This document shows positions 1-64,000 of a stretch of 64,000 nucleotides of DNA, piece by piece (positions within the stretch are counted from its first letter, which is position 1; every line of letters begins with the position of its first letter). The notes beneath the pieces were generated by a model. The model saw only the letters and a program-made list of their open reading frames with translations. It did no database searches and was not told the DNA's origin. The stretch comes from Vulcanimicrobiota bacterium (GTDB lineage Bacteria > Vulcanimicrobiota > Xenobia > Xenobiales > JADMJV01), in contig JAHBVR010000005.1 of NCBI GenBank assembly GCA_019637395.1, positions 65,312-129,311 on the forward strand. Reading direction: 5' to 3'. Both the position numbers and the translations under genes were made by a program.

Positions 1-1
1 T

Positions 2-697
2 GTTTTCAGCGGTCAGGAGCAGCGGTTTTGGTACGAGACTCTGAAGTTCTACGTTGACTCCGTTCCTGTTCAGTGCTCCGACTGCCGTCGTGAAGCGCGA
101 GCAAGGAAGCGTGCCCAGAAAACCTTGCAAACGCTGCTTCCCCTTCCTCCTCGAGCGGATTGGCGACAGTGTGAGCAGGCGGCCCGAGCGGCCGCACTGG
201 TTGGCGGGTCGAAGGCCCTCGAGTATTGGCGCCGCGCGAAAAATCTATGTGGCGACCCCGAAGAAAGGTTGCGCCTGGAGTCGGAGATCGCTGCATTCAA
301 ACCGCTGCCTGCGCTGCAGGTTCGGAGGGACAGGCTGCTGGTGGAACAGTTGGAGCTGCATTATCGTCGTGAACCGGTGACGAACATCCTGTCGGACGAG
401 GACCGGACCAGCATCTTGAAAGCTCCGGGGTTTCCAAAGAGCAAAAGCAAGCTTGTGGCGCGCATAGAGGGGATGTGGGTCCGCCCCCATCCGGACCTGC
501 AGGACCGGCGGCAACTGGCCTACTTGCATGGCGAAAACATTTGCCCGAATATGCCGCCTCACACGCCCAGGGTCCTCATCGACACAGAGACAGGAGTCTT
601 GATCTACTTGCCTCACTCCGGGACGCGCGGGCAGACGGGGCACCACCGGCACGGAAACAAGATCTTTGGCCCTCCCGGACCGCTGCCATGGCTCTGA
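2..697 (+). CDS. hypothetical protein, 5' partial. The reading frame is open back to the window start. It has a CxxC pair near the N-terminal portion (CSDCRR).
   Basis: ORF 125..697 extends in frame without a stop back to position 2. No recognisable domain. Confidence 0.35.
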   Translation, partial: VFSGQEQRFWYETLKFYVDSVPVQCSDCRREARARKRAQKTLQTLLPLPPRADWRQCEQAARAAALVGGSKALEYWRRAKNLCGDPEERLRLESEIAAFKPLPALQVRRDRLLVEQLELHYRREPVTNILSDEDRTSILKAPGFPKSKSKLVARIEGMWVRPHPDLQDRRQLAYLHGENICPNMPPHTPRVLIDTETGVLIYLPHSGTRGQTGHHRHGNKIFGPPGPLPWL

Positions 698-721
698 GGA
701 CGGCAAGAATTACCGAGCGAT

Positions 722-1192
722 TTGGAGAACGCAAGCGGAATGCAGAACCTGCGCTGGTCGATAGCCTTGCTCTCTCTTTGCGCGATTATCTGTAATGGCG
801 ATTTCCTGAGAGACCTTGAGCCTGAGCCACTGCCGCGTCTGACCAGCAACCTCAGCCTGCAAGATGAGGTGGAGCCTTTTGTTGGAGACACTGTTTATGG
901 AAACGCTGTCACGGACGGAACGGGTAAAATTACCGTGGGGAACGGCAAACGCGACCAGGTGCTAGCCGCTTTCGGACCACCACCCGCCATTTCTTTCGAG
1001 GGCGACCGTGAGATGTGGTGCTATCGATTGCCGCGAGACTCCGGGGGTCAGCGGCTTCATCTGACGGTCTGTTTCGAGGGCTGGCTTGGTATGGACGAAC
1101 TCTACGGCTTCACCCTTGGGAAATCGAAATGGGTTGTATTTGACGAGCCGAATATGAATCCCAGTCCACCGGCCGATGTTTGGAAGATTTAA
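722..1192 (+). CDS. hypothetical protein (156 aa)
   Basis: ORF with GGAGA about 10 nt upstream of the ATG. No recognisable motifs. Confidence 0.35.
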   Translation: MENASGMQNLRWSIALLSLCAIICNGDFLRDLEPEPLPRLTSNLSLQDEVEPFVGDTVYGNAVTDGTGKITVGNGKRDQVLAAFGPPPAISFEGDREMWCYRLPRDSGGQRLHLTVCFEGWLGMDELYGFTLGKSKWVVFDEPNMNPSPPADVWKI

Positions 1193-1336
1193 GGAGCGAG
1201 CCGTGCGCATTACTTTGCTTATTTTCCTGATGCTATCCAGCTTGGCGGCGGGCGAGCCCGAGTTGTTCCAGTCCGAGAATCGTGTTCTTGGCCATGTTTT
1301 GCTGGTCGCCGAGGACGGAGATGCGGAAGCTTCGGT

Positions 1337-2254
1337 TTGGCGCGAATCGGATACAACTGCGCGGTGAGCCACGCCCGCTCCCCCCAAGAGTTGGAGGCTG
1401 ATGAAGCCTGGACTCGCGAGCGCGCTGGATGGGAGATTCCGACGAGCAGAAACGATTGGACGACCAAAAGAAACGAGCTGACGGTTATCGGTCTCGGGGA
1501 TCGGTCTCCCCTGGCCTGGCGGCGCGACGGTGGGGTTGTGTGCATCGATCCGGCTCCCAACCTGGCGGCCTATTTTGACGAAATACCGGGCCCTTTCGAG
1601 ATCATCGGTAGAAGACCGTCTTGCTGTTTTTGGGACCCCGCATACGGTAGAACCTGTGAGAACAGCCTTTATACCGGAATGCCCTTATTTCTGGGAGACC
1701 CGACCCACGGAGTTCCCTTCGAACTCGGCCCAAATAACCACGCTGCCGCCGGCTCGCTGCTGGAAGATGATTCGCAAGTGCAAAAAGAAGTTCGGCGTTG
1801 GCTAGCTATTCATCAACCGCTGCCCGTGCTGGGCTTTCCCGGAACGCGCTACCGTCGCTCGCCCAACTGGGATGTTCGCAACTTGGCTGCCAAAGTCGAC
1901 ACCGTGCTCCTGCGACCGAGCAACACGAAGTCACTGGACGAAGCCGAAGAGCATCTGATCAACGACAGGGAGCCGCGAATGTCAGCGCACTATGTTGTGG
2001 GTAGAGATGGGCGATTCGTGCAGATGGTGGACGAACGCTGGGCTGCCTGGCCTGGCGGTCAAAAGGCTCGGTCCGCGCTTGAGGAACGGTCGATTATCAT
2101 TCAATTGGTGAGCGAGGGAGACGGCAAGGAGAGTTACACGGAGAAGCAACAAGAGGTGGTGGCCCAACTGGTGGCTGATTTTCGGACCCGCTGGAACATA
2201 CCGGGCGACCGTATCTTGACACAGATCCCGACCGCGTTACGGATAGAGCCGTGA
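1337..2254 (+). CDS. PGRP/amidase_2-like domain protein (N-acetylmuramoyl-L-alanine amidase fold), probably non-catalytic or C-terminally degenerate
   Basis: The C-terminal segment SAHYVVGRDGRFVQMVDERWAAWPGG...SIIIQLV...YTEKQQEVVAQLVADFRTRWNIP matches the amidase_2 (AmpD/PGRP) core. The Zn-ligand positions look substituted (TVLLRPS in place of the HHTA-type motif). The terminal GHSD...DPGP block is absent. Confidence 0.5.
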   Translation: MARIGYNCAVSHARSPQELEADEAWTRERAGWEIPTSRNDWTTKRNELTVIGLGDRSPLAWRRDGGVVCIDPAPNLAAYFDEIPGPFEIIGRRPSCCFWDPAYGRTCENSLYTGMPLFLGDPTHGVPFELGPNNHAAAGSLLEDDSQVQKEVRRWLAIHQPLPVLGFPGTRYRRSPNWDVRNLAAKVDTVLLRPSNTKSLDEAEEHLINDREPRMSAHYVVGRDGRFVQMVDERWAAWPGGQKARSALEERSIIIQLVSEGDGKESYTEKQQEVVAQLVADFRTRWNIPGDRILTQIPTALRIEP

Positions 2255-3015
2255 GCGGTGAAGAATGGCACTGGCTATTAGCTGCGCCCAGCCGGCCTCT
2301 CTTTCTGTATCCCTCTGCTCGCGGATTCACATTGCCCCAGCCGTTCTGGTACATTCGCGAAGGGGGCGATGTCGTAACTATCGGTTGGAGTCAGTCAGGC
2401 GTCGTTCAGTCTATCCAACAAGGTTTTGATATCCGTGTTCTGGTGCAATGGTGCGAGGGCGACCTGTCGGTTCTCTTCGATGGCAAGGCCACGGCAGCAG
2501 TCGATGCCCGCGAAGCCGAGACCTGGGAGCAGCGGCTGTGGTCAAAATTCCAGGGTAAAGGCCCTATGGGTTACTCACCAGCGCGGTGCGACACCGTCAT
2601 CCGCTTTAAGCCGTCCAGCGGTCATCAGATTTCGACCGAACAGGTCTCCCATCAGCGAGAGGGCTATCGAGAAGATTCGGGCGATGTATTGGAGTCGAAG
2701 CTTCTGTTCAACCTGGAACGAATGTTGCAGGAACAGGGATTTGCTGCCGCTGGCAGCTTGGATCAACTGGAATTCATACACGCGAAGGATGTTGACATCA
2801 TTCCGAACAAAGCTGCCGTCCTGAAGGTGCGGCTCTGCAAGGTCATACCTCGTAGCGAAAGGCCCGAATTTCTCCGGCGTACATTCATTCCCGGTCCTTC
2901 CTGTCCATCCTGGGTTAATGTGTTGGCCTTCATCGAGAATGGAAGGCCCAGGTTGCTGAAATTCACCGCTCAAGACCCGCCCTTACTCTCATCGCCACAA
3001 TTCGTGGAACCATGA
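2251..3015 (+). CDS. hypothetical protein (254 aa)
   Basis: ORF whose start overlaps the stop of the upstream gene (ATGA). No recognisable domain. Confidence 0.4.
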   Translation: MSGEEWHWLLAAPSRPLFLYPSARGFTLPQPFWYIREGGDVVTIGWSQSGVVQSIQQGFDIRVLVQWCEGDLSVLFDGKATAAVDAREAETWEQRLWSKFQGKGPMGYSPARCDTVIRFKPSSGHQISTEQVSHQREGYREDSGDVLESKLLFNLERMLQEQGFAAAGSLDQLEFIHAKDVDIIPNKAAVLKVRLCKVIPRSERPEFLRRTFIPGPSCPSWVNVLAFIENGRPRLLKFTAQDPPLLSSPQFVEP

Positions 3016-3338
3016 TGATGAGTTGCCGGTCCGACCTGGCTATCGAATTTGAGTAAACGACCGCGGGAAGGCGCACGCACGCCGAGAAGCTCTGTCGGAT
3101 GAATACCGATGACGAAGGTCAAATACCAGATTCGCAACTCGGTCGAGCCCAGTGGCTTGCCGATGAGCTTTCTCTGTGCGGCCACGAGGATATCACCGCT
3201 ATGGACCTGCTGGACGCCCTCGCCAGCGTAGGCTTGAAGCTGGTGCCTGACACCGAGGGAGTCAGCAGCCACGAATATATGGGGGCGCATAAGTCGGTCA
3301 TCCGCTCTCCCAAGGCCGACCAAAATTGAGCCAGTGAA

Positions 3339-3848
3339 ATGGGACAGTTGTGGCTCAGTAAACGGCAGGTCCTCCGCGCCGGCGACCCTGGATGGAACAG
3401 CTACATTCAGTTTGTTGGCCTGACGCACTTGCGGGAGGTCCGAACCATCGACTCATCGTGCAACCCTTGTCTGGACGCGAACTGCCCGATCAGCACGCTC
3501 GATGAGTTGTGGGAGCGAGAGAACAAGGGGTTGCTCCCACCTCCAAATCCTGATGAATATTATCTGTTGTTTACCGACGCTTCCGGCACGAATGGGTCCG
3601 TCGCGCACTCGCGGCTTACCCTGCTTGGATATGACCTGTCTGACGAAACTTGGACATCATCCTTGCTGAACTGCGGACGGTGGCAGGGTGCTCTCGAACC
3701 TATTGCTCAGCGGACCGGTGATAATGGATTGCTTTCGCTTGAGGATGCCAGGCTCGCCCAGGCACTGCTCCCTGGGGCCTGGGAGGGCGATCCGCACAGT
3801 CAGGTCACTGTTTGGGCACTGTTCGAAGTGGCGCCGCCGGAGAGTTGA
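3339..3848 (+). CDS. hypothetical protein (169 aa)
   Basis: ORF only. Confidence 0.3.
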   Translation: MGQLWLSKRQVLRAGDPGWNSYIQFVGLTHLREVRTIDSSCNPCLDANCPISTLDELWERENKGLLPPPNPDEYYLLFTDASGTNGSVAHSRLTLLGYDLSDETWTSSLLNCGRWQGALEPIAQRTGDNGLLSLEDARLAQALLPGAWEGDPHSQVTVWALFEVAPPES

Positions 3849-3849
3849 G

Positions 3850-4179
3850 CTATGTTCGGGCTCGCTCCAGAAAACGGAGGTCGTCGGTAGTCTGGGAAAT
3901 GCCGGCTTCCGCCCGGGCCAGGCAAGCATAGATACTTTCCGACCGCTTGTTGATCAAGCGGATAACCTCTTGTCCTTCTGGATCGCATGCTGCAAAGAAC
4001 CCCGTCATTACTGCGATCTCGTCGACGATTCTGTCTCCCAGACTGGCCCCGGACTGGAGCCAATGCCGCGTTCCAGCGTTGGCGACCGCGTTGAGCAGGT
4101 GAGCCACAAAGTCCGGTAGGTCAAGCCCCTCTTGGTCATTGCCAACACTTTCAGGAGGCGGTTCTTGCGGATCAGGCAT
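3850..4179 (-). CDS. hypothetical protein (109 aa)
   Basis: ORF immediately downstream of the macro-domain fragment on the same strand. Confidence 0.3.
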   Translation of the reverse strand: MPDPQEPPPESVGNDQEGLDLPDFVAHLLNAVANAGTRHWLQSGASLGDRIVDEIAVMTGFFAACDPEGQEVIRLINKRSESIYACLARAEAGISQTTDDLRFLERART

Positions 4180-4531
4180 AAGTGAGGGCTGCCCGATAGT
4201 GCTCTAAATCCTGTTCCTGGAAACAGCAAAACGTCACGTGCCGGGGATTAGAGTGGGCAGCCATGAAGGCCTGAACTTCCTCGACCGCAATACGCGCCGC
4301 CAGGTCGCCCGGAAATTCGTAGACTCCGGCCGCGATACAGGGAAAAGCAATGTGGCTGAGCTCGTGCTCTCGGGCGAGTGCAAGCGAGGCGGGTTTAACG
4401 ACAAGATTTCGACCGGTCCTGGCTGGCAAAGGGCTTGTTCTACCGATGAGGGTAGCGCCCCGGCGGTCAGGGAGAGTAAGACCCAGAGGGCGAGCAAATT
4501 GCGCATCCTGGATTTTTCCCCAGGCAGTTCA
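4172..4531 (-). pseudogene. macro domain (ADP-ribose-binding / O-acetyl-ADP-ribose deacetylase-like) C-terminal fragment. The N-terminal half of the domain is missing.
   Basis: The sequence SHIAFPCIAAGVYEFPGDLAARIAVEEV...HVTFCCF matches the C-terminal half of macro domains (IAFPAISTGVYGYP...). The reading frame hits a stop about 35 codons upstream of the TTG. No glycine-rich N-terminal macro motifs appear in any frame. A different-frame ORF with a signal-peptide-like start overlaps it. Confidence 0.5.
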
Positions 4532-4676
4532 CGGAGCCTCTAGCTGGGTATGTAGACGCTATCAGAAATCGATTGCCACACCTAGCTGAGACCCAGTGTA
4601 TCTCGTGACTACAGGGCGAGCGTGGAAACGAGGCCACGGTCCAGGGCTTAGGACCTGACCGGAGAAGTCACTACCC

Positions 4677-5375
4677 ATGCTTCGGCTCTTTTTTCAGCAT
4701 TTTCGACCCGGCCAGTTCCCGGTGCACGAGGCGGTGATGAGTGAGGAGCTGGCGCGACTGGAGAATTGCATCCGAAGGGGATTTGATCAGGAAGCGGCCC
4801 TGGCTTCAGGTGAGACAGCCCTACACTTAGCCTCCCATGTGGGTTTGCATCGGCAGGTCGAGCGCCTGCTGAAAGCCGGCGCCAATCCCGACGCGCGGAG
4901 CCACGACCGTCGAACGCCACTACATTTGGCAACGGTGGCCTGGGTGATCCCGCCCTGTTGCGAGCGCCGGGATCACGACGAGGCCGCGAGGTTAGAATGC
5001 TGCCGCCTGCTAGTGGAAGCGGGCGCCGACGTGAATGCCAGGTGTGCCAGGGGCTTGCAGTGTCTGCATTTGGTGTCCGGTCGCCAGCCCGCCATCTTGG
5101 AGTATCTGCTCGACCACGGGGCGGACGTCAACGGGGTCGATGACCTTGGGGCCACGCCGCTACACCATTTTTTCGCCCTCGGATGCACCGAACTGGAGCC
5201 TTACCAGATGTTGCTCGATTACGGGGCTGATCCGGCTCGGAAGAACCTTGAGGGCCAGAGTATCGCCGACCTATTCGCTCTGGAAGAGGCGGAGGACTGG
5301 TGGGGTAGCTACTCCGATTTTGCCGAAAAATTCCGGAGGATCCGAGAATTGCTCGGCGTTCCCGTCACCCGATAG
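4677..5375 (+). CDS. ankyrin repeat protein
   Basis: Repeated TALHLA/TPLHLA...LLxAGAxxxA motifs, with at least 4 ANK repeats. Confidence 0.7.
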   Translation: MLRLFFQHFRPGQFPVHEAVMSEELARLENCIRRGFDQEAALASGETALHLASHVGLHRQVERLLKAGANPDARSHDRRTPLHLATVAWVIPPCCERRDHDEAARLECCRLLVEAGADVNARCARGLQCLHLVSGRQPAILEYLLDHGADVNGVDDLGATPLHHFFALGCTELEPYQMLLDYGADPARKNLEGQSIADLFALEEAEDWWGSYSDFAEKFRRIRELLGVPVTR

Positions 5376-5825
5376 GGTTCTGATTGACGACTGCCGTCTA
5401 CAAGGTCGGGTCCGGTAGGTTCTCGGGCAGTTTGATGTCGGCGGGCAGGTCAAACTCCTCGAGCGGTGCCCAGTGAATGAAGTAATCTTCGTCGCTGGCC
5501 CAGGCAATGCGCCCGTTGGCGGCCGCCAGAGCCCAGTAGTAACGGCCGACTCCGCCGTAGCCGCCCATCTCCAGGCTGTCCCCCTGGTCTTTAAGGCATT
5601 TCAACAGCCGGAAACTCGAGGTTGCCTGGCCTTCAAGGTAATGGGTGAGCAGCTTCAACTAAGATTCGCCTGGAGCAACGGTAACGAGATCGGAACAGGA
5701 CTAAGCCGATCCCCCAGGTCGTTCCGTGTCTTTTGGTCGAGATCCTGTCCGTGCCTTGGCCTTTCAGATTCTCGGCAAGTACACCTCCGAATCGAAACTT
5801 GGCACCGGCTGCCACGTTGAGCATC

Positions 5826-7016
5826 CTACAGGGCCTCTCCTGAAACTACGAGCCGCCCGGCTTGCAGAGAGCGAACCGCGTCGAAAATCACGATCCCGTC
5901 TTTTGTCAGTGCAGCCAGTTTTCCACCTCGCGGCGACGAGTTGGGTGTCTTTAATGTCTGCACTGCTCCGAGCCTTTTGCCGTCCCGCATGTCGTATGCG
6001 ACAAACTGATTGTTCGAGTCGACATAGGCAAATCGGGTTCCATGGACATAACTGAAGCCTTTGGTCGCACCCGGAATGACACTGCCGTTCTCGGCAAAGA
6101 GTCCGATTAGCTCTTTCGTTCTGGTAGAACTGATGGGGAACCCACCACAAAGGGTCCACCAGGATACCCTGTGATCCAACGGGCCGCGATAGACAACTTT
6201 GTCCCGATTGAGCACCTCAAGACCCGCCGGCGTGCGCCGCCAATGCAGCTGTCCGTCTGCTCGGGCTTGCGGAGCAGGGTACTCGGAGGCCAGCCGCTGC
6301 AGGCCAGGATAGCTAATCCGGAGGTCACCTCCATTACAGAGCGCATGGGCAGCGTTCTCTGCGTAAGACACCATCATCAGCTGCTGGGTAATTCGGAATG
6401 TGGCCAGCGACGCGCCGGAGCTTGTGGAAAGTGCCTGGACACTGCTGGTGCTACCGTGGAATAAGACTTTGCCGTCGGGAGAGAAGGCGTTCTGGTAATA
6501 TGTCGACTCTGGCCAGGACCAGCTATGCAGCGTCCGTCCCTTGTTGGCATCTAAAAGGATTCCCTTGTCAGAGCTGAGATAAAGCAACTTGCTGCCGGTG
6601 GGACTGAAGGCCAACCCAGGAGACAGTATTCGTGTCGCTGATCGATCTGAAAGCGAAAGCTTCCAAAGCTTCTTTCCCGTATGGCAATCGTAGACGGCAA
6701 GCGAGCCCTCGGGTTCACGCACCGCCAGTCGATGACCCTTTGGGTCCAGAGTCGTCCAAGCCTCGGAGGGAATGCCGGTCAAGTGCAAGATCTGTCGGCG
6801 TGGCTCGAGCTGGAAGACCCAGACTTCCTCTTTGCGCTGGCATAGGATTCGACGACCATCGTCTGAGAAAGACAAGTAGTAATCGGAGGCGGCCGGTAGT
6901 GTGTCTTTTTTCGCCAAAGCCGGGGCTGCCGAGACAGTGAGAAGTGCAGCACTAAGAATAGTCTTTTTCCAGCCCGGCTCGACGATTCGCATGCACAGTT
7001 GCTTCGGGAATTTCAT
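5826..7016 (-). CDS. secreted beta-propeller (WD40/PQQ-like repeat) protein. The start could be ATG 7040, 7016 or 6992.
   Basis: N-terminal signal-like sequence MKFPKQLCMRIVEPGWKKTILSAALLTVSAAPALA. Repeated ~40-aa blocks ending in W/Y (LAVYDCHTGKKLWKL etc.). The ORF track's first Met is a TTG. Confidence 0.55.
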   Translation of the reverse strand: MKFPKQLCMRIVEPGWKKTILSAALLTVSAAPALAKKDTLPAASDYYLSFSDDGRRILCQRKEEVWVFQLEPRRQILHLTGIPSEAWTTLDPKGHRLAVREPEGSLAVYDCHTGKKLWKLSLSDRSATRILSPGLAFSPTGSKLLYLSSDKGILLDANKGRTLHSWSWPESTYYQNAFSPDGKVLFHGSTSSVQALSTSSGASLATFRITQQLMMVSYAENAAHALCNGGDLRISYPGLQRLASEYPAPQARADGQLHWRRTPAGLEVLNRDKVVYRGPLDHRVSWWTLCGGFPISSTRTKELIGLFAENGSVIPGATKGFSYVHGTRFAYVDSNNQFVAYDMRDGKRLGAVQTLKTPNSSPRGGKLAALTKDGIVIFDAVRSLQAGRLVVSGEAL

Positions 7017-7306
7017 GTTGCGGGATTCGCAGCGAGGCATCCTCTGTCCTATTTTCTTGCCTGGCCCAATCGGCCGTATCAAAATGGCCGATCAGCCATC
7101 CAGGATCTGGTCCACTTTGCGGGCTGTCATTGAGCACCCTAAAGGATCCACTCATGAGCGCCCACCGGGATCCAGAGGATCGTTTTGCACCCCCATGCAA
7201 TCTTGGCGCCACCATGCAACCGAACTTCGTTGCACCCTACTTTGTCGAAAGTGAAATTGGCTCTCGGCCACCCATTATTTTTACCGAGTGTTGGGGAGTC
7301 CTGTTG

Positions 7307-8089
7307 TCACTCTCGGCTCTTGCTTTTACTACCGTTCTTTCCACTCGAACTATCCGAAGGCGCCCGGGGCTTCCGGCCGGAGTCCCCCTCGACCACCAGG
7401 CAGTGAGCATTGTCCCGCAGGCGATCCACCGTTGCCGAGGCAAGTAGCGGGTTGGAAAAGGCCTGGCCCCACTCGTTAAAGTCGAGGTTGCTGGTGATGA
7501 TGATGGGATTGCGCTCGTGCCGCTCCGCGATCAGCTCGTGGAAGTCCTCATCCGACGGTGGCCGGAGCGCTTTCAGGCCGAAATCGTCGAGAATGAGTAA
7601 GTCTGCCCGGGTCAGGTTCGCGAACCGGCGCTCGTAACTGCCGTCAGCACGGCCGGCGTTCAAGTGGGCGAGCATCTTCGTCGTGCTCAGATAGAGCACG
7701 TCGTAGCCACGGCGGCAGGCAACGTGGCCCAGCGCCTGGGCTAAGTGACTCTTGCCAACGCCGCTCGGGCCCACGATCAACACGTTCGACCTCTCCTCGA
7801 TGAAGGAGCAGGTTGCAAGGTCGTAGATCAGGGCCCGGTTCAGGCGTGGTCGGGCGTCGAAGTCAAAACCTTCCAGTGTTTTGTTGGACCGGAAACTGGC
7901 CCGCCGGAGCCGGGTCGTCAGCTTCTTTTGTTCCCGACGATCTACCTCATCGGTGGCAAGCTGCATCAGGAACTCGGTGTAGCTAAGCTTTTGGTCAATG
8001 GCCTGTCGGTTCCGCACTTCCAAGGTGTCCAGGATGCCCGACAGGCGCAGTTGCTTAAGTTTGGTGGTTAACTGAGGGGTCAGATTCAT
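7307..8089 (-). CDS. istB: IS21-family transposition helper ATPase IstB
   Basis: Walker A motif GPSGVGKSHLA, Walker B motif LLILDDFG, and an IstB-like C-terminus. Confidence 0.85.
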   Translation of the reverse strand: MNLTPQLTTKLKQLRLSGILDTLEVRNRQAIDQKLSYTEFLMQLATDEVDRREQKKLTTRLRRASFRSNKTLEGFDFDARPRLNRALIYDLATCSFIEERSNVLIVGPSGVGKSHLAQALGHVACRRGYDVLYLSTTKMLAHLNAGRADGSYERRFANLTRADLLILDDFGLKALRPPSDEDFHELIAERHERNPIIITSNLDFNEWGQAFSNPLLASATVDRLRDNAHCLVVEGDSGRKPRAPSDSSSGKNGSKSKSRE

Positions 8090-8199
8090 CTTAAATTCTC
8101 CTTTATTTTACTAGATGCGATAACGGCCGAAACAGGGCCGCCGAGGTGGCGACCTGGCCCGAGCTCGGCTCGGGCGGTTGCTTGGAATCACGGCGCCCT

Positions 8200-9774
8200 C
8201 TAGTTCATCGAGGGGCTAAACAGGTCAGACATCGGCCGTGCGAAGCGCGGAGAGAGCGCGGCAAAGGGCAGCTCAAGCTGGCCGGTTTCCGATTCGTCCA
8301 TCGGCAACTGGTCAAGCCCGTGCTCCAGAATTTTCTTTACTGTGTGATAGCGAATGTTGTCGTAAGCAATCGCACGGCGGCAAGCGTTGTTCAGTCTCTT
8401 CGCGCCGTATTTTTTGGCCAACCGCAAGACACCCTGAGCAGCGCGTAGACGGTCCAGGACTTTATCACCAAGGAGTTCGCTGATGAACTCGACGCAAAAG
8501 TCGCCGATCCTTGTAGCCTGCTCCTTGCACCATGCCGGGGTCTGGTTCAGGTAGGCCATCTTCTCCTCAGGCAGGTGGTCGTTGTTGGTCAGCCATTGGC
8601 CGGATCGTGTTGCGCGTGGGTGGCAGGCGACCATCTCCAAATTCTGGAACAACATGACGGTAGAATCGCCAGCCCTCAAGTCCAACTGTTTGCCCACCAA
8701 TCGAAAGGGCACCGAGTAATACGACTTCTGGAAAATCGCGTGGCAGTCAGGGTGGATTTTGGCAGTGGACCAGACGGCCAACTCCACCCTCTCCGCCGGC
8801 AGTGGCTTGAGTGCTGGCTTCTCTTCCTCCGCGAACACGGTTAATGGAACTAGATGGGTCGTTCCGTGGGTTCGATTTCCGGCTTCCCCCAGGACCCACT
8901 CCATCAACTGGCGATTGGCATCGCCGATGCCGGTGAACGTCCGAGGACTTTTGAGGAACGAGCGCTTTACATAGCGCACCCCAGACTCCACTGTTCCTTT
9001 GTGTTCCGGAGTTTTGGCCACACACGGTGATACCTGAAAGCCGTAACCGCGGGCAAACTCCCCGTAGCTCCTTTGGACCTGCGGGTCGTAGTAACAGGCC
9101 CGGATGATGGCGGCCTTCAGGTTGTCCGGCATGATCTTGGTCGGCACTCCGCCCCAGAACTCAAACGCGTTGCGATGGCACCGGAGCCAGGTGCTGGCAG
9201 TCTGGTCCCAGACGATTTCGGCATACTGGTGGCGACTGTGTGTCAGTGTCATCACGAAGAAATGGGTCTTGCGCGGCTTTCCGGTCACCGGGTCAGGTAA
9301 AATAGGGCCAGAGCCAAAATCGACCTGGGCAACTTCGCCAGGGGAGAAGTGCAGCCGTACGACCGGGTCAGGAATCGTCGCGGAAAGCTTCCGGACGAAG
9401 CGTCGCACCGAAGATGGGCTGCCAGTGTAGCCGTGGTTTTTGTTGAGATAGCTCCAGATCGTCTGGGCTTCCATCTTCTGCTTAACCCAGCCAAGAACTA
9501 ACTCACGATACGGCTCAACCTTTGAGGCTTGGGCTTGGCGAGGCTTTCTCCTGGCCTCCAGGGCAGCCAGAATCTCTTCCTGACTCGGCAACTCGGCTTC
9601 CGGATCCAGCCAGTTCATTTCCAGCGCAAGTCGTCGAATCTCATCGATCTTGCGCGGGCCCATCCGCAGGGCTGCCTGAATGAGTCGGCGGCCTTCGTTG
9701 CGCCGCAGACGGACGATTACATCCTGATAATGAAACACGTTGAGTCTCCTTCTTGCCACAAATGTGACCTCCAA
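8200..9774 (-). CDS. istA: IS21-family transposase IstA
   Basis: N-terminal HTH region, then the DDE/integrase core (HFSPGEVAQVDFG...THFFVMTLTHSRHQY), about 520 aa. Confidence 0.85.
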   Translation of the reverse strand: MEVTFVARRRLNVFHYQDVIVRLRRNEGRRLIQAALRMGPRKIDEIRRLALEMNWLDPEAELPSQEEILAALEARRKPRQAQASKVEPYRELVLGWVKQKMEAQTIWSYLNKNHGYTGSPSSVRRFVRKLSATIPDPVVRLHFSPGEVAQVDFGSGPILPDPVTGKPRKTHFFVMTLTHSRHQYAEIVWDQTASTWLRCHRNAFEFWGGVPTKIMPDNLKAAIIRACYYDPQVQRSYGEFARGYGFQVSPCVAKTPEHKGTVESGVRYVKRSFLKSPRTFTGIGDANRQLMEWVLGEAGNRTHGTTHLVPLTVFAEEEKPALKPLPAERVELAVWSTAKIHPDCHAIFQKSYYSVPFRLVGKQLDLRAGDSTVMLFQNLEMVACHPRATRSGQWLTNNDHLPEEKMAYLNQTPAWCKEQATRIGDFCVEFISELLGDKVLDRLRAAQGVLRLAKKYGAKRLNNACRRAIAYDNIRYHTVKKILEHGLDQLPMDESETGQLELPFAALSPRFARPMSDLFSPSMN

Positions 9775-9839
9775 TTTGGGTCCGTAGACCGATAGAGGTC
9801 ATGGCTAGATGAGCTCGAGGGCTAACCCATTCCGACAAC

Positions 9840-9931
9840 TGGATCCCGGTAGGTGCTCGCGGGTGGATCCTTTAGGTGCTCGCGAGTGGATCCTATGTGG
9901 TGCTCACCAGTGGATCCCGGTAGGTGCTGGC
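9840..9931. repeat. IS21 terminal multimeric repeats (4 copies of a ~23-bp unit); inverted copies lie at 7131-7176
   Basis: Direct visual alignment of GTGGATCC(CGGTA/TTTA/TATGT)GGTGCTC units. Confidence 0.75.
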
Positions 9932-10271
9932 ATCAATTGGTCAAATCCCCATACAGCCTGGAGATGAAGGCCGTGGCTTGACAAACAACAGAAATGCCAG
10001 GCGCGGGATCGGACTCGCAAGTTGGGTGCCCTAAATCGACAAAGCCTGTGGAAGCTGCCGTGCCTATGGAAAAATGCTGGGGCATTTTTCCACAGGCACT
10101 TGGATAACTTGCTCGCTTAGGCTCGCAAGTTACCCACAGCTCCCACAGGCACGACGACGATTACTATTGATAGATCTATATTTTATGGGGCTGGTGGCCG
10201 GGCTTCGCCCGGAACCGAGACGAACCCAGGGCCAGCACCGTGGGCGATAGCTGAGAGGCTGGCGCTTAGCG

Positions 10272-10306
10272 CCAGAACAAAGAAAAGCGGGCTCGCGGGC
10301 CCGCTT
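10272..10306 (-). terminator. rho-independent terminator downstream of the RHS-immunity operon
   Basis: Stem AAGCGGGC/GCCCGCTT with a 6-nt loop, followed on the minus strand by TTTTCTTTGTT. Confidence 0.55.
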
Positions 10307-10426
10307 AAAGATCGGCTTGGTTGAAAGACTTCCGGGTATTTCGACCCCGGCGGTCGAGGGTTCGTGGTTGGGGCTCACGCCCCAACCACGAACTCACTTT
10401 ACAGTGCCCAGAAACCCTGACGGTAT

Positions 10427-10798
10427 CTAGTCCGAAGTGCAAGGTTCGTCAAAGATCAGTGTAACAGCTTTCTGTTCCAACAAGTCTTGGATCTGCTCGC
10501 GTTTTGAGACTTCAAGTTCGACATAAGTCAACTCAATACCCGATTCGAGCTTGTCCTCCATCACTTCAATCAGCTTGCGCACGCCACAAAACACCATTCG
10601 AGCAGGCTTATCGTCACAGTGGGACGATCCCCACTCCAAGTCTTCGTGCTTCTTCCCAAGCGCAAGCGACTTGGCACTTGCCTCTTCTGAATTCTCCGCC
10701 TCAATCAAATGAATGTTCTCCCAAAGCGGAAACTTCTCTTGTCCTTCAAACTCAACCACATACAGGAGATGGGCACAGTACCACATCGCTTCCTCCAC
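10427..10798 (-). CDS. putative RHS-toxin immunity protein; may resemble the DUF4288 family
   Basis: A 123-aa acidic cytoplasmic protein encoded immediately 3' of the RHS gene. Its start abuts the RHS stop. This is the classical toxin-immunity arrangement. Confidence 0.55.
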   Translation of the reverse strand: MEEAMWYCAHLLYVVEFEGQEKFPLWENIHLIEAENSEEASAKSLALGKKHEDLEWGSSHCDDKPARMVFCGVRKLIEVMEDKLESGIELTYVELEVSKREQIQDLLEQKAVTLIFDEPCTSD

Positions 10799-13700
10799 TA
10801 ACTATAATTAACTTCACCGCGCTTGCCCTTGTTGGCACAGCCCTCAAATTTAAGAGCCTGCTTGATCTTCATTTTCTTCGCAGAATCAGTTGTGTTTTTC
10901 AGCAGTTCTCGCAGCCATTTGCAAATGTCTTCCTTCGTGGCGCATCTACCCAGAGTCGTCCGAGCTAAGCGCGTATACTCATTGGACTCCTTGCTACCAT
11001 TCTGAATGTCAGTAGATTGCCTCCTGCGCTCCTGAGCTTGCTTCATTCTCTCCCTCAGGTACTGGTCCTGAGACTTCGGAGTCGGCAACCATTCTGGAAC
11101 ATGTCTGCCGTATCTGTAAAGCCATTCCGAGTACCCTTCCTGAGAATTCCGCAATGCGTCTGCTTCAAATTCATACTCTCCAGCCGAGCTGGGAGGCTGA
11201 TAAGGCCAACGATTACGGTCGGTTCCTACCGGCACAGAGAAACCTCCGGGACCATCTGGGAGAGTGCCTCTCGTGTTAGGATTCCAGGGAACTGGCGCGG
11301 GCTCTGGCAAGCCCCCGCCGCCAAGATTGACGCTATCTGGCATCGACATTGGCGACCTGGGCAAAGCGCCGCCCATACCTCCACCAGGCAAAATGACTGG
11401 ACTGCCACCGCCAGGCCCAAGCCCAGTCGGGTCACTGAGAGACGCGGGGCTGTTGCCGGTGTAGACATATAGATTCGCGCCGGCATCGTGACCAACCGGG
11501 TCACGGGATAGAAAACGCATCAATCGAGGGTCGTAGTGTCTTGCGCGCATATATACGAAGCCTGTCAAGGGATCTTTGCGACATGCAAATCCCCCAACGA
11601 AGCTGTAGCACATACCGCCCGGCACGTTATCAAAGCTGCTTGCGAGGGCGTTACCCCAAGCATCTAGCTCGAATCTGGCAACGATGTCGCCTTGGTCATC
11701 GGTCACTAGACGCACTGAGCCCAGTGCGTCCGTGTGCACATCGTATCGATCCTCACCGCGAATGAAACTCAGCAATTCGCCTTCTGGAGCACAGTAAGTG
11801 GTCGTCAAAACGCCGTCGGTCTCGCGGATCACATCGACATTTTCCCACAAGAATGCCACCACTTGTGAGCCATCATCTCGAGAGAGCATTCGCCCGAAAT
11901 GGTCGTATGCATACGATACATCGACACTTCCTGGCCCCTGCACGCGGGTCAAAAAGTTACCATCCAGCGTGTCCCACGTATAAGTCCACGTGTCCACACC
12001 GTTGGTCTTACCCGTCATATTACCGTTGAGGTCGTAAGAGAACGTCCAAGTATCGCCACCTACGTCCTGTCGCATCACCTGATTCAACGAATTCAGGCGC
12101 TCCCCAGAACTCCAACCAGCGTCGTCGCGGACGTCTTCGCTGACGCCCAGGTCGTCGATAGTCGTGATGCGCAGAATGTTCCCCGCCTCATCATATCGGG
12201 TCCGTAAGACTCGCGAACCGGCATCACTACCGGCGTTGCAGGTCAGCTGGATGTCAGACAGAGTCGGCGTATCCGTCCCGTTGCCGGTCAGCACCGCCCG
12301 CACCATCGCATAGCGGCCCGTCTTGCCCGAGGGCAAGGCCTCGCCGGCGGGAGTCGTAAAATTCCCACCCCCGGTCGGCCCGAACCAGGCCGGAGGACTC
12401 ACAAAGTCCTCGAACTCGGCGTAGTCGTCGGCGACGCAGACCTCCAGCTCCACGTCGCAGCCGGGGGGCAGGTCCTCCACCCATGAGACCCTATCCCATG
12501 ACACGGATCGACCCGCATCATATATAGGACTGGTGTAGACTCCTTCGGTCGCCAGAGCGTTACCGTTCCGCTGCAGGTTGCTGAAGTGGAAGCTCCCTGC
12601 GGTCTGCTTCCCGTAGAAGTTAATCACCAGATTCATGTCATAGGTCGGGGAAGACCCGGTCGTGAACAGCGTGCTCCAGGTCGAAGCCCCCTGTTCGCGG
12701 TGGTAACCCTTAAAGATGTCTCCGGTCCGGGTCAGGCGAATCTGGCCGGCCGGGAACAGGCTGGTGTACCCGAAGGCCGAGCTCGAGCCCGGTAGCACCT
12801 GGCGGAAAGCTACGTTGTTGGCGGAGTTGGTCGACTTGGTGATCTCGATGGCGAACCACGCATAAATTCCGGGATAAGAGGGGGCCTCCAGGGTGTTCGG
12901 GGTCACCGCCAACCGGGCCAACATTCGGCCTCCTGAGTGAGTGAAGGCCGGATCCACCCCGAGGTAGTCCAGAGAGACGTCAAAGTCTCCGCTCAACACC
13001 TCGTTGTGATAGAGGTCCACGTTGTGATCTACCGGGTAGATGTTTCTTTCCGGGTAGCCCCCCCAGGAAGCGCTGTGAAACTCGTTGTCGATGCCCACGT
13101 GGTTGTCGACGGGAGCCCGGTGCAAGTGGCTCTGGTTGTGCAGTGCTCTTGGATAGGTGTAATGCAAGCCGTCCTTATGGCGCAGCTCGCATCCCACCGT
13201 GTCCATCTCGCCGGGAGCGCCTTGCTGGGTCAGTTGGCGACTCTCCACCCTCCAACGCTGCAAATTCAGCTCCGGGCCGGCAAAGTTGTCGTTGAACGGC
13301 AGCAGCTTCATGGTCTGCGTATTGTCGTCGAACTCCAGGCGCTGCCATTGGCCCTGTCTCCACACCGAGGGCTGATGAATGCAGAAGCGGTTATGGCTCT
13401 CCTCCACCAGGCGTCCGGCGCTATCGGTCAGGTAGGTGAAGGTGTCCAGATCGGTCTGCTGGGCGATGCGATCGCCCGCCAGACTGTACCCGTAGCGCAT
13501 CTCCATAAGAGGCTCGCTGCCCTGCACCACCTTGCTCAGCAATTTGCCCACGATGTCATACGACATCAGGTCGGTGAGCGAATTGTTGTGGCTGATCTGG
13601 GTGCAACGCCCGTCCGCATCATATTGCATGGAGGTGGTGTCTGCGTTGGCGTCCTCCACCGTCAGCAAGCGGCCCACGTCGTCTCGGCCCAGGCTGGGCA

Positions 13701-16700
13701 CGCTCCAAATGACCTCATCGCCCCCGTAGCGGGATGAACCGTAGCGAGCCACACCATAGAAGGCTCCCTCTTTCAGGCTCATCCTCTGGCCCGTTTCGTT
13801 GTATTCCGAAACCAGGCTGACCTGGTCGGCATACTGCTGGCCAATCAGGCGGTTTAGCGCATCGTACCGATAGTTCCAACCATTTCCACTACGCTCCACA
13901 GTGGATAGCAGGTTGCCCACCTTGTCGTAAGTCAGTGCTACCGTAGTTGTGTCCGGATACGTGATCCGTTCCAGGCGATGCAGCTCATCGTAAGCATAGA
14001 CGCGCTCCTGAGCCAGGTTGTCCTCATAGCCGGTCAGGTCTCCCGCCGCGCTATACGCGAACGATTCGGTGGTGTTATCCGGATAGAGGATGGTCTTGAG
14101 GCGGTGCAGGGCGTCCCACTCAAATTCGGTGTCCTGGTCCACTCCTTGCGATCGGAGGCGGAACAGCACCAGATCCATCTTTTCATCGTATTCGAAAAAC
14201 AGCTCGTTCCCCAGGCTGTCGGCCACGCGAATCACCCGATCCAGAGTATCAAACTCGCGCAGAATCGTCCGCCCGTCTGGGTCACGCGTCAAAAACGCTC
14301 GGCCCAGCCGGTCGTATTCCGTGCGCTGGCGGGCTCCGTCCGGGAAACAGACCTCACGCAGGTTCTCGCCGTCGAACTCAAAGCAAGTGCTCAGACGCTG
14401 TAGTTGCAGATTTTTGGCTCCCAGCGGCGCACTGCCCGAAGATAGCTTGAGCCGCGCCGAACCCAGTCCGGGCCGGCGCAACGAGGCCTGGATGTCACCG
14501 GGAACGTCCAGTCGGCTGCGCGGCACCTGCTCCCAATCCTGGCTGGTCGGCGCGTAGTCCTCGCCTTCCACGGTGTCCGCCAAAGCCGTGTGGGTGTTGG
14601 ATGGATAGTCTTTGTGCACTCGATACTGAAACTCCATGCGGGCTTCGGTGGTGCCGCTGGTGCCGTCTTCCTTGCGAACCAGGAAATGGGCAATATAGCG
14701 GCCGCCTGCACTGAGGGGAGTATTCTTCTGCTCCCAGGTATGCACCGAAGAAGTCAGCGGAAGATAAGCCTGACCGTTGGCCTCCACCCCGCGGTTGGCG
14801 CTTGCGTTGGGCGTCCAGTAGCGAGGCACGATTTCTCCCCAAGGATCTTCCCAACTATCCACGGCATAAGGTTTGCCTTCCTGGCCGCTCGGATTGTAGA
14901 GGACGTTCTTGGCGCCCTCCAATACGATGTCGTCCAGCTCTTCCTGGTTTCCGTTAGGCGAGGTCACACCCGTCACTCGGCCCAGAGAATCCAGAGCGTA
15001 GCGAAGCTTGGCCTGGTCGGCGTATTCCGTCTCGATCAACTGGTTGGCGCCGTCGTAGCGGAAGTTGGTGACCTTGCCGCGGACATCGGTGACCGTTTCC
15101 ACCTCTCCCGAATTGCGATAGGTCATCAAAGTGGTCTGTTCCAGCGCGTCGGTGATTTTCCACAAGCGTTGGTGCTTGTAGGCAAAGGCCGTCACCCGAC
15201 CTTCCTGGTCCTCGCTTTCGGTCAGACGCCCGCCGGCATCGTAGGTGCGGAAGCTCGAGTTGCCCGCCGCATCCTCTACTTCGATGACCCGGTTGCGGTC
15301 ATCAAAAGTAAACAAGGTCGTGCGCATGTCGGCATCGGTCACGCTGGTCACATTGCCGTTCAGGTCGTAGACGAAAGCCGTGGTGCCTCCCAGCGGGTCC
15401 TCCACGCTGGTCAGGTTCTTGTAGGCGTCTTCGTAGTAATAGAGAGTAGGATTGGTCTGGCCAGGCTCCAGCGAGCTGGTCAGAGTGCCGTCCAGTTCAT
15501 CGTACTCCTTGGTCCAGGTATTCCCGGACCCATCCACCACGCCGATGAGTTGGCCCGCCTCGTTATAGGCCATTCGCGTGGTGCGATTCTCATAGGGGTC
15601 GAAGGCAAGGGCCGAGAGCACGGCATCGCCCACCACGCTCAAGTCAAAATCAACTCCGTCCTCCACCTGCGTGGCATTGTTTCCACGCGCGCGAATCTCG
15701 ACCAGAATGTCGCCCTCGCCGGAGCGCACCGGGAAGGTTGCCCAGCAACCGCCGGCATTGTTGGTTATGCGGAAAGATTGGGTTCCCAAAGAGTCGGTGA
15801 CCAGCATCTCGACATCGTAGCCCAACTGTTCGTTGTATTGCATGGGCACATCGGAGTGCGGCGCGATGTCGGTGGCGCAGGTATACAGCGACAGGTTGAA
15901 GTCGGTCTCTTCTTCCATCTCCAGGGTGAACTGGAAGCGACGGTAGGGGACATCTTCCTCATCCAGCGCCGAGCGCCAGTAGCCCTGGGTCGACTTGATC
16001 CTTCCTTCGTCCGCGTAACGCAAGTTACGGGGGTCTCGGTTGTGAAAGTCGTCGATCAGGTCGAGCTCGGTGATCACCGGCTCCACATCGCCCACGCCCT
16101 TGCTGACGGCGGAAATGTAAGCCGGTAGAGAAGCCACGTCGGCACTGCCGGTGGCACCGCACAGCAAATGCCCATCCTTGCCATAGTGACCCTGCCACTC
16201 GCCCTGAACAGAGAAATTGGCCCGCCCCGGAGTCACCGAGACCAGGCGGTCCTGTGAATACTCATAGTGAGTCATAAGGCCGTTTCCATCCAACGCTAAC
16301 ACCATATTTCCTCGCAGATCATAGACATAGCGTCGAAAGCGCATGTTGGCCTGGTCGCGGATACCCAGGTAGGCAACCCCATTTTCGAAATTCCAGGGAT
16401 CGAAATTCAGATGACCCGAGGCTTCGTAGAGCAATTGCGACTGGGGCCCCCAGAAGAAACGGCGTTGATGATTGTTCGGATCGATGATGCGGCGCAGGTT
16501 GCCGGTCAGGTCAAACACATACCGCCAGCTCTCCCCATTCGCGTCTGTGAGGGTGGTTCGATGAAAGGAGGCTATCTGGCCTGCTTCCGGGCCGGAAACA
16601 TACTCAAAATGAGGGTCGGCATAGGTATAGGTCAGAACTTGTCCCCGCGAATCGGTAACCGTCAGCAACTGGCCGGACGCTCCGAAGGTATAGGCCCACT

Positions 16701-17451
16701 CCTGGTCCACCAACGGCATCTCTTCCGGGTCGCGCGGGATCGGGTCGATACGGCCCGTGCTCAGGTGGTCGTTATAGCGGAAGGTGGTAACGCAACCCTC
16801 GGGTCCCTGGACTTCCACCAGGTCGCCGTTTTCATCGAGCTGCAAGACCCAATCCTTGCCACGGGGGTCGGTGATGGTGATGGTGTCGGTGCCGTAGGCA
16901 AGGAGAATTTTTCGACCCACGGAGACGCCGACGCAGTTCTCCTCTACCTCGGCCAACTGGTCGCTCACATAGCTCAGCTCCAGAGAGTTGCCGATGGTAT
17001 CCAGGCAGCGCAGCAGACGGCCGTTTTCGTCGAACTGGAAGATATTGCCGTCTGGATAGTAGCTGATCTGCCATTCGTCGCCCGGCAGCGAGGTCAGGGT
17101 GAGCTTGTCAAACACCCCTTCATCCAGATCCAGCTCCCAGGTGCCGCTGTTGTCCAGGAAGACAAAGCGCCTGCCGCTCTCATCCACGAAAGCGGGAGCG
17201 GTCGAACTGGGCTCGATCCGGAGTTGCCAGTTGTGATTCCAACCATAGCCGAAACCTTGTGTGGAATCTGCCGACAGACTGTTATAGACCAGGGTGAAGT
17301 TCAGCGAAGGTCCGATGGTCGGAACCGAGATCAAGTTCATGGTCCGAAAAAAGTTGCCGTTTTCCACCCGGACTTTTTCGCTCAGGGCACAGCCCTGAAA
17401 GAGGGATTGATAGCCGTCCACAGAGATCGGCTGGGGAAACATCTGATTCAT
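10798..17451 (-). CDS. RHS/YD-repeat polymorphic toxin (2217 aa). It has a LamG/ConA-like insert and an uncharacterised C-terminal toxin domain.
   Basis: Dozens of YD repeats (YDxxGRL, RYxYDxxGNL). The RHS core end motif NLYVYTGNSPASLSDPTGL lies at ~11411-11470. It is followed by ~205 aa of unrelated sequence. AGGAG RBS upstream of the ATG at 17451. Confidence 0.9.
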   Translation of the reverse strand: MNQMFPQPISVDGYQSLFQGCALSEKVRVENGNFFRTMNLISVPTIGPSLNFTLVYNSLSADSTQGFGYGWNHNWQLRIEPSSTAPAFVDESGRRFVFLDNSGTWELDLDEGVFDKLTLTSLPGDEWQISYYPDGNIFQFDENGRLLRCLDTIGNSLELSYVSDQLAEVEENCVGVSVGRKILLAYGTDTITITDPRGKDWVLQLDENGDLVEVQGPEGCVTTFRYNDHLSTGRIDPIPRDPEEMPLVDQEWAYTFGASGQLLTVTDSRGQVLTYTYADPHFEYVSGPEAGQIASFHRTTLTDANGESWRYVFDLTGNLRRIIDPNNHQRRFFWGPQSQLLYEASGHLNFDPWNFENGVAYLGIRDQANMRFRRYVYDLRGNMVLALDGNGLMTHYEYSQDRLVSVTPGRANFSVQGEWQGHYGKDGHLLCGATGSADVASLPAYISAVSKGVGDVEPVITELDLIDDFHNRDPRNLRYADEGRIKSTQGYWRSALDEEDVPYRRFQFTLEMEEETDFNLSLYTCATDIAPHSDVPMQYNEQLGYDVEMLVTDSLGTQSFRITNNAGGCWATFPVRSGEGDILVEIRARGNNATQVEDGVDFDLSVVGDAVLSALAFDPYENRTTRMAYNEAGQLIGVVDGSGNTWTKEYDELDGTLTSSLEPGQTNPTLYYYEDAYKNLTSVEDPLGGTTAFVYDLNGNVTSVTDADMRTTLFTFDDRNRVIEVEDAAGNSSFRTYDAGGRLTESEDQEGRVTAFAYKHQRLWKITDALEQTTLMTYRNSGEVETVTDVRGKVTNFRYDGANQLIETEYADQAKLRYALDSLGRVTGVTSPNGNQEELDDIVLEGAKNVLYNPSGQEGKPYAVDSWEDPWGEIVPRYWTPNASANRGVEANGQAYLPLTSSVHTWEQKNTPLSAGGRYIAHFLVRKEDGTSGTTEARMEFQYRVHKDYPSNTHTALADTVEGEDYAPTSQDWEQVPRSRLDVPGDIQASLRRPGLGSARLKLSSGSAPLGAKNLQLQRLSTCFEFDGENLREVCFPDGARQRTEYDRLGRAFLTRDPDGRTILREFDTLDRVIRVADSLGNELFFEYDEKMDLVLFRLRSQGVDQDTEFEWDALHRLKTILYPDNTTESFAYSAAGDLTGYEDNLAQERVYAYDELHRLERITYPDTTTVALTYDKVGNLLSTVERSGNGWNYRYDALNRLIGQQYADQVSLVSEYNETGQRMSLKEGAFYGVARYGSSRYGGDEVIWSVPSLGRDDVGRLLTVEDANADTTSMQYDADGRCTQISHNNSLTDLMSYDIVGKLLSKVVQGSEPLMEMRYGYSLAGDRIAQQTDLDTFTYLTDSAGRLVEESHNRFCIHQPSVWRQGQWQRLEFDDNTQTMKLLPFNDNFAGPELNLQRWRVESRQLTQQGAPGEMDTVGCELRHKDGLHYTYPRALHNQSHLHRAPVDNHVGIDNEFHSASWGGYPERNIYPVDHNVDLYHNEVLSGDFDVSLDYLGVDPAFTHSGGRMLARLAVTPNTLEAPSYPGIYAWFAIEITKSTNSANNVAFRQVLPGSSSAFGYTSLFPAGQIRLTRTGDIFKGYHREQGASTWSTLFTTGSSPTYDMNLVINFYGKQTAGSFHFSNLQRNGNALATEGVYTSPIYDAGRSVSWDRVSWVEDLPPGCDVELEVCVADDYAEFEDFVSPPAWFGPTGGGNFTTPAGEALPSGKTGRYAMVRAVLTGNGTDTPTLSDIQLTCNAGSDAGSRVLRTRYDEAGNILRITTIDDLGVSEDVRDDAGWSSGERLNSLNQVMRQDVGGDTWTFSYDLNGNMTGKTNGVDTWTYTWDTLDGNFLTRVQGPGSVDVSYAYDHFGRMLSRDDGSQVVAFLWENVDVIRETDGVLTTTYCAPEGELLSFIRGEDRYDVHTDALGSVRLVTDDQGDIVARFELDAWGNALASSFDNVPGGMCYSFVGGFACRKDPLTGFVYMRARHYDPRLMRFLSRDPVGHDAGANLYVYTGNSPASLSDPTGLGPGGGSPVILPGGGMGGALPRSPMSMPDSVNLGGGGLPEPAPVPWNPNTRGTLPDGPGGFSVPVGTDRNRWPYQPPSSAGEYEFEADALRNSQEGYSEWLYRYGRHVPEWLPTPKSQDQYLRERMKQAQERRRQSTDIQNGSKESNEYTRLARTTLGRCATKEDICKWLRELLKNTTDSAKKMKIKQALKFEGCANKGKRGEVNYS

Positions 17452-17469
17452 TTCGATACTCCTTAAATT

Positions 17470-18063
17470 TTACTGTTTCTTGTTGCTGGGACAGGTCGGT
17501 CCGCCGCGGGTTTTAGGAACCGGCCGGTTCTTGTAGATACCGAGGCGCTCCATATCGGTGGTCCCGATGCCGTGGTTACTGGGCAGGCCGCCCGCTAACC
17601 CGACTCCGCCAGCGCCGACCGAACCCGAGCTGCGCAGCAGTCCGCCGCCAAACCCGGGGGGCAGCAGGGGCGCAATCCAGGCCAGGTCGTCGATGAAATA
17701 GGGCGATGCCCGCTTGATTTGAGGGCTCGCCGAGTAATCATGGTAAGAACGGCCCGTTTCCTGACCGCCCACCGGCACGCCGCCGCAAGCGCCATTGCTG
17801 CCGCCCGCCGCCACCGCACTGGCTCCGCTGAGCGAAGCTCCGCCGGCGCCAGCCGGTCCACCGCCCGGGCCGGCGGCTCCACCGCACAAACTGGCGGTGC
17901 CGCCGCTGGAAGCCAGAGACTGTTGGCCCATCACCAGCAGGCGATTGGCCTGTTGGCTGTAGAGCACGCTTCCAACTGAACCATTCAGCCCGTCCGTCAC
18001 AAAAGGTGTATAAACTGCCCTGGCATTCACCAATTGGGCTATTTTAGGATGTAAAAGGAACAT
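17470..18063 (-). CDS. glycine-rich repeat protein (197 aa, 3 Cys), candidate substrate or partner of the adjacent radical SAM/SPASM enzyme
   Basis: ATG sits 4 nt after the radical SAM stop, with a GGAGGAGG RBS. Composition is GG(A/S/P)-rich (GGAAGPGGGPAGAGGASLSGASAVAAGGSNGACGG). It ends 18 nt before the RHS start. Confidence 0.55.
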   Translation of the reverse strand: MFLLHPKIAQLVNARAVYTPFVTDGLNGSVGSVLYSQQANRLLVMGQQSLASSGGTASLCGGAAGPGGGPAGAGGASLSGASAVAAGGSNGACGGVPVGGQETGRSYHDYSASPQIKRASPYFIDDLAWIAPLLPPGFGGGLLRSSGSVGAGGVGLAGGLPSNHGIGTTDMERLGIYKNRPVPKTRGGPTCPSNKKQ

Positions 18064-18067
18064 ACAT

Positions 18068-19300
18068 TTAAACCTCCTCCGAGATAGGTCGCGCCTCCTG
18101 AAACATCAGGGGCATTTCTTGTTGAGATAGGACCGTCGCGAGAAACTGCGGGTCCCCCCGAAGCTCCTGGTAGATGCGGTCGACCTGTAGGACCAGCTCC
18201 CGATTCAGGAGGCACTGGTTGGGATGAACCCCGTTCAAACCCAGACCGGCCTCCAGGGGAATCACGCGACAGCCGCCCGCGCATACGGTGCGGGCGATGC
18301 AGGTGGCGCAATCGGGGATCTGCGCCCGCGACAGGTGGACATAGTCCCAGCGTCGCGGAGGCAGACCAAGCTGGCGCCCGGCCACGCCGAATCGCTCGTG
18401 TTTCCGATAGAGATAGCGATGGCAGGGCAGAATGTTGCCTGCCGTGTCAAAGGCGAGCAGAGAAGTGCCCAGCGGGCAGGCCTTGGCCGGGCGCTCCTCC
18501 GTGCCGTAACGCAGGTGGTATTGGAGCAAACAGCTCCAGTAGTGGTGTAAAGCCGCAATCTTGCCGGCCCGAAACTCCGAGATGAACCAGTCAGCCAGGC
18601 GCTCAGACTGCATCCGCAGCTCCTCATGGTGCTGGCTCCAATCGGCCTCGACGACCGGCGCCAGCAAGATCCAACCCGCCCCCAGCTCCTGAGCGGCCAG
18701 CACCTTATCCAGCAGGTTCAGAGAACCAGGATGAAAGGTCATGCGGATGCTGGAGCTGGGACTCCAGGAAATCAGCTTGTTCAGATTGCGGCGCAGGTGG
18801 CCCCAGGAGTTACCCCCCGAAACCTTGGGCCTGAAATGGTGACTGGCTTCGTCCCCATCCAGACTGATCAGCAACTGCACCTCGCCTTCTTGCACAAAGC
18901 GACGAACCGACTCACCAGCCAGGGTTCCGTTGGTGGTCACTCCCAGAACGACCCGGTCCGCCCTCGGCCGAGTCCGCAAGTAACCCAACAAATCCAGCAG
19001 CAGCTCGCTGCGCAACAACGGCTCGCCCCCGAAGAAGTTGAGCCCTATGCACTCCTGGCCGGAAACCTCCGGCTGCAGGCAGTAGTCCACCACCTTCTTA
19101 GCCGTCTCGAAGGTCATGTGGCGGGGCTGCTTTTTGACGAAGCAATAGGTGCAGCGCAAATTGCACTCCTCGGTCACATAGACCATGAACGTAGTGACGG
19201 GCACCAAAGGCCGGCTCTCACGAACCGGCAAAGACATAAGCACAGTCAGACCCTCCTTAAAGTAGCGCCAGGCAGACGGCTTTGACGGCCATCCAGGCAT
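18068..19300 (-). CDS. radical SAM / SPASM-domain enzyme (peptide-modifying or maturase type)
   Basis: CNLRCTYC (CxxxCxxC) near the N-terminus. GGEPLL motif. A C-terminal Cys cluster CATCIARTVCAGGCRV is typical of SPASM auxiliary clusters. Confidence 0.8.
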   Translation of the reverse strand: MPGWPSKPSAWRYFKEGLTVLMSLPVRESRPLVPVTTFMVYVTEECNLRCTYCFVKKQPRHMTFETAKKVVDYCLQPEVSGQECIGLNFFGGEPLLRSELLLDLLGYLRTRPRADRVVLGVTTNGTLAGESVRRFVQEGEVQLLISLDGDEASHHFRPKVSGGNSWGHLRRNLNKLISWSPSSSIRMTFHPGSLNLLDKVLAAQELGAGWILLAPVVEADWSQHHEELRMQSERLADWFISEFRAGKIAALHHYWSCLLQYHLRYGTEERPAKACPLGTSLLAFDTAGNILPCHRYLYRKHERFGVAGRQLGLPPRRWDYVHLSRAQIPDCATCIARTVCAGGCRVIPLEAGLGLNGVHPNQCLLNRELVLQVDRIYQELRGDPQFLATVLSQQEMPLMFQEARPISEEV

Positions 19301-19601
19301 AAAAGCAACGTTGTGGCGGCAACCCGCCCAGGTCGCGAACGACCTGCTCGACCGTCAGCTCCTGGTCCGCCCTGCGCCCCACCAATCGCTCGTAGAGGTA
19401 GCCTCCACAGGCGATGGCGGGCACACAACGGGGACAAGAGAACGCCAGGGCTTTCACGATGCCGTGTGCGTCGATTTCCAGTTGTAGTTGAAAGTAGTGG
19501 CCCTGTTCCGCGCTTCCCACCCTACTTTGATGAGTCGGAGCGTCCAGCGAACCGAAGCCTCGAGCATTGTCGAAGTAGCGGCGGGTCTGCGGGGAAAACA
19601 T
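19257..19601 (-). CDS. IscU/NifU-N-terminal-like domain protein with altered cluster ligands
   Basis: It aligns over its length with IscU (NxRxxGSLD ... AIA ... PP..C motifs). The first ligand Cys (CGD) and the His are replaced; two Cys are retained. Confidence 0.55.
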   Translation of the reverse strand: MFSPQTRRYFDNARGFGSLDAPTHQSRVGSAEQGHYFQLQLEIDAHGIVKALAFSCPRCVPAIACGGYLYERLVGRRADQELTVEQVVRDLGGLPPQRCFYAWMAVKAVCLALL

Positions 19602-19603
19602 TA

Positions 19604-19948
19604 CTAAAAAGGTAGTATCTCGAGGATGAGTAGTAGTATTTTACGGATCTCCTCCGCCTGGAACTCAGCCTTCTGCCCCTTCAGTTGCTGCAATCTCTCG
19701 ATTACCTCGGGCTTGCGGGGATCTGGGACGAAGACCGGGGCTTCGACCTCTTCTGGTTCCGGCTCGGGTTCCGGCTCGACAATTTCATATCCGCCCGCAT
19801 AGTAAGCGGCTTCTACGAATTCGTTGGCCGAGGGCGCCGGAACGTCTACTGTATAGCGATGCTGTTCTTTTTCAGCGGAGAACTGTTTCAAGGCCTCGTC
19901 AAAATCAAAGCCCAGTTTATCAAAAATGACTCGTTCGATTTTCAACAT
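19604..19948 (-). CDS. hypothetical acidic protein (114 aa) with an EPEPEPEPEE tract
   Basis: ORF tightly packed between the fibre gene and the NifU-like gene. Confidence 0.4.
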   Translation of the reverse strand: MLKIERVIFDKLGFDFDEALKQFSAEKEQHRYTVDVPAPSANEFVEAAYYAGGYEIVEPEPEPEPEEVEAPVFVPDPRKPEVIERLQQLKGQKAEFQAEEIRKILLLILEILPF

Positions 19949-19950
19949 GA

Positions 19951-21036
19951 TTACACTCCTGCATAAATGATGTAGTTCAGGACCATGGTGGGCTGAACGT
20001 TGTTATGAGATCCTCCACCACCGGTAGAGTTGCTGGAAGCGCCAGAACTAAAGTTCTGCATGACGTTGTTAGCCTGCGGTGCCACATAGGCTTGGAAATA
20101 GATGGGATTCCAAGGCAAAGTATGGCTATGACTGGGAATCTCTGACGTAATCAGCGTGTGAGATTGCGAACCCCCTGACTGGCCCATCGTCGTGCTCGTC
20201 AGCCGGGTGCTCAATCTCGCGGCGTTCGAGCCCCCCATATTGTCAAGACCGGCAACCACTCGGCCGCGGAGATCGGGAATTCCGAAAGTGCCCGCTCCCG
20301 ATCCGAAGGTCGTGCCGATGATCGAATAAAGAGAAGCGTAAGTTGCCGTGCTGACCAATTGGCCATAGCACATCAGCCATCCACTCGGAGCGGTTACGCC
20401 CGCGAACGGGATCACGGAGCCAATCGGGCCGATGGAACCACTGGCACCTGTGGGTCCGGTGGCGCCCGCAGGTCCCGTTGCTCCGGTTGCTCCATTTGAG
20501 CCAGGGCCACCAGTTGCACCAGTGGCGCCCGCAGGGCCTGTTGCACCGGTCGCTCCATTGGAGCCAGGGCTACCGGTTGCTCCAGTAGCACCGGTCGCGC
20601 CAGTTGCACCCGCCGCGCCCGCCGGCCCGACACCCCCCAGCATCTCGAAGCGACCGCCGCTCGCGTCGTTATAAACGGCGGCTACCATTTGATTGGCCAG
20701 AATATCTCCCGAGGAGAGGGCGCTTCCGCCCGCTTTCGTGAGAGATTTTGCCGTCAGGGCGCCGCCGGGACCGACCACCTGCAAGGTGGAAGCCCCGGTA
20801 TTGGCGTTGGCCGCCTTGAAAACCACCAACATGCCCTTCTTGTAGGCCGTGAACTGATTCTGGTTGTCAGGAGAACCGTCGAAGTTGACTTGATAGGCGT
20901 CAGCCGAGCCGACGTCATCGCGGTAGAAAGCCTGGCCGTCCTCCAGGTCGGCCAGAACCGGGAATAGTTGGGCTATGTGCTCGGCCTCGATTACATCGCC
21001 CGTATTGATTGTATTGTCTGATAATGGACTGGACAT
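19951..21036 (-). CDS. collagen-like (GxT/GAT repeat) phage tail-collar domain fibre protein
   Basis: Gly-X-Y tract [31 protein letters not shown]... is followed by [49 protein letters not shown]..., the phage tail-collar signature. AAGGAA RBS before the ATG at 21036. Confidence 0.75.
20412..20640. repeat. tandem 9-bp-periodic GC-rich DNA repeats encoding the collagen-like G-A-T tract
   Basis: Repeated GCACCGGT / GCGCCAGT / GCTCCAGT units are visible. Confidence 0.6.
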
Positions 21037-21163
21037 TTGGATTCCTTTCGGTTGCTCCCGAGGCAGCACGAAGCCAGACCCGGTGCGAATGAGATTTTTA
21101 GAACTAGAAAATGGGTCTACAAGGAGTCGGGGAGCTCAGGGGGGCTCCCGGCTACTTTCGGGC

Positions 21164-22261
21164 CTACAGAAGGGCATGCTGGCGCCTCCCTTCGCAGGTT
21201 AAGCAATGAAGCAGATTGTTTTGCAGTCGCTGCCGGTCCATTTCGGGCAGGGCAGCTTCCTGCAAAAGTTTCTCCGTGCGCTCTCGCGCCTGGCCAAAAC
21301 GCCCGGTATAAAACTCCGCCACAGCCAGTTCATCCTGCGCCCGCCACCGGTAGGCGGGTTCTTCTAAAAAGAGCCCCTCCACCGGCATTTTCAGCTCGGC
21401 CGCCCTGCCGGCGAAAAGGTGGGCCAGATTCCATTGGCCGTGCTCCCGATAAAACTGAGCCAGCTCGGTCAGCGCTTCGGCTCGATAGGGATTCAACTGG
21501 TAAGCAAAGAGCAGTTCCGCCGGCACCTGAGTCGGATTTTGCAGGCGTTTCAGCAGCCGTGCCCGCTCCAGATGAGCCACATAGCGCTCCTCCACCCAGC
21601 CCTCCAGCCGGCAACGGCGCTCATAAGCTTCGGCCGCCTCCGGCAGGAGACCGGCATCGCGATAACTTTGCGCCAGATAAAACACATGGCGGGGCTCATC
21701 GGGCTCGGCTACCAGGGCTTTCTCGAGCAGCCGCGCGTCGTCCAGATATTTCTGAGGATTGCGAGACCGGGCGCCCTCCCCAGCGCTTACGTGATATTCG
21801 AGCCCCGGAAGATACCCGGGAACCGTGGCTTCCGGGCAATCCGCATACTCGTGAACCACTCCCTTATAACGCCAGGCCAAAGCAGTGCGGAAAAGCTGGG
21901 GACGGTAATAACGTACCTCTCCAAAGTGCACCCGAAGCGAATACCAATCCGCCTGCAGCTCCGGCGTTTTAAGTTCATGCCTTTCGAGCCGATCATCCGC
22001 GTCCACCACCAGGTGGTAGTCGCCCCGCCCCCGGTTCAGCTCAAAGGCCTCACTGCGATTCTCGGCAAAATTGCGCCAGGGACGGTGGTGCAGTTGGCCC
22101 GGTAAGTGGCTCAATACCGACTCCACAAGGGCCGGAGTATCATCGCTCGAGCCCGTGTCCACCACGGTCCAGCCGTCCAACAACGGCAGCACCGACCGGA
22201 GACAGCGCTCGATCACGGCGGATTCATCTTTTACAATCATGCATAAACTAATGGTCGACAT
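21164..22261 (-). CDS. family-2 glycosyltransferase with C-terminal TPR repeats
   Basis: N-terminal SLCMIVKDES...VVDTGSSDDT (GT2 DxD region). C-terminal TPR-like helices. Confidence 0.7.
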   Translation of the reverse strand: MSTISLCMIVKDESAVIERCLRSVLPLLDGWTVVDTGSSDDTPALVESVLSHLPGQLHHRPWRNFAENRSEAFELNRGRGDYHLVVDADDRLERHELKTPELQADWYSLRVHFGEVRYYRPQLFRTALAWRYKGVVHEYADCPEATVPGYLPGLEYHVSAGEGARSRNPQKYLDDARLLEKALVAEPDEPRHVFYLAQSYRDAGLLPEAAEAYERRCRLEGWVEERYVAHLERARLLKRLQNPTQVPAELLFAYQLNPYRAEALTELAQFYREHGQWNLAHLFAGRAAELKMPVEGLFLEEPAYRWRAQDELAVAEFYTGRFGQARERTEKLLQEAALPEMDRQRLQNNLLHCLTCEGRRQHALL

Positions 22262-22426
22262 GGAACTCCTTTCGCGCTCTCTCCGGGCATAGCCAGGCTA
22301 AGCCCGGAGAGAGCGTCATTTCATGTGGGATTGTGAGAAAGCTATTTCTTGGTCAGCCGGACAGCCGCTTCCAAGGCGGCCTCAGTAAAAAGGCGGGCGG
22401 GTCCGGGCCGTGATAGTGAATTGGAG

Positions 22427-23101
22427 CTACCATCGGCTTCTATACCCCCTTACATCTACATGACAAAATCCGTCCAGCGGATAGAAACCAACGCCACCGT
22501 GGTCCCCAATCACCGCCTCACAAACCTTAAGCAGGGCTTCGGTGGAAATACCCGCTGCCTGAATGTCGGCCGCCAGCCCGTCGATATGAGTACTGTTGCT
22601 TGCCGCACCTTTTAGTGAGGCGTTATAGGCCGGCGGTCTATAAGCCGAGTTTATCGTGATCGGCGCACCACCCAGTTGGGTGCGGATCATCTCCAGTCGC
22701 CGCACCAACTCCGGCGACACACGCAAGAATGCGTAGGAGCTGTCGTGACACATGAATTCCCCCGCCGTGAAGTGTTCGCTGAGCCGGTCCGATGGTTTCG
22801 CCGCCAGCAGCGGCGCGGCCGTGTAGGCGCCGGTGGTGCCATACCGAGCCGCTTCGGCCTCGGACAGCACTGCTTTGGGAATCGACAGGCCGCTGGGGTA
22901 TTTCACTCCTTCGCCGGCGCCGGAAGCTCCCGGCCTGGGACCCTCGGGGAGACCCAGGAAGAACTTCTGCCGCGCGTCGTCTCGCCCGACACGCAGACCC
23001 AACTGTTCGGCCACCGTCATCAGCAACGGCAGTTGGGATTCTTCAATCTCGATCGGGCGCCGCCAATCTTCCGGGGGCGCAAACACTCGCCACTTATTCA
23101 T
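22427..23101 (-). CDS. peptidase M15-family (D-Ala-D-Ala carboxypeptidase / endolysin-like) protein
   Basis: SNSTHIDGLAADI and FCHVDVRG motifs (HxxxxxxD ... H zinc site), preceded by HFTAGEF. Confidence 0.7.
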   Translation of the reverse strand: MNKWRVFAPPEDWRRPIEIEESQLPLLMTVAEQLGLRVGRDDARQKFFLGLPEGPRPGASGAGEGVKYPSGLSIPKAVLSEAEAARYGTTGAYTAAPLLAAKPSDRLSEHFTAGEFMCHDSSYAFLRVSPELVRRLEMIRTQLGGAPITINSAYRPPAYNASLKGAASNSTHIDGLAADIQAAGISTEALLKVCEAVIGDHGGVGFYPLDGFCHVDVRGYRSRW

Positions 23102-23408
23102 CTTTGGAACCTCCTTTCACGGTTTTGCCGCGTAAAATGCGCAATAATTCATCGGTCGATCCGTGCGTCTCTATATTTCTGCCGCGACAGGTAGCGTCGT
23201 GGTAAATAAGAATTATGGAAAGACGTTCTAGAGCCTCCGCTACCTCCCGCAATCCCCGCTCGGAGGCCTCCCGTTCGCGCTGCAAATCCTGCCGGAATTG
23301 CTCCGTGAGCGTGGGTATCGTCTTTGAGAAGGTTTGTAATACGAGCCAGGCCACCAGCGCGAAAGAGGTAGCCTCGATGGCCAGGCCTTTGAGCATCTCT
23401 GCTTCCAT
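23094..23408 (-). CDS. small single-TM protein, possible holin
   Basis: Contains a single predicted TM segment (GLAIEATSFALVAWLVLQTF). Confidence 0.3.
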   Translation of the reverse strand: MEAEMLKGLAIEATSFALVAWLVLQTFSKTIPTLTEQFRQDLQREREASERGLREVAEALERLSIILIYHDATCRGRNIETHGSTDELLRILRGKTVKGGSKDE

Positions 23409-23675
23409 CAGGAAGCCTCCTCTCGAATCGTCTCCAACACGGTGGGACCTCTCTCTCTATAGCGTTGCCGGGGGCTTCTTGAAGAAGCCACCGTTGGCCA
23501 GATCCTGGTTTCGAGCCACTCGACCCTGAATACAGGCAGTGAAAACTCCCCGGCCCAATAGTTTTCCAATGGCAGGCAGACATAATGGATCTCCAATTGC
23601 TTAGTCTATTTGGGCAATAGCAAAGCTAGAACCCCGGGCTTGAGTGACTTAAACGGACCGCTTAAATTCTAAAAC

Positions 23676-23903
23676 TTATTCCTCTTCATGCAGAATGTAG
23701 AGGTCATGAATCGTGCAGTCGAGTGCATCAGCCAACTTCTTGACCGTCGCCGGATGTGGCTTCACTTTGCAATTTTCATAGCAACTGATTTGTTTTTGGC
23801 TTACACCGCTCGTATCCGCGACACCGGACTGGGATAATCCCTTCTGGCGGCGGCACCACAGCAATCCCCGAACATAATCGTTGCCCTTGTTTACTCCCTT
23901 CAT
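23676..23903 (-). CDS. XRE-family helix-turn-helix transcriptional regulator
   Basis: GLSQSGVADTSGVSQKQISCYENCKVKPHPATVKKLADAL is a Cro/C1-type HTH. Confidence 0.65.
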   Translation of the reverse strand: MKGVNKGNDYVRGLLWCRRQKGLSQSGVADTSGVSQKQISCYENCKVKPHPATVKKLADALDCTIHDLYILHEEE

Positions 23904-24159
23904 TGCTCCCCCCCGTTTCTCGATGATAACCCCTTTTGACCCGCCCATGTAATCCCTGATCCATCCCTAATCCATCCCTTTTCTATCCCTTTTCCATTCC
24001 TTTTCTGCACTATTTTCGAAAAGAGAGCCTGGCGAAGGTCCTCCGGACTTGCGACCCGACCTCCGAGATTTGTGTTTTTGTAAGTATCCATCTTGGTCTT
24101 CCTCCGGTTATGTTTAGCTTCTAACTGCAGAACATTTTTTAGGAGGCACAGGAAGCCGA

Positions 24160-24780
24160 TCATGCCATCCGCCCAAAAGCGAAGCGACGAGCCAATTCGT
24201 GAGCCAGAGGCAGCACCTGGATCAGGCGCCGGCGTGAGTCAACCTGGGCGAGGCCATACATTTCCAGCGCACTGGCCAGAAACCAGCCGGTCACGCGGAA
24301 CTCCTCAGCCAGGCGCGAGACCTGGCGCCAGCGCTGCTGCTGGGTCTCGGCCTGCAAGAGTTTGGCCATCGGGAAGCGCGTCACCAAATTTACGATAGGC
24401 ACCAGAAATACACGCGCGTAAACGCCGGCTTCTTTCTCCCAGATCCGCCGCTTGATGGTCTGCTCCAACATCTGGGCTAGATGCAAACGCACATGGCCCA
24501 GTTCGTGGGCCAGCGTTTCGTTCATCACGGCCGCGGCCGTCTCCGGTACGCGCAAGCGCTGGCGAAAATCCACCGGTAGTTTTAAGACTCGCTCCTCAGG
24601 GCAACACAGGCCCAGCAAGCTGGGATGCAGGTTCTCCACTCGCTGGATACGCCATTGGCAGTGCAAAATCGCCTCGCGCACCACCTGTGCCGGCACTCCG
24701 CCGCGCACCCCTTTTCGACGCAACGCCAGGAGCAGACGTTCACGGTCCTTCGCGAAATTATCCAGTAGTTGACTGTCCAT
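24160..24780 (-). CDS. ImmA/IrrE-family metallopeptidase (anti-repressor protease type)
   Basis: HELGHV (HExxH) motif in a ~200-aa protein adjacent to the XRE regulator. Confidence 0.6.
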   Translation of the reverse strand: MDSQLLDNFAKDRERLLLALRRKGVRGGVPAQVVREAILHCQWRIQRVENLHPSLLGLCCPEERVLKLPVDFRQRLRVPETAAAVMNETLAHELGHVRLHLAQMLEQTIKRRIWEKEAGVYARVFLVPIVNLVTRFPMAKLLQAETQQQRWRQVSRLAEEFRVTGWFLASALEMYGLAQVDSRRRLIQVLPLAHELARRFAFGRMA

Positions 24781-24879
24781 TGTCCACTAAAAATATCAAA
24801 AACCAGGCTGGTATACAAGTGTCGGAGTCTTGAATTTGATTCGACCTTGCGAGCCCGCCAGAAAAGGCTTCCTGAGGTT

Positions 24880-24935
24880 GCGCGACCAATTTTGTCGCGC
24901 AAAAACTTACGGGTTGATTCGAAAATCAACCCGTA
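24880..24935. promoter_or_regulatory. two tandem perfect palindromes in a divergent intergenic region: operator candidates or a minus-strand terminator
   Basis: GCGCGAC-caatttt-GTCGCGC at 24880-24900. TACGGGTTGATT-cgaa-AATCAACCCGTA at 24908-24935. They are separated by AAAAA. Confidence 0.45.
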
Positions 24936-25140
24936 GAAAAAAATCTTCCCCTGGTTTTATCTTACAATCCCCCCATGAAACGCCTGAGTCTCTGTGGCTA
25001 ACGATACTTAATTTTTTTGTGGATTCGAGAGCTTATGAGACGCGGCTTAAGTCCTTGCCGGGGGAGAGCAAGTGATTCCCGCCGCCGCCGGCTACCGGTG
25101 TCAAGGGGATTTCCCGTCGTTCCCCAACTATGCACTGGCA

Positions 25141-26316
25141 ATGGCAGAGAAACTTTCCGACCTGGAGCGTTGGCTCCAACAGATGCAGGGCGAGGGGGAG
25201 CGCGATTCCTCCGGGCATTTCACGGTGGATGCCGGCTCACGCCTCGATCGCTACCGTAGCCTGCTCGAACTCAACCCCAGCCTGCCCTGGCTGCAGCTGA
25301 CGCAGTGGGCTCACCGGCAGCGGGCCGTCGCAATCGAGTTTCGCGTCCTGCGTGACGCGGTCGAATGGGTGGCCAGGGGGTTGCAATCTGACGAGGATTG
25401 GTGCGAGCGGCTCGGCCAGGTCAGCGGCGAGGATTCTCTGCTGCTCCTGCTGCACGCCTGGAAGCCACAGGCGATGCAGTTTGTTTGGACCCACCGCAAG
25501 GCCGGTTGGGCTTGGGCCTGGCCCGGGCCGGCTCAGGTCCAGACGCGCGCTGTGGAAGATTCCGTCCAGGGAGAAATGGTGGTTCGCCTGCAAATCAGCC
25601 TCACGCCTACCCAACGCCGCGACCTGCTCAGCGAATTTACCGCCCGCACTCACTTCGCGCCCATTCCTATGCGTATTGACGGGCGGCCGCATCCCAGCCG
25701 GCTCGACCTCACTTCGGCCCAGTCGCGTTCTTTCGGAGTAGCGGCTGACCTGGTCAGCGCTCGAACGCAGTCCGGGGCTGACTACTTCGCGGTCGTGCAT
25801 CCCGCCGCTCACGAGGCCCGCCTGACTTTGGTCAACGCCGGGCGCGCTACCTCCATGCATCAGGAGCCGGGAGAAGCGCCTCCCGGCAAAGTGGCCTGTT
25901 ATCACCTCCACCATCCCGAGTTGGCTGCCGCGACCTGCTCCAAGCACGAAATCGCTATCGACCTGGGCCAGCTTGGACTTCGTGACAGCGCGGATTTCCT
26001 GGACATGCCCCGGCGCTGGAGTGGCTGGAGTTTTCTGGGTATCCAGTTTATGGCTCAGACCTTGCGCCCCCTGCGGGCCCGTTCGCTCTACCTGCTCAGC
26101 GCCCATCCGGATAAGGGCACCGTCTTCATCATTCCCGTGCGCCAGGGTGTGAGCCTCAATCCCATCAGCACCAACGGTTCGCGCCGCGGCAGCACCACCA
26201 TCAGTATCTGCCCCGAGGGGCTCAAAACCGACCTCTCCGGCCTGCGCCTGGTGGAAGACGCCGCCTGTGGAGCCTGGCTTCAGGGCGTGGTCGACGCCAG
26301 CCGCCGCTGTTTATAG
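25141..26316 (+). CDS. hypothetical protein (~390 aa)
   Basis: Long ORF; the start is taken at MAEKLSD. No recognisable domain. Confidence 0.4.
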   Translation: MAEKLSDLERWLQQMQGEGERDSSGHFTVDAGSRLDRYRSLLELNPSLPWLQLTQWAHRQRAVAIEFRVLRDAVEWVARGLQSDEDWCERLGQVSGEDSLLLLLHAWKPQAMQFVWTHRKAGWAWAWPGPAQVQTRAVEDSVQGEMVVRLQISLTPTQRRDLLSEFTARTHFAPIPMRIDGRPHPSRLDLTSAQSRSFGVAADLVSARTQSGADYFAVVHPAAHEARLTLVNAGRATSMHQEPGEAPPGKVACYHLHHPELAAATCSKHEIAIDLGQLGLRDSADFLDMPRRWSGWSFLGIQFMAQTLRPLRARSLYLLSAHPDKGTVFIIPVRQGVSLNPISTNGSRRGSTTISICPEGLKTDLSGLRLVEDAACGAWLQGVVDASRRCL

Positions 26317-26326
26317 CCCGCCGAAC

Positions 26327-26620
26327 TTATCCGGATTGCGCATAATGAAGAGCTGCTGGATGCGCCCTTTGGTCACTTCCGGCAAGAACGCCGAAATCAG
26401 CGCGCCGTCCTGGTAGAGCAACAGGCAGGCCTGACCGTTGCTGGCCGCCGTCTCCCGGTAGAGACAACCGCGGCAGTGCTTGTCCGGCGGCCAGTTGATG
26501 GAGGCGTGTGCGCTCCACGAACTCAGAGCTGCCGTTGACCAGCAGCACCGGCTCTCCAGCCGCTCTCAACTTGAGAGCGCACAGCAGACCCGCATAGCCC
26601 CCGCCTAAAATCAAGTTCAT
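26327..26620 (-). pseudogene. N-terminal fragment of an FAD/NAD(P)-binding oxidoreductase (Ndh-like)
   Basis: MNLILGGGYAGLLCALKL is a Rossmann GxGxxG motif. The ORF is only 97 aa and runs into a convergent gene. Confidence 0.35.
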
Positions 26621-26671
26621 CTCGTCTACCTCTCTTTCATGGAATAGACGAGACAGGCTTCAAAAATGTGA

Positions 26672-28060
26672 TCAGCGGTGGCGAGGATCGGCCAGATATT
26701 CCGAAGCCAGCGACAGGCCTTCTTCCTGACTCTCGAATTCACCATCCACGAAGTCGGCCAGCAGGGCATCTAGAATCCGCCGCAGCGTCCGCTCGTCCAG
26801 AACTCCGAACTGCTCCAGCAGCTCTTCTCGCGAAACCGGCAGGCATGGGTTGGCCAGAAAGCCCTGTTCGAAGTACTGCTGCAGCAAAAAGTCCACGAAC
26901 TCTTTTTGCTCCTCCAGGCGCAGCAGCGTCTGCGCAGGCCCGCGCGCCGCCTCCACGTCGGCCAGCGAAAGCAGGGCCAGTTCCGGTAAGCGCCGCCCCT
27001 GCTTCACGAACAAGGCATGAATGCGCGACGGCAGGCCATGGTCGTGGGGGATCAGGACCGGCTCCATGTGTTGAGCCACCAGCGCCACCAGTTCCTTGCG
27101 CTCCTGGCCGCCCAATCCTAATTGATAAGCAATTTCCGCAGCCCGCTGCGCACTTACTTCTTCATGTCCAAGAAATCGGATCCGACCGTCACGAGTGAAC
27201 GATTGGGTGGCCGGTTTGCCCAGATCGTGGCAGAAGGCCGCCAGGCGCAGCAAGGGAACGTCCACGCAGGTCCTCAGTTGTTCCTGCCAGAGAGGAAAAC
27301 GTGTGAATCCATCCGTTGCCATGGCCTCTATTCCGGCAACCGCCGCCAGCGTGTGGTCATAGACGTCCAGATGGTGAAAACCGTTTTGCAGCACTCCTCG
27401 GCAGGCCTCCAGAGCGGGCAGACTCCACTGCGCTAAGGTGCGCCAATCCTGGCCGGCCGGCCTTTCCCTCTGAGAAAGCAGTCCGCGCAGTTCGGCCAGC
27501 GTGCCCCGGCGCATGGGACCGCCGGTGATACCGCAGCGCGGCTGCTCGAAGCGATGTTCCCAGTCATAGACGGTGACTTCGCAGGCGTAACCGCCTACAT
27601 CGGCCAGTTGCACGTGGATGAACTCGGCCTCCTTGGCACGCACCACCACCACTTCCGGAGCCCACTCGGCCAACGCTTCCACCACCTGCTCGACCTCGTC
27701 GCAGTAAAGGTTGATGTCGATATCCGAACCCTGGCGAATGTGGCCGGTCCAAACCGAACCGATGAGCCGTGGCTGCATGTCCGGCACGCGCTCCATCACC
27801 TCCAGCGCGCAGCGACGCATGCTCTCGAGGCGAGCCGCATGTTCTTCGCCCTCCAGGCGGCGGGCGATATGCAGTAGTTGCTCGTGGATTTCCCGGTTGC
27901 TGGGCAGGTGAAGGGTGCCTTGCCGTTTGGCGGCCACTCGCTTGGCCTGGAAATACTCGCGGTATTCCCGGTGATAAAGGAGACGGGCCGCTTCCACGGC
28001 TACCCGGTGGCGAACGCTGGCCCGATGAGCCGGTTCCCAGTGACTTCCGCGCTTGTTCAT
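26672..28060 (-). CDS. nucleotidyltransferase (pol-beta-like) plus HD-domain protein
   Basis: GSVWTGHIRQGSDIDINLY is an NTase GS..D.D motif. HHLDVYDHTL...AAFCHDLGK is an HD motif. Confidence 0.6.
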   Translation of the reverse strand: MNKRGSHWEPAHRASVRHRVAVEAARLLYHREYREYFQAKRVAAKRQGTLHLPSNREIHEQLLHIARRLEGEEHAARLESMRRCALEVMERVPDMQPRLIGSVWTGHIRQGSDIDINLYCDEVEQVVEALAEWAPEVVVVRAKEAEFIHVQLADVGGYACEVTVYDWEHRFEQPRCGITGGPMRRGTLAELRGLLSQRERPAGQDWRTLAQWSLPALEACRGVLQNGFHHLDVYDHTLAAVAGIEAMATDGFTRFPLWQEQLRTCVDVPLLRLAAFCHDLGKPATQSFTRDGRIRFLGHEEVSAQRAAEIAYQLGLGGQERKELVALVAQHMEPVLIPHDHGLPSRIHALFVKQGRRLPELALLSLADVEAARGPAQTLLRLEEQKEFVDFLLQQYFEQGFLANPCLPVSREELLEQFGVLDERTLRRILDALLADFVDGEFESQEEGLSLASEYLADPRHR

Positions 28061-28138
28061 CGCGTAGAGTGCTTCAAACCACAGACCCTGAAGCCGGGCG
28101 CTAAAATGAGGTTACCAGTGTAGCAGGCCAGCTCCTCG

Positions 28139-28882
28139 TTGCCAAGGAACCGCCGGGGAATGCACTGGAAGCTGCTCACCTACCTGGAGATCCAGGCACT
28201 CGACCGAGCCACCACCGTTCCCATCCTGCCGGTCGGGGCCATCGAAGCCCATGGGCCTCATCTGCCGCTGTGCACCGATGACATTATCTCAGAGGCTATG
28301 GCCGAGAGCGCCTGCCGCCAACTCCCTGAATATGGCCTGCGAGGCATCATTCTGCCTACCTGGAGCTTCAACCCGGCCGGCTTCGCGCGCGAGCATTCCG
28401 GGACGTTGCACTTCTCGGCGGCCACCACCCGAGCCATGTTTCAGGACCTGGGAGACAATCTGCAAGCCCAGGGCTGGAGGACTCTGGCCGTCGCCAACTC
28501 GCATTTTGATCCCACCCATCTGGAGAGCCTGAAACAGGCGCTGCAAAACCTGCCGCTACAAATCGCCTTCCCCGACCTGACCAGAGGTCAGAACGCCCGC
28601 CGGCTCACCGCCGAGTTTCAAAGCGGGGCCTGTCACGCCGGACAGTATGAGACGTCCATTGTGCTGGCTCGCCAACCACAACTGGTCAAAGACCACCAGT
28701 TGCCCCAGGTCCCCCACTCCCTGGTCGAGGCGATGAGGCAGGGCAAGTCCACCTTCGCCGAGGCCGGCGGACCTCGGGCTTATTTTGGCACACCCGCTCA
28801 GGCCAGCCCCGAAGAAGGCCGGCTAACGGTGGAAGAGCTGGGACGTATTCTGGTCGAGGCAATTTTCAGCACAACCAGGTGA
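28139..28882 (+). CDS. creatininase-family amidohydrolase
   Basis: LPVGAIEAHGPHLPLCTDD is the creatininase signature. Confidence 0.7.
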   Translation: MPRNRRGMHWKLLTYLEIQALDRATTVPILPVGAIEAHGPHLPLCTDDIISEAMAESACRQLPEYGLRGIILPTWSFNPAGFAREHSGTLHFSAATTRAMFQDLGDNLQAQGWRTLAVANSHFDPTHLESLKQALQNLPLQIAFPDLTRGQNARRLTAEFQSGACHAGQYETSIVLARQPQLVKDHQLPQVPHSLVEAMRQGKSTFAEAGGPRAYFGTPAQASPEEGRLTVEELGRILVEAIFSTTR

Positions 28883-28915
28883 GCGGCTATCCCGCTTCGC
28901 GGGACTCGCCGAAAA

Positions 28916-29380
28916 TTAGTTCTGGTTGGATTCGTCGAGTTCGCGCACATACATAAAGTATTCGGCGTCAAATTGCTCGACCAGGGCAGCCGGAATGTTG
29001 ATCAGACCTTCGTAGGTACCGATGCGGGCGCGGTCGCCGATCATCTCACGAACGCGCATCTCCTTGTGCTGGGGCAGCAACACGATGACGTGGGCGCCGG
29101 GCACCAGGTCGGACTGGGAAGCCATGCGGCTGCCGAACCACATCGGCTGGCTGGCCGGTACCGAGAACGTCAACTTCTTGTCGTCTTCGGTGGTCAGGAA
29201 GACCTGGCCGCTTTGATAGGCGGTAACGGTGGCCGGGATTTTGCCGGTTTCATACATGACAATGGCCACGCCGGGCTGAATTTTATCCACCTGCTGGCGG
29301 TTCTCCATACGGTTTTGGGCCGAAACCGGTCCCAACAGGGCCGCGGCGGCGGCGACTACAGCAAGGCTCTTTTTCCACAT
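28916..29380 (-). CDS. secreted hypothetical protein
   Basis: ATG at 29380 with a GGAGGA RBS. Signal peptide MWKKSLAVVAAAAALLGPVSAQ. Confidence 0.5.
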   Translation of the reverse strand: MWKKSLAVVAAAAALLGPVSAQNRMENRQQVDKIQPGVAIVMYETGKIPATVTAYQSGQVFLTTEDDKKLTFSVPASQPMWFGSRMASQSDLVPGAHVIVLLPQHKEMRVREMIGDRARIGTYEGLINIPAALVEQFDAEYFMYVRELDESNQN

Positions 29381-29596
29381 AAAGTTCTTCCTCCACAATT
29401 CGCGGGCCTCGGGGGCGCCGCCATCTTCAGCATCATAGGCGGCTAACCGACGAATGGCCTGGGATCGAAGTACCTCCAGCCCCAGGATTTTGCGTGGCAA
29501 TTTTGAGGACGCCACTTCCTAAGCAGAGCGACCCCGGCTCAAGTAATCTGGAGGCGAGCAGCCACGAGGCTGCCAACCCAAGTGGAGGAAGATATC

Positions 29597-29983
29597 ATGA
29601 AGAAAGCACTGTTAGCCACCGCAATCCTGATGAGTTCGGTATGCGCCGCCCCGGCCGTATACGCCCAGGATTCCCCCAGCTATTCGAATACCGTCGAGTC
29701 GACCCCGACGCCCGTCGAGAAGACCGACGTCAATGTCAATGTGGAGGCTCCTCCCACCGAGGTGGTTCAGGCTCCGGCCCCCGACGTTAATGTTCACGTG
29801 GACAACCCGTCCTCCGTGGCGGTCCCCAGCACCTCGACCGAGAAGACTACCAGGGAGACTTCGGTAACTCGCATCGTGCAGACGCCCACCACCGATGATT
29901 CCAGCAATATGGCTTTCCTGCTGGTGGGTGGCGGTATTGCCGCCCTGGCCGTAGCCGGGCTGTTCGCTTCCACCCGACGATAG
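29597..29983 (+). CDS. secreted Thr/Pro/Val-rich protein with a C-terminal hydrophobic anchor followed by RR
   Basis: GGAGGAAGATATC-ATG start. Signal peptide MKKALLATAILMSSVCAAPAVYA. C-terminus FLLVGGGIAALAVAGLFASTRR. Confidence 0.55.
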   Translation: MKKALLATAILMSSVCAAPAVYAQDSPSYSNTVESTPTPVEKTDVNVNVEAPPTEVVQAPAPDVNVHVDNPSSVAVPSTSTEKTTRETSVTRIVQTPTTDDSSNMAFLLVGGGIAALAVAGLFASTRR

Positions 29984-29993
29984 TTGGATAGCG

Positions 29994-30034
29994 CCCCCGC
30001 GTTGACTGAGCAGGGGCGCTGTCCTTTTTATTCG
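29994..30034 (+). terminator. rho-independent terminator
   Basis: AGCGCCCC ... GGGGCGCT stem followed by GTCCTTTTTATT. Confidence 0.5.
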
Positions 30035-30576
30035 ACGTGCATGACCAGAGGTGGGGGAGCGGGGGGTTTGCCGTGGATGAAAACACCGCCTTGCAGGAAC
30101 GGCTGGTCGGCGTCGATATCGTGCCAGCGCTGTAGGAATTCCTGGCGGGGTATGGAGCCCAGGCTGCCCAGGATCGAGGGATCTTCCAGGTAGACGTTGT
30201 GCTCGTCGATGCCCACCGCCACCATCCAGTGTCCGCTGTCCCAAATGTTGCTCCAGGGAGTCTGCAGTTGGTCCTCGTTGCGCCAGGCCTGCCCGGCCAC
30301 CATGACGGGAATGCCGTTTTCAATGGATTTTTGCAGGTCGTCCAGGGTCAGGTTCTGGCGAATCTCGGCCTGAAAGCCCAGCGAGCGGGCGGCTTCGGCC
30401 AGGCGTTCCGGCGGCGTCCCCTCCTGCGGATCGGCCTGGCAGAGCTCCATCAAGTCCTGCTCGAAGTGCTCCTCGCCATAGTAACCGAGAACCGCCTGCA
30501 GAGCGGTGGGTCCGCACGAGTAGTCGGTGGTCTGACGTACGTCGGGCAGACGCAGCAGGTTGGCGGGGAGCTTCAT
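30028..30576 (-). CDS. peptidase C39-like (papain-fold) domain protein
   Basis: TDYSCGPTALQAVLGYYG catalytic-Cys motif of Peptidase_C39_2. Confidence 0.6.
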   Translation of the reverse strand: MKLPANLLRLPDVRQTTDYSCGPTALQAVLGYYGEEHFEQDLMELCQADPQEGTPPERLAEAARSLGFQAEIRQNLTLDDLQKSIENGIPVMVAGQAWRNEDQLQTPWSNIWDSGHWMVAVGIDEHNVYLEDPSILGSLGSIPRQEFLQRWHDIDADQPFLQGGVFIHGKPPAPPPLVMHVE

Positions 30577-30625
30577 ATTCCCAGACTATCCCAAAAGCGG
30601 CGCACGGTGGCTAAGGAAATGTAAA

Positions 30626-33052
30626 CTAGGGGTTATGGATGATGGTCGGGGCGCTGGTCCTGCCCACCAGCCGGCCGTTCACGAAGGCTTCCACTTCAAA
30701 GCGGTAGTCACCGGCTTTTTCCGGGAAGGGATAGGGATCCAGAGTCAGTTCGCGCAGTTCGCCGGGCGCCAGGCGGGTTCGGGGTAGAATCATCTCCTCC
30801 ACCGTTTTATCCGGCCGGGTGACCAGCATATGGAGTTCCACTTCGGCCTCCAGCTTGCTGTCCTGATTTTTTATGGCTATGCGGCCCTGGCGCAGGCGAT
30901 CGGTATTGGTGGGCGGGGCCATCTTCAAGGGTTCCATCATCAGGAACGGCTGCGGATCTTGAGGATTGGCCGCATAGGGGTCGCTGACCGCCTGCGGGCC
31001 CGGTTCGGTTTCGCGGGGTTCCCATTGGGCCTGGCTGGGCAGTGGCTCTTTGCTCAGAAATTGGGCGTAGGCGGCGTCGATCCGGTTGATATCTTCGGGT
31101 CCGCTGACCACGTAGGGGGTCAGGGCGATGAAGAGCGAGGTTTTTTTCTGCTCGTTGCGCAGTTCCCGGAACAAATTTTGTATCAAGGGAATGTCGCCCA
31201 GGATGGGTACCTTGCGGATGGTCTCGGTGGTGCGCCGGCTGATCAGGCCGCCGATGAGCAGAGTCTCGCCGTCCTTGAGGTTGACGTCGGTCTTGACGCG
31301 CCGGTTGGAAATCAACGGAATGACGTAACCGAAGCCGCCCAGGTTCTGGTTGAGGAATTCGGTGACTTCCTGGACTTCTTGTTCGAGTTCCAGGCGAATG
31401 GTCGAGCCCTGCGAGATATGCGGAGTGAAGGACAGATTGATGCCTACATCCTTGTAGTCGTAAGTGACCAGCGGCTGTCCGGTTTGCGAGAAGCGAGCGC
31501 CGGTGGCGAAGGGCACGACGTTGCCCACCTTCATTTCCGCTTTCTTGTGATCGGTGGCCACCAGGCGGGGCGAGGAGATCAGTTCGAAGTTGGTATTGGC
31601 CCGCTCACCGGTCAGAAAGCCGAAGAGGCTGGGAACCTGCACATCGCGCCCCCCCACGTTGACGGTCCGCGAACTGCCCCCGCTGGCGCCCACCAGGAAT
31701 TGCCCGGAGGTCAGGAAGGAGAGCAGTCCTTCCTCGCTGGCGCCGCCGTTAAAGCTGGCCACCGGTCCGCTGGTGTCGAAGAGTTGAAGTTTGGAGCCGG
31801 CGTTGAGCAGGTCGGTGAGACTGACCTCGGCCACCACCGCATGCACCAGGATCTGCTTGCGCTTGCGGTCCAGACTGGCCAGCAGGGAGCGAATACTCGG
31901 ATACTCGCTGGGACTGATATAGACGAGCACGGCGTTCAGTTCCGGGTCGGCGCCCACCCGCGCCCCTACGTAGACCAATTGGGCCGGGGAGCCCGGGGTG
32001 GAGCCGGTCACCGGCGTAGGAATCGGGGTCGTGGCCAGGCCGCCGGGAGTCGATGGGGGAGGGGTGTTGGCGGTGCCGACGGCGGTGGTATTGGCGTTGC
32101 CCGTGCTTGAACCGGCCGCCTGGCGGCCGCGCCGGCTTTCCTCTTCGTCCTGCGCGCGCTTGCGTTCCGTCAGCAGTTCCTGCACGATTTTGGCCACGTC
32201 CTCGGCCTTGCCTTGCTGCAATTTGTAGACGAAATAGCGGGGTTTTTCCACTGTCAGCGGAGCCGAGCGGGCCACGTCCAGAGAGGCTACCGTTTCGCGA
32301 ATCTCCTTCATTTGGGCGGGCGTGGCCTGCACCAGCAGAGCATTGGTGGGCGGGAAAGCCGTTACCAGGGGTTGGGAAGTTCCTGGCAAAGCCTGCGTCC
32401 GCTGCATCACGCTCTGCAGCACGGGAGCCATTTTTTCGGCCTCGGCGTATTGCAGGAAGATCGTTTCCATGCTGATCTTGGGCGTGGCCCGGTCGAGGGA
32501 GCGCACCAGCGCCGCCACTTGGCGCAGAACTTCGGGGGTATCCACCAGGACCAGCGCCTTGCCCAGAGCGTAAACCTGAGCGCCATTGGGATCGCTGATG
32601 TAGGGGCGAATGGCCGTCAGAACCTGGCTGGCATCGCCTTCTCGTAAGATGACGGCCATGCTGGAATTGCGGGAATCACGGCGCACATCGGCCAGCGGCA
32701 TGACCTGGTAAATTCCGCCGGACTGGCGCAGAGCGAAGCCGTTCTTGCTGAGCACGCCCTGGAAAACTTGCCACAGCTCTTCGGAGGTCAGTTGGGAGCT
32801 GGCCAGCAGCGTTACCTTGCCGGTTACACCCTCGTCCAGCACCACCGTGCGCCCCGTCAGTTCGGAGACAATGCGGGCCAGCACGCGGATATCCAGATTC
32901 TCATAATTCATGGAAATGGGACCGCGGCGCAGGGCGCGCTGAGCGTCCTGCTTGATCAGCGGTCCCCCGGGCTGGGGCGGGCTCTGGGGCGGTTGAGCCC
33001 AGACCAGAGTGCTGGCCAGGCCGCTCACCAGTAGACAAGTTTTCAATTTCAC
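30626..33052 (-). CDS. secretin (GspD/PilQ-type outer-membrane channel) with a ~150-aa C-terminal extension
   Basis: Signal peptide, N0/N-domains, and the secretin core (VPILGDIPLIQNLF...TSLFIALTPYVV). No other T2SS or T4P genes are adjacent. Confidence 0.8.
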   Translation of the reverse strand: MKLKTCLLVSGLASTLVWAQPPQSPPQPGGPLIKQDAQRALRRGPISMNYENLDIRVLARIVSELTGRTVVLDEGVTGKVTLLASSQLTSEELWQVFQGVLSKNGFALRQSGGIYQVMPLADVRRDSRNSSMAVILREGDASQVLTAIRPYISDPNGAQVYALGKALVLVDTPEVLRQVAALVRSLDRATPKISMETIFLQYAEAEKMAPVLQSVMQRTQALPGTSQPLVTAFPPTNALLVQATPAQMKEIRETVASLDVARSAPLTVEKPRYFVYKLQQGKAEDVAKIVQELLTERKRAQDEEESRRGRQAAGSSTGNANTTAVGTANTPPPSTPGGLATTPIPTPVTGSTPGSPAQLVYVGARVGADPELNAVLVYISPSEYPSIRSLLASLDRKRKQILVHAVVAEVSLTDLLNAGSKLQLFDTSGPVASFNGGASEEGLLSFLTSGQFLVGASGGSSRTVNVGGRDVQVPSLFGFLTGERANTNFELISSPRLVATDHKKAEMKVGNVVPFATGARFSQTGQPLVTYDYKDVGINLSFTPHISQGSTIRLELEQEVQEVTEFLNQNLGGFGYVIPLISNRRVKTDVNLKDGETLLIGGLISRRTTETIRKVPILGDIPLIQNLFRELRNEQKKTSLFIALTPYVVSGPEDINRIDAAYAQFLSKEPLPSQAQWEPRETEPGPQAVSDPYAANPQDPQPFLMMEPLKMAPPTNTDRLRQGRIAIKNQDSKLEAEVELHMLVTRPDKTVEEMILPRTRLAPGELRELTLDPYPFPEKAGDYRFEVEAFVNGRLVGRTSAPTIIHNP

Positions 33053-33131
33053 GAGGGCGATTTAGAGTTCCGCCTCCCTTTTCCTTTTCTGCAAAAGGAG
33101 TATCCGCAGTAGAGGTGTTGAAACACAATCG

Positions 33132-34712
33132 GTGGAGAGCGGTCGGCTGCGGCAAATAGGGCCCTATCGTTTAGTGCGCAAGCTAGGTCAGGGCGGCATG
33201 AGCAGTGTTTTTCTGGCCGAAGACGAGCAAGGCCGGTCCTTTGCTTTAAAATTACTCAATTTGAGCCTCGAGAGCGAGCCGGAGTTTCGCAAACGTTTCC
33301 AGCGTGAAGCTGAACTCACTCAACGCCTGAGCCATCCCAATATCGTCAAAACGCTGACCTGGCAGGACGATCCGGACGTGGGCGTCTACCTGGTGATGGA
33401 ATACGTGGCCGGCGGCAACCTGCGTGTGCATCTGGAGGAAAATAGCCAGTTGTGGACGGTGGAACACTGCGTGCGTTTGTTTGCGCCGGTGGCCGCGGCC
33501 CTGGACTACGCGCACGCCGAAAAGGTCGTGCACCGCGATCTCAAGCCGGAGAATCTGCTGTTCGAAGGCAGCGATTGCTTGAAAATCGCCGACTTTGGAG
33601 TGGCCCGGGTGGAACATGGCAGCCGTCTGACGCGCACCGGCGTCCTGCCGGGCACCCCGGAGTATATGGCTCCCGAGCAGTTTTCCGATCAAGTGGCCGG
33701 ACCCGCAGCCGATGTCTACAGTCTGGCCACTATCCTTTACGAGTGCCTGGTGGGCGCCACCCCCTTTCGCTCGGAAAATCTGGCCCAGGTCCTGCAGCGC
33801 CAGGCCTTCGACAAGCCACAGCCGCCTACTCAGCGCCGCGAGGAACTTCCTTACTATGTGGATCGGGTCTTGCTCAAGGCCTTGGAAAAGCAGCCCGAGC
33901 AGCGCTATGCCAGCGCCGGGCAACTGCTGGACGCGCTGGCCACTCCCCCGGCCAGCCTGCCTTCCCGTCCAAGCCGTCCCGACGCCATCAGCGAACTCCC
34001 GACCCGATATGTCAGCTACAAGCCGGGCGCCGCGGCGCCGCGTGGGAAATCCTTGCCCTGGGGCCTGGTCTGGCTGATTTGGACGCTGGCCGGAATCGCC
34101 TGGTGCTGGCGCAGCCTGCCGCCCCCTATCCCGCCCGCCTGGCTGGATCAGGCTTTGGGTTGGCAACCGGCCCCTCTTGGCCGACAACTGTGCGCTTCGG
34201 TGGTCTGGTGCGGCATCGAGGTGGCGCTGTTGGAGCCCACTCAACAGCTTAAAGCCCTCGAGCGTGCCCGCTTCGCGGCCGGTCTCTGGGGCGATTGGAT
34301 CCATGGAGAGGGGCCCAAGAGCCTGCGCGGCGCCAAGGACGGTGACGACTACGCCATCTCGGTGGCGGAAGGAGAGTGGCTGCGCGTGGACGGCCAGATG
34401 GCCGCCAATTTGCGGGCTACCCCGGAACAGGTCGGGGAATACTGGTTGGCCCTGCTGGAGGATGTCCAGGCCATTCGCATGGGGAAGACTCCCAACCGGG
34501 TCAAGGACCTGGAGCGCCGCCGCCCCCTGCGTCTGGATGGCACTCCGCCGCGTTACCCCCTGCTGGACAGGCTCTATGATCGTTGTCGGATTCAAAGCCG
34601 CGAAGGCCAGATCGACGCGCAAGTGATGGCGGAGGCGTTGCGCTCGCTGGGCAACCCCGATATCCGGCGTCTGCGGGAGGCGGCCCGCTCGATTCCGCTG
34701 CCCAAACCGTGA
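33132..34712 (+). CDS. Hanks-type Ser/Thr protein kinase with a TM segment and C-terminal domain
   Basis: GQGGMSSVF...ALK, HRDLKPENLL, DFGVA, APE motifs. TM segment WGLVWLIWTLAGIAWCW. Confidence 0.85.
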   Translation: MESGRLRQIGPYRLVRKLGQGGMSSVFLAEDEQGRSFALKLLNLSLESEPEFRKRFQREAELTQRLSHPNIVKTLTWQDDPDVGVYLVMEYVAGGNLRVHLEENSQLWTVEHCVRLFAPVAAALDYAHAEKVVHRDLKPENLLFEGSDCLKIADFGVARVEHGSRLTRTGVLPGTPEYMAPEQFSDQVAGPAADVYSLATILYECLVGATPFRSENLAQVLQRQAFDKPQPPTQRREELPYYVDRVLLKALEKQPEQRYASAGQLLDALATPPASLPSRPSRPDAISELPTRYVSYKPGAAAPRGKSLPWGLVWLIWTLAGIAWCWRSLPPPIPPAWLDQALGWQPAPLGRQLCASVVWCGIEVALLEPTQQLKALERARFAAGLWGDWIHGEGPKSLRGAKDGDDYAISVAEGEWLRVDGQMAANLRATPEQVGEYWLALLEDVQAIRMGKTPNRVKDLERRRPLRLDGTPPRYPLLDRLYDRCRIQSREGQIDAQVMAEALRSLGNPDIRRLREAARSIPLPKP

Positions 34713-36637
34713 GCCTGATTCGTATCGGCCGGAACCCCGATTGTGATCTGGTGCTGGATAGCCCGCTGGTCAGCCGTTATCATGCCGAACTGGAGCTTAA
34801 CGGCAGCGGCGCCTGGTTGCGTGATCTGGACAGTGCCAACGGCACCTTCGTGGGCGGCCAGCGCGTCTCTCAGGCGCAGTTGCGTTCCGGCCAGGGTCTC
34901 TATCTGGCCAACGTCCATCTGCTTTTTGATGGCCAAAAGCTAAGTGAGGACGGCGCTCATAGCGCTGTGGGCATCGAGGTCGAGGACGTCAGCTTCCGCC
35001 CGCCCACGGCCAACCGGATGTTGCTCGACCACATTCGCTTCTCGGTGCGGCCCGGCCAGTTCGTGGCCCTGGTGGGAACCAGTGGGGCCGGAAAATCCAC
35101 CTTGATGAGTCTGCTGTTGGGACAACAGGCCCCCACGCAGGGAGCGGTGCTGATCAACGGACAATCGGCCTATGCCCATCAGGAGCAATTTCGCCATCTG
35201 ATCGGCTTCGTGCCTCAGGATGACATTGTCCACCGCGTGCTCCCGGTGGAGGCGGCTCTGGACTACGCCGCCCGCTTGCGCCTGCCGGCCGACACCAGTT
35301 TGGAAGAGCGGCAGCGGCGGGTGGAAATCGCCATGACCACCATGGAATTGGGGCACCGCCGCGAGGTGGCCATTTCACGCCTCAGCGGCGGCGAACGCAA
35401 ACGCGTGAGCATGGCCGCCGAGCTGCTGACGGAGCCCAGCCTGTTGTTTTTGGATGAACCGACCAGCGGTCTGGATCCGGGCATGGAGAAAAAGACCATG
35501 CAGCTACTGTCCCGGCTGTGCCGCCAGGGGCGCACGGTGGTTTTGATCACCCACGCCACTCAGAACATCGTTCTTTGCGATCAAGTCGCCCTGCTCGCGC
35601 CGGGAGGACGCCTGGTTTACTATGGCCCGCCCCGCGACGCCCTGGAATTTTTCGAGGTTCCCGACTTCGCGGAAATCTATTTGGAAATCGGCAGCCTGGA
35701 GAGCGGTTTGACCTGGCAGAAACGTTTTAATAAGCTACGACCCGAACCGGAAGGGCAGCCAGAGGCCGGGCCCGCCGGCCTGGGGCAGGCGGCCTCGCGT
35801 CTGCCCTGGGGGACTTCCTGGCGGCAGTGGTGGGTGCTGAGCCAGCGCTATAGCCATCAACTCTGGGCCGATCGCTCTAATTTAATGCTTATGGCCCTGC
35901 AGGCGCCGCTCATCGGGCTGGTGCTGTCCCTGCTCTTCGATCCGCATCTCTATGATTTGCGCCAGATCGCCGGTGAAAACAGCTATCCCATCAAGGAAGG
36001 GCCGACGCTGCTCTTCCTGCTGGTGGTCAGTTGCCTGTTTTTCGGCTCCATCAATTCTTGCCGCGAGATCGTCAAGGAACTGCCGATCCTGCGCCGGGAA
36101 CGGCTGGTGAATCTGCGCCTGCTTCCCTATTTTTTGTCCAAGGTGGCGGTGCTTTCCCTGGTCGGGGCCGTGCAGGCGATGGCCTTGCTGGCCATCGTGC
36201 AAATGCGCATACCTCTGGGCCTGAGCGCCGAATTGCAGATGATGCTGCTGGCTTTCCTGGTGGCGGCCGCGGTGGGCGGAACCCTGCTGGGGCTCATGCT
36301 CAGCTGCCTGGCCGGCTCGGCCGAACAAGCCTCCTCGCTGGTCTCCGTGCTTTTGATCCTGCAGCTGTCCCTGTCCGGAGCCTTTATCAAGCCGGAACAG
36401 ATGCTGCCGGCCTTACGCTGGATTTCCTGTCTGAGTATCTCGCGTTGGACCTTTGCCGGTGTGGGCTCGGTGGCCGGGCTGAACGCCCGCTTCATGGAAC
36501 TGCAGATGGGCTGGATCAGCAGCGATTTCTACCTGCCCATGCAGCCGCTCTGGGGTATCATCGCCCCGCTGCTGGGAATGCATGCGCTCATCGCCATCGC
36601 CGCCTTGCGCTGGCGCGAAGGACAATCCGAGCGATGA
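34709..36637 (+). CDS. FHA-domain ABC transporter (FHA + ABC ATPase + ABC-2 permease fusion; Rv1747-like)
   Basis: The GTG start overlaps the kinase stop. FHA domain (IRIGRNPDCDLVLDSPLVSRYHAEL). Walker A GTSGAGKST. Signature motif LSGGERKRV. C-terminal multi-TM region. Confidence 0.8.
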   Translation: MSLIRIGRNPDCDLVLDSPLVSRYHAELELNGSGAWLRDLDSANGTFVGGQRVSQAQLRSGQGLYLANVHLLFDGQKLSEDGAHSAVGIEVEDVSFRPPTANRMLLDHIRFSVRPGQFVALVGTSGAGKSTLMSLLLGQQAPTQGAVLINGQSAYAHQEQFRHLIGFVPQDDIVHRVLPVEAALDYAARLRLPADTSLEERQRRVEIAMTTMELGHRREVAISRLSGGERKRVSMAAELLTEPSLLFLDEPTSGLDPGMEKKTMQLLSRLCRQGRTVVLITHATQNIVLCDQVALLAPGGRLVYYGPPRDALEFFEVPDFAEIYLEIGSLESGLTWQKRFNKLRPEPEGQPEAGPAGLGQAASRLPWGTSWRQWWVLSQRYSHQLWADRSNLMLMALQAPLIGLVLSLLFDPHLYDLRQIAGENSYPIKEGPTLLFLLVVSCLFFGSINSCREIVKELPILRRERLVNLRLLPYFLSKVAVLSLVGAVQAMALLAIVQMRIPLGLSAELQMMLLAFLVAAAVGGTLLGLMLSCLAGSAEQASSLVSVLLILQLSLSGAFIKPEQMLPALRWISCLSISRWTFAGVGSVAGLNARFMELQMGWISSDFYLPMQPLWGIIAPLLGMHALIAIAALRWREGQSER

Positions 36638-38238
36638 AGCGGCCCCTGCTCTGGTTGCTGCTGGTGGGCCTGGCCTGGGCTCAAACCCCGGAACGCAAGC
36701 TGGTTTTTTTGCGCTCTCAAGGACTGAGTTCCTGGGCCGAGAGCGATCCCGGTTTCGACTACACTTGCTACCTGCCCCGCCGCTACAGCCTGCGCGGACT
36801 GGAAGATTCCCTGATCAAGGCCAGCGCCAGTTCGGGCGGCTTACCCACTCGTCTGCTGGGAGTTTTTGTTGGTGACCAGGTCCAGGTGGCTCCGCTGAAT
36901 TTACGCCTGGAACCGCCGCTCTTGCCTCTGAGCCTGACCGTGCGCAATCCCTGGCGCGGAGTAGTGTTTCTGCGCAAGGAAGGTCAGGAGATGGCGGCGA
37001 CGCCGGGCCTCTGGCAGCCATGTGTGGCCGCCGGTGCCGGCGATGGCCTTTATCAAGTGACCGCCTGGAACGAAGGCGGTCACTTGCAACTGCAGGATTT
37101 GATCTCCTTGGGGCCGGCGCCGCCCCCCGCCCAACTCCAGGGGCCCCTGCGGGCCGTCGTCAGCGAAGGCTTTCTGGACCGCACTCTGAGACTTTATCGC
37201 CAGGCCCATCCGCAGTTTTTTCGCTTCTCGGAACCGGGTGGCCGGGCCGGCTTTGAACTTTCCTCGCTGGGCCTGACCACCATCCCCGGGCACCTGCGCG
37301 CCTACGCCTCGGTCAACGGCCAGATTCAGGGCTTGGGAAAACTGGTCGAGGGGGAATGGGAGGCGCCGCTCCAGTTGGAGTTACAGGGTGGCTACGCGCG
37401 GCTGAAGTTGGGGGTGCAGGGACAGAGTGTGCGCCTGGTCAAGCCCGTCTTCGCGGAAATGCCGCAGAGTTGGGCGGACCAGTTGAGCGCCATGGCCCAG
37501 CGCATCTTTTCTACTCCGCTGGCCGTGCCGGTGCCGGGGGCCTATTTGCAGCCTCTGCTGGCCAGCGGTCTGGTGACGCAGGCCGAGCTGGAACAACTGA
37601 AGATTACGCCAGCGGGCTGGGGCGATCGGCGCAGCGGCTGTCTGTTGCTCAGCAGCTCTCCGGCCGCCTCACCCCCCGAACAGCTGGCCCTGGCGGCCCC
37701 CGAGGGTTTTGTGCTGGGCCTGAGCAGCCAGGCGCTCAACCGGGGTATCGCTCAATCGCTGCGTCTGCCCATGCGAGTGGACCTGCCCGCCGACCGCGTG
37801 CCCTCGCCCCAGGTGCTGATCTTCAAAGTGCAGCTTAAACAACTGGAGCTCCAGCAACTGAACCTTCGCTACCAGGAGGGAGCCTTTCACTTCGACCCGT
37901 GTGTGCTGGCGGTGGCCTGGCAGATGGGCCCGCTCTCGGGGCTGGAGCCGGGCGCCCGGGTAGTGGGTAGTGCGCTGCCGGCTTTGCAAAACGGCCAACT
38001 GCAATTACGCATGAAGATCGACCAGCTGGACATTCTCAGCCCGCAGATCCTGCAACAGTCTCCCCAGGAGCAGCAGCGCCTGCGCCGGCAGATTCTGGAT
38101 GGGCTGCAGAAGACGCCGCTACCGCTGCCTTTTCCCACCCGGCTGAACACCGAAGTCCACCCCCAGGCGCAACTGCAAATCACCCGCCTCGATCCCCAGG
38201 CCGACGCCCTCTGGCTGGCCGGCCACTGGGACCGCTAG
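36634..38238 (+). CDS. secreted hypothetical protein (~534 aa)
   Basis: ATG overlaps the ABC transporter stop. Signal peptide MKRPLLWLLLVGLAWAQ. The longer ORF from 36031 overlaps the ABC gene and is rejected. Confidence 0.5.
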   Translation: MKRPLLWLLLVGLAWAQTPERKLVFLRSQGLSSWAESDPGFDYTCYLPRRYSLRGLEDSLIKASASSGGLPTRLLGVFVGDQVQVAPLNLRLEPPLLPLSLTVRNPWRGVVFLRKEGQEMAATPGLWQPCVAAGAGDGLYQVTAWNEGGHLQLQDLISLGPAPPPAQLQGPLRAVVSEGFLDRTLRLYRQAHPQFFRFSEPGGRAGFELSSLGLTTIPGHLRAYASVNGQIQGLGKLVEGEWEAPLQLELQGGYARLKLGVQGQSVRLVKPVFAEMPQSWADQLSAMAQRIFSTPLAVPVPGAYLQPLLASGLVTQAELEQLKITPAGWGDRRSGCLLLSSSPAASPPEQLALAAPEGFVLGLSSQALNRGIAQSLRLPMRVDLPADRVPSPQVLIFKVQLKQLELQQLNLRYQEGAFHFDPCVLAVAWQMGPLSGLEPGARVVGSALPALQNGQLQLRMKIDQLDILSPQILQQSPQEQQRLRRQILDGLQKTPLPLPFPTRLNTEVHPQAQLQITRLDPQADALWLAGHWDR

Positions 38239-38801
38239 GGGCCGGTCCAGGGGGGGAAGAGCTGCTGGGGGAGGCCGAGGGTGTCGAGAATTTTGCCCAC
38301 CACATGATCGATCAGATCTTGCATCGTTTGGGGTTGGTGATAAAAGCCGGGCATGGGGGGAAGCACCACCGCTCCCATCTCCGTCACCGCCAACATGTTC
38401 TTCAGATGCACGGCGTGGAGCGGTGTCTCGCGGGTGACCAGCACCAGTTTACGCCGTTCTTTGAGCATGACGTCGGCGGCCCGGGTCAGTAAATTGTCGC
38501 TGAATCCGTGGGCGATGGCGGCCAGGGAACGCATGCTGCAAGGCACCACCGCCATGGAATCCACCGCGAAGGAACCGCTGGCGATGCTGGCCGCGATATC
38601 TCCCTCCCGATGGACGACGTGAGCCAGCTCGTGGACGGCCGTCAGTTCCCACTCGGGATTCTCCAGGCGCAGCGTGACGGCGCCCGAGCGTGTGACCACC
38701 AGGTGGATCTCCAGCTCCGGCAACTGGCGCAATGCCTGCAGTAGCCGGATGCCGTAGACGATTCCGCTGGCTCCGCTGATCCCCACGATGATACGCCGCA
38801 T
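38235..38801 (-). CDS. ubiX: flavin prenyltransferase UbiX
   Basis: MRRIIVGISGASG ... LKERR ... VRETPLH ... MP..PGFYH gives near-colinear identity to UbiX/Pad1. Confidence 0.8.
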   Translation of the reverse strand: MRRIIVGISGASGIVYGIRLLQALRQLPELEIHLVVTRSGAVTLRLENPEWELTAVHELAHVVHREGDIAASIASGSFAVDSMAVVPCSMRSLAAIAHGFSDNLLTRAADVMLKERRKLVLVTRETPLHAVHLKNMLAVTEMGAVVLPPMPGFYHQPQTMQDLIDHVVGKILDTLGLPQQLFPPWTGP

Positions 38802-38977
38802 CGCTCCGGCTTCTCCCAGACAGGAAGCTACCCCTTGAAAAGAGGGGACCAGTCCCCCTGGAGCCTAGAAAATAGGACTCTGGACAGGGGTGTTTAGCAA
38901 CATGGTTATGTTACCCTTAGAGAAGGGGGCCCTGACCCAGGGAATCCGGCCGCGGGGCCACGAAGGCGGAGGTCACT

Positions 38978-39670
38978 GTGCAGTTTGACAGGATCTTGAG
39001 TCAATTCTCCGGGGAACTCCCGCTTTTCCCTCTGCCCAAGGTGGTGCTCTTTCCCGGTGCCCGCCTCCCTCTGCACATCTTCGAACCGCGCTATCGTCAG
39101 ATGATCAGCGATGCCGAAGAGAATGAGGGGCTGATCGGGATGGTCTGCCTGCGCGAGCGCCGCAGTAAATCGGACACAGGCAACAGCCCGGTGCACTCGG
39201 TGGCCTGCCTGAGCCAGATCCGCAACCTGCAGCGCCTGCCCGACGGCCGCTTTCTCATGCAGTTGCAGGGCATCCAGCGCGCCCGCATTCGCGAGGAGCT
39301 GGACGTGCCGAAGCCCTATCGCATCGCCCGGGTGGACCTTGTTCCTGACATCGTCAACCCGCTCGAGCCGACGCCCATCGAGAACCTTTTTGAGCGCGCT
39401 CTGGATTCTTTCAATCAAGTGTTGCGCAACCTGGCTGATTTACCCGGTTCGCTGGTCTCGATTCAGAAGGAGGCTCCGGCCGGGCTCTTATTGGATGTGC
39501 TTGCTTACTATCTGCCGGTGGATTCCCTGATCAAGCAGCGCCTGCTGGAAGAAAGCGAAGTGCACCAGCGCGCCCGTCTGCTCTCGCGCATCCTGGATGA
39601 GCTGGCGCAGGTGGTTCCCGACGACGACACCGTGCGCTTTCGTATCTTCCCTAAACCCAGTTGGAACTAA
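38978..39670 (+). CDS. Lon N-terminal (LON substrate-binding) domain protein
   Basis: LPLFPLPKVVLFPGARLPLHIFEPRYRQMI is typical of the Lon N-terminal domain. Confidence 0.6.
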   Translation: MQFDRILSQFSGELPLFPLPKVVLFPGARLPLHIFEPRYRQMISDAEENEGLIGMVCLRERRSKSDTGNSPVHSVACLSQIRNLQRLPDGRFLMQLQGIQRARIREELDVPKPYRIARVDLVPDIVNPLEPTPIENLFERALDSFNQVLRNLADLPGSLVSIQKEAPAGLLLDVLAYYLPVDSLIKQRLLEESEVHQRARLLSRILDELAQVVPDDDTVRFRIFPKPSWN

Positions 39671-40560
39671 GTGGCCCACTCCGACCACTTGAGGCGGCTG
39701 CCGCCCAGTCGCGCCTGACAATAGCGGTAGAAGCGGCTTAAAAAGAGGTGCCGTTCTTCAGAAAGACGCCGGTTGGCGCCGGTGGAGATCTCGTTCAGAT
39801 CCCAGCCCGGCCGGACCCCTTTCTGGCGGGCCAGAATGTCCTGGAGAGAGACCTTGTCAGCGTTCTGGAGCATGTCATACATGGCCAGGAAGGTGCTGGT
39901 CCGCCCCACCCCGGCGCGGCAATGAAAATGCACCCACTGCGGACGTTGTTCGAGGGCCTGTAGAAAGCGCTCGACCTCTTCGTCGCCAGGATGGAGATGA
40001 TCGGTGACGGTCAGGCGCAGGTAATCCTGGCCGGTGGAACGCACCAATTCCTCTTCGCTGCTCACCCGAGAGACGGGTAAGACTTCTCCTCCGGCGCGCT
40101 GGCCGCGATCATAATCTTCTTCGGTCAGCAGCTCGACTTCGGAGCGCTCGGCCAGCTCCTTGAGCTGTGCCCGCTCTGTGGCCAGCACCTGGTCGTGGCT
40201 CAAGCCCCGGTTGGCCCAATTGTGTTCGGCATTCCAGGTGAGAATGTGATCGCCTAAAAAACCATGGGATTCCTGGCGCAGATCCACCACCAGCACTTTC
40301 TGACTGGGAATCAGGGACAGGACTTCGGCAATCGTTTCGGGTCCGAATTGAGCGCTTCCCGACATGGGCAGCGCGGCCAGACCGGTGACGTTGCCCGCAT
40401 AGTGCTCGGCCATCATGGCCGCGCTCCGAAAATACAGCGGCGCTCCGACATCCTCGACCAGACAGGAAGGGTTTTGAGCCCACACCAGGCGGGCCAGACA
40501 AAGGAGCAGGAAGAGCTTGCGCACGCCTCTATATGGCCGTTCGCATGTAAATGTAAACAT
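39667..40560 (-). CDS. secreted protein tyrosine / dual-specificity phosphatase
   Basis: Signal peptide. HCRAGVGRTS is a CX5R P-loop. Confidence 0.7.
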   Translation of the reverse strand: MFTFTCERPYRGVRKLFLLLCLARLVWAQNPSCLVEDVGAPLYFRSAAMMAEHYAGNVTGLAALPMSGSAQFGPETIAEVLSLIPSQKVLVVDLRQESHGFLGDHILTWNAEHNWANRGLSHDQVLATERAQLKELAERSEVELLTEEDYDRGQRAGGEVLPVSRVSSEEELVRSTGQDYLRLTVTDHLHPGDEEVERFLQALEQRPQWVHFHCRAGVGRTSTFLAMYDMLQNADKVSLQDILARQKGVRPGWDLNEISTGANRRLSEERHLFLSRFYRYCQARLGGSRLKWSEWAT

Positions 40561-40636
40561 TTTGTGGCAGGCTTGTAACTATTTGAGCAGAACCTCCTCG
40601 TTAAGATGGACAGCGCATTGGCTCGGCAGGAACTCG

Positions 40637-41821
40637 GTGAATCCGCTTAATTCCTTTAACCTCTCGGAGAAGCTCAGCGGCGTTTCAGGGACAGCGAAAC
40701 TAACTTTCAAGGCGCCCGTTGTCCCGGTCCAGGATTTTCAGACCCAAGATGGTTTTGTGGCGAGTTCCGTGGCTACGCCGGCTCCGGCTTACGTGCCTGA
40801 AGTCACGCCGGGAACAGAAGTCTCCGTTGCTGCCCCTGCGCCTGAAGAGACCCGGCCATCCAATCCTCCCGCCCCGCCGTTGCTCGCCCCCACGCTCTTG
40901 GGCCAGGAGCAATTTCTGGCCGGGCAGTTTTTGATTCCAACCGATGTCTCGAGTAAGCCGGGTGACATCACCTACGCGCCTTTGGCGTTTGATCTGTCCA
41001 AGCCGCTAAGCGGAGTTCTGGCTATCCCGGAGATCGATTATATCGAGCAGCTCCAGCCGTTGAACACTCGTTATCCCGGGCTGACCGAGCGTCTCAAGGA
41101 AGCGGAGGCGCGCGCCTGGATTGTCAGCGTCACCAGTGCGGGGGCGGGAAAAGGACGTCATACCGACGAGGTGCTGAAGAATCCACCCTGGCCCACCAGC
41201 AGCTTTGGCTCCAGTCGCCAGAACATCAGGGAAAAAGCGCTGCAGTTGCAAGAGGCCAATCCCAAACTGTCTTCCAGCCGGGTCGAAGACTATGATTTTG
41301 AGCAGGCCAAAGATCGGGCCGAGGACTTGTTTGCCGAAATGGAGCAGATGTTTCCTGAATCGGAGTTCGCCGGCGCCAAATTTGCCACTCGCGCCAAGAC
41401 GCCGCAGAGCCTGGAGAAGAAGTTGGCCAAGCGCAACCAGGAAGGCGGGCCAGAATTTTCGCTGGCTCACCTGACCGACTCGGTCGGCGCCCGCCTCGAT
41501 TGCACCAGCTTGAAGATGATGGGCGAGGCGGCTCATAAGCTGGAGAAGCACTACGAAGGCAAAATCGTGGCCAAGGACGACTATGTCTCGCAACCGGGCG
41601 CCCTGGGCTACCGGGCGCTTCATTATATTGTAGACCTGGGTGACCGCATGGCCGAAATCCAACTTTCCACCCACGACCTGCGGGCCACCGACCTGGCCAC
41701 CCACGACACCCTTTACAAGCCGGAGTTTCCCATCGACGCGGAGACGGCTGAAAAGCTCAGCGGTTCGGCGGATCGCGTGATGGAAGCGGAAAGCTTCCGG
41801 TATCGGACGGGTTTCCGATGA
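40637..41821 (+). CDS. RelA/SpoT (RSH) nucleotide pyrophosphokinase-domain protein with a unique ~250-aa Pro/Ala-rich N-terminal region
   Basis: The C-terminal 150 aa carry synthetase motifs: RAKTPQSLEKKLAKR, DSVGARLD, GYRALHYIV, EIQLSTHDL, HDTLYK. The GTG at 40637 is preceded by AGGAA. The upstream TTG-initiated extension overlaps the divergent phosphatase gene. Confidence 0.65.
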   Translation: MNPLNSFNLSEKLSGVSGTAKLTFKAPVVPVQDFQTQDGFVASSVATPAPAYVPEVTPGTEVSVAAPAPEETRPSNPPAPPLLAPTLLGQEQFLAGQFLIPTDVSSKPGDITYAPLAFDLSKPLSGVLAIPEIDYIEQLQPLNTRYPGLTERLKEAEARAWIVSVTSAGAGKGRHTDEVLKNPPWPTSSFGSSRQNIREKALQLQEANPKLSSSRVEDYDFEQAKDRAEDLFAEMEQMFPESEFAGAKFATRAKTPQSLEKKLAKRNQEGGPEFSLAHLTDSVGARLDCTSLKMMGEAAHKLEKHYEGKIVAKDDYVSQPGALGYRALHYIVDLGDRMAEIQLSTHDLRATDLATHDTLYKPEFPIDAETAEKLSGSADRVMEAESFRYRTGFR

Positions 41822-42060
41822 TCACCGTCGTGGCCACCTACGATCGCCAGACCGGCGCCTGCGAAGTCCACCTGGCGCTTTCTTCAGCTCTGGACAAAGC
41901 AGAGCGGCGCTCGCTGGCCAATGCCAAGGTGGAGGAATTATCGCAGAAGCTCGACAGCGAGCGCTTTGAAGTGATTTACTCCGTGGCGCGCACCGTGGAT
42001 GACTTCGTCTCTACCGACGGGCGCTTCCAGACCGTCCGTTACGCTCCGGGGGTGCAATGA
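41818..42060 (+). CDS. small protein (80 aa), candidate antitoxin/immunity
   Basis: Its start overlaps the RSH gene stop (ATGA). Its N-terminus resembles that of the next small ORF. Confidence 0.4.
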   Translation: MITVVATYDRQTGACEVHLALSSALDKAERRSLANAKVEELSQKLDSERFEVIYSVARTVDDFVSTDGRFQTVRYAPGVQ

Positions 42061-42311
42061 TCAGCCTGGTGATCTCCGAAGACAAAGAGACTGGCGAACA
42101 GCGTATCGAGACGATGCTGGATTGGAAGAACTTTGCGGAGCCCGAAGACCGGCACGACCAGTTGGATGAAACCGTGAATCGCCTCCACGAACTGTATCAA
42201 GGCCAGAGATTTCTATATACCAGGCATGCGCAAAACTTGTTCACGTTTTTGCAAGAAAACCCGGCTCTGGGCCCTAACCAGGCTGTTGACGAAGTGAAAG
42301 GACCTCAGTAA
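42057..42311 (+). CDS. small protein (84 aa), possible paralog of the preceding gene
   Basis: Its start overlaps the previous stop. Shared MI(T/S)xVxxxDxxTG N-terminus. Confidence 0.4.
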   Translation: MISLVISEDKETGEQRIETMLDWKNFAEPEDRHDQLDETVNRLHELYQGQRFLYTRHAQNLFTFLQENPALGPNQAVDEVKGPQ

Positions 42312-43981
42312 TGCAGATCAATCCGTTCAAGTTCTTCACCTCCCCCAAGGTGGAGCCCACTTCGACAGCCACAACCACGCCGACGCCGAGCTTGCAGCAA
42401 CCGGTGGCCGCTCCTCTGGAACAGTTCACCCCCTCGGCCGCCCCGAAAACCGTGCCCGACCTTCCTCTGAAGACTGAGGCGCCGCCGCAACCCGTCGAGG
42501 CCAAGCTCCCCCCGGCCCCCCAGCTGAAGTCCGAACCCCCCGTCGAGAGCAAGTTGCCCGCCAAAGAAAGCTGGATGGACCAGGATTGGAACCTCGGGCC
42601 GGGTTCTAACGCTAAAGCCGAACCCCACGAGAGTCTCTGGAAGTATCCCACACCGCAGGCGCCGATAGAACACAAGAAGATGATGGTTGTGGACGACGAA
42701 GCCACCTATTTTGTGGGTGGAGGTGAGTCCAAAGGCGGCGAGGCCAAGAAATCGGAGTTGGATCCGCTCATGGCCAAGTTCACGGAGCTTAGCAAGAATC
42801 ATGGTCTGAAGAAAAGCTCGGATCATTTAGGGCTGGGAGTGGGCGCCATGGCCGGGGTCGTAGCGGGCATGGCCGGAATGGCGGGAATGGGCGGAATCGG
42901 TATGTTGGGTATGATGCCCTCCATGAACTCCTTTTTCAGTGGAGTTGGCTCTGCTGGAAAGTTCAATCAGGACATCCTGGCCCATGAAATCGGCCACGCT
43001 TCCCCTTCGCCCAACCCGAGCGGCTTCGGAGGAGGCATTACCAACTTCAGCCATCTTGCGGCCGAGCAGCAGAAGTTTTTGGAAGACCTGAAGAAGCTGG
43101 ACAAGGGAGCCCCTTCCTCGGCTCAGGGTAGTATCACCAACTTTAACCAGATGGCTCTCGAGCAGCAGACGGCCCTTCAGGATCTCGCCAAAGCTCAGGA
43201 AATAAAAAATACCGCCGCTGTTAGCGAGGCCAAGCCTGTGCCCACCTGCGGGGGCCTGACCCGGGCCCAGGTGATCCAAGGCGTCGACGCCAAGTTGGCA
43301 GCTCTTGGGAAGACGAGCGTCCGCTATTCGGTGGATGAGAAGATGTTTTCGTCGATGGACAAGCTGAATCTCGACCCGGTCGATTTCTTTACTGCCCGCG
43401 CCTGCTGGCAGGGAGTATCTACCAAGCGCCGCGCCGTTCTGGAAAAGGTCTTGGACCAGTTTCCGGAACTGCCCAAGGACCAGAAGAACTGGCAGGCGGC
43501 GGTGGCCTCGGCTGAGGCCAAGGGCACGAAGATTACCGACACGGATAAGGTCTTCATCCAGTATTTCATTGAAAATCGTAAGGCGATGAAGAGCCTGTTC
43601 CGGGCCACCCTGCCCAGCGGCTTCCAGGGAAATTCGGCGATCTGCTATCGCGGCCAATCGAACAGCTCGGAGTATGGCCCTCATTCCACCAAACCGTTGG
43701 GCTGTTACTCGATCGATCCGGAGATCTCCGAGAGCTGGGCGACAGGCGGTAACCTCAAGCAGTTCAAAGTGAAGCTGAGTGACGTCTGGTCAACTTACAC
43801 GGCCACACAGAACAACAATCGCTGCGAACGAGAACTGACCGTGTATTCCCGCGGTGGAATTCGCAGAGGTGAAAAAGTCAAGGATATACCTGCCGCCAAA
43901 CGCGAATTCCAGGCCAGCTACGCCGGCGATAAGCTGGCAAAGGATCTGGAAACTTCACAATATAATAAATCCGGTTGGTAA
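42311..43981 (+). CDS. Pro-rich, Met/Gly-repeat protein with an HExxH motif and a C-terminal domain of unknown function
   Basis: ATG overlaps the upstream TAA. The Pro/Thr-rich N-terminal third resembles that of the RSH protein. MAGMAGMGGIGMLGMM tract. LAHEIGHA motif. Confidence 0.5.
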   Translation: MQINPFKFFTSPKVEPTSTATTTPTPSLQQPVAAPLEQFTPSAAPKTVPDLPLKTEAPPQPVEAKLPPAPQLKSEPPVESKLPAKESWMDQDWNLGPGSNAKAEPHESLWKYPTPQAPIEHKKMMVVDDEATYFVGGGESKGGEAKKSELDPLMAKFTELSKNHGLKKSSDHLGLGVGAMAGVVAGMAGMAGMGGIGMLGMMPSMNSFFSGVGSAGKFNQDILAHEIGHASPSPNPSGFGGGITNFSHLAAEQQKFLEDLKKLDKGAPSSAQGSITNFNQMALEQQTALQDLAKAQEIKNTAAVSEAKPVPTCGGLTRAQVIQGVDAKLAALGKTSVRYSVDEKMFSSMDKLNLDPVDFFTARACWQGVSTKRRAVLEKVLDQFPELPKDQKNWQAAVASAEAKGTKITDTDKVFIQYFIENRKAMKSLFRATLPSGFQGNSAICYRGQSNSSEYGPHSTKPLGCYSIDPEISESWATGGNLKQFKVKLSDVWSTYTATQNNNRCERELTVYSRGGIRRGEKVKDIPAAKREFQASYAGDKLAKDLETSQYNKSGW

Positions 43982-44082
43982 GAGAAAGGACCGCGGTACT
44001 CCCCGAAAAGCGTACCTTGTCCAGTACAAAATCAGCTTAAAATTGGAAACTCCACCGCCCGATCCTGAGTTTTTCCTGGTGC

Positions 44083-46743
44083 ATGCGACTGTCGCTCTCC
44101 CGTGCCCTGGCCGGCCTGTCCACTCGCCACCCGAGGGCGGTGGTCCTGGCGGCCATGGCTTCGGCTCTTTTCTGCCTGCTGACGGCCCTGCAAGGTCTCA
44201 GTTTCACCGTCGAGCGCACCGACATGCTGGCTCCCAACCATCCCGTGCAGCGAAACTGGCGGGCTTACCGCCAGGAATTCGGCAATCTCTCGGACTATGT
44301 GGTGATGGTCAAAGGGGATCCCGAAAAGGCCAGATTGGCCGTCGAGGACCTGGGCCAGCGACTCAAGGCCGAACCACAGACTTTTAGCAACGTTCTCTAC
44401 CGATTTGACCTGCCCGATCTGCTCAAGTCGTCGCTCTACTATATCTCCTTGCCCAGCCTTCATGCTTTAGAAGAGCAGTTGGAGCGGGGGCATCAACTGC
44501 TGGCCCCGCTTTCGGCGCGCAACGGCCTGGAGGCCTTGCTGCGCAGCCTGGCTCGTCCCAGTTCGGCGCGCCAGGTGGCCGGCCGCCTGGGCCCCTCTCT
44601 GCCTATCATGAATAAAGTGCTGGAATCGCTGGTCGTCTGTCTGGAGAGTCGGGGCGAGTGGTCCGCGCCTTCGTTTTCGACCGAGATTACCTCCGATTTG
44701 CCTGACCTGCAGGAGCTGGGGATTAAACCGGGACAAAAAAGTTTTTATATGACCGTGGACGGCGGTCATGCTTATGTGCTGCTCCTCAGCGCCCGAGATT
44801 CTTCCGGCAACTACGCCACCAGTCTGTTCACCATCGCGCGCTTGCGCGCTCTGGCCGAGCAGGTCCGCCGCCAGCATTTTGACGTCGAGGTCATGGTCAG
44901 TGGCGAGCCGGTCATCAACGCCGATGAAACCCAGATGGCCTTGCGCGACGCGCTGCGCGCTTCGCTCTACGCCTTCGCGCTGGTGGGACTGCTGCTCATG
45001 GTGGTGTTCCGGGCCGTGCGCAAGCCGGCCGCCGTGATGCTTTCCATGCTGGTGGGAATTTGTTGGACCTCGGCCCTGGCCGCCTGGACTCTGGGCGAAA
45101 TCAACCTGCTCACGATTAACTATGTGACCATGTTGGTGGGCCTGGGCATGAGTTTCGGGATTCACATCCTCTACCGTTTCCAGCTGGAACGCTCCATCGG
45201 ATTGGAGCCCGCCCAGGCCATCCGCAGCACCCTGGGAATGGAACGAGGCAACTTCGTGGGCGCTCTCTCCACCGCTGTGGCCTTCTGGGCGCTTTATTTC
45301 ACATCATTTCGGGCCGCCGGCCAGCTGGGTCTGGTGACGGGCAGCGGCATGCTGCTCTGCTATCTATCCAATGTGACCACCCTGCCCTCGCTCTTGATGT
45401 TGCTGGACCAGGGACGCCAGGAGTTCTGCCCTCACTGGCGCTGGATGAGCCTTACCAATTCATGGATCCTGGCCCGCCGTAAGTGGGTTTTATTGGGCTC
45501 GCTGATCGTCAGTCTGTATAGCCTGAGCTGGGTGACGCGCATTCCCTTCGATTACAACCTGATGAATATCCAGGCAGACAATGCGCCGGCTCTCTCGGTG
45601 GAACGTTACCTGCAGCGCTATCAATTCTCCGCCCTCTACGGCGTGTTGATCGCCGACAATCTGGAGGAAGCGCGCCAATTGAGCCGTCGCCTCGAGATTC
45701 AACCTACCGTGGGGAGGGTCGCTTCGGTCACTTCTTTCGAGCCGCGTTCCGTCGAAGAGAAGCGACCGGTAGTGGAACGGCTGATCGAGTTGGGACAGGG
45801 TTTGGAGCTACCGAGCTTTCCGCCCATCCGCACTGGTGAGCAATTGGAAAACCTGTATGCCGCCTACCTGGCCGCCCGGCGCCAGACCAAGGTGGCCCTC
45901 AAAGTCTGGCGCACCAGTCCCCTCCGTCAGGAAGCTGATCGTTTCGAAGCCCTGCTCAATCGCCTGGATGCCGCGCTGGACGCGGACAATCCCGGACCGA
46001 TGCAGGACGCCATGAAGGCGTTCGAGCGTCACGAGATCGGTCAGGTGACTTTGGAGCTGGCGTTGCTGAAACAACAGAGCGGCCAGCCGCCCCAGGTCCT
46101 TCCCTCCTTGCCGCCCGCTCTGGTCAGCCGGGTGGTCTCACCGCGGGGGCGTATCAGCTTGCGAGTTTTTCCACGAGAGAATTGCTGGGAGCGCGACGCG
46201 CTGGGACGCTTCGTGAAGAACCTTCGGCACATCGACCGCAATGCCACCGGCTACGCGGTGCTTGTCTATTACTATCTGGAAGACATGCGCAAAGCCTACA
46301 TTCAGTCCGGCCGCAATGCGCTGGTGGTGATCTTCGTGCTGCTGATCTTTCACTTCCGCTCGCTGTCTACAGCCATGCTGGCTATGTTCCCCAAACTGCT
46401 GGGAGTGCTCTGGATGATCGGGGCCATGGGCTGGCTGGGAGTCGGCTTCAACCCCATCAATTTTCTGTCCTTACCGCTCACCTTGGGAATTGGTTTGATC
46501 TTCGGTCTGCACGTGCTGGAAGCTCGCCACCATTGCCTTTTTCGCGACAGCACCGGACCGGCCATCGTGCTCTCCGGACTGGCCACCATGATTGGCTTTG
46601 CCACCGTGCTGACGGCCGAGCATAAAGGAGTGGCCAGCTTCGGCCTGTTGATGGTGCTGGGGGTCGGTGCCAACCTGTTGAGCAGCGTAATCACCCTGCC
46701 CGCTCTGCTGAAGAGCGAGCCGGGCTTGCTGGAGCCGGAGTAA
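44083..46743 (+). CDS. MMPL/RND-superfamily exporter (HpnN-like; two 6-TM bundles with periplasmic domains)
   Basis: 886 aa. Topology and motifs are typical of MMPL/RND transporters. Confidence 0.75.
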   Translation: MRLSLSRALAGLSTRHPRAVVLAAMASALFCLLTALQGLSFTVERTDMLAPNHPVQRNWRAYRQEFGNLSDYVVMVKGDPEKARLAVEDLGQRLKAEPQTFSNVLYRFDLPDLLKSSLYYISLPSLHALEEQLERGHQLLAPLSARNGLEALLRSLARPSSARQVAGRLGPSLPIMNKVLESLVVCLESRGEWSAPSFSTEITSDLPDLQELGIKPGQKSFYMTVDGGHAYVLLLSARDSSGNYATSLFTIARLRALAEQVRRQHFDVEVMVSGEPVINADETQMALRDALRASLYAFALVGLLLMVVFRAVRKPAAVMLSMLVGICWTSALAAWTLGEINLLTINYVTMLVGLGMSFGIHILYRFQLERSIGLEPAQAIRSTLGMERGNFVGALSTAVAFWALYFTSFRAAGQLGLVTGSGMLLCYLSNVTTLPSLLMLLDQGRQEFCPHWRWMSLTNSWILARRKWVLLGSLIVSLYSLSWVTRIPFDYNLMNIQADNAPALSVERYLQRYQFSALYGVLIADNLEEARQLSRRLEIQPTVGRVASVTSFEPRSVEEKRPVVERLIELGQGLELPSFPPIRTGEQLENLYAAYLAARRQTKVALKVWRTSPLRQEADRFEALLNRLDAALDADNPGPMQDAMKAFERHEIGQVTLELALLKQQSGQPPQVLPSLPPALVSRVVSPRGRISLRVFPRENCWERDALGRFVKNLRHIDRNATGYAVLVYYYLEDMRKAYIQSGRNALVVIFVLLIFHFRSLSTAMLAMFPKLLGVLWMIGAMGWLGVGFNPINFLSLPLTLGIGLIFGLHVLEARHHCLFRDSTGPAIVLSGLATMIGFATVLTAEHKGVASFGLLMVLGVGANLLSSVITLPALLKSEPGLLEPE

Positions 46744-46749
46744 GTCTGC

Positions 46750-47220
46750 TTACTGCTGGGGTTTGGCGGCGGCCTTGAAGGCCATCAGGCCCCCCATCAG
46801 AGCGGCCGACACGCCCAGCGTGGCTGCCAGAACCGGGCTGCCGCTGCTGGTCAGAAAGGCCTGGGTGATGCCGGCGCCGGCCCCCAGCAGACCGCCCACG
46901 ATGCCCCCACCAATGGCCCGATATTCACTGCTGCTGGGGCCGAACTTCTCGGCGGCGATCCCGCCCAGGAGGGCGCCTCCCACGGCCAGGCCGGGAATCG
47001 AGCAGAGGGCCACGGCTTCGGCCACGAATCCGCCGTGCAGGCCGGCGGCCACGCCCAGGGCGGCTCCGCCGAGCACGCAACCACCGGCAATGGCTACTTT
47101 AGAGTAAGAGATATCCACCTGGTCCGGCTGATCCGGCTGGGGGGGAGTGCTCGGAATCTGAGGCTTGTTGTTCTGGGGAACTTTGTTCAGCGTGAACTGT
47201 GGGGCTGCGGTGACTTTCAT
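46750..47220 (-). CDS. glycine-zipper membrane protein
   Basis: GxxxG-rich hydrophobic repeats (GGALLGGIAA..., GGIVGGLLGAGAG). Confidence 0.4.
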   Translation of the reverse strand: MKVTAAPQFTLNKVPQNNKPQIPSTPPQPDQPDQVDISYSKVAIAGGCVLGGAALGVAAGLHGGFVAEAVALCSIPGLAVGGALLGGIAAEKFGPSSSEYRAIGGGIVGGLLGAGAGITQAFLTSSGSPVLAATLGVSAALMGGLMAFKAAAKPQQ

Positions 47221-47425
47221 TGGTGTGCTTCCTCTATATCTGTTTTTGTCAGTAATTGTCAGGCCGAAATCGAAGGTTCGGACTTATCATCTGGATTGTA
47301 TGCACGGGTCAAACACCATGCATGGGCATTTGTGTGAACTTTTCGCCGGGGGGAATTCCCTGGCCGGCGGGAGAACGCAAAATTTAGACAAGACCTGTAT
47401 CTTACCGATACACTGGAGGACATGA

Positions 47426-48673
47426 ATGCAAAAAGTCGCTCGCACACTAATAGCTGGCTTGCTGGTCAGCCTGCCCAGTTGGGCCCAGAATGTTTTTCCC
47501 CCGGCCAATTCCACTATCACTCAGATGCGCCCCTCGATTGGCTGCGATTGGGGCGGCGGCGCTCGCAACCTGCAACTGATCATCGACGGCCGGGATTGGA
47601 CCCAGGAGGCCAACAAGAATGGCGGCCGCATCGACCTCAACCCGATCTTCGACGTCGGTTACGGCACCCATACCGTGGAGTCGCGGGCCACCGGGCTGCT
47701 CGGGTTGCCCGTGGCCAAGACCTGGACCTTCACTATCGTCAACCCGAACGGCAACGTCCCCGTCAATTCCAACAACCCGGCCACCCGGACCTATCCGCTG
47801 GCCGACAGCGTCGTCAATGAGACCCGGCCGCGCATCAGCGCCGATTTCCCGGAGAACCTGCGCGCCGCTCGCGCTTACCTGGACGGCCAGGAAGTTCCGG
47901 CTGGTATCAACGGCAATAACGTCGCCTTCACGCCGCAGGTTGACCTGTCTCGCGGAACCCACCAGGTCAGTACCGAAGTGACTTACCTGTCGGGCGCTCG
48001 GGTGACCCAGAACTGGACGTTCAACGTGCGCCCGACGAACCAGGGCAACAACAATAACCTCGGCAACGGGCAGTTTACCAATTTTTCCCCCCCCCAGAAT
48101 GGACAGGTGAACAACTCCCGGCCTCTGCTCTCGGCCGACTTCGGCGTGGTAATGGATAATCTGCGCATCTACGTGGACAAGAACGAGGTTACCAACCAGG
48201 CTCAGATTACCAGCAACCGCATTTCCTGGAACCCGACCTATGACTTGAATCCCGGGCTTCACTGGGTCCGCCTCGAAGGACGCCAGACCAGCAACAACCA
48301 GTTCGTGAGCACGGAATGGCAGTTCGAGGTCAACGGTCGGAATGGCGGCTGGAACAACAATCCTGGCAACCAGAACGACTCCGTCAACTTCGGCGTGGAC
48401 AGCCCCAGCCAGGGCGCCCGCGTGAGTAATAGTTTTCGCGTGTCAGGCAGCGCCCGCCCCGATGCCACCGTGCGCATCTCGGTCAAGCCGCTGCCGAACA
48501 AAAATAAGGTGGCCAGTTTCTCGGGCAAGGCCGACGCCAGGGGCTACTACAGTATCCCGGTCGCGCCCACCTGGGCCACCCGGGGCCAGCGCCTGGAGGT
48601 CACTACCACGATGCTGGACCGTCGTGGTCGGGTCCTGGCGGACCCGGTCGTGATCCAGGTCATCCGCAGGTAG
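47426..48673 (+). CDS. secreted protein with three tandem ~100-aa repeats
   Basis: Signal peptide MQKVARTLIAGLLVSLPSWAQ. Three repeats, each with a conserved GTH and an internal (T/N)W(T/Q)F motif. Confidence 0.55.
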   Translation: MQKVARTLIAGLLVSLPSWAQNVFPPANSTITQMRPSIGCDWGGGARNLQLIIDGRDWTQEANKNGGRIDLNPIFDVGYGTHTVESRATGLLGLPVAKTWTFTIVNPNGNVPVNSNNPATRTYPLADSVVNETRPRISADFPENLRAARAYLDGQEVPAGINGNNVAFTPQVDLSRGTHQVSTEVTYLSGARVTQNWTFNVRPTNQGNNNNLGNGQFTNFSPPQNGQVNNSRPLLSADFGVVMDNLRIYVDKNEVTNQAQITSNRISWNPTYDLNPGLHWVRLEGRQTSNNQFVSTEWQFEVNGRNGGWNNNPGNQNDSVNFGVDSPSQGARVSNSFRVSGSARPDATVRISVKPLPNKNKVASFSGKADARGYYSIPVAPTWATRGQRLEVTTTMLDRRGRVLADPVVIQVIRR

Positions 48674-48680
48674 GCGAGAG

Positions 48681-48710
48681 GAGAGGGACTCGCTCTCACG
48701 CGAGTCCCTC
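48681..48710. terminator. possible bidirectional terminator between convergent genes
   Basis: Perfect 11-bp stem GAGGGACTCGC/GCGAGTCCCTC. Confidence 0.45.
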
Positions 48711-48717
48711 TCTGCCC

Positions 48718-50559
48718 CTATTTGGGCGGTGCGATTTTTTCCGGCGAGCGCCACAGGCGCGAGACCAGCAGTTCCTTCTCCATCAAGAAGTCCAGCGGCA
48801 GCTTGTCCTTCAGGGTGATGAAGAATTGCTCATGGGCCACCGTCTGAGCCTTGAAGGCTTCCCGATCCAAGGTTTGCAGGCGGTTGAATTGCTCGCGGCT
48901 GTAATCCAGGCCGGTCCAGTCCAGGTCGCGATAGCGCGGCATCCAGCCCAGCGGAGTTTCCACACCGTAGCCGTGACCCTGGGCCCGCTCCACAATCCAC
49001 TTGAGCACGCGCATATTCTGGCCGTACCCGGGCCACATAAATTGGCCCGCTTCGTCTTTGGCGAACCAGTTGACGCGGAAGATGCGGGGCGGCTCGGGGA
49101 GCTTGCGTCCGATGGTAAGCCAGTGGTCAAAATATTCCGCCATGTGGTAGCCGCAGAAGGGGAGCATGGCCATGGGGTCGCGGCGGAAGTCGCCCACCTT
49201 GCCGGCCGCCGCGGCCGTTTTTTCTGAGCCGAGGGTGGCCGCCAGGTAGACGCCGTGGCCCCAGTTGAAGGCCTGATAGACCAGTGGTTGGTTCTGGCTG
49301 GCCCGGCCTCCGAAGATAAAGGCCTTGATGGGGACGCCGTTGGGATCTTCCCAGGCCGGGTCGATGGTGGGGCATTGCGAGGCCGGCGAAGTAAAGCGCG
49401 AATTGGGATGGGCCGCTTTGCGTCCGCAGCCCGGGGTCCATTCCTGGCCGGTCCAGTCGATCAACTTCTCCGGCGGATTCTCGGTCATCCCCTCCCACCA
49501 CACGTCACCATCGGGAGTCAGCGCCACGTTGGTGAAGATCGAGTTCTTCGAACACGATTCCATGGCCATGGAGTTACTCTCCACGCTGGTTCCCGGAGCC
49601 ACGCCGAAGAAGCCGGCCTCCGGGTTGATGGCGTGTAGAGCCCCGTCCTCGCCGGGCTTGATCCAGGCGATGTCGTCGCCCACCGTAAAGACTTTCCAGC
49701 CCTCGAATCCCTTGGGCGGAATCATCATGGCGAAATTGGTCTTGCCGCAGGCCGAGGGGAAGGCGGCCGCCACATAGGTTTTCTCGCCCTGGGGCGATTC
49801 CACGCCGAGAATCAGCATGTGCTCGGCCAACCAGCCCTCGTCGCGACCCATCACCGAAGCGATACGCAGGGCCAGGCATTTTTTGCCGAGCAGCGCGTTG
49901 CCGCCGTAGCCGGAGCCATAGCTCCAAATTTCCCGGTCCTCGGGAAAGTGCACGATGTATTTCTGCTTGTGGTTGCAGGGCCAGGGAACGTCCAGTTCGC
50001 CGGGCGAGAGAGGCAAGCCCACCGAGTGTACGCAGGGTACGAAGGTGCCGTTTTTGCCGAGCACATCCCAGACGGCCGAGCCCATTCGGGTCATGATTTT
50101 CATGCTGACGACCACGTAGGGGGAGTCGGTGACCTGCACGCCGATGCGGGCAATATGGGAACCGATGGGGCCCATGCTGAAGGGGACCACGTACATGGTC
50201 CGCCCCTTCATGCAGCCGGTAAACAGGCCCTTAAGGCGTTCGCGCATCTCCTTGGGGTCGACCCAGTTGTTGGTGGGCCCGGCGTCTTTCTCGAAGCGCG
50301 AGCAAATGAAGGTACGGTCTTCCACGCGAGCCACATCGTCCGGATGGGATCTGGCCAGGAAACTGTTGGGGCGCTTTTCGGGATTGAGGCGAATGAAGGT
50401 GCCGGCATCCACCATCTGGGAACACAGGCGGTCGTATTCTTCCTGCGAGCCGTCACACCAACAGATGGCTTCGGGTTGGCACAGCTCCTTCATTCGACCC
50501 ACCCAGTCGAGAACTTCCTGGTGCTGACAATTGCCGGGTGGACTCATTAAAACGGGCAT
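48718..50559 (-). CDS. pckG: phosphoenolpyruvate carboxykinase (GTP)
   Basis: Full-length colinear match to GTP-PEPCK, including the kinase-1a region [14 protein letters not shown]. Confidence 0.9.
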
Positions 50560-50649
50560 GAAGGGACCTCTTCCATTGGGAAAATTGTCCCGGGGGCTTC
50601 CTTACCGCGCCTGCTTCACCCTCCTGCAGGATACGACTGGACACACTAA

Positions 50650-52140
<1,491 letters not shown>

Positions 52141-52164
52141 CCTGCCGGGGAAGAAGTTCTTGGA

Positions 52165-52487
52165 ATGGAGATTCCACCGATACTCCAGGAAAGACTTCCC
52201 ATGGACGAACTGCTGGCCTATTGCCGGCGTCACCCTGTCATCGAAGGACTCTATGTTTTTGGTTCGGTGCTGAATGACTGGCGCCCCGACAGCGATGTGG
52301 ATCTGCTGGTGCGTTTTCCCGCGGAGCGATTTCCCGACTATTCGGACATTTGCGATATGCGTGACGAGCTGGCGGCACTCATCGGACGCGAAGTCGATCT
52401 GATTCCCACCGATTGGGTCGACAATCCTTCGTGAAAGCGCACATCCGTAAGACCAGGGTGCTCGTCTATGGCGCCTGAGGAACGTGA
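52165..52487 (+). pseudogene. MNT-type minimal nucleotidyltransferase (antitoxin-like) with a 3' frameshift and no HEPN partner
   Basis: YVFGSVLNDWRPDSDVDLLVRF ... REVDLIP. The ORF then stops (..VDNPS*). The next frame continues IRKTRVLVYGA*, matching the usual MNT C-terminus. Confidence 0.45.
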
Positions 52488-52599
52488 CCCCGCCTTGCTC
52501 TAACCCTCTTGGGGAGCGATCTCTCTACGAATTTTAAAAGACATAGAACGGACAAACTGGTGTAAACACACGGTCCAGCTCTGGAGCTAAGCTGCGGCC

Positions 52600-53511
52600 A
52601 TGAGTCAGGGGCAGACCGACTACGATCTCCACTGGAAGATCGCCATTACCCAATACTTCAGGGCCTTTCTGGAATTCTTCTTTCCCCGCATCGCCGCCGA
52701 AATCGACTGGGGGCGCGCCTGGGCGCCATTGGACAAAGAACTCCTCCCCGGCAGAGGGGATGACGAGGTCGGGGCCCGGGAGGCCGACCTGCTTTTTCGT
52801 GTCTATCGGAATACCGGTGAAGAGAGTTGGGTCCTGATTCATCTCGAGATTCAGGCCACCCGGCAGGCTCTTCAGGTTTTCGAGGAGCGCGTGTGGGTCT
52901 ATGCTGCTCGGACCCGGCTGCGCTACCACAGGAAGGTGTGCAGCCTGGCGATTCTGGCCGACCTCAGCCCCTCCTGGAGGCCCCATTGTTTCTTGGAGGA
53001 ACTGTGGGGGTGCCGAATGAGTCTGTCTTTTCCCACCGTCAAGCTACTCGACCTGGAGAAGACACTGGGCCCCCTTTCCGACAACCCCTTTTCCTGGATC
53101 GTGCGCTTCCATTTGGCGGCCAAGCGCTCCAAGGCCGGCGGGGTCCAGCGACGCAGCTACAAACGGGCCTACCTCCTGGCTTTCTGGAGAGCCGTGCGCC
53201 AGGGACTGCTCGACCGCAAGGATGTCAACAAGCTCAGGACTATCGAGAATATGATCGACGGCCTCTTGTCACTCAGCCACGAGAACGATAAGCTTTTCAG
53301 GAAAGAGCTGGAACGAGATGAGGAGATTGGCCAGATGAAAAAGCAGATGCCCCGGCTGACGATGTTTGAACGCTGGGCCCGCGAGGATGCCCTCGAGGAA
53401 GGGCGGCGATGGGCCGAGCAGGAGCGGCAGCGGGCAGACGAGGAGCGGCAGCGGGCCGAGCGTTTCGCTCAGAAGCTGCGTGAGTTGGGAGTCGATCCAG
53501 GTAGCCTGTAG
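52600..53511 (+). CDS. Rpn/YhgA-like PD-(D/E)XK nuclease-family protein (putative transposase_31 / DUF4351-type)
   Basis: DYDLHWKIAITQYFRAFLEFFFP...WVLIHLEIQ...RVWVYAARTRLRY matches from memory the conserved N-terminus of this family. Confidence 0.5.
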   Translation: MSQGQTDYDLHWKIAITQYFRAFLEFFFPRIAAEIDWGRAWAPLDKELLPGRGDDEVGAREADLLFRVYRNTGEESWVLIHLEIQATRQALQVFEERVWVYAARTRLRYHRKVCSLAILADLSPSWRPHCFLEELWGCRMSLSFPTVKLLDLEKTLGPLSDNPFSWIVRFHLAAKRSKAGGVQRRSYKRAYLLAFWRAVRQGLLDRKDVNKLRTIENMIDGLLSLSHENDKLFRKELERDEEIGQMKKQMPRLTMFERWAREDALEEGRRWAEQERQRADEERQRAERFAQKLRELGVDPGSL

Positions 53512-53515
53512 CCGG

Positions 53516-54343
53516 CTAACCTACGATCTGGCGAACCACCAGGCTGGCGCAGAAATTGCCGAAAGTGCCGGTCACAAAACCGGCGGTGCCGTAGATGACC
53601 GAGCGCTCCTCGCAAGAATGGAGGTCGTTTTTTCCACCCGGGCACACGCAACGAAAGCCCTTGCCCTCGTCGTAGTGCAGTTCGTGGGGTTCGGCGGCCG
53701 GTTCGGTGGAGAAGACGGCCGGGATGTCGAACTTGCCCTTGGCCGGAAAGCCATACTTGGCACGCAAGATCTTGCGCACGGCCGAGGCTAACGGGTCCAC
53801 TCGAGTCTCCGCGAGATCGCCTACTTTGATGTGGGAGGGGTCGATGCGGCCCGAGGCGCCGGTGCTGCAGATCACCTTCAGATGGCGTTCACGGCAGGTG
53901 GCCAGCAGATGGCATTTGGCCGTGATATTGTCGATACAGTCGATCACGTAATCGGGCTGGCGCTCCAGTAGCATGGCCGAGGTGCGTTCGTTATAAAAGT
54001 GACGGATGGCTTCGATTTCGGCCTGCGGATTGATCTTCTGCAGGCGCTCGGCCAGGATGTCGGCCTTGAACTTGCCGATGGTCCCCTGCATGGCCTGGAG
54101 CTGGCGGTTGCTGTTGGTGATACACACCTTGTCAAAATCCACCAAGCACAACCGACCCACCCCGGAACGGCACAAAGCCTCGGCTGCAAACGAACCGACT
54201 CCGCCCAGACCGATCACCATCACCTTGGCGCCCAACAAACGCGCCATTTTATCATCCCCCACCAGGCGGCCGATACGATCAAAGCGCCGGTGCAGGCGAT
54301 AATTGTCCTCGACTTCCAAATCGAGGTCGGTGGTCAGGGTCAT
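53516..54343 (-). CDS. tcdA: tRNA threonylcarbamoyladenosine dehydratase (ThiF/MoeB-family E1-like)
   Basis: VMVIGLGGVGSFAAEALCRSGVGRLCLVDFDKVCITNSNRQ. Confidence 0.75.
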   Translation of the reverse strand: MTLTTDLDLEVEDNYRLHRRFDRIGRLVGDDKMARLLGAKVMVIGLGGVGSFAAEALCRSGVGRLCLVDFDKVCITNSNRQLQAMQGTIGKFKADILAERLQKINPQAEIEAIRHFYNERTSAMLLERQPDYVIDCIDNITAKCHLLATCRERHLKVICSTGASGRIDPSHIKVGDLAETRVDPLASAVRKILRAKYGFPAKGKFDIPAVFSTEPAAEPHELHYDEGKGFRCVCPGGKNDLHSCEERSVIYGTAGFVTGTFGNFCASLVVRQIVG

Positions 54344-54481
54344 GCTCAGCTCCTAAGTTTTTCTAAGCCCCAAATTGCCCCCCGCCTTGCGGTTGGTCGC
54401 CAGCAAGCTGGCTCCACTCCCGCGTGCTGTTAGTGGGGCAATTCGGGGCACATCCTGGTAAGCGGCTATCCGCTGCGCGGA

Positions 54482-55198
54482 CTAGCCTTTGAATTGGCGT
54501 CCCCCCGCCATTCCCCTCTCGATCCCGAGGAAGCGAAAAAGGTTGGTCTGAAACAGGTCGGGCTGCAGCGGTTGGACCTGCTGCCAGGCTTCCAGCACCG
54601 GGCGCAAGTCCAGCAGCGAGGCTCCACGGGAGGGGGCGTCGGTCTCGATGAGCACCCGATCCAGCGGAAGGTGACGCATCAAGTCACTGCGCGATAGAGC
54701 ATGGGGGCCGAGCGAGAGATAGTCTCCTCGCCTCAACCAGGCCTGAGCGTCGGCCGGGCTGCCCAAGAAGCCGTGAATCATGCAGCGCACCTCGGGAAAG
54801 GCATCCATCTCCTGCAGCAGAGCCTGGTGAGCGCGCACGCAGTGCAGCACCACCGGCTTTTTCCAACGTTTGGCCAGTTTCAACTGCTGCCGCAGAACCA
54901 GTTTTTGGAGTTCGCGCCCCTCCGGGTCGCGGGCGCGATAAAAATCCAGGCCGCATTCTCCGATGGCCACCGCTTCCGTCACGAATTTTTCCAACCCCTC
55001 ACAGCCTTGCTCGGCATACCAGGGGTGCAGGCCCTGCGCTAAAAGCACCCCGGGACTCCGAGATAATTCGCGCTGGAGGGCCCAACTGGCGCGATCCGAG
55101 GCGCAGCTCAGCCAGCCGTGAATTCCCTGACGGCGGGCGCTTTCCAGCCGGGCGGGCAGGTCTTCGACCTGGGCCAGGTGACAGTGACAGTCCCACAT
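54482..55198 (-). CDS. tatD: TatD-family metal-dependent hydrolase
   Basis: MWDCHCHL start and TatD motifs. The longer ORF start overlaps the upstream gene and is rejected. Confidence 0.75.
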   Translation of the reverse strand: MWDCHCHLAQVEDLPARLESARRQGIHGWLSCASDRASWALQRELSRSPGVLLAQGLHPWYAEQGCEGLEKFVTEAVAIGECGLDFYRARDPEGRELQKLVLRQQLKLAKRWKKPVVLHCVRAHQALLQEMDAFPEVRCMIHGFLGSPADAQAWLRRGDYLSLGPHALSRSDLMRHLPLDRVLIETDAPSRGASLLDLRPVLEAWQQVQPLQPDLFQTNLFRFLGIERGMAGGRQFKG

Positions 55199-55199
55199 T

Positions 55200-55940
55200 T
55201 TAGACGTCTTTGAGGTTGCGCGATTTTCTGACCTTCTGAATAAAGGGACCGTTGCCCAGAGCGCGGCTCCGCCCCAGCAAGTAAACCAGCGAGGCGCCGT
55301 AGTCGGGATCGCTATGACGAGTGATCCGTTGGGCCTCGGAGGTATGGCCACCGGACATCAGGTATTGGTATTGCACCCAACAGGCCATCCCCTCGGTGAG
55401 GGCGCGGTCTTGTTGAATACAGGCCCGGCTCTCCCAGGCGTGGGTCAGCTCGTGAGCCAGATGGGAACCGCTCTCCACCTCGGTTTCCCCGGTCAGCAAA
55501 TAGACCATCTCCGGATTATAGGGCCGGTAAAAAGCCACCACATCCACGGCCCGCCCGCTTTCGTTGAATTTGGTGCGCAGTTCGTCGTAGTCGACCAGTT
55601 GGATCGGCGGCAAAGTCTTGGCTTCGGCCCCCAGCAGGCCGGCCATGTAGCTCTGCACCTGGGTGGCCAGCGCGGCCACCTTGCCTTTATCGAACATGCC
55701 GGTCTTCAGGCAGCTGGGGCAGATGAAACGGCCGTCTCGGTAGGCGGGCCTGGAACTGGGGTTAGCGCACAGCGAACAATTGGGCAGGGAGGAACGGCAC
55801 TTGGAGCAGACCTGGTAGAGGCCGTCGCGATAGCTGAAAGGCTGCAGGTCCACATTGCCCTTGCAGTAGCGGCAGGCTTGCTGCGCCAGGCCCAGCCCGC
55901 CCAAGAAAAGCACCAGAAAAAAGAAAAGAGACCGCATCAT
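55200..55940 (-). CDS. secreted Cys-rich (LIM-like zinc-finger) HExxH protein, DA1-like peptidase candidate
   Basis: Signal peptide. CxxC x4 cluster (CRYCKG..CSKCRSS..CSLC..CPSC). HELTHAW plus downstream EGMACWVQYQY. Confidence 0.45.
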   Translation of the reverse strand: MMRSLFFFLVLFLGGLGLAQQACRYCKGNVDLQPFSYRDGLYQVCSKCRSSLPNCSLCANPSSRPAYRDGRFICPSCLKTGMFDKGKVAALATQVQSYMAGLLGAEAKTLPPIQLVDYDELRTKFNESGRAVDVVAFYRPYNPEMVYLLTGETEVESGSHLAHELTHAWESRACIQQDRALTEGMACWVQYQYLMSGGHTSEAQRITRHSDPDYGASLVYLLGRSRALGNGPFIQKVRKSRNLKDV

Positions 55941-55950
55941 CTCGCGGCGG

Positions 55951-57387
55951 CTAGAAGTCGCGCTCGATGGCGTAAGAGCTGCAACGGATGGCCCCTTCCA
56001 GCTTGGAAATCGAACCCATCTGCAGGGGAATGACCTCGTAGTCGTTGCCCTTGTAGATGTTTTCGGCCATTTTGTCGAGCACCTCGCAACCGTATTGGGG
56101 CAGGTAGACTTTCTTGGTCTCGGTGCCGTCGGCGGCCGGGTAGCGTTCCATAATACAGTTGTTGTAGGTAAGGTAGGGCACGCTCCAGGTGGTGCGCAGG
56201 CCCATCATGGCCGGCATCCGCTCGATCTCGTAGCCGGCCTCTTTGAGTTCGGCGGCCAGGGCGTCGTAGTTGGCCTGGTTCTGAGCGTTGTCCTCGGCGG
56301 CGATCAGCTTCCCGATCAGGTCCTCGCCGCTGGTGATGCCGGCGTTGAGGGCCATCTCCCGATTGCTGGCGGCCCGTTCCTCAGGGCTCAAAGCCTTGAG
56401 GGCCCGGATGGCCAGGCTCGGATCGCCCACCAGGAATTTTTTGTCGCCGATGGGCGTGGCGCACATGTCGATGTGGAAAGCCGGTTGGTCGTGGTCGCGG
56501 GCGAGCACCAGCACGGGCCGGCCGAATTCACTTTCAAAGACCAGCTGGGGGAGTTCTTCCCACATCTTGTCTTTGTCGTCGGCCGGCTGGCCGCTGGCTT
56601 TGGTGTAAAATTCCTCGATTTCTTGGGCCCGGGCCGGGTCCTGAGCCAGTTCCTGCAGGCGAGCGCGGGTGTGGCGAATGGAATCGCTGCCCACGAAGAT
56701 CTGCTTGGAATTGCTGAGGACATTGCCGCCGTCGATGCGCAGCGCCGGGTGTGCCTGGGAGGTGATGCTCTCACCATGCACCTGGGCCAGGGTCGGGGCG
56801 ATGGTGTTGTCGCCGGCTCCGGGCCAGTAAGTGCGATCCTGGATGAGCAGTTTGGTGTGGCCGTCTTCGGCCCGCACCGGCAGCATGGAATCGCGGATCC
56901 AGATGGACATCTTGTCGGCCTGGGCGGGTACCACCGAGACCCGGCCGGGATCGGTGCCGCTATCCTGGACTAATTGGTTGACGTCATCGATGCCGCGCTG
57001 GTCGGCGCAGACCACCGTGAAGTGGGTCTCCGGCATGTGCGTAAAGAGCTGATTCCAGACGCCCAACAGGCCGTTGTGGGTTTCCTCGGGCAGGGGTTTG
57101 TCGAATTCGACGTTACCCAGTTGTAGAGCCATTTCCTTGATCTTGCCGGTGCTATCCGGGAAGATCAAGCCGCCTACGCCAAAGAGAGGAGCCGCCGGTT
57201 CGGCTGCTTTGAAAGCCACTTGCTCCTGACCGCTCTTCAGAGAGGCGGCCGAATACCGGGTGGTCCGCGTATCTCGTGAGATCTGCGCGGTGTCGGCCGG
57301 CAACCCCTCTGCCGCCGGTGCCGGCGCCTGGGCCAGCGGACGGGCGGGCGCCAGGGATCGAATTGGAGTGTGACTTTGAATGAGCAT
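55951..57387 (-). CDS. agmatine deiminase / porphyranase-type peptidylarginine deiminase-family protein with a ~170-aa N-terminal extension
   Basis: IWIRDSMLP, GGNVLSN, and a C-terminal GAIRCSS (catalytic Cys). Confidence 0.65.
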   Translation of the reverse strand: MLIQSHTPIRSLAPARPLAQAPAPAAEGLPADTAQISRDTRTTRYSAASLKSGQEQVAFKAAEPAAPLFGVGGLIFPDSTGKIKEMALQLGNVEFDKPLPEETHNGLLGVWNQLFTHMPETHFTVVCADQRGIDDVNQLVQDSGTDPGRVSVVPAQADKMSIWIRDSMLPVRAEDGHTKLLIQDRTYWPGAGDNTIAPTLAQVHGESITSQAHPALRIDGGNVLSNSKQIFVGSDSIRHTRARLQELAQDPARAQEIEEFYTKASGQPADDKDKMWEELPQLVFESEFGRPVLVLARDHDQPAFHIDMCATPIGDKKFLVGDPSLAIRALKALSPEERAASNREMALNAGITSGEDLIGKLIAAEDNAQNQANYDALAAELKEAGYEIERMPAMMGLRTTWSVPYLTYNNCIMERYPAADGTETKKVYLPQYGCEVLDKMAENIYKGNDYEVIPLQMGSISKLEGAIRCSSYAIERDF

Positions 57388-57432
57388 GCTACTACTATGG
57401 CGCTTGCGCCACGCCCTGGCTTGAACAGGAAG

Positions 57433-57942
57433 TTACATTCTGAGCGGGTGGCCGACCACCACCAGAGGGACCCCGTTATCTTTGGTGGACAACGTCACCT
57501 TGATTTTGTTCGTCTGTACATCCACGGTAAAATCCGTTACATCGCGGGCCACCACTCGGTAGCCGGCCGCCAAATTCGCATCCGTCTTGCGCAGTTCGTG
57601 GCTGTTCACGTCCAGCCAATACTCCACGGGCAAAGTGGGCAGGGTGATGGGAATAGCCGAACCCGTTTCCCGGGTCGTGCGTCGCCAGGTCAGCTGGCCG
57701 GGGGCGGTGGGATGCTGCAGACCACTTCCCACGGCCGGCGCGGTCCAGGCAAAGCAAACGGCCATTTCTCGTAGAATCTCGCTCATGGCCAGCGCTCCCT
57801 GGCGTTGGGCGGCGGTTCGTTCCAGGGTTTTTCGGTGAGCGCGAAATCCCATAACCAGAGCCCGACTGACCATGAGCACAAAGAGACCGAGCAATCCGGT
57901 GACAAAGACCACCTCCAGCAAAGTCATGGCTCGCCGCTTCAT
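57433..57942 (-). CDS. type II secretion / type IV pilus pseudopilin (prepilin-type N-terminal domain)
   Basis: MKRRAMTLLEVVFVTGLLGLFVLMV: leader followed by a hydrophobic helix with Glu at +5. Confidence 0.55.
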   Translation of the reverse strand: MKRRAMTLLEVVFVTGLLGLFVLMVSRALVMGFRAHRKTLERTAAQRQGALAMSEILREMAVCFAWTAPAVGSGLQHPTAPGQLTWRRTTRETGSAIPITLPTLPVEYWLDVNSHELRKTDANLAAGYRVVARDVTDFTVDVQTNKIKVTLSTKDNGVPLVVVGHPLRM

Positions 57943-58409
57943 AGATCGACGTCCCATATGAAGAGATGCATGAGCTGGCGCCCGAACGGGACCATGGGCG
58001 CGGCCAGTTCGCGGCGCGCCAGGAGCTTGTTGTCGGTCGAGTAGATGAGCCCGCGAGCGTGGATCTGTTTGCTCGGGTTGGGCTCTTCTTCTTTCCAGAT
58101 CAGGAACCCCTGGGTTTCGGTGGCATCGGCCCAATAGATCAGAGGAGTGGTTCCGATGCAGTCGGGACCATAGTTCAATTCCTGCGAGCGAGCAAAAAAG
58201 ATGCCTGCCTGGGCCATCGACTGAGCTTGCTGGGCCCGCTGCATGGTCAGACCGAAGCGGCTATCCTGATCCAGAAAATAGAGCAGAGTCAGGCCCATAA
58301 CGAAAAGAAAAACGGTCAAAAACAGCGAGAGCATCAAGGCGATGCCCCGCTCCTTGCCGGTATACGCCCCCGAATTGCGCATCCATGCATCTTCTGACTT
58401 GGCAAACAA
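57939..58409 (-). CDS. pseudopilin-like protein (the start is uncertain)
   Basis: Contains a single hydrophobic segment (ALMLSLFLTVFLFVMGLTLLYF). Confidence 0.4.
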   Translation of the reverse strand: MFAKSEDAWMRNSGAYTGKERGIALMLSLFLTVFLFVMGLTLLYFLDQDSRFGLTMQRAQQAQSMAQAGIFFARSQELNYGPDCIGTTPLIYWADATETQGFLIWKEEEPNPSKQIHARGLIYSTDNKLLARRELAAPMVPFGRQLMHLFIWDVDL

Positions 58410-58459
58410 AGACCTGTCACCGCCCAGGGATGGTCCGGCGAGCGGTAGAATTTGGGCAC

Positions 58460-59065
58460 ATGCGTCTCCACATCGCGACTCTGGCCCTGGCGTTGGTCGG
58501 TTGTAGCAGCGGCTCCGGACCTTCCTCCAAGCCTGGGAAGTCCGGCGCCCCGTCTACGCCCCGCCCCCAGGCGGCCGAATTCAATATGGCCGGCGGGGGC
58601 GTGGGCAGCGCCGCGGGAGTCCCAGGCCCGTCGGGGGGGTCCGGCACGATTCCCGAGCAAAGCGACCCGGGTTCGAACACCCCGTCGCAAGCCGGGTCCG
58701 CCGCTGCCAGCCCCCTTCGCCGGCCTCCCATCGAGCCGGGATTGTGGAGAATGCCCGGTTACCAACCCAGTCTGGTGGTAGTCAATCCAGGCTCTGACAC
58801 GCTGGCCCGCGGTTATAACTTGTATATGCAAAATTGTGCCATGTGCCACGGCGCGGACCTGCGCGGTGAATTCTCGGCGTCGAACGTGCCGGTGCGGGAT
58901 TTGACCCGGTTCAAGGATTACAAGTTCGGCAGTACCGATCAGGCGATCTATCGCTCCATCGTTTACGGCATTCCCAAAACGGCCATGGGAAGTTATCAGC
59001 ACGCCCTGAAGCCTCAACAGGTGTGGGACCTGATCAATTTTATGAAATCCAAGCGAACTGACTGA
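58460..59065 (+). CDS. lipoprotein c-type cytochrome (class I)
   Basis: Lipobox LALALVGCSS. CAMCHG heme motif. Distal Met region. Confidence 0.7.
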   Translation: MRLHIATLALALVGCSSGSGPSSKPGKSGAPSTPRPQAAEFNMAGGGVGSAAGVPGPSGGSGTIPEQSDPGSNTPSQAGSAAASPLRRPPIEPGLWRMPGYQPSLVVVNPGSDTLARGYNLYMQNCAMCHGADLRGEFSASNVPVRDLTRFKDYKFGSTDQAIYRSIVYGIPKTAMGSYQHALKPQQVWDLINFMKSKRTD

Positions 59066-59067
59066 AC

Positions 59068-60006
59068 GTGAGTAAAAAGATTTTTTTACGTTTCGGCCTG
59101 CTCTTTGGCGGGTTATTCGGGGGTGTGGTCGCCGGGGAAACCGCCTTGCGTATTCTGAAACCACCGGCTTCTTCAGGCGGTATACAGCAGACGCGGTTCC
59201 CGGTGGGACAGTTGACGGATTACACTCCGGACGATGAGTGCGGCTATCTCCCGAAAATTAACGGCGAGGGATATGGCGCCCAGGGCTGTCTCTATAATGA
59301 CTATAAGCTGGAGAAGACTCCGGGACGCCGTCGGGTCCTGTTCGTAGGGGATTCGGTCACTCATCGGGGGCGCCTCATCACCCCGCTACGGTCGCTTTAC
59401 GGGGAGGAAAAATTCGAGTATTGGAACGCCGGCGTGGAAAGTTTCAATACCGCCCAGGAAGTCGTGCTTTACCGCCGCTACAACTACCTCATCAAGCCCG
59501 ACCTGGTGGTGCTGACTTTTCATAACAACGATTTTATGCAGACTCCGCTGGTCTACCGGGAAAAAGGCAAGCTGCAACTGCTGACCCCTTTGCATGACCG
59601 CAATCACATCAACACCTGGCTCTTTGAAAACAGTTACATCTATCGATGTTACGTGGGACGCAGTTGGCGCGCCGACCAGGAAGAAAAGGCCGTGCGCGTT
59701 CGCGAGAATCTGCGGGAACTGGACAGGCTGGTCAGGGATGGCGGCGGTCAGTTGCGGGTGGTGCTTCTGCCTCTGATGAAACCGCTTAAAGACTACGACC
59801 CGGGTGAAAATTGGTCCCGCAATCACGCCCTGGCCATCGTCAAAGAACTCAAGCTAAACAGCATCGACCTGACCCCCGCGTTGGAGGAGATTCTTCCCGA
59901 GAACCAGCCTGTCGAAGAAACGGCCGGGGATTATTGGCATCCCAGCCAGTGGGCCGCCGACCGTCTGGCCAGGACCCTGTATCAGCAAGATATCTTAGCC
60001 CCTTAA
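59068..60006 (+). CDS. SGNH/GDSL-like hydrolase
   Basis: N-terminal TM/signal sequence, then a VLFVGDSVT (GDS) block. Confidence 0.5.
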   Translation: MSKKIFLRFGLLFGGLFGGVVAGETALRILKPPASSGGIQQTRFPVGQLTDYTPDDECGYLPKINGEGYGAQGCLYNDYKLEKTPGRRRVLFVGDSVTHRGRLITPLRSLYGEEKFEYWNAGVESFNTAQEVVLYRRYNYLIKPDLVVLTFHNNDFMQTPLVYREKGKLQLLTPLHDRNHINTWLFENSYIYRCYVGRSWRADQEEKAVRVRENLRELDRLVRDGGGQLRVVLLPLMKPLKDYDPGENWSRNHALAIVKELKLNSIDLTPALEEILPENQPVEETAGDYWHPSQWAADRLARTLYQQDILAP

Positions 60007-60692
60007 AAAGACTTGATATAGGCGGTTAGCGCCTGCAGATCTTCTTCGGGCATAGCATTGATGTCCGGATAAGCATCCATGGCCACAGTATAGCCGGCCA
60101 CTTCGAAAGCCAGCGGGTCGCGAACCGATTCTCGAATGTACTCGTCGATGGTCAGGGCGGGACCGGGCAGGCCGGAGGCATTGCGATCGTTCATTCCCTG
60201 GGTAAGGGTGGCCATGGAGAGGTTGGGTGCGCTGGGGTTGGGAGTGGTGGTCCCGGTAGCGTGACACGAATTGCAGGCGTAGGCGGCGAACAGCGCGGCT
60301 CCGTTGGGTCGGACAAATAGCCCGCGCAAGGAGCTGGTCGTTTCATAGGGCTTGGGGCCTTTAACGGTCACGATGACCCAGGAACTATCGGAATCGAAGT
60401 TGGCAATTTCGGTGTCCACCCGAAACTCGTAGTCCGGATTGCCATAGTAGGTATTATAGCCACCGCTGTATGTGGGGGGCGTCGAGTCAGCCAGCAATTC
60501 GTCCAGCTTGGCCTTCACCAGGGCGTCCCGCACGACCACATACTGGGTCCGGCGAGGGTAACCGGAACCGGCCACCAGGATGGTCATGACGCCGCCCGCG
60601 GCCACGAACAAAAGCCCCATGGCCAGGACCAGCTCCATCATGGTCACCGCTCGAATTCGTTCGCGCCAACTCATCATTTCATATCCTAACAA
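60003..60692 (-). CDS. prepilin-type N-terminal domain protein fused to a C-terminal class I cytochrome c domain
   Basis: RAVTMMELVLAMGLLFVAAGG is a pilin-like N-terminus. YACNSCHATG is a CxxCH motif. The downstream region is Met-containing. Confidence 0.6.
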   Translation of the reverse strand: MLGYEMMSWRERIRAVTMMELVLAMGLLFVAAGGVMTILVAGSGYPRRTQYVVVRDALVKAKLDELLADSTPPTYSGGYNTYYGNPDYEFRVDTEIANFDSDSSWVIVTVKGPKPYETTSSLRGLFVRPNGAALFAAYACNSCHATGTTTPNPSAPNLSMATLTQGMNDRNASGLPGPALTIDEYIRESVRDPLAFEVAGYTVAMDAYPDINAMPEEDLQALTAYIKSF

Positions 60693-60701
60693 AAGATAAG
60701 G

Positions 60702-61790
60702 CTAGGCGCCAATGTCCGAAAGCATCCCGTAGACCGGCATGAACAGGCCCACGAAGAAGAAAGCGGTGACCACACCGAGCCCGCAAATCATGATCGGTTC
60801 CAGCAAGGTGACGATCGAGCGAATGGTCATATCGACTTCCTGTTCCAGAATGTTGCTCATGGACCCCAGCAGGGTATCCAGGTTGCCGACTTCCTGGCCC
60901 ACCGTGGCCACGGTGGTCAGCATGCTCGGGAAGTAGCTGACGTTGGCCATGCTCTCGGCGAAATCGCCTTCCTCGAGCAGGGCGGCGTGGAATTTTTTCA
61001 GATAGGAGCGATGGGTCCGGAAAGGCGCGGTGTGCGCGATCATCTGCACGGCTTTGACCAGGCTGACCCCTTCCTTGACCAGCGAGCCGAGAATATCGCA
61101 AAACTGGGCGCCGAGCACAATGCCGATCCAGCGTTCAAAGAGTGGAATCTGTAAGGCGCGGGCAAAGGCGCGCTCCTGGATTTCCGTCCAATAGCTCTTC
61201 AGGATAATGGCGCAGGTGAGCAAGCTGATGAAGAAGAGCGGGTGGTTGCAAATATTGACTACCTGGATGACGATCTGCGTGATTTGCGGCAGTTCCACGT
61301 TCATGCCGGAATACATGTCGATGAAGCGCGGCATGACGAACCTGACGCAGCCGTAGAGAATGACCGAGGCCACCACCACCGTCAGGAACGGCGCGGTCAT
61401 GGCCGATTTGACCTGGCGAACCAGATGGTCATTGCGTTCCATCAGCATGCCGGCGCGTCGCAAGCGTGAGGCCATGTCACCGGTGGCTTCGCCGGCCTGG
61501 ACGAAGAGTACGCAATAGGCGGGGAACACTTGAGGATACTGAGCGAAAGCCTGGGAAAGCTTCCAGCCCTGGCGGGTGACCTTATATTCGATATCCTCCA
61601 GGGTCTTTTCGAAGACAACGTCATCCATCTGGGTGCGCACGGCGTTGAAGACCTCGGTCATACCCACGCCGGATTCCAGCATGATGGCCATCAATTGCAG
61701 GGCGACGGAGACGGTTTTTCGGCCAGGATTCGGCGGTTTAGGCTTGATTCTGGCCCACAGCCCTGGTTTCGTCTGCTGCTTAACCCCCAT
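60702..61790 (-). CDS. GspF/PilC-family inner-membrane platform protein
   Basis: 362 aa with two GspF-like repeats and 3 TM segments. Confidence 0.7.
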   Translation of the reverse strand: MGVKQQTKPGLWARIKPKPPNPGRKTVSVALQLMAIMLESGVGMTEVFNAVRTQMDDVVFEKTLEDIEYKVTRQGWKLSQAFAQYPQVFPAYCVLFVQAGEATGDMASRLRRAGMLMERNDHLVRQVKSAMTAPFLTVVVASVILYGCVRFVMPRFIDMYSGMNVELPQITQIVIQVVNICNHPLFFISLLTCAIILKSYWTEIQERAFARALQIPLFERWIGIVLGAQFCDILGSLVKEGVSLVKAVQMIAHTAPFRTHRSYLKKFHAALLEEGDFAESMANVSYFPSMLTTVATVGQEVGNLDTLLGSMSNILEQEVDMTIRSIVTLLEPIMICGLGVVTAFFFVGLFMPVYGMLSDIGA

Positions 61791-61905
61791 GGCCGCCTTT
61801 TCGCTGCCTGAGTAGATCCGCCCTACTATCTCCTAGGACTAAAGTCTCAGGAGGCACACAAAAGAAAGCCCCCGGCCGTCAGACCGGGGGCTTTCTTGGT
61901 GCCGC

Positions 61906-63381
61906 TTAGAAAACGATCTTGGTGCGGTGGAATTCGCGCTCGCCTTTGGCGTTGGGAGCCACGTAGGCGGCGTAGGCGGTGCCGTCGGGGCGGAAGATGT
62001 CGCCCAGGTCGGGGTTGGTCTTGTCGGTGAAAAGCACTTCGCCGTCGGCGGCCAGCAGGCGGGCCCCCTTTTCGGCTTCCGCGATGGTCGAGTTGGTCAG
62101 TCCCACCAGGCCGAAAGCCGGCTGGTCGACAAGACTGCTCATTTTGACACCGGCCAGCTGGCCGGCGTCGTTGCCGATGAAGAATTCCTGGCGAACCGGT
62201 TCGGCGTTGAACAGGCGGGCGCCGTTTTGGCGGCTGGGCGGAGGGGCGTCGGCGTCCATCAGGCCGCGCTTCACCATGACGTTCTTGATCAGCTCACCGC
62301 GAGCGCCGCCGTTGAACTGGGCGTCGGCGGCGGCCATGTTGGCGGCCATCTCGTGGAAAGTGGTCTCGGAGGCTTTGGGAGACAGCTCGACCTGTCCCAC
62401 CAGCAGCTTCCAGCACTCTTCACCGGCGGCCATCAAAGCTTCCTTGGGAGCCATGCCGGCGGCGCGGTTGGCGTCGGAGATGCCGTCGATGACGTCGTAG
62501 AAAGCTCCCGACCAGAGGCGCGAGAAGTCGTGCACTTCACGTCCCAGGTGGTTTTCGTCACCGTGCTCGGGCAGGCTGGCCGGATCGGCGTAGACGAACT
62601 CGTTCTTGGAGGTGCGGATGCCACCCTCACGGCCCAGGGCGTGGCCGAAGGCTTCGCCCATGTCGGAGAGCATGTTGCGCCTGGTGGAGAGGTCGCCGCC
62701 TTCGGTCTGAGCGACCAGGGCTTCGACGGCCTTCTCGTTGCCCAGGGTCATCAGCATCGACAGGCAGTCGCCGAAGGCTTCGTGATAAGCGCCGGTTTCC
62801 GAACCGGAGCCCTCCATGAAGCCGGGGCGTTGCGAATCGAGGATGGCGTGGCCGGCTTCGTGGGAGGAGACTTCCCCGGACGCGGCCGTGCTGGTGGTCT
62901 TGTAGTGGAAGAAGTGCAGACCCTTGAACTGGCGGGCGTAGAAAGCGTTGGGCCAATCGCCGGTCTCGGGAGAGACCTTGATCTGCTTGTCGCCGAAAGC
63001 CCACTCGATGTTTTTGCCGGTCAGTTCGCCGAGCACCTGATTATACTTGTTGACCGTCTCGGCCACGGCGCCGAAGGCGTTGGCGCCGTTGAAGTTCTTA
63101 TCGCTGTTGTCGGCATAGACGAAGTTGCCGTCAGCGTTGGGGGTCAGCTTGTAGGCGGGGTCAGGTCTCAGGCCGACCAGATTGCCCATCACGAAGATGG
63201 CCTTCTTGTTCTCCAGCACCACCGAGTCGGTGGAGGGCTTGCCACCGTTGGCGCTCACATTGGGGATATCGACGGTGTCGTTGGGCAGGGCGTCGTGGTC
63301 CTGCGGATTGTTGCTAAACTTTACGGTGTTGCCCTGGGGGGCGGCCAAGCGGGGGCCGTGGTTGGCGCAGCAGATATTCAT
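61906..63381 (-). CDS. thermolysin-like (gluzincin) zinc metallopeptidase
   Basis: HEAGHAILD plus a downstream YHEAFGD (third-ligand Glu motif). AGGAG RBS before the ATG at 63381. Confidence 0.6.
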   Translation of the reverse strand: MNICCANHGPRLAAPQGNTVKFSNNPQDHDALPNDTVDIPNVSANGGKPSTDSVVLENKKAIFVMGNLVGLRPDPAYKLTPNADGNFVYADNSDKNFNGANAFGAVAETVNKYNQVLGELTGKNIEWAFGDKQIKVSPETGDWPNAFYARQFKGLHFFHYKTTSTAASGEVSSHEAGHAILDSQRPGFMEGSGSETGAYHEAFGDCLSMLMTLGNEKAVEALVAQTEGGDLSTRRNMLSDMGEAFGHALGREGGIRTSKNEFVYADPASLPEHGDENHLGREVHDFSRLWSGAFYDVIDGISDANRAAGMAPKEALMAAGEECWKLLVGQVELSPKASETTFHEMAANMAAADAQFNGGARGELIKNVMVKRGLMDADAPPPSRQNGARLFNAEPVRQEFFIGNDAGQLAGVKMSSLVDQPAFGLVGLTNSTIAEAEKGARLLAADGEVLFTDKTNPDLGDIFRPDGTAYAAYVAPNAKGEREFHRTKIVF

Positions 63382-63509
63382 TGTGGGAGGTGCTCCTGTG
63401 GTGGTGTATGTGCTGTGACACCATATCCGAGGTCTAAGGTCCATGTTGGATCCAAAAAGTTAACTAAAATCCGGGGAAGATTTTTGCCGGGCGTGCGAAA
63501 ATTAGCATT

Positions 63510-64000
63510 ATGAAGAAGCTTGTCGTAGTGGCCCTCGGCCTCTGTTTACTCTCCACCGCTCCGTTGGTGCGCGCCGACGATGACGAAGAAGGCAAGGTCA
63601 AAACCCTGGGTTGGTCGGTCTATGTGAACGGTGTCAAGAGCGCCGCCAATTCGGTCAACGTCAACGGTATGGACTGGTTTGAAGCCCAGCAGTTGGTGAC
63701 GGCCATCGGAATGAGCTTTCAGTCGAACGAGAGCGGTGCTTATGCTAACGGGCAGCCGATCATTCCCATCATTCGCGCCAACGGGGTTGTGTTCACCACC
63801 CCCGAGGCGGTGGCCAAAGCGGCCGGCGCCGTGGTGCAAAAAGATCCGGTGCGCGCCAGCATCTTCTACCAGATGGCCGCCAGTAATCCCGGCGGAATCC
63901 CCTATTACAGCGCCGACTACATTCCTCCGGCCGAGGAATACAAACGTCAGCGGCGGGCCGACCTGGGCATGTCTCCGGGCGATGCCATGCTGGAAGATTG
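63510..64000 (+). CDS. secreted hypothetical protein, 3' partial (runs off the window)
   Basis: ATG at 63510. Signal peptide MKKLVVVALGLCLLSTAPLVRA. Open to the window end. Absent from the ORF table because no stop falls inside the window. Confidence 0.5.
   Translation, partial: MKKLVVVALGLCLLSTAPLVRADDDEEGKVKTLGWSVYVNGVKSAANSVNVNGMDWFEAQQLVTAIGMSFQSNESGAYANGQPIIPIIRANGVVFTTPEAVAKAAGAVVQKDPVRASIFYQMAASNPGGIPYYSADYIPPAEEYKRQRRADLGMSPGDAMLED

Follow-up and report, generated by a model that had tools for sequence, protein, structure and literature searches.

The window analysed here, that is, the whole 64-kb stretch of DNA, carries on its minus strand a gene for an RHS/YD-repeat protein, followed by a small DUF4288 gene and preceded by a string of co-oriented, tightly spaced genes. 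The features of the locus are listed below in window coordinates.

7307..9774 (-), IS21-family element directly downstream (IstA 8200-9774, IstB 7307-8089)
10240..10397 (-), conserved cassette-closing element of about 155 nt: a 14-bp hairpin, then an intrinsic terminator at 10285-10306
10427..10786 (-), DUF4288 gene (Pfam PF14119) with a GGAGG Shine-Dalgarno sequence, 119 aa, putative immunity protein
10798..17451 (-), RHS/YD-repeat gene of the polymorphic toxin type, 2217 aa, with an ATG start and an AAGGAG Shine-Dalgarno sequence 7 nt upstream
17158..17376 (-), N-terminal DUF6531 domain of the RHS protein (aa 26-98; Pfam)
11419..11607 (-), RHS-associated core end TIGR03696 (aa 1949-2011) with paired DPVG...DPTGL (NCBIfam and sequence)
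10801..11418 (-), whole tail, aa 2012-2217, 206 aa, everything after DPTGL
11209..11418 (-), Gly/Pro-rich linker (aa 2012-2081), 19 G and 17 P in 80 aa
11074..11208 (-), 45-aa pre-tip module (aa 2082-2126), WPYQPP..EGYSEWL..GRHVPEWLPTPK
10801..11073 (-), variable tip, a connector helix plus the conserved tip, putative toxin (phmmer, AF2, GC)
17470..22261 (-), co-oriented, tightly spaced upstream gene string, comprising the next six entries
17470..18063 (-), 197-aa Gly-rich protein
18068..19300 (-), radical SAM/SPASM maturase, PapB-like
19257..19601 (-), NifU-like protein
19604..19948 (-), 114-aa acidic protein
19951..21069 (-), tail-collar/collagen fibre
21164..22261 (-), GT2-TPR protein

The upstream string may share one transcript with the RHS gene. 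PHROGs gave no match for its 197-aa and 114-aa proteins. The IS21-family element is a boundary of the locus and lies outside the system; synteny with a sister assembly stops at 7265. In the 64-kb window, there is no second copy of the RHS gene, the tip or the DUF4288 gene.

A sequence-only reading of this DNA had described the long gene product as a YD-repeat protein of 2217 aa with an RHS polymorphic-toxin core, and the ORF, Pfam and NCBIfam agree with it. RHS_repeat (PF05593) matches in 13 stretches (E = 4.9e-71, Pfam), YD_repeat_2x / TIGR01643 matches with E = 6e-48 (NCBIfam), and Rhs_assc_core TIGR03696 scores 62 bits at aa 1949-2011 against a cut-off of 32.5 (NCBIfam). Since the ORF is 6.6 kb long and bears these RHS domain matches, it is not a chance one. 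Two long stretches (roughly aa 375-690 and 1195-1800) have no simple YD motifs. Ahead of DUF6531, the RHS N-terminus has neither a signal peptide nor PAAR nor any other domain for trafficking (Pfam), and the N-terminal 60 aa, with a hydropathy maximum of only 1.18, contain no hydrophobic region.

The core end has the sequence ..RDPVGHDAGANLYVYTGNSPASLSDPTGL, with a DPxGL terminus and a second DPxG about 20 residues upstream. DPTGL (aa 2007-2011) does end the core, as had been proposed, but it spans 11419-11433 instead of lying at about 11411. In PDB, this core end has solved counterparts with which it can be aligned, namely T6SS Rhs, Tse5, Tse15 and TccC2 as well as bacterial teneurin-like proteins. 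Because of what is seen in the solved RHS, TcC and teneurin-like structures (PMC13018210), we infer that DPVG...DPTGL is an aspartyl autoproteolysis site with cleavage after L2011.

The tail sequence had been quoted correctly, although its length is 206 aa and not about 205. It had also been taken for one domain of that size, while it proved to be composite, only the last 67-85 aa or so being the conserved tip. No homologues were found for the Gly/Pro linker; a match to P0004, a 556-aa repeat protein, was discarded as a low-complexity match to this linker only. The 45-aa module (phmmer match P0005, E = 1.1e-4, query 27-81) is common to the orphan RHS tail of a paralogous locus, which carries another tip, and is possibly an entry or adaptor module. 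Bipartite CdiA-CT toxins reportedly consist of an entry domain and a toxin domain. The RHS tail resembles them in having a shared N-terminal module before a variable, putatively toxic tip, although its scaffold is RHS and not a T5SS filament.

The variable tip consists of a charged connector helix (aa 2127-2150) and the conserved basic all-helical tip (aa 2151-2217; pI 9.7, charge +7.7), which ends in ..ALKFEGCANKGKRGEVNYS. AF2 predicted helices with pLDDT >80 for this part of the tail. The tip and the immunity gene have a GC content of 0.48-0.49, as against 0.59 in the RHS core. The tip has no conserved His and no obvious catalytic set. The hydropathy maximum of the window tail is 0.57, and neither the tip nor the DUF4288 protein contains a hydrophobic segment. 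For an enzyme the tip is very small, about 55 aa in its gammaproteobacterial form. The tail had not been recognised earlier as any known toxin fold, and the searches bear this out: comparison with Pfam, NCBIfam, PHROGs and PDB sequences gave no described toxin family above threshold, a word-index homology search gave no match, the PDB sequence search returned noise only (E of at least 0.1), and a Foldseek comparison of the modelled tail with PDB and BFVD gave nothing at E<=0.001. The best Foldseek match, YmgB (2oxl; 55 columns, E 1.8), was regarded as generic small-helix similarity. The tip is absent from described families, and its boundaries are clear for cloning.

The downstream gene had been read as a small acidic protein of 123 aa starting at the RHS stop. 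The acidic character and the position are correct, and the listed GTG start at 10798 does overlap the RHS stop, but ATG 10786, which yields 119 aa, is preferred because GGAGG lies 5-6 nt upstream of it and homologues begin with MWYCAH. This start lies 11 nt past the RHS stop, and the translation signals are coupled. The gene is not anonymous; its product belongs to Pfam DUF4288 (PF14119; 41 bits against a cut-off of 27, E = 2.4e-10, profile positions 1-82 of 84); a 99%-identical protein bears the NCBI name DUF4288 domain-containing protein. With a pI of 4.6 and a net charge of -14, the protein is strongly acidic, and its AF2 model (pLDDT 86) has a beta-rich alpha/beta fold. A pN/pS of 0.13 against an 82% homologue indicates purifying selection. 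The polar residues H6, E23, N24, R70, K71, E85 and E92 are invariant, which is unusual for a pure binder. Foldseek of this good model against PDB and a PHROGs search gave no match, and a PDB profile search returned only designed TIM barrels, which were judged spurious.

The same pair was searched for on other scaffolds. In an exhaustive phmmer search of 1.84 billion representative proteins, the sole true homologue of the tip was P0003 (E = 1.3e-10, query 85-167; 51% identity over the last 67 aa), and it also precedes a DUF4288 gene, as predicted for a toxin and immunity pair. At locus L004, P0003 terminates an orphan RHS fragment, in which ..RFISRD..DVDGL is followed by a Pro/Ala linker and then by the tip. 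The DUF4288 gene lies 14 nt past it, and its product is 35% identical to that of the window. Five further independent loci have DUF4288 directly after RHS ends, so that a tip followed by DUF4288 is seen at L004, L010, L011/12, L013-15, L007-9 and L021. L010, from a Gammaproteobacteria MAG, strings together orphan RHS-CT cassettes, a known Tlde1 tip among them, and at L007-9 the tip upstream of DUF4288 is frameshifted. Every tip of these further loci terminates in G-[CE]-x-N-x-x-K-[RE], set in a helix rich in K and R. By statistical measures, the window-type and gammaproteobacterial tips cannot be called homologous: reciprocal HMMs fail, and hhalign gives a probability of 17% over 25 columns (P 0.0014).

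DUF4288 also occurs away from RHS genes, at L005 after a cytochrome c protein and at L016/17. Upstream of the closest DUF4288 homologue (82%; L001/L002), the 156 nt that can be read contain no recognisable tip. Genome contigs scanned with the RHS N-terminus gave no match, and those scanned with DUF4288 gave one locus, not linked to RHS. No match was obtained in metagenome contigs scanned with the tip alignment, nor in viral contigs scanned with DUF4288 and with the tip. Metagenome contigs scanned with the core end held only RHS genes of 28% identity.

The same species (99.6% nucleotide identity) holds a paralogous RHS gene with a different tail, together with an orphan RHS-CT. The paralogue is 70% identical over the last 212 core residues and its tail is unrelated; the orphan keeps the 45-aa module and carries a third tip. 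Both of these other tails are Cys-rich. The hairpin/terminator element of about 155 nt follows all three cassettes, including both RHS-CT cassettes of the paralogous locus, and Rfam gave no family at threshold for it. An 82-aa ORF at 10130-10378 was set aside as spurious; it overlaps this conserved non-coding element and has no matches. The orphans at L003 and L004 directly follow a mobile element with a primase and a tyrosine recombinase. Swappable toxin/immunity cassettes fit this locus because of the low GC, the paralogue with different tips and the closing element.

Orphan rhs-CT/rhsI cassettes are reportedly known from Enterobacteria. Like them, the cassettes described here comprise a main RHS gene followed by displaced fragments of core end, tip and immunity gene, have low-GC tips and appear to be exchanged through homology in the core end. 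Unlike in Enterobacteria, a conserved element of about 155 nt also marks their 3' edge.

Taken together, these features suggest that the locus is a swappable cassette pairing an RHS polymorphic toxin with its cognate immunity gene, and we give this reading a probability of about 0.75. The adjacency of tip and DUF4288, the RHS architecture and the cassette boundaries are observed directly. The 2217-aa protein would form a YD-repeat shell, and its aspartyl-protease motif would cut after L2011 and leave the 206-aa tail loose inside this shell. The toxic part of the tail would be the basic all-helical tip of about 67-85 aa, which would act in the cytoplasm of a neighbouring cell after transfer; the best guess for its target is a nucleic acid or a nucleic-acid machine. 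In the producer cell, the acidic cytosolic DUF4288 protein would block the tip by one-to-one binding. That the downstream gene is the cognate immunity gene had been proposed before; its recurrence after the tip at other RHS ends argues for this, and the DUF4288 protein is most likely the antidote of the tip.

The tip could instead be a very divergent Ntox34 (PF15606), and a toxin type that already has a name would then have changed its immunity family; we regard this as unlikely. Ntox34 domains are predicted to be nucleases or RNases. They are all-alpha, sit on RHS scaffolds and have the motifs GNxxD, K, C, C, K and WxCxH, and their reported immunity family is Imm-HEAT (Zhang et al. 2012). In Pfam, the window tip matches Ntox34 alone (E 0.17-0.09; 12.5-13.3 bits; positions 38-75 of an 80-position profile), and C..C, K and F-x-G-C-x-N occur at matching relative positions in the window and L004 tips. 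Q-N-V-R-D stands near the start of the gammaproteobacterial tips only. The Ntox34 protein Nte2 of Neisseria cinerea (Nte2/Nti2), likewise a small all-helical RHS C-terminal domain with a partly similar motif layout, is toxic in the cytoplasm of E. coli and is neutralised by the neighbouring gene. However, the score is half of the Pfam gathering cut-off of 25, and the L004 and gammaproteobacterial tips have no Ntox34 match at all. In the window tip, GNxxD is missing and Asn stands in place of the WxCxH histidine. The partner is DUF4288, not Imm-HEAT. The resemblance to Ntox34 is weak and stays below threshold (12.5 bits against 25).

It is improbable that the tail is no toxin and DUF4288 no immunity protein, the two then being a conserved, harmless cargo and a chaperone, a regulator or an enzyme that only accompanies RHS ends. 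The invariant polar residues of DUF4288 do resemble an active or ligand site more than a fast-evolving interface, the family is found outside RHS contexts, and no known toxin fold was detected. Against this stand the position, size, charge complementarity and lower GC of the pair, which are hallmarks of toxin/immunity cassettes, as well as the orphan-cassette arrays beside known tips (Tlde1, L010) and the frameshifted orphan copies.

Somewhat more doubtful again is a membrane-active tip, pore-forming or depolarising like the C-terminal domain of Tse5. The tip is small, helical and cationic, and the gammaproteobacterial tips follow a glycine-zipper hydrophobic stretch, NPVAGAIGGGAIAGPPGAVVGAVVGFGIGLFIG, with a hydropathy of 1.75, but the window, L004 and L013 tails contain no hydrophobic segment. 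Immunity proteins against membrane-acting toxins are normally membrane proteins, while DUF4288 is soluble, strongly acidic and free of transmembrane segments. Finally, that the Cys-containing tip (CATKEDIC...GC) is a radical SAM/SPASM substrate, a RiPP-like cross-linked cargo in the RHS shell, is very improbable: PapB-like rSAM/SPASM and NifU-like genes do lie in the tight co-oriented string of the RHS gene, three Cys (including C-x3-E-D-x-C) are common to the window and L004 tips and Cys is abundant in the two tails of the paralogous locus, but the gammaproteobacterial tips have none of these Cys, no rSAM gene is within view of the L004 orphan, and other candidate substrates are nearer, in particular the 197-aa Gly-rich protein.

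For the RHS toxin and immunity cassette, the closest solved relatives are T6SS Rhs effectors, the best PDB sequence matches (E 1e-30 to 1e-18), such as S. bongori Rhs (8qjb/8qjc), P. aeruginosa Tse5 (8cp6), P. protegens RhsA and A. baumannii Tse15. Shared features are the YD-repeat shell, the DPxGL core end, an adjacent gene for immunity, putative in the present locus, and, as predicted here, an encapsulated variable toxin. The present locus differs in its tip family; moreover, PAAR, VgrG, a pre-PAAR transmembrane region and an Eag chaperone are lacking from both the protein and the window. A domain scan of about 55 ORFs of the 64-kb window (most ORFs of at least 150 aa on plausible strands) found no PAAR, VgrG, T6SS or TcA/TcB domains, in agreement with the sequence-only reading. 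The TcC proteins of ABC (Tc) toxins (TccC2, 6l7i) match what is predicted for the present protein in their RHS cocoon, aspartyl autoproteolysis and encapsulated hypervariable region, whereas no TcB or TcA partner is present in the window; with a putative immunity gene next to the RHS gene, an antibacterial role is more likely than an anti-eukaryotic one. The bacterial teneurin-like proteins (BiTLP; 9pt5/9ifo, 2237 aa) are T6SS-independent YD-shell toxins, some of them without a signal peptide (PMC13018210), and are defined by a superfold of FN-plug, NHL and YD-shell. They resemble the present protein in length, in a neighbouring immunity gene, here putative, and in a C-terminal domain of about 15 kDa that, in the present protein, would likewise be cleaved off. 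The match to them is limited to the core end (aa 1806-2011), and the window protein has no NHL at E<=0.1 and no N-terminal adhesion, TIP or lipoprotein signals.

A more far-reaching version, in which the DUF4288-linked tip represents a new class of mini-toxin that poisons by binding and the RHS protein is also exported without a T6SS, is improbable when its parts are taken jointly. The mini-toxin would be of 55-67 aa, strongly basic, of two to three helices and devoid of a conserved His/acidic catalytic set, and it would bind a cytoplasmic target instead of acting on it by catalysis. Its RHS carrier would leave the cell through the neighbouring radical-SAM operon together with the phage-derived genes for endolysin and tail-collar fibre, which are co-oriented with the RHS gene.

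The locus adds to a well-known bacterial weapon class and is not a new kind of system. The addition is incremental to a catalogue in which toxin and immunity families already number in the hundreds, and the interest of the locus would be higher if the tip were non-enzymatic or RHS export T6SS-independent. DUF4288, a Pfam family without a function and without mention in the searched literature, thereby gains a concrete, testable role as an immunity protein. To our knowledge, the interbacterial weapons of the uncultured phylum Eremiobacterota are essentially unstudied. The main gene, the paralogue, the orphan and the conserved 3' element document RHS cassette exchange in this phylum.

The minus strand between 10798 and 17451 contains a single 2217-aa ORF, whose ATG start is preceded at 7 nt by an AAGGAG Shine-Dalgarno sequence. 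Its product displays the following conserved domains, all encoded on the minus strand:

DUF6531, aa 26-98 of the RHS protein (Pfam)
RHS_repeat, 13 stretches in the RHS protein (Pfam, E 5e-71)
YD_repeat_2x, in the RHS protein (NCBIfam)
RHS-associated core domain TIGR03696, aa 1949-2011 (NCBIfam)

Together with the DPxGL end of the core, these matches bear out the sequence-only reading that the gene encodes an RHS/YD-repeat polymorphic toxin. The core terminates in ...RDPVGHDAGANLYVYTGNSPASLSDPTGL, a paired DPxG...DPxGL motif; in RHS, TcC and bacterial teneurin-like proteins of solved structure, this motif works as an aspartyl autoprotease (PMC13018210). The codon of L2011 lies at 11419-11421, and the tail beyond it counts 206 aa. 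The nearest solved proteins by sequence are T6SS Rhs cores, Tse5, Tse15, a bacterial teneurin-like protein and TccC2, although their likeness is confined to the repeats and the core end. Two stretches of the RHS protein, aa ~375-690 and ~1195-1800 (about 15380-16330 and 12050-13870), have neither simple YD motifs nor a Pfam match, and the second is common to the paralogue of locus L003 (large insert around aa 1430-1800). Both could be inserted domains exposed at the surface, e.g. receptor-binding domains.

The tail had been described as one C-terminal domain of ~205 aa. It does exist, but it is a composite of several parts. Its residues 1 to ~70 form a Gly/Pro linker (19 G and 17 P in 80 aa). 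When aa 2048-2217 were compared exhaustively with 1.84 billion representative proteins by phmmer, just two matches were meaningful, P0005 and P0003. P0005 (E 1.1e-4), an orphan RHS C-terminal fragment, covers only aa ~2074-2128 (WPYQPP..EGYSEWL..GRHVPEWLPTPK) and ends, beyond the shared part, in a wholly different, Cys-rich tip. P0003 (E 1.3e-10) covers aa 2132-2214 and is 51% identical over the last 67 residues (LG.CATKEDIC..L.ELLK...DS..K..I.QALKF.GC.NK.KR.E). The limits of these matches give the order of the tail as linker, 45-aa shared module, charged connector and ~67-aa tip, the putative toxin. The AlphaFold2 model of the tail, from an input alignment of three sequences only, has six helices (mean pLDDT 72, pTM 0.38), with confidence >80 across the tip helices. 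The tip is basic (pI 9.7, charge +7.7) and has no hydrophobic segment. Searches of Pfam, NCBIfam, PHROGs and PDB sequences yielded nothing above threshold for it, and a search with the structure model brought no significant fold match either, in line with the earlier view that the tail is no recognised toxin. At the level of sequence, the RHS shell architecture, the cleavage motif and the modular tail are established.

Downstream, a GTG ORF start at 10798 overlaps the stop of the RHS gene. Since a GGAGG precedes the ATG at 10786 and homologues all start with MWYCAH, the product is assigned 119 aa (10427-10786, minus strand). It matched PF14119 with 41 bits (cut-off 27), and a 99%-identical NCBI entry from a Candidatus Eremiobacteraeota MAG is named 'DUF4288 domain-containing protein'; the term 'DUF4288' was absent from papers in the literature searched. 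The protein is acidic (pI 4.6, charge -14) and has no hydrophobic segment. Its AF2 model (14 homologues) is a confident beta-rich alpha/beta fold (pLDDT 86, pTM 0.78) with no Foldseek match among PDB structures, and pN/pS was 0.13 against an 82%-identical homologue. Tip and DUF4288 protein are complementary in charge, free of membrane segments and translationally coupled. Residues H6, E23, N24, G68, R70, K71, E85 and E92 are invariant in the DUF4288 alignments A4 and A5, which comprise 14-15 proteins with just 34-44% identity to the window protein. Polar conservation as strict as this is unusual for an immunity protein, and is a hint that the protein either keeps a conserved surface for contact with the invariant K/N/K/R motif of the tip or has an enzymatic activity.

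The same pair was found on other scaffolds. P0003 lies on ENA contig L004, where the sequence before its called start is an orphan RHS end (..RFISRDQLHTQNRYDYAAGSPTVFVDVDGL, Pro/Ala linker, tip), and a 124-aa DUF4288 gene, 35% identical in product to that of the window, begins 14 nt beyond its stop. Among the contexts of 14 DUF4288 proteins found by profile search, the gene is preceded by:

L010 (Gammaproteobacteria MAG), orphan RHS-CT array: 241-aa RHS-CT, then DUF4288, then RHS-CT with Tlde1, and further
L011/L012, RHS end and tip
L013-15, RHS end and tip
L007-9, frameshifted tip copy, following a 4171-aa LamG/PKD/RHS protein
L021, ORF ending ..LIQAQKQLGCRNEGKERRGQT*
L006, YD-repeat fragment

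The exceptions are L005, with a cytochrome c protein upstream, L016/17, the most distant homologue, and L001/L002, the closest homologue, where the 156 nt available upstream hold at most a possible degenerate ..EGASKGECTGR* ending and otherwise no recognisable tip. By gene context, the conserved tip and DUF4288 occur as a pair in unrelated genomes as well as in orphan arrays, which supports the proposal that the downstream gene is the cognate immunity gene.

The gammaproteobacterial tips are ~55 aa long (SKGGKQNVRDTG[LF][IM]GV.T..I..RL...S...KKRL.KELK.R..RNK.KR). In L010, L011/12 and L007-9 (tails at L010 7273-7998, L011 148-762 and L007 7447-7848), they are preceded by a glycine-zipper, transmembrane-like hydrophobic stretch (NPVAGAIGGGAIAGPPGAVVGAVVGFGIGLFIG), which is missing from the window, L004 and L013-15 tails. 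Reciprocal HMMs gave no match between these tips and the window/L004 tips, and hhalign aligned the last 25 columns only (DSAKKMKIKQALKFEGCANKGKRG vs SSKDKKRLEKELKARGERNKEKRC, P 0.0014, probability 17%), so that homology is statistically not established. Both types occupy the same place at the extreme RHS C-terminus, precede the same family and share a terminal G-[CE]-x-N-x-x-K-[RE], also present in the intermediate L021. A common origin, at least of this terminal immunity-facing motif, is therefore probable.

The identical 2217-aa protein is recorded in a sister assembly (GCA_026129085.1), on contig JAHCIS010000003.1, which matches window 27447-7265 at 99.6% identity and stays syntenic up to the outer IS21 edge. 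Locus L003 comes from the same assembly, and its 2202-aa RHS protein is thus a paralogue. It is 70% identical across the last 212 core residues and carries an unrelated, Cys-rich tail, with a 97-aa ORF next; a mobile element and the orphan RHS-CT P0005 follow. In two unrelated contigs, orphan RHS-CT cassettes come directly after this same element, which may move or displace RHS tips:

L003 3271-9941, mobile element: ParE, XRE HTH, primase (Toprim/Zn-ribbon), two tyrosine recombinases, 253-aa protein
L004 106-6547, mobile element: XRE HTH, primase, two tyrosine recombinases, ~250-aa protein

All three RHS-CT/immunity cassettes of the species end in a non-coding element of ~155 nt, with a 14-bp hairpin and an intrinsic terminator with compensatory changes in its stem, which matched no Rfam family at gathering score:

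window 10397-10240
L003 11777-11932, 95.6% identity
L003 2799-2947, 79.5% identity

Recombination of the cassettes may use this element as its 3' flank. GC content is lower in the tip and immunity gene (0.48-0.49) than in the RHS core (0.59). The paralogue, the orphan, the mobile element, the ~155-nt element and the GC drop describe a module exchangeable by recombination, bounded by the core end (5') and the conserved element (3'). The window has no further RHS, tip or DUF4288 copy. An IS21-family element (IstA/IstB) occupies 7307-9950, with several direct GGATCCAC..GCGAGCACC terminal-repeat copies at about 9830-9950. Its far end (7265) is precisely where GCA_026129085.1 departs from the window, owing either to a genuine rearrangement or to a break in assembly at a repeat.

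Signal peptide, PAAR and other trafficking domains are all absent from the RHS protein, and no T6SS, Tc or eCIS component occurs among the ~55 ORFs scanned in the window, as had been noted for PAAR, T6SS and Tc partners. Other genes of the window are:

18068-19300, minus strand, PapB-like radical SAM/SPASM maturase
19257-19601, minus strand, NifU-like protein
22427-23101, minus strand, M15 endolysin
24160-24780, minus strand, ImmA/IrrE-like metalloprotease
30626-33052, minus strand, GspD-like secretin
39667-40560, minus strand, 297-aa PTP-like phytase/DSP phosphatase, also matching PF22785 ('Polymorphic toxin system, DSP-PTPase phosphatase', E 6e-8)
60702-61790, minus strand, GspF/PilC-like (T2SS-F/PilC-like) protein

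The secretin and the T2SS-F/PilC-like protein indicate an organism with an outer membrane and T2SS or type IV pilus machinery; neither gene has an evident link to the RHS gene. The latter is penultimate in a tight co-oriented string: GT2-TPR, tail-collar/collagen fibre, 114-aa protein, NifU-like, rSAM/SPASM, 197-aa Gly-rich protein, RHS and DUF4288. From the fibre gene onward, no gap in this string exceeds 18 nt. The stretch next to the RHS gene on its upstream side, 17470-19948 (minus strand), encodes the rSAM/SPASM, NifU-like, 114-aa acidic and 197-aa Gly-rich (three Cys) proteins, with no obvious short precursor peptide for the rSAM enzyme. The 197-aa ORF is in the RHS reading frame, with one TAA and six codons between (17451-18063, minus strand). 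Read-through would fuse both, and separate initiation is likely because the RHS gene has its own Shine-Dalgarno sequence. Further upstream, a phage-derived module (19951-24780, minus strand) comprises the fibre (PHROG tail protein, E 3e-28), GT2-TPR, endolysin and ImmA/IrrE-like genes, the last two separated by an XRE-type HTH gene according to the sister-assembly annotation, and has no capsid, sheath or baseplate genes. Lysis-dependent release of the RHS protein, or a role for neighbour genes, is conceivable.

By analogy with established RHS toxins, autoproteolysis would occur after L2011 with the tail encapsulated, the tail would be released into a target cell, and DUF4288 would protect the producer by stoichiometric binding of the tip. 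The tip may act in the cytoplasm, given a soluble, acidic immunity protein. Its strong positive charge, K/R-rich terminal helix and a hint of Ntox34 make a nucleic acid or nucleic-acid machine a possible target, at somewhat less than even odds. There is also room for a non-catalytic, binding-type toxin, since the tip is small and has no conserved His or acidic set.

Ntox34 (PF15606) was the sole lead for the tip, obtained with the window tip only at 12.5-13.3 bits (cut-off 25). This all-alpha, RHS-borne domain has the motifs GNxxD, K, C, C, K and WxCxH, and Imm-HEAT as immunity partner (Zhang et al. 2012); the N. cinerea PAAR-Rhs-Ntox34 protein Nte2 is toxic inside the E. coli cytoplasm. The motif layout of the window tip is reminiscent of Ntox34, but Asn replaces the His of WxCxH, GNxxD is missing and the immunity family is DUF4288 and not Imm-HEAT. 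With a sub-threshold score as well, membership of that family is not supported. A distant relationship is possible but unlikely.

These results support the earlier interpretation: the locus is genuinely a cassette of RHS polymorphic toxin and immunity gene. Novel tips on RHS scaffolds are expected. New here are the clean description of the cassette boundaries and the identification of DUF4288 as probable immunity partner to a tip that is small, basic, all-helical and unrecognised by any library. The finding would gain in significance if the tip turned out to be non-enzymatic or the export route to be novel.

Follow-up and report, generated by a model that had tools for sequence, protein, structure and literature searches.

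Radical SAM (rSAM)/SPASM enzymes such as the PapB-type ranthipeptide maturases and the SCIFF maturase CteB form Cys thioether crosslinks in peptides, and the substrates of PapB display a Cys-X3-Asp/Glu spacing. Other SPASM enzymes act on proteins and not on RiPPs, among them the anaerobic sulfatase maturases and QhpD, which introduces crosslinks into QhpC, a subunit of quinohemoprotein amine dehydrogenase. They show that one part of a larger protein machine can be matured by a SPASM enzyme from the same operon. In the GRRM class (TIGR04260/TIGR04261), an rSAM/SPASM gene is located beside the gene of a Gly-rich protein; to our knowledge, this class has not been described as RHS-linked. Other RHS toxins, among them T6SS Rhs and Tc toxins, carry a trafficking domain at the N-terminal position, and we know of no Tc locus with an rSAM maturase or a Gly-rich protein. 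Tc toxin complexes, which contain an RHS cocoon, are released by a T10SS-type lysis cassette (PMC10847048).

No description of an rSAM/Gly-rich/RHS pairing was found in the literature. Such a combination is encoded in the window, the whole stretch of 64,000 nucleotides that was analyzed (Table 1). Rechecking of the ORFs and junctions indicated that all genes, junctions and ribosome-binding sites of the original prediction had been correctly placed. Gaps of 2 nt separate the fibre stop from the ATG of the acidic EP gene and the EP stop from the ATG of the IscU-like gene. The rSAM ORF was listed as 18068-19300, which would overlap the IscU-like gene by 44 nt, but homologues and the NCBI model P0001 (391 aa) favour the GTG at 19243, which lies 13 nt past the IscU-like stop with AGGAGGG ahead. 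The ATG of the Gly-rich gene follows the rSAM stop by 4 nt and is preceded by GGAGGAGG, and the ATG of the RHS gene is located 18 nt past the Gly-rich stop with AAGGAG ahead. The start of the candidate immunity gene overlaps the RHS stop. The hairpin downstream, followed by TTCTTTGTT, is likely the operon end; the other terminator-like sites between 10.4 and 21 kb display 3 or 4 G-C pairs versus six here.

Table 1. Features of the RHS-linked rSAM locus and its surroundings in the window
Feature	Position	Strand	Remarks
Terminator-like GC-rich hairpin + T-tract	10285..10306	-	8-bp stem, 6 GC pairs
Candidate immunity protein	10427..10798	-	123 aa; DUF4288
RHS/YD-repeat polymorphic toxin	10798..17451	-	2,217 aa; RHS_repeat + DUF6531
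Small Gly-rich protein	17470..18063	-	197 aa, 20% Gly, 3 Cys
rSAM/SPASM enzyme	18068..19243	-	391 aa, GTG start
IscU/NifU-fold protein	19257-19601	-	114 aa; NifU_N
Acidic EP-repeat protein	19604-19948	-	114 aa; no family match
Fibre gene	19951-21069 (ORF)	-	Likelier start ATG 21036; Collar + Collagen domains
GT2 glycosyltransferase with TPR repeats	21164..22261	-	Glycos_transf_2 + TPR matches
M15 peptidase, endolysin-like	22427..23101	-	Peptidase_M15_3, PHROG endolysin
104-aa protein, one N-terminal hydrophobic helix	23094..23408	-	Helix read by eye
XRE-type HTH regulator	23676-23948	-	HTH_3
ImmA/IrrE-like M78 metallopeptidase	24160-24780	-	Weak Peptidase_M78, HELGH motif

The window carries one copy of a cassette conserved in Eremiobacterota, with an invariant core in the order rSAM/SPASM enzyme, disordered Gly-rich Cys-bearing protein, RHS cocoon toxin of ~2,200 aa and immunity gene. 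The rSAM enzyme family was sharply delimited and comprised ~116 proteins, and judging from these comparisons the window enzyme founds a distinct RHS-linked family. Its named sources were all from Eremiobacterota, an uncultured soil phylum, except one unclassified 'bacterium SCN 62-11'. A total of 24 related loci, with rSAM enzymes 31-81% identical to that of the window, had enough downstream DNA to be informative. In all of them an RHS gene started 385-709 nt past the rSAM match and encoded a protein of ~2,100-2,200 aa collinear with that of the window, while no RHS was found near generic rSAM/SPASM genes from other phyla (0 of the 79 loci fetched). The spacer always contained a small, fast-evolving, Gly-rich and Cys-bearing ORF on the same strand (24/24); where its start was readable, no more than ~20 nt separated it from the rSAM stop. 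In L006, the most distant of the loci, the Gly/Cys-rich segment was fused to the RHS ORF as an extension of its N-terminus. The RHS link, which the original prediction had flagged as unprecedented, is therefore the conserved core of the system, with gene order kept in every informative locus.

The rSAM enzyme, the small protein and the RHS toxin are exchanged together. In a comparison of the window with L091, the fibre (77% identity), EP (63%) and IscU-like (79%) proteins were well conserved, while the rSAM enzymes shared 45% and the RHS proteins 36% identity and similarity of the small proteins was undetectable. Taking L091 and L002 together, accessories were 63-79% identical, with the rSAM enzyme (45-46%) and RHS (36%) swapped.

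The enzyme matched the Pfam model Radical_SAM (E 3.4e-14, 53.8 bits). Its best NCBIfam matches, led by the thioether-forming peptide maturases, were PapB (179.5 bits), nif11-rSAM (139.6), QhpD (125.2, the third best) and SCIFF (116.4), all below cutoff. Nearly the whole PapB model was aligned (E 1e-52), with a score about half of the family cutoff of 340. Like PapB and CteB, the enzyme contains a CX3CX2C motif (C27/C31/C34, invariant in the family alignment) and a SPASM pattern of seven invariant C-terminal Cys (C256, C274, C312, C315, C321, C325 and C344). As judged from sequence, it is a true member of the rSAM/SPASM enzymes and of their peptide-maturase type, and from the SPASM pattern it should hold three clusters. 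The GRRM label originally given to the enzyme did not hold, as TIGR04261 was not among the best 25 NCBIfam matches, all of which were other peptide maturases. The nearest solved structure was CteB (5WGG), and since the alignment begins at CteB residue 97, the first ~96 residues of CteB, which we take to be the peptide-recognition RRE domain, have no counterpart in the window enzyme. As in PapB-type systems, the rSAM gene adjoins that of a small Cys-bearing protein; unlike in those of PapB and CteB, the partner is a disordered Gly-rich protein of 110-205 aa and not a short Cys-repeat peptide, and an RHS toxin gene always adjoins the pair. In contrast to QhpD and the sulfatase maturases, there are no amine dehydrogenase or sulfatase genes here, and the scores are far below the respective cutoffs.

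The Gly-rich ORF represents a true gene, and one under purifying selection. It had 24 homologues at 43-99% identity, a dN/dS of 0.23-0.25 against two orthologues and an equivalent ORF in the same slot of every related locus, and is therefore not a GC-rich artefact, in agreement with the predicted pairing of the enzyme with a Gly-rich, Cys-bearing protein. The pair resembles GRRM in gene arrangement; unlike GRRM proteins, the Gly-rich protein displayed no match in Pfam, NCBIfam (including TIGR04260), PHROG or PADLOC, and no tandem repeats were detected in a repeat search, so that the GRRM label fails here as well. In its alignment (A3), the N-terminal 55 aa and the stretch 'GGAAGPGGGPAGA...GGSNGA.GG.P.GGQE.GR' were conserved, and M171 and C191 (TCP) were invariant in the window's subfamily, while C60 and C93 were missing from divergent members. 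Most of the AF2 model was disordered (pLDDT 45); helices were predicted for residues 6-17, 29-52 and 171-177. Other subfamilies of the small protein share the loose motifs PG[LF]xGS and [DN]-x-M-x(3-5)-LN-x-C and carry 2-10 Cys clustered at the C-terminus. An HMM built from them did not retrieve the window's protein, and a profile of the window's subfamily searched against 1.84 billion proteins retrieved only its own nine cluster representatives. The subfamilies are thus not statistically linkable, and their equivalence rests on position, composition and the loose motifs. No conserved acceptor residue was found in the small protein. It is a candidate substrate or adaptor, and its position equals that of the RHS N-terminal extension in L006.

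The RHS toxin (RHS_repeat, E 4.9e-71) consists of a short conserved N-terminal peptide containing Cys21, DUF6531 (residues 26-98), the shell, a DPTGL motif and a variable C-terminal toxin. Residues 1 to ~2030 were collinear with the corresponding RHS in every related locus; the C-terminus was not conserved. The immunity candidate matched DUF4288 (Pfam E 2.4e-10, 41 bits versus a cutoff of 27), and unrelated small ORFs occupied the same position in related loci. The nearest structures were T6SS Rhs cores and teneurin-like proteins. Features in common with T6SS PAAR-Rhs effectors are the homologous shell, the start with DUF6531, the DPxGL motif, the variability of the C-terminal toxin and the immunity gene behind it. 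Unlike PAAR-Rhs effectors, the toxin has no PAAR, VgrG or adaptor genes here, no N-terminal trafficking domain was recognisable in a domain search, and a Cys-bearing peptide of 25 aa replaces the trafficking region, the Gly-rich protein being separate (fused in L006). As in Tc complexes (TcB-TcC cocoon plus TcA), a large RHS cocoon is encoded together with a separate targeting component, no obvious secretion signal was seen in the cassette products when read by eye, and several loci contain an endolysin- and holin-like pair. Unlike Tc complexes, the cassette has no TcA here, phage tail-fibre-like proteins replacing the targeting subunit; it includes the rSAM maturase and Gly-rich protein, and not every locus has lysis genes.

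The fibre, EP and IscU-like proteins are frequent or occasional accessories and not part of the core. The fibre (Collar, E 7.7e-22; Collagen, E 6.7e-10) begins with a conserved domain at the N-terminus, followed by a collagen-like Gly-X-Y stretch and a tail-collar/Gp10_C-like tip, and nearly all of the best 25 of its 41 PHROG matches were tail or tail-fibre families. Fibre-like genes with related N-termini and different C-termini were found upstream in L091, L010, L097, L101, L102/L103, L006, L110 and L111, and were missing from L001 and L007. The EP protein, with an (EP)n tandem repeat at 19755-19778, had no family match in Pfam, NCBIfam or PHROG and occurred only in the window and L091. The same two loci share the glycosyltransferase (86% identity; PHROG 13126 full-length, E 2e-25). 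The IscU-like protein (NifU_N, E 1.1e-10, 42.2 bits versus a cutoff of 22) was encoded in at least 15 related loci and missing from L001, L006 and L007. It scored far below the NCBIfam equivalog cutoffs and lacks two residues of canonical IscU, the first Cys ligand and the Asp ('aCGD' of 1Q48 becoming 'eqGH'), retaining the second and third Cys.

Farther upstream, an endolysin-like peptidase and XRE/ImmA regulators are likewise frequent accessories. Homologues of the M15 peptidase (Peptidase_M15_3, E 7e-17; PHROG endolysin, E 1.4e-24) preceded the cassette in L091, L110 and the P0012 locus, with a YkuD-domain protein in place of it in L004. The end of the 104-aa protein gene overlaps the M15 start; its product, 75% identical in L091, had no family match in Pfam or PHROG and is a possible holin- or spanin-like partner. 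In the P0012 locus, a weak Phage_holin_6_1 gene adjoins the M15 peptidase. The XRE-type regulator (HTH_3, E 2e-11) and the ImmA/IrrE-like metallopeptidase (Peptidase_M78, E 0.0058; PHROG metallo-protease, E 7e-7), a pair also present in L004, resemble a prophage-style switch.

We propose, with slightly better than even confidence, that a dedicated maturase of the rSAM/SPASM type introduces crosslinks into a module that serves the RHS toxin as N-terminal adaptor, in a cassette that would be phage-derived and probably lysis-released. The maturase, kin of PapB, QhpD and CteB, would most likely introduce one or a few Cys-to-carbon crosslinks into the small protein encoded directly downstream, the sulfur probably coming from the invariant C191. 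As a detached N-terminal module of the toxin, this protein may link the cocoon to a partner for delivery, with the phage-type fibre of the locus as a possible candidate. Loading of the enzyme's clusters is probably assisted by the IscU-like protein as an Fe-S helper. Given the lack of an obvious secretion signal and the endolysin-like, holin-like, XRE and ImmA genes in several loci, release probably occurs by regulated lysis, as reported for the RHS-cocoon Tc toxins (PMC10847048). The sub-cutoff PapB match and the missing RRE counterpart count against the crosslinking step, and the absence of lysis genes from L001 and L008 and of the fibre from L001 and L007 counts against the lysis and fibre steps.

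The strongest alternative, which we consider rather unlikely, is that the RHS toxin itself is modified at Cys21, or at C220 or C431, as QhpD and the sulfatase maturases modify proteins, with the small protein in no more than a chaperone or adaptor role. Conservation of the N-terminal peptide of RHS (NPFP.P...DG[YF]Q..xG.C-x3-[DE].[VL]R[LV]..GN) fits this alternative. Cys21 was present in 19 of the 21 sequences of a separate N-terminal alignment, 15 of these 19 with Asp or Glu at +4, which is the spacing of PapB substrates, and in 14/16 of the full-length alignment; PMC12373016 describes PapB as linking Cys to an Asp or Glu C-terminal to it. C220 ('PEGC') and C431 were invariant (16/16) in a protein of 2,200 aa in which few other Cys are conserved, and like protein-modifying SPASM enzymes the maturase has no RRE. 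The conservation of these three Cys counts against the small protein as substrate, and RHS could be the true one. However, C220 and C431 may be merely structural, Gly replaces Cys21 in L110 (with an intact RHS) and L108, both of which retain the rSAM enzyme and small protein, and the Cys-bearing ORF always found directly behind the rSAM gene is left unexplained.

It is less probable still that the enzyme and Gly-rich protein are a self-contained, GRRM-like RiPP pair with a free peptide product, RHS being only a co-inherited competition gene. The order of maturase then precursor with a 4-nt junction, the conserved, helical, leader-like N-terminus followed by a Cys-containing C-terminus, and the resemblance of the enzyme to RiPP maturases would fit such a pair. 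However, both proteins fail GRRM membership, the core has no protease, transporter or RRE, and 110-205 aa is long for RiPP precursors. The absolute RHS linkage (24/24) and the L006 fusion are hard to explain other than by a function shared with RHS.

We give very little weight to an action of the enzyme on the fibre, the EP protein or a further structural protein encoded in the locus. Fibre-like genes are present in most loci with enough upstream DNA, and collagen-like and EP-rich proteins are plausible targets, but L001 and L007 retain the rSAM enzyme, small protein and RHS without fibre, EP or IscU-like genes. Fibre C-termini are unrelated from locus to locus, and conservation of the fibre against L091, with the rSAM enzyme and RHS swapped, argues against it as substrate.

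The reading as a housekeeping enzyme, e.g., a sulfatase maturase, beside a spurious frame, which the ~60% GC of the window with its many long spurious ORFs might suggest, is refuted by the sulfatase-maturase score (55.6 bits versus a cutoff of 349, with no sulfatase gene nearby), the RHS linkage, and the homologues, dN/dS and constant position and strand of the Gly-rich ORF.

For the preferred reading of a crosslinked adaptor module, the conserved rSAM-RHS pairing suggests an enzymatic maturation step that the toxin system would need.

Among the 33 related loci retrieved (handles beginning with L), 24 had enough downstream DNA to be informative, and in all of these 24 an RHS start was located 385-709 nt past the match to the radical SAM (rSAM) enzyme. 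The linkage persisted at rSAM identities as low as 31%. The RHS proteins were collinear with the window RHS from residue 1-9 to about residue 2010-2065, i.e., over the whole shell without the C-terminal toxin. The spacer between the rSAM gene and RHS was always a same-strand ORF of 110-205 aa with 13-35% Gly and 2-10 Cys. No RHS was detected in 79 generic rSAM/SPASM loci of other phyla (0/79). The original prediction had joined an rSAM enzyme and a Gly-rich protein to an RHS toxin, and this link proved to be real and conserved. Full-text literature searches on rSAM enzymes with RHS or polymorphic toxins, and on Eremiobacterota with Rhs, found no such linkage described.

A protein search identified about 116 close relatives of the rSAM enzyme, with 36-99% identity and scores of 228 bits or more; the next matches scored abruptly lower and were generic rSAM enzymes. 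Four sources were named, three of them Candidatus Eremiobacteraeota MAGs and one the unclassified 'bacterium SCN 62-11'. The matches listed in a GTDB genome scan were mostly generic rSAM motifs, with at least one true family member (L010); since generic rSAM dominated these matches, the taxonomic range of the family is a lower bound. One MAG with KF760 locus tags encoded two cassettes (proteins P0122 and P0131), the window's copy and a divergent copy resembling that of L001, whose small proteins were 57% identical. In L092 (1-2222) an RHS 3' end was followed about 0.9 kb on by another rSAM gene, implying tandem cassettes. L006 (rve) and L111 (IS66) have transposases next to or within their RHS genes, which together with the IS21-family element beside the window cassette suggests mobile or recombination-prone regions.

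In the window, the six predicted minus-strand ORFs from fibre to RHS were all confirmed by ORF calls and a junction check, and their domain identities agreed with Pfam: the fibre matched Collar and Collagen, the IscU-like protein NifU_N, the enzyme Radical_SAM, and the toxin RHS_repeat and DUF6531. The mechanical ORF start of the rSAM gene was at 19300, within the IscU-like gene; GTG 19243 was preferred on the evidence of 17 homologue N-termini and of the NCBI model P0001 (391 aa, 99% identical). The remaining junctions were 2 nt, 2 nt, 4 nt (with GGAGGAGG upstream) and 18 nt (with AAGGAG upstream). The hairpin after the DUF4288 ORF was the most GC-rich of its kind in the locus, and the IS21 element was situated directly downstream of it. 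No RNA family was matched by an Rfam search of the window. No Pfam match was obtained for the plus-strand 414-aa ORF immediately past the cassette, and its coding status is uncertain because a long antisense ORF (25237-26106) overlaps it.

Features of the window cassette and its surroundings (positions within the window)
Feature	Position	Strand	Basis or remark
414-aa ORF	25072-26316	+	ORF call
XRE regulator and ImmA-like peptidase			further upstream in the window
M15 peptidase			upstream of the core; PHROG phage endolysin, E 1.4e-24
104-aa protein overlapping the M15 gene			one hydrophobic helix; no family match
GT2-TPR glycosyltransferase	21164-22261	-	upstream of the core
Fibre	19951-21069	-	start more probably at ATG 21036, behind AAAGGA
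Acidic EP-repeat protein	19604-19948	-	ORF call
IscU-like protein	19257-19601	-	ORF call
rSAM enzyme	18068-19243	-	GTG 19243, behind AGGAGGG, 13 nt past the IscU-like stop
Gly-rich small-protein ORF	17470-18063	-	ORF call
RHS	10798-17451	-	ORF call
DUF4288 ORF, 123 aa	start on RHS stop codon	-	Pfam
Terminator-like hairpin	10306-10285		after the DUF4288 ORF
IS21-family element	7307-9774	-	IstA transposase 8200-9774, IstB ATPase 7307-8089

The enzyme belongs to the radical SAM/SPASM superfamily. Its PF04055 score was 53.8 bits (cutoff 29.5), C27, C31 and C34 of the CX3CX2C motif were invariant in the family alignment, and C256, C274, C312, C315, C321, C325 and C344, which form the seven-Cys SPASM pattern expected of two auxiliary clusters, were invariant in 18/18 sequences. 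The C-terminal region aligned through the SPASM part of CteB and of anaerobic sulfatase maturase; a SPASM model was not among the Pfam matches reported. The best NCBIfam match was the PapB ranthipeptide maturase (NF047865), with 179.5 bits about half its cutoff of 340, and membership in this family was rejected. It was followed by the nif11-peptide rSAM (139.6 bits, below cutoff). Scores below cutoff also ruled out QhpD (TIGR03906, 125.2 bits, cutoff 453), the SCIFF maturase (TIGR03974, 116.4 bits, cutoff 425) and anaerobic sulfatase maturase (TIGR03942, 55.6 bits, cutoff 349), and no SCIFF peptide, QhpC or sulfatase was encoded in the locus according to ORF translations and Pfam. The closest solved structure was that of CteB, a thioether-forming enzyme whose first ~96 residues are an N-terminal peptide-recognition RRE domain. 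These residues have no counterpart in the rSAM enzyme, since the alignment begins at CteB residue 97. In PADLOC, the rSAM domain had generic viperin-core similarity alone, and none of the enzyme's partners matched a defence system. By sequence, the rSAM enzyme would be most like PapB, CteB and QhpD in action while belonging to none of them.

The pairing of a maturase with a Gly-rich protein and its conserved link to RHS stood. However, the assignment of this pair to the GRRM class (TIGR04261 rSAM enzyme with TIGR04260 Gly-rich repeat protein) did not. TIGR04261 was absent from the best 25 of 72 NCBIfam matches of the enzyme, the 25th of which had E 1.7e-10 and 40 bits; therefore, any match to it is weaker than that. 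The Gly-rich partner matched neither TIGR04260 nor any other NCBIfam family at E <= 0.01, and nothing in Pfam, PHROGs or PADLOC. No tandem repeat was found in its ORF; the tandem repeats of this stretch were the fibre collagen region and the EP tract.

That the Gly-rich ORF is a gene and not a spurious frame was established by its homologues, its dN/dS and its conserved slot. The window's subfamily comprised 24 homologues (43-99% identity), several of them independently annotated. Against two orthologues the dN/dS was 0.23-0.25, compared with 0.07-0.10 for the adjacent rSAM gene, with synonymous sites near saturation. In the subfamily alignment the first 55 aa were conserved (MFLLHP..LN..Y.PF..DGL.G...QQ.NRL), as was a Gly-rich block without repeats (GGAAGPGGGPAGA ... 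GGSNGA.GG.P.GGQE.GR), and the middle was variable. S162, G165, M171 and C191 were invariant, the last within 'TCP' and followed by a basic tail. C60 and C93 were missing from the more divergent members, while the C-terminal Cys was retained in all. An AF2 model contained two weak N-terminal helices and a short helix at the M171 motif, with the rest disordered; its confidence (pLDDT 45) was too low for a fold search.

The small proteins of other subfamilies shared loose motifs only, namely P.G..Q..FG, [VI]PG[LF]xGS close to the N-terminus, and [DN]-x-M-x(3-5)-LN-x-C with further Cys after it. Those of L004, L108, L101, L098, L102 and L010 were grouped by phmmer, and separately those of L002 and L091. 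An HMM of the non-window small proteins, searched against all window ORFs, did not detect the Gly-rich protein (the best match was noise, E > 0.04), and we therefore claim no sequence homology across subfamilies. The profile of the window's subfamily recovered nine members among 1.84 billion cluster representatives, all from its own subfamily, and no bridge to the others. The equivalence of the small proteins across subfamilies is positional and compositional, with homology not proven. In L006, the most distant locus, a Gly/Cys/acid-rich segment (…PCEDCKDCKD…CC…) extended the RHS ORF at its N-terminus. No other observation hints as strongly that the small protein functions as an N-terminal module of the toxin. 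In L008 (9174-9650) the slot was split over two frames, a 72-aa ORF and a Cys-rich continuation in the other frame. Both an assembly error and a real frameshift are possible; the identical contig sequence recurs in L009.

The window RHS is a polymorphic toxin by its repeat shell (RHS_repeat in 11 stretches, E 4.9e-71, and DUF6531 by Pfam), its DPxGL motif ('DPTGL' near residue 2010, read directly), its variable C-terminus, since orthologue alignments stop at residues 2010-2065, and an adjacent candidate immunity gene, the overlapping downstream DUF4288 ORF. The shell is of the standard kind without a recognisable trafficking domain. Two large insertions were located at residues ~400-600 (~nt 15650-16250), beginning at Cys431, and ~1430-1800 (~nt 12050-13160); the second matches DUF1583 in L007 and L111. 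Pfam returned no match for the C-terminal toxin and the two inserted regions of the window RHS even at E <= 1. A word-indexed search with the N-terminal 161 aa returned one fragment. In L108 (821-6597), one of only two loci without the RHS N-terminal Cys, the N-terminal ORF was 517 aa and similarity to the window RHS ran on to residue 2013; this RHS gene is probably disrupted.

Compared with L091, the window displayed identities of 77% for the fibre, 63% for the EP protein, 79% for the IscU-like protein, 45% for the rSAM enzyme and 36% for RHS. Compared with L002, the values were 74% (IscU-like protein), 46% (rSAM enzyme) and 36% (RHS). The small proteins of both loci had no detectable similarity to that of the window. 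Identity stepped down at the IscU-like/rSAM junction (about 19243-19257), from 74-79% upstream to 45-46% and 36% downstream. This step suggests that the block of rSAM enzyme, small protein and RHS was exchanged whole by recombination; such an exchange appears to cover the entire block, unlike the tip-only swap of the C-terminal toxin in classical RHS displacement. The rSAM gene, small ORF and RHS travel as a unit and the upstream genes do not.

Three features favour the small protein as the substrate of the rSAM enzyme: its place in the gene order, its invariant Cys near the C-terminus, and the fusion seen in L006. The main rival is that the enzyme modifies RHS itself, whose 25-aa N-terminal peptide before DUF6531 is conserved and contains Cys21 in 19/21 sequences, with Asp/Glu at +4 in 15 of those. 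In PapB-type precursors, Cys-X3-Asp/Glu motifs become thioether-linked. C220 and C431 were the only other near-invariant Cys of the RHS shell. However, the intact RHS of L110 has no N-terminal Cys. The C-x3-[DE] motif occurs once in the RHS N-terminus (15/21 sequences), and Cys near Asp/Glu occurs in small proteins of some subfamilies but not of the window's. The fibre or EP protein as a conserved substrate was ruled out, because the core travels without the upstream genes and none of the fibre, EP and IscU-like genes is present in L001 or L007.

At least 15 loci had an IscU-fold gene immediately upstream of the rSAM enzyme. The window's protein has the NifU_N fold (PF01592, 42.2 bits, cutoff 22) but not the ligand set of three Cys and Asp of a canonical IscU/NifU scaffold: the first Cys ligand and the Asp are absent, with 'eqGH' in place of 'aCGD' ('SG[QR][FY]' in other loci), and the IscU equivalog scored 30 bits (NCBIfam, cutoff 192). 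It varies independently of the rSAM/RHS block and resembles a generic helper, probably in Fe-S supply, more than a specificity factor.

Fibre-like genes preceded the core in most loci with upstream sequence; their N-terminal domains were related and their C-termini unrelated (collagen with tail collar, Gly-rich beta-helix-like and others). Upstream gene sets similar to that of the window were detected in L091, L110, the locus of protein P0012 (M15 peptidase and a weak Phage_holin_6_1) and L004 (YkuD, M78, HTH). Endolysin/holin-like lysis genes were absent from L001 and L008 and so are not universal. The glycosyltransferase, common to L091 only, matched a phage beta-1,4-glycosyltransferase of PHROGs over its full length; its N-terminus resembled SunS-family peptide S-glycosyltransferases very weakly (18.8 bits, cutoff 350). 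By eye, no signal-peptide-like start was found on RHS, the small protein or the fibre. No T6SS or Tc partner was recognisable at these loci.

The explanation that best accounts for the whole, and that we think somewhat probable, is that the rSAM enzyme would install a thioether-type crosslink in the adaptor/N-terminal module of RHS, with the IscU-like protein as Fe-S helper, the phage-type fibre targeting the toxin, and release by lysis. Regulated lysis is a reasonable release route, since release by a lysis cassette is documented for RHS-cocoon Tc toxins (PMC10847048). The lysis and fibre context resembles that of Tc toxins and tailocin-like bacteriocins; however, the cassette differs in having no TcA, sheath or tube. 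A more specific version appears unlikely to us: a disordered adaptor would be crosslinked by the enzyme, either within itself or covalently to the Cys peptide at the RHS N-terminus, and would couple the cocoon to phage-derived receptor-binding fibres, giving an RHS 'bacteriocin' that is targeted by its fibres and set free by regulated lysis. If this version is true, the arming and delivery of the RHS toxin would be of a new type, and rSAM-dependent maturation would be seen for the first time in a polymorphic-toxin system. The proposed rSAM-matured RHS toxin cassette is a combination of known kinds, whose linkage itself is undescribed in the literature searched.

The known roles of rSAM/SPASM maturases lie in RiPPs and in a small number of enzyme cofactors. 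To our knowledge, no requirement beyond a trafficking domain and autoproteolysis is assumed for polymorphic toxins, those of the RHS type included. The strict pairing, if true, would mean that RHS toxins also pass through post-translational maturation. It would also extend the substrates of thioether-type rSAM enzymes by a new class, namely long disordered proteins whose recognition needs no RRE, and would suggest an RHS delivery route in a phylum for which we know of no cultured model.

Follow-up and report, generated by a model that had tools for sequence, protein, structure and literature searches.

The four overlapping genes at positions 40637–43981 of the window, as we call the whole 64,000-nucleotide stretch of DNA analysed here, appear to form a variant of a known toxin system, in which an RSH toxin and an ADP-ribosyltransferase (ART)-like toxin each have a small antidote of their own, the two antidotes are related to one another, and both toxins carry an unusual leader predicted to be disordered. 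The host is an uncultured member of Ca. Eremiobacterota (class Xenobia), represented by a MAG. We lean towards the view that the operon comprises two back-to-back cognate toxin–antidote pairs whose enzymes are exported against other cells and whose antidotes are immunity proteins. Domain identities, the paralogy, the antidote fold and the co-occurrence of the gene pairs are observations; toxicity, the mode of neutralisation, export and the targets are inferred.

All four genes, and all features within them given below, lie on the plus strand. Gene 1 (40637–41821, GTG start) encodes the RSH protein, a RelA/SpoT-type pyrophosphokinase of 394 aa that has a single domain and is extended at its N-terminus; it is followed by s80 (41818–42060, 80 aa), s84 (42057–42311, 84 aa) and g4, the fourth gene (42311–43981, 556 aa). 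The successive junctions read ATGA, ATGA and TAATG, in agreement with an earlier note on this DNA that had described four overlapping genes in one operon, and translational coupling of this kind would hold each antidote in step with its own toxin. The NCBI calls are 354 and 313 aa instead, whilst the GTG at 40637, which has AGGA 6 nt upstream, is supported by the resemblance of the resulting N-terminus (MNPLN) to those of homologs (MLPFN or MLTPFN) and by an independent gene call of 394 aa (Logan). Upstream of this start the window shares with loci L004 and L009 a conserved 37-nt block (40540–40576, no strand assigned), a candidate for the promoter or operator of the operon. It contains the palindrome AAATGT-AA-ACATTT (40549–40562), the sole copy in the window, where 0.1 matches are expected by chance.

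Judged by its sequence, gene 1 carries a bona fide RelA/SpoT synthetase domain of the small alarmone synthetase (SAS) type of the RSH superfamily (41372–41821), matching Pfam PF04607 RelA_SpoT over residues 251–361 of 394 with an E value of 1.4e-12 and a score of 48.3 bits (cut-off 27). Catalysis is assigned to R252, K254, D281, R286, Y325, E340, H356 and K361, and in 18 aligned homologs R252/K254/S258/K262, D281-G284-R286, Y325-R326-H329, E340-Q342 and H356-Y360-K361 are invariant, which bears out the five synthetase motifs previously noticed in this gene. Neither an HD hydrolase domain nor TGS/ACT regulatory domains were found by Pfam or NCBIfam. Among solved structures the synthetase domain comes closest to S. 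aureus RelP (profile E 1.7e-12), with about 30% identity over about 90–140 residues. Across all PDB sequences at E ≤ 10 the RSH profile matched RelP, RelQ, RelA and Rel and did not match FaRel2, CapRel or Tas1, a result that does not place the domain in the validated toxic toxSAS subfamilies (FaRel, FaRel2, PhRel, PhRel2 and CapRel). With RelP and RelQ the domain shares the length of its G-loop and the motif GYR(S/A)LH, whereas the lysine of the RelP loop TPKPNGY is replaced here (QPGALGY).

These likenesses bear on the possibility, to our minds a very improbable one, that gene 1 is an ordinary non-toxic SAS of the RelP/RelQ kind making (p)ppGpp for stress signalling, with the small proteins as regulators and gene 4 as an unrelated neighbour. 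That RelP and RelQ are the closest solved structures, and that the RSH gene stands alone in some loci, would fit such a role. However, the identity to RelP is low, the family (19 members) is confined to one phylum with no more than three copies per genome, its N-terminal extension is foreign to RelP and RelQ, one locus has an HD_4 hydrolase as neighbour, and the linkage to an antitoxin-fold protein and an ART-like gene is consistent. The earlier note had held that clustering with housekeeping RelQ/RelP-like synthetases, together with a lack of toxicity, would undo its toxin reading; since the match is a distant one, the likeness does not go so far.

The case for the small proteins as antidotes comes from their relationship, the fold of s80 and the company they keep. 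BLASTP gave no match between s80 and s84; their family profiles align over 72 columns (hhalign, 97% probability, E 1.1e-10), so that the paralogy suspected in the earlier note is real, and both ORFs, whose conservation that note had made decisive, are present in other genomes. Both proteins are acidic (pI 5.3 for s80 and 4.7 for s84) and have no signal peptide. The predicted model of s80 is confident (pLDDT 90.9) and shows the β1-β2-α1-β3 core plus β/α element of the pseudo-Zn-finger domain (pZFD), superposable on ATfaRel2 or the pZFD of CapRel. The YXXY motif after β3, which defines neutralisation by ATfaRel2 and CapRel, is absent from s80; the corresponding residues there are F63-V-S-T66 (FxxTDxRF in the family consensus), which keep the first aromatic alone. 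The best-conserved stretch of s80 is strand β3 followed by ARSLDEFxxTDxRF. In FaRel2 the antitoxin tyrosines stack on R64 and R95 (PMC11782079), and the equivalents of these arginines in the RSH protein are R252 and R286. By analogy, s80 would be a small cytoplasmic protein that binds the synthetase by β-sheet extension and blocks its ATP donor site, β3 and ARSLDEFxxTDxRF being the stretch that would do the blocking. The activity so restrained would be the transfer of pyrophosphate from ATP onto a 3′-OH, either that of a purine nucleotide or that at the CCA end of tRNA, although the calculated pI of the RSH protein, an acidic 5.2, is unlike that of a typical tRNA binder and counts against our favoured explanation. 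The pair differs from FaRel2–ATfaRel2 of Coprobacillus sp. D7, a type II toxSAS, and from the fused CapRel. No similarity in sequence to FaRel2, CapRel or ATfaRel2 can be detected, FxxT stands in place of YXXY, the synthetase has a 245-aa N-terminal extension of which 130 aa are Pro-rich and predicted to be disordered, and the antidote gene may precede or follow the toxin gene or be missing from the locus.

A census of 15 loci, 13 with an RSH gene and nine with g4, separates the operon into its two halves. The s80 gene adjoins the RSH gene, on either side, in 10 of the 13 RSH loci and is found nowhere else; s84 lies directly upstream of g4 in 6/9 g4 loci, and is found neither elsewhere nor with RSH alone. 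Stand-alone RSH–s80 modules occur at L011, L012, L016 and L020, and a stand-alone s84–g4 module, with no RSH gene, at L018. As s80 is confined to the RSH side and s84 to the g4 side, and as L018 dispenses with RSH altogether, we read the operon as two cognate toxin–antidote pairs. The adjacency of s80, together with its ATGA overlap in the window, supplies the small partner gene of the conserved two- or three-gene layout, often with overlaps, that is expected of toxSAS modules (Jimmy et al., 2020). The proposal that both small genes could neutralise the RSH protein thus survives for s80, which tracks the RSH gene, but not for s84, which tracks gene 4; in the second pair s84 would be a diverged s80 paralog re-specified to neutralise g4. 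Nor are these toxins always paired, as the earlier note had stated of standalone RSH toxins: no s80/s84-like gene was found nearby in three RSH loci (L002, L006 and L013) or in three g4 loci (L006, L013 and L017), and the catalytic residues are intact in all of them.

Operons of several genes are known among toxSAS systems, the FaRel operon having three (PMC7229694). In Cellulomonas marina this is a tricistronic arrangement of the SAH ATfaRel, FaRel and AT2faRel, and the window operon is similar in having more than one protective gene. The resemblance extends to L016, in which a member of the RSH family is joined to s80 and to a divergent small-alarmone-hydrolase-like HD_4 gene. In contrast to the FaRel operon, the second small protein of the window would protect a different enzyme, g4, rather than the RSH protein, and no Tis1-like domain was found.

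The product of gene 4 is most likely an ART-like enzyme of the R-S-ExE type and the second toxin of the operon. A variable Pro-rich leader (residues 1–172; 42311–42826) is followed by a Gly/Met/Ala-rich, hydrophobic, glycine-zipper-like segment, LGLGVGAMAGVVAGMAGMAGMGGIGMLGMM (residues 173–205; 42827–42925), with a Kyte–Doolittle hydropathy of 1.71 over 19 aa and a counterpart in 8 of 11 family members. The conserved C-terminal domain (about residues 318–550; 43262–43960) consists of a helical subdomain and then the ART-like core, and it is on this domain that the reading as a toxin is based. The R-S-ExE pattern is made up of R447 (43649–43651), S467 (43709–43711), E506 (43826–43828) and E508 (43832–43834), invariant in 10 g4 proteins, with Thr in place of Ser in the marine one. 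In the model the arginine is on β1 (strand 147–154), the serine (STS) ends β2 (168–172) ahead of a helix (175–179), and Glu-x-Glu starts β5 (213–217) after a flexible loop (203–209), which is the layout of R-S-ExE enzymes. The best Foldseek matches in the PDB, with low structural scores, are ExoS (probability 0.95 and 0.80) and then ART2.2. No ART family was matched in Pfam at E ≤ 10 by any of the 10 members, and no ART match to g4 was found in NCBIfam or among PDB sequences. The protein differs in this from the R-S-ExE toxins already described (ExoS/ExoT, C3, ART2, HopU1 and the Rhs-linked TreX/TreTu with their Tri immunity proteins), and also in that its putative protector is paralogous to a toxSAS antitoxin and its domain is preceded by a Pro-rich leader and the glycine-zipper segment.

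Gene 4 had been described as a Pro-rich HExxH protein. Both features are present, but the conserved part is the ART-like domain, and HEIGH (residues 225–229; 42983–42997) is part of an insertion that only the window protein has. It is missing from 8/9 homologs, the ninth having HELGH at a different position; HEIGH is thus a real motif of this protein but not a feature of the family, and is probably non-functional. With only a Reprolysin match below threshold in Pfam and no member matching DUF4157, a zinc metallopeptidase or DUF4157 assignment was rejected.

The case for export comes from the leaders. Residues 1–130 of the RSH protein (40637–41026) form a variable acidic leader of about 15% Pro, free of hydrophobic segments and predicted from composition to be disordered, whereas residues 131–245 (41027–41371; pI 4.75) are a conserved region specific to the family, with the motifs RYPG, NPPWP and DYDF. 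The N-terminus of some 250 aa once described as unique is therefore so in part: a stretch of about 130 aa varies and is rich in Pro, and a further 115 aa or so are conserved across the family. The architecture said to be shared with the fourth gene is indeed common to both, each leader being Pro-rich and variable. A short, β-strand-like motif, D/E-x-V-x-L-x-S/A, occurs in 10/19 RSH and 5/10 g4 proteins, where shuffles expect 0.04 and 0.02, and in none of the other 832 ORFs of the loci; we presume a resemblance to a TonB box. In the window both leaders have only degenerate copies, that of the RSH protein being QDGFVASS. Because Pro-rich leaders and, in many members, the short motif are shared by both toxin families, a common delivery route is suggested, to which both enzymes would be handed. 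The disordered leaders may themselves signify export. No secretion-system gene is consistently linked to the loci, in keeping with the earlier remark that none is obvious next to the operon. The RSH N-terminus matches nothing in Pfam at E ≤ 10 and lacks a hydrophobic h-region, and none of the known export modules (Sec signal, WXG/LXG, XopAD, MuF, DUF4157, Rhs/PAAR) was found in the leaders.

RSH toxins that are exported, and that carry modular export domains at the N-terminus, are already established; those of the Sec type lack immunity genes (PMC12691689). The exported alarmone synthetases (EAS), including Tas1/Apk1–Tis1 (Ahmad et al.; PMC12691689), likewise place a C-terminal RSH synthetase behind a modular N-terminal region, sometimes with an immunity gene, and our orphan loci parallel the Sec-type enzymes. 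They differ in that none of the six recognised EAS export modules is detectable here and the antidote fold is that of ATfaRel2, not Tis1; the RSH family accessions are absent from the portion of the EAS supplementary lists available with that paper. Bacteriocins of the colicin/pyocin type combine a disordered N-terminus bearing a short import motif with a cytotoxic enzyme at the C-terminus and, encoded by the adjacent gene, a small acidic immunity protein (PMC12927319). The window genes share the Pro-rich leader with a short motif, the C-terminal enzyme, the adjacent small acidic protein and the lack of a dedicated secretion system nearby, but have no recognisable receptor-binding or inner-membrane-translocation domain, and no lysis gene was seen.

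The same two pairs could instead be purely intracellular type II TA or abortive-infection modules, like FaRel2–ATfaRel2 and CapRel, with the leaders as regulatory or trigger-sensing regions or degradation tags. We regard this as possible but doubtful. Hitherto the pZFD/ATfaRel2 fold has been described in toxSAS TA systems that work inside the cell (PMC11782079), the bicistronic genes overlap, no secretion apparatus is linked, the RSH domain matches the PADLOC phage-defence candidate PDC-S33 (4.8e-10), and the upstream palindrome recalls autoregulated TA operons. Yet Pro-rich leaders of 130–300 aa are foreign to known toxSAS and ART TA toxins, their style and motif recur on two unrelated enzymes, g4 has its glycine-zipper segment, the family is absent from viral contigs, and toxin genes with intact active sites and no antidote would be hard to tolerate were the toxin intracellular. 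The antidote-less loci also count against exported toxins with immunity proteins, as do the missing YXXY, the nearness of the RSH domain to the non-toxic RelP and RelQ, the lack of linked secretion genes and the degenerate leader motifs of the window.

A PTP-like phytase, XopH-like, is encoded divergently next to the operon (39667–40560, minus strand), with an N-terminal Sec-type leader and catalytic HCRAGVGRTS. It matches Pfam PTPlike_phytase at 1.1e-21 (78 bits, cut-off 27) and NCBIfam XopH at 3.2e-59; the latter score, 201 bits against a cut-off of 500, makes it a relative and not an equivalog. An ankyrin-repeat protein is encoded elsewhere in the window. Were the enzymes anti-eukaryotic effectors delivered with this phosphatase, the role of s80 and s84 would be that of dedicated chaperones for secretion and not of inhibitors, an arrangement we consider improbable. 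Besides the XopH-like neighbour and the ankyrin-repeat protein, it draws on the classical place of R-S-ExE ARTs such as ExoS among anti-eukaryotic effectors, on the Rel-like domains of XopAD-type T3SS effectors (PMC12691689) and on a marine relative (L006, TARA), possibly from a lineage that is suspected of predation (PMC9259500), and the lack of a self target would account for the antidote-less loci. Against this, no T3SS, T4SS or T6SS genes are linked, what an RSH enzyme acts on (tRNA, bacterial purine metabolism) is in keeping with targets in bacteria, and the fold of s80 matches a toxin inhibitor rather than a T3SS chaperone. Class I chaperones are, moreover, larger than the s80-type proteins (73–86 aa). 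The phosphatase, for its part, has a Sec leader of its own and adjoins the operon in only 2/15 loci, the window and L004. The secreted tyrosine phosphatase that the earlier note had placed next door is thus there, as a PTP-like phytase, but its association is loose and it does not belong to the core of the operon. The 37-nt upstream block is conserved at L009 although that locus lacks the phosphatase gene, and the whole block from the phosphatase to g4 is found again in another genome, where it is flanked by unrelated genes.

The operon at 40637–43981 (forward strand) encodes RSH, a 394-aa RelA/SpoT-type synthetase protein, two small proteins of 80 and 84 aa (s80 and s84), and g4, a protein of 556 aa. 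A census in which HMMs of the four families were run against six-frame ORFs of all fetched loci gave 15 distinct loci. The order RSH-s80-s84-g4 is found in the window, L004 and L009, and s80-RSH-s84-g4 in L014 and L015. RSH-s80 occurs in L011, L012, L016 and L020, and with a second RSH fragment in L019; s84-g4 occurs with no RSH in L018. RSH and g4 are directly fused by ATGA in L013 and convergent in the marine (TARA) locus L006, whilst RSH stands alone in L002 and g4 in L017. Overall, s80 adjoins RSH in 10 of 13 RSH loci and is with g4 alone in none; s84 lies directly 5′ of g4 in six of nine g4 loci and is with RSH alone in none. The pairwise association is strict, and since s80 tracks RSH and s84 tracks g4, the operon can be read as two cognate pairs, RSH:s80 and s84:g4, which often travel together. 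The census rules out that both small proteins neutralise RSH: of the two small genes, which the earlier note put forward as possible neutralisers of the RSH protein, s80 alone tracks RSH and s84 follows g4. In the loci that lack an antidote (a putative neutralising small protein of either kind) the catalytic residues are intact, and a search of L006, L013 and L017 for a hidden s80 or s84 relative gave nothing convincing, the best candidate having an E-value of 0.03.

The genes occupy 40637–41821 (RSH), 41818–42060 (s80), 42057–42311 (s84) and 42311–43981 (g4), and are joined in that order by ATGA, ATGA and TAATG, an arrangement that implies translational coupling of all four; the overlap of the small genes with their neighbours at start and stop codons, already reported from the sequence, is the ATGA at each of the first two junctions. 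GC content by codon position is coding-like over all four genes, N-terminal extensions included. The start of the RSH gene was called in three ways, giving proteins of 394, 354 or 313 aa. The GTG at 40637 is the best supported, as it has AGGA 6 nt upstream and would give an N-terminus, MNPLN, like the MLPFN or MLTPFN of the closest homologs. Both g4 and s80 are 100% identical to proteins of the Candidatus Eremiobacterota MAGs KF760 and KIS61, every one of them annotated ‘hypothetical’. About 75 nt 5′ of the RSH start, a 37-nt block containing the palindrome AAATGTAAACATTT is kept in the window, L004 and L009, the last of which lacks the neighbouring phosphatase gene; it is a candidate operator or promoter of the operon. 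Searches for sigma-70 promoters and terminators returned none above chance.

Pairwise BLASTP finds no similarity between s80 and s84, and they could on that basis have been considered unrelated. This is overturned by comparison of their family profiles, which align end to end with 97% probability (E = 1.1e-10), so that the paralogy suspected earlier is borne out, at a distance. Conserved orthologs of each are present in related loci. When 1.84 billion cluster representatives were searched exhaustively by HMM, no more than about nine clusters of small proteins came back, every one of them s80- or s84-like. The confident AlphaFold model of s80 (pLDDT 90.9) has the order β1-β2-α1-β3-α2-β4, and the predicted structure has the fold of the antitoxin ATfaRel2, making s80 an antidote-fold partner of RSH. 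No sequence similarity of s80 or s84 to ATfaRel2 or any other PDB chain was detected; ATfaRel2 and the pseudo-Zn-finger domain (pZFD) of CapRel likewise lack mutual sequence similarity (PMC11782079). In ATfaRel2, β3 extends the β-sheet of the toxin, and the YXXY 3-10 helix right behind it serves as a plug for the ATP donor site and stacks on toxin residues R64 and R95 (PMC11782079). The best-conserved stretch of s80 consists of β3 and the sequence ARSLDEFxxTDxRF right behind it, with FxxT where ATfaRel2 carries YXXY, and RSH retains R252 and R286, the equivalents of R64 and R95. Neutralisation of RSH may be pictured, by analogy, as a blocking of the donor site. The same antidote fold has apparently been retargeted in s84 to an unrelated toxin resembling an ADP-ribosyltransferase (ART), a natural duplication in which the evolution of antidote specificity could be studied cleanly.

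RSH matches Pfam RelA_SpoT well over threshold (E = 1.4e-12), and all the catalytic residues are invariant in the family alignment, in agreement with the synthetase motifs first noted from the sequence; to judge from these residues, the synthetase is intact. A search of 5.8 billion proteins recovered just 19 relatives, of 295–426 aa and uniform architecture: a Pro-rich leader of ~130 aa that varies between members, then ~115 aa whose conservation is specific to this family, with RYPG, NPPWP and DYDF, and lastly the synthetase domain. Genome and metagenome scans confine the family, with as many as three copies per genome, to Eremiobacterota, Vulcanimicrobiota and Xenobiales assemblies and unclassified metagenome contigs, one of the latter from TARA Oceans. 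Against all PDB sequences the family profile matches RelP (1.7e-12), RelQ, RelA and Rel, and at E ≤ 10 never FaRel2, CapRel or Tas1. The protein is acidic and without a hydrophobic segment. In L016 the RSH-s80 pair has a divergent HD_4 neighbour (7204–7908, reverse strand) whose HD motif, LLHDVLEDT, is intact. This gene resembles a small alarmone hydrolase (SAH), and by analogy with the FaRel operon could supply a third antidote, an enzymatic one; the set recalls the SAH-FaRel-AT2 operon (PMC7229694). The second RSH ORF of L019 (5499–6011, forward strand; 170 aa, RSH domain only) directly follows the RSH-s80 pair, matches the family HMM at E = 1.5e-46, and represents a tandem duplicate or else a fragment.

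Toxic RSH enzymes, which include the toxic small alarmone synthetases (toxSAS), Tas1/Apk1 and exported alarmone synthetases (EAS), are a young field in which the choice between alarmone and tRNA, the mode of neutralisation and the route of delivery are open questions. A published rule pairs pZFD neutralisers with toxins that pyrophosphorylate tRNA (PMC11782079), and by that analogy the product of RSH would lie on tRNA. A nucleotide alarmone is suggested by four other features: the missing YXXY, the acidity of RSH, its similarity to RelP and the SAH neighbour. With its ATfaRel2 fold and no YXXY plug, s80 thus provides a test of the proposed tie between neutraliser type and substrate.

The fourth protein had been described as an HExxH protein, and this does not stand. 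HEIGH sits in an insertion found in the window protein alone, and no member of the family matches a peptidase or DUF4157 profile, so a protease is ruled out. The conserved part is the C-terminal ~240 aa, with invariant R447 (CYRGQ), S467 (GCYS) and E506-x-E508 (ERELTV). In the model of this domain (pLDDT 77, pTM 0.74) the Arg lies within a strand and the Ser at the end of another, just before a helix, and ExE starts a strand after a low-confidence loop, which we take to be the standard R-S-ExE layout of ADP-ribosyltransferases. Foldseek ranks the ART domain of ExoS first and second (probability 0.95 and 0.80), followed by ART2.2 and PARPs; sequence profiles of PDB chains and Pfam ART families give no support. 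The predicted structure is ART-like, and the domain is probably an ADP-ribosyltransferase. In most members (8 of 11) this domain is preceded by a Pro-rich leader that gives way to a hydrophobic, glycine-zipper-like segment rich in Gly, Met and Ala. A 156-aa protein at 46750–47220 (reverse strand) matches no family; its N-terminus is Pro-rich (MKVTAAPQFTLNKVPQNNKPQIPSTPPQPDQPDQ), and beyond it lies a long hydrophobic stretch, rich in Gly and Ala, of the same flavour as the middle of g4.

The Pro-rich N-terminus noticed earlier in the first and fourth proteins of the operon extends to both families, nearly all members of which open with a variable sequence of 11–18% Pro, the first residues often being M-x-I-N-like or M-L-x-P-F-N-like. 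A short motif, [DE]-x-[VL]-x-[LI]-x-[STA], seen for instance as DQVSLQS, DGVTLSA or EQVQLGA, is carried by 10 of 19 RSH and 5 of 10 g4 proteins at 31–50 residues in from the annotated N-terminus, with values of 0.04 (RSH) and 0.02 (g4) in composition-preserving shuffles. These numbers overstate the significance, since the regular expression was drawn up with the data in view and the proteins are related to one another. Of the 832 ORFs in all loci that reach 100 aa, the RSH and g4 ORFs alone combine the motif with a Pro-rich N-terminus. That two unrelated enzyme families share it is notable even so; the copies in the window, QDGFVASS and LEQFTPSA, are degenerate. Pfam and a PDB profile search found no known export domain or signal in the leaders. 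They may resemble FlgM N-termini or TonB boxes; hhalign against FlgM sequences was not significant (P 0.03 and 0.5), and a FlgM-like flagellar export signal is a weak lead. Unnamed proteins with MxVxNF- or MALNGIN-type N-termini are encoded in L013 (10295–10960, reverse; 11120–11605, forward) and L006 (10806–11318, forward), adjoining the antidote-less loci, and this style of leader may be more widespread in those genomes.

On balance we think it probable that the operon encodes two toxin-immunity pairs whose toxins share one leader-guided delivery route; RSH and g4 would be toxic and would act outside the producing cell. The main rival, that these are intracellular toxin-antitoxin or abortive-infection modules, we regard as unlikely; it would make them a useful and modest extension of toxSAS diversity. 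No secretion-system gene is linked in any locus; the earlier note had likewise reported no obvious partner system next to this operon. Exported RSH toxins with modular N-termini are documented, and Sec-type ones need no immunity gene (PMC12691689), which would explain the orphan loci. Protein bacteriocins, too, combine disordered N-terminal import signals and tightly bound immunity proteins with no linked secretion system (PMC12927319). A more specific version of the delivered-toxin reading is possible but rather unlikely: that RSH and the ART-like enzymes represent a novel class of toxin in diderm Eremiobacterota, released in the manner of bacteriocins or guided by the leader in some other way. 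The disordered Pro-rich N-terminus and the short β-strand motif D/E-x-V-x-L-x-S/A would be a portable address for unrelated toxin domains, directing them out of the producing cell and/or, by energised uptake, into target cells, and the pZFD-fold proteins would confer immunity. If true, both such a delivery module on an RSH pyrophosphokinase and the re-use of a toxSAS-antitoxin fold against an ADP-ribosyltransferase would be without precedent.

Systems of either kind, toxSAS enzymes with structured antitoxins and ART toxins with immunity proteins, are already known. What is new is an RSH family restricted to one lineage, a leader found on toxins of both families, an antidote that has the ATfaRel2 fold and lacks YXXY, and a paralog of this antidote that serves an unrelated ART-like toxin from the same coupled operon; the family accessions are absent from searchable papers and from the supplements of the EAS survey. 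In a phylum with few cultured members, a leader common to toxins of two unrelated types may mark an uncatalogued delivery route.

The divergent upstream gene encodes a PTP-like phytase related to XopH, under the equivalog cut-off, with a Sec-type leader and an intact CX5R loop. This is the phosphatase of the earlier note; as a core component it is ruled out, being adjacent in just 2 of 15 loci, the window and L004, where a five-gene phytase-to-g4 block lies between wholly different flanking genes. A phage origin finds no support, RSH and g4 having no relatives among the viral contigs of IMG/VR. Elsewhere in the window are a GspD-like secretin (30626–33052, reverse), which implies that the organism is diderm, a Ser/Thr protein kinase (33132–34712, forward) and an FHA-domain ABC transporter (34583–36637, forward). 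Some 25 kb from the operon, a 2217-aa Rhs-repeat protein with an N-terminal DUF6531 (10798–17451, reverse) has a core ending in PASLSDPTG (~residue 2002), then a Gly/Pro linker and a ~200-aa C-terminal domain without a family name; a ~120-aa ORF just downstream (~10400–10790, reverse) could be its immunity gene. Directly downstream of this locus is an IS21-type transposase pair, IstB ATPase and rve/Mu-transposase (7307–8089 and 8200–9774, both reverse). An ankyrin-repeat protein, of a eukaryote-like type common in effectors, is encoded at 4677–5375 (forward). Two further genes, encoding an M15 peptidase and, ahead of it in window coordinates, a collagen-repeat phage tail-collar protein (19951–21069 and 22427–23101, both reverse, tail-collar gene first), may be a prophage or tailocin remnant. 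The KIS61 MAG contig JAHCIS010000006.1 starts at window position ~37722, within a 735-aa ORF (36031–38238) that matches no family. Directly 3′ of the operon lies an HpnN-like RND transporter of the hopanoid/sterol family, under the equivalog cut-off (44083–46743, forward).
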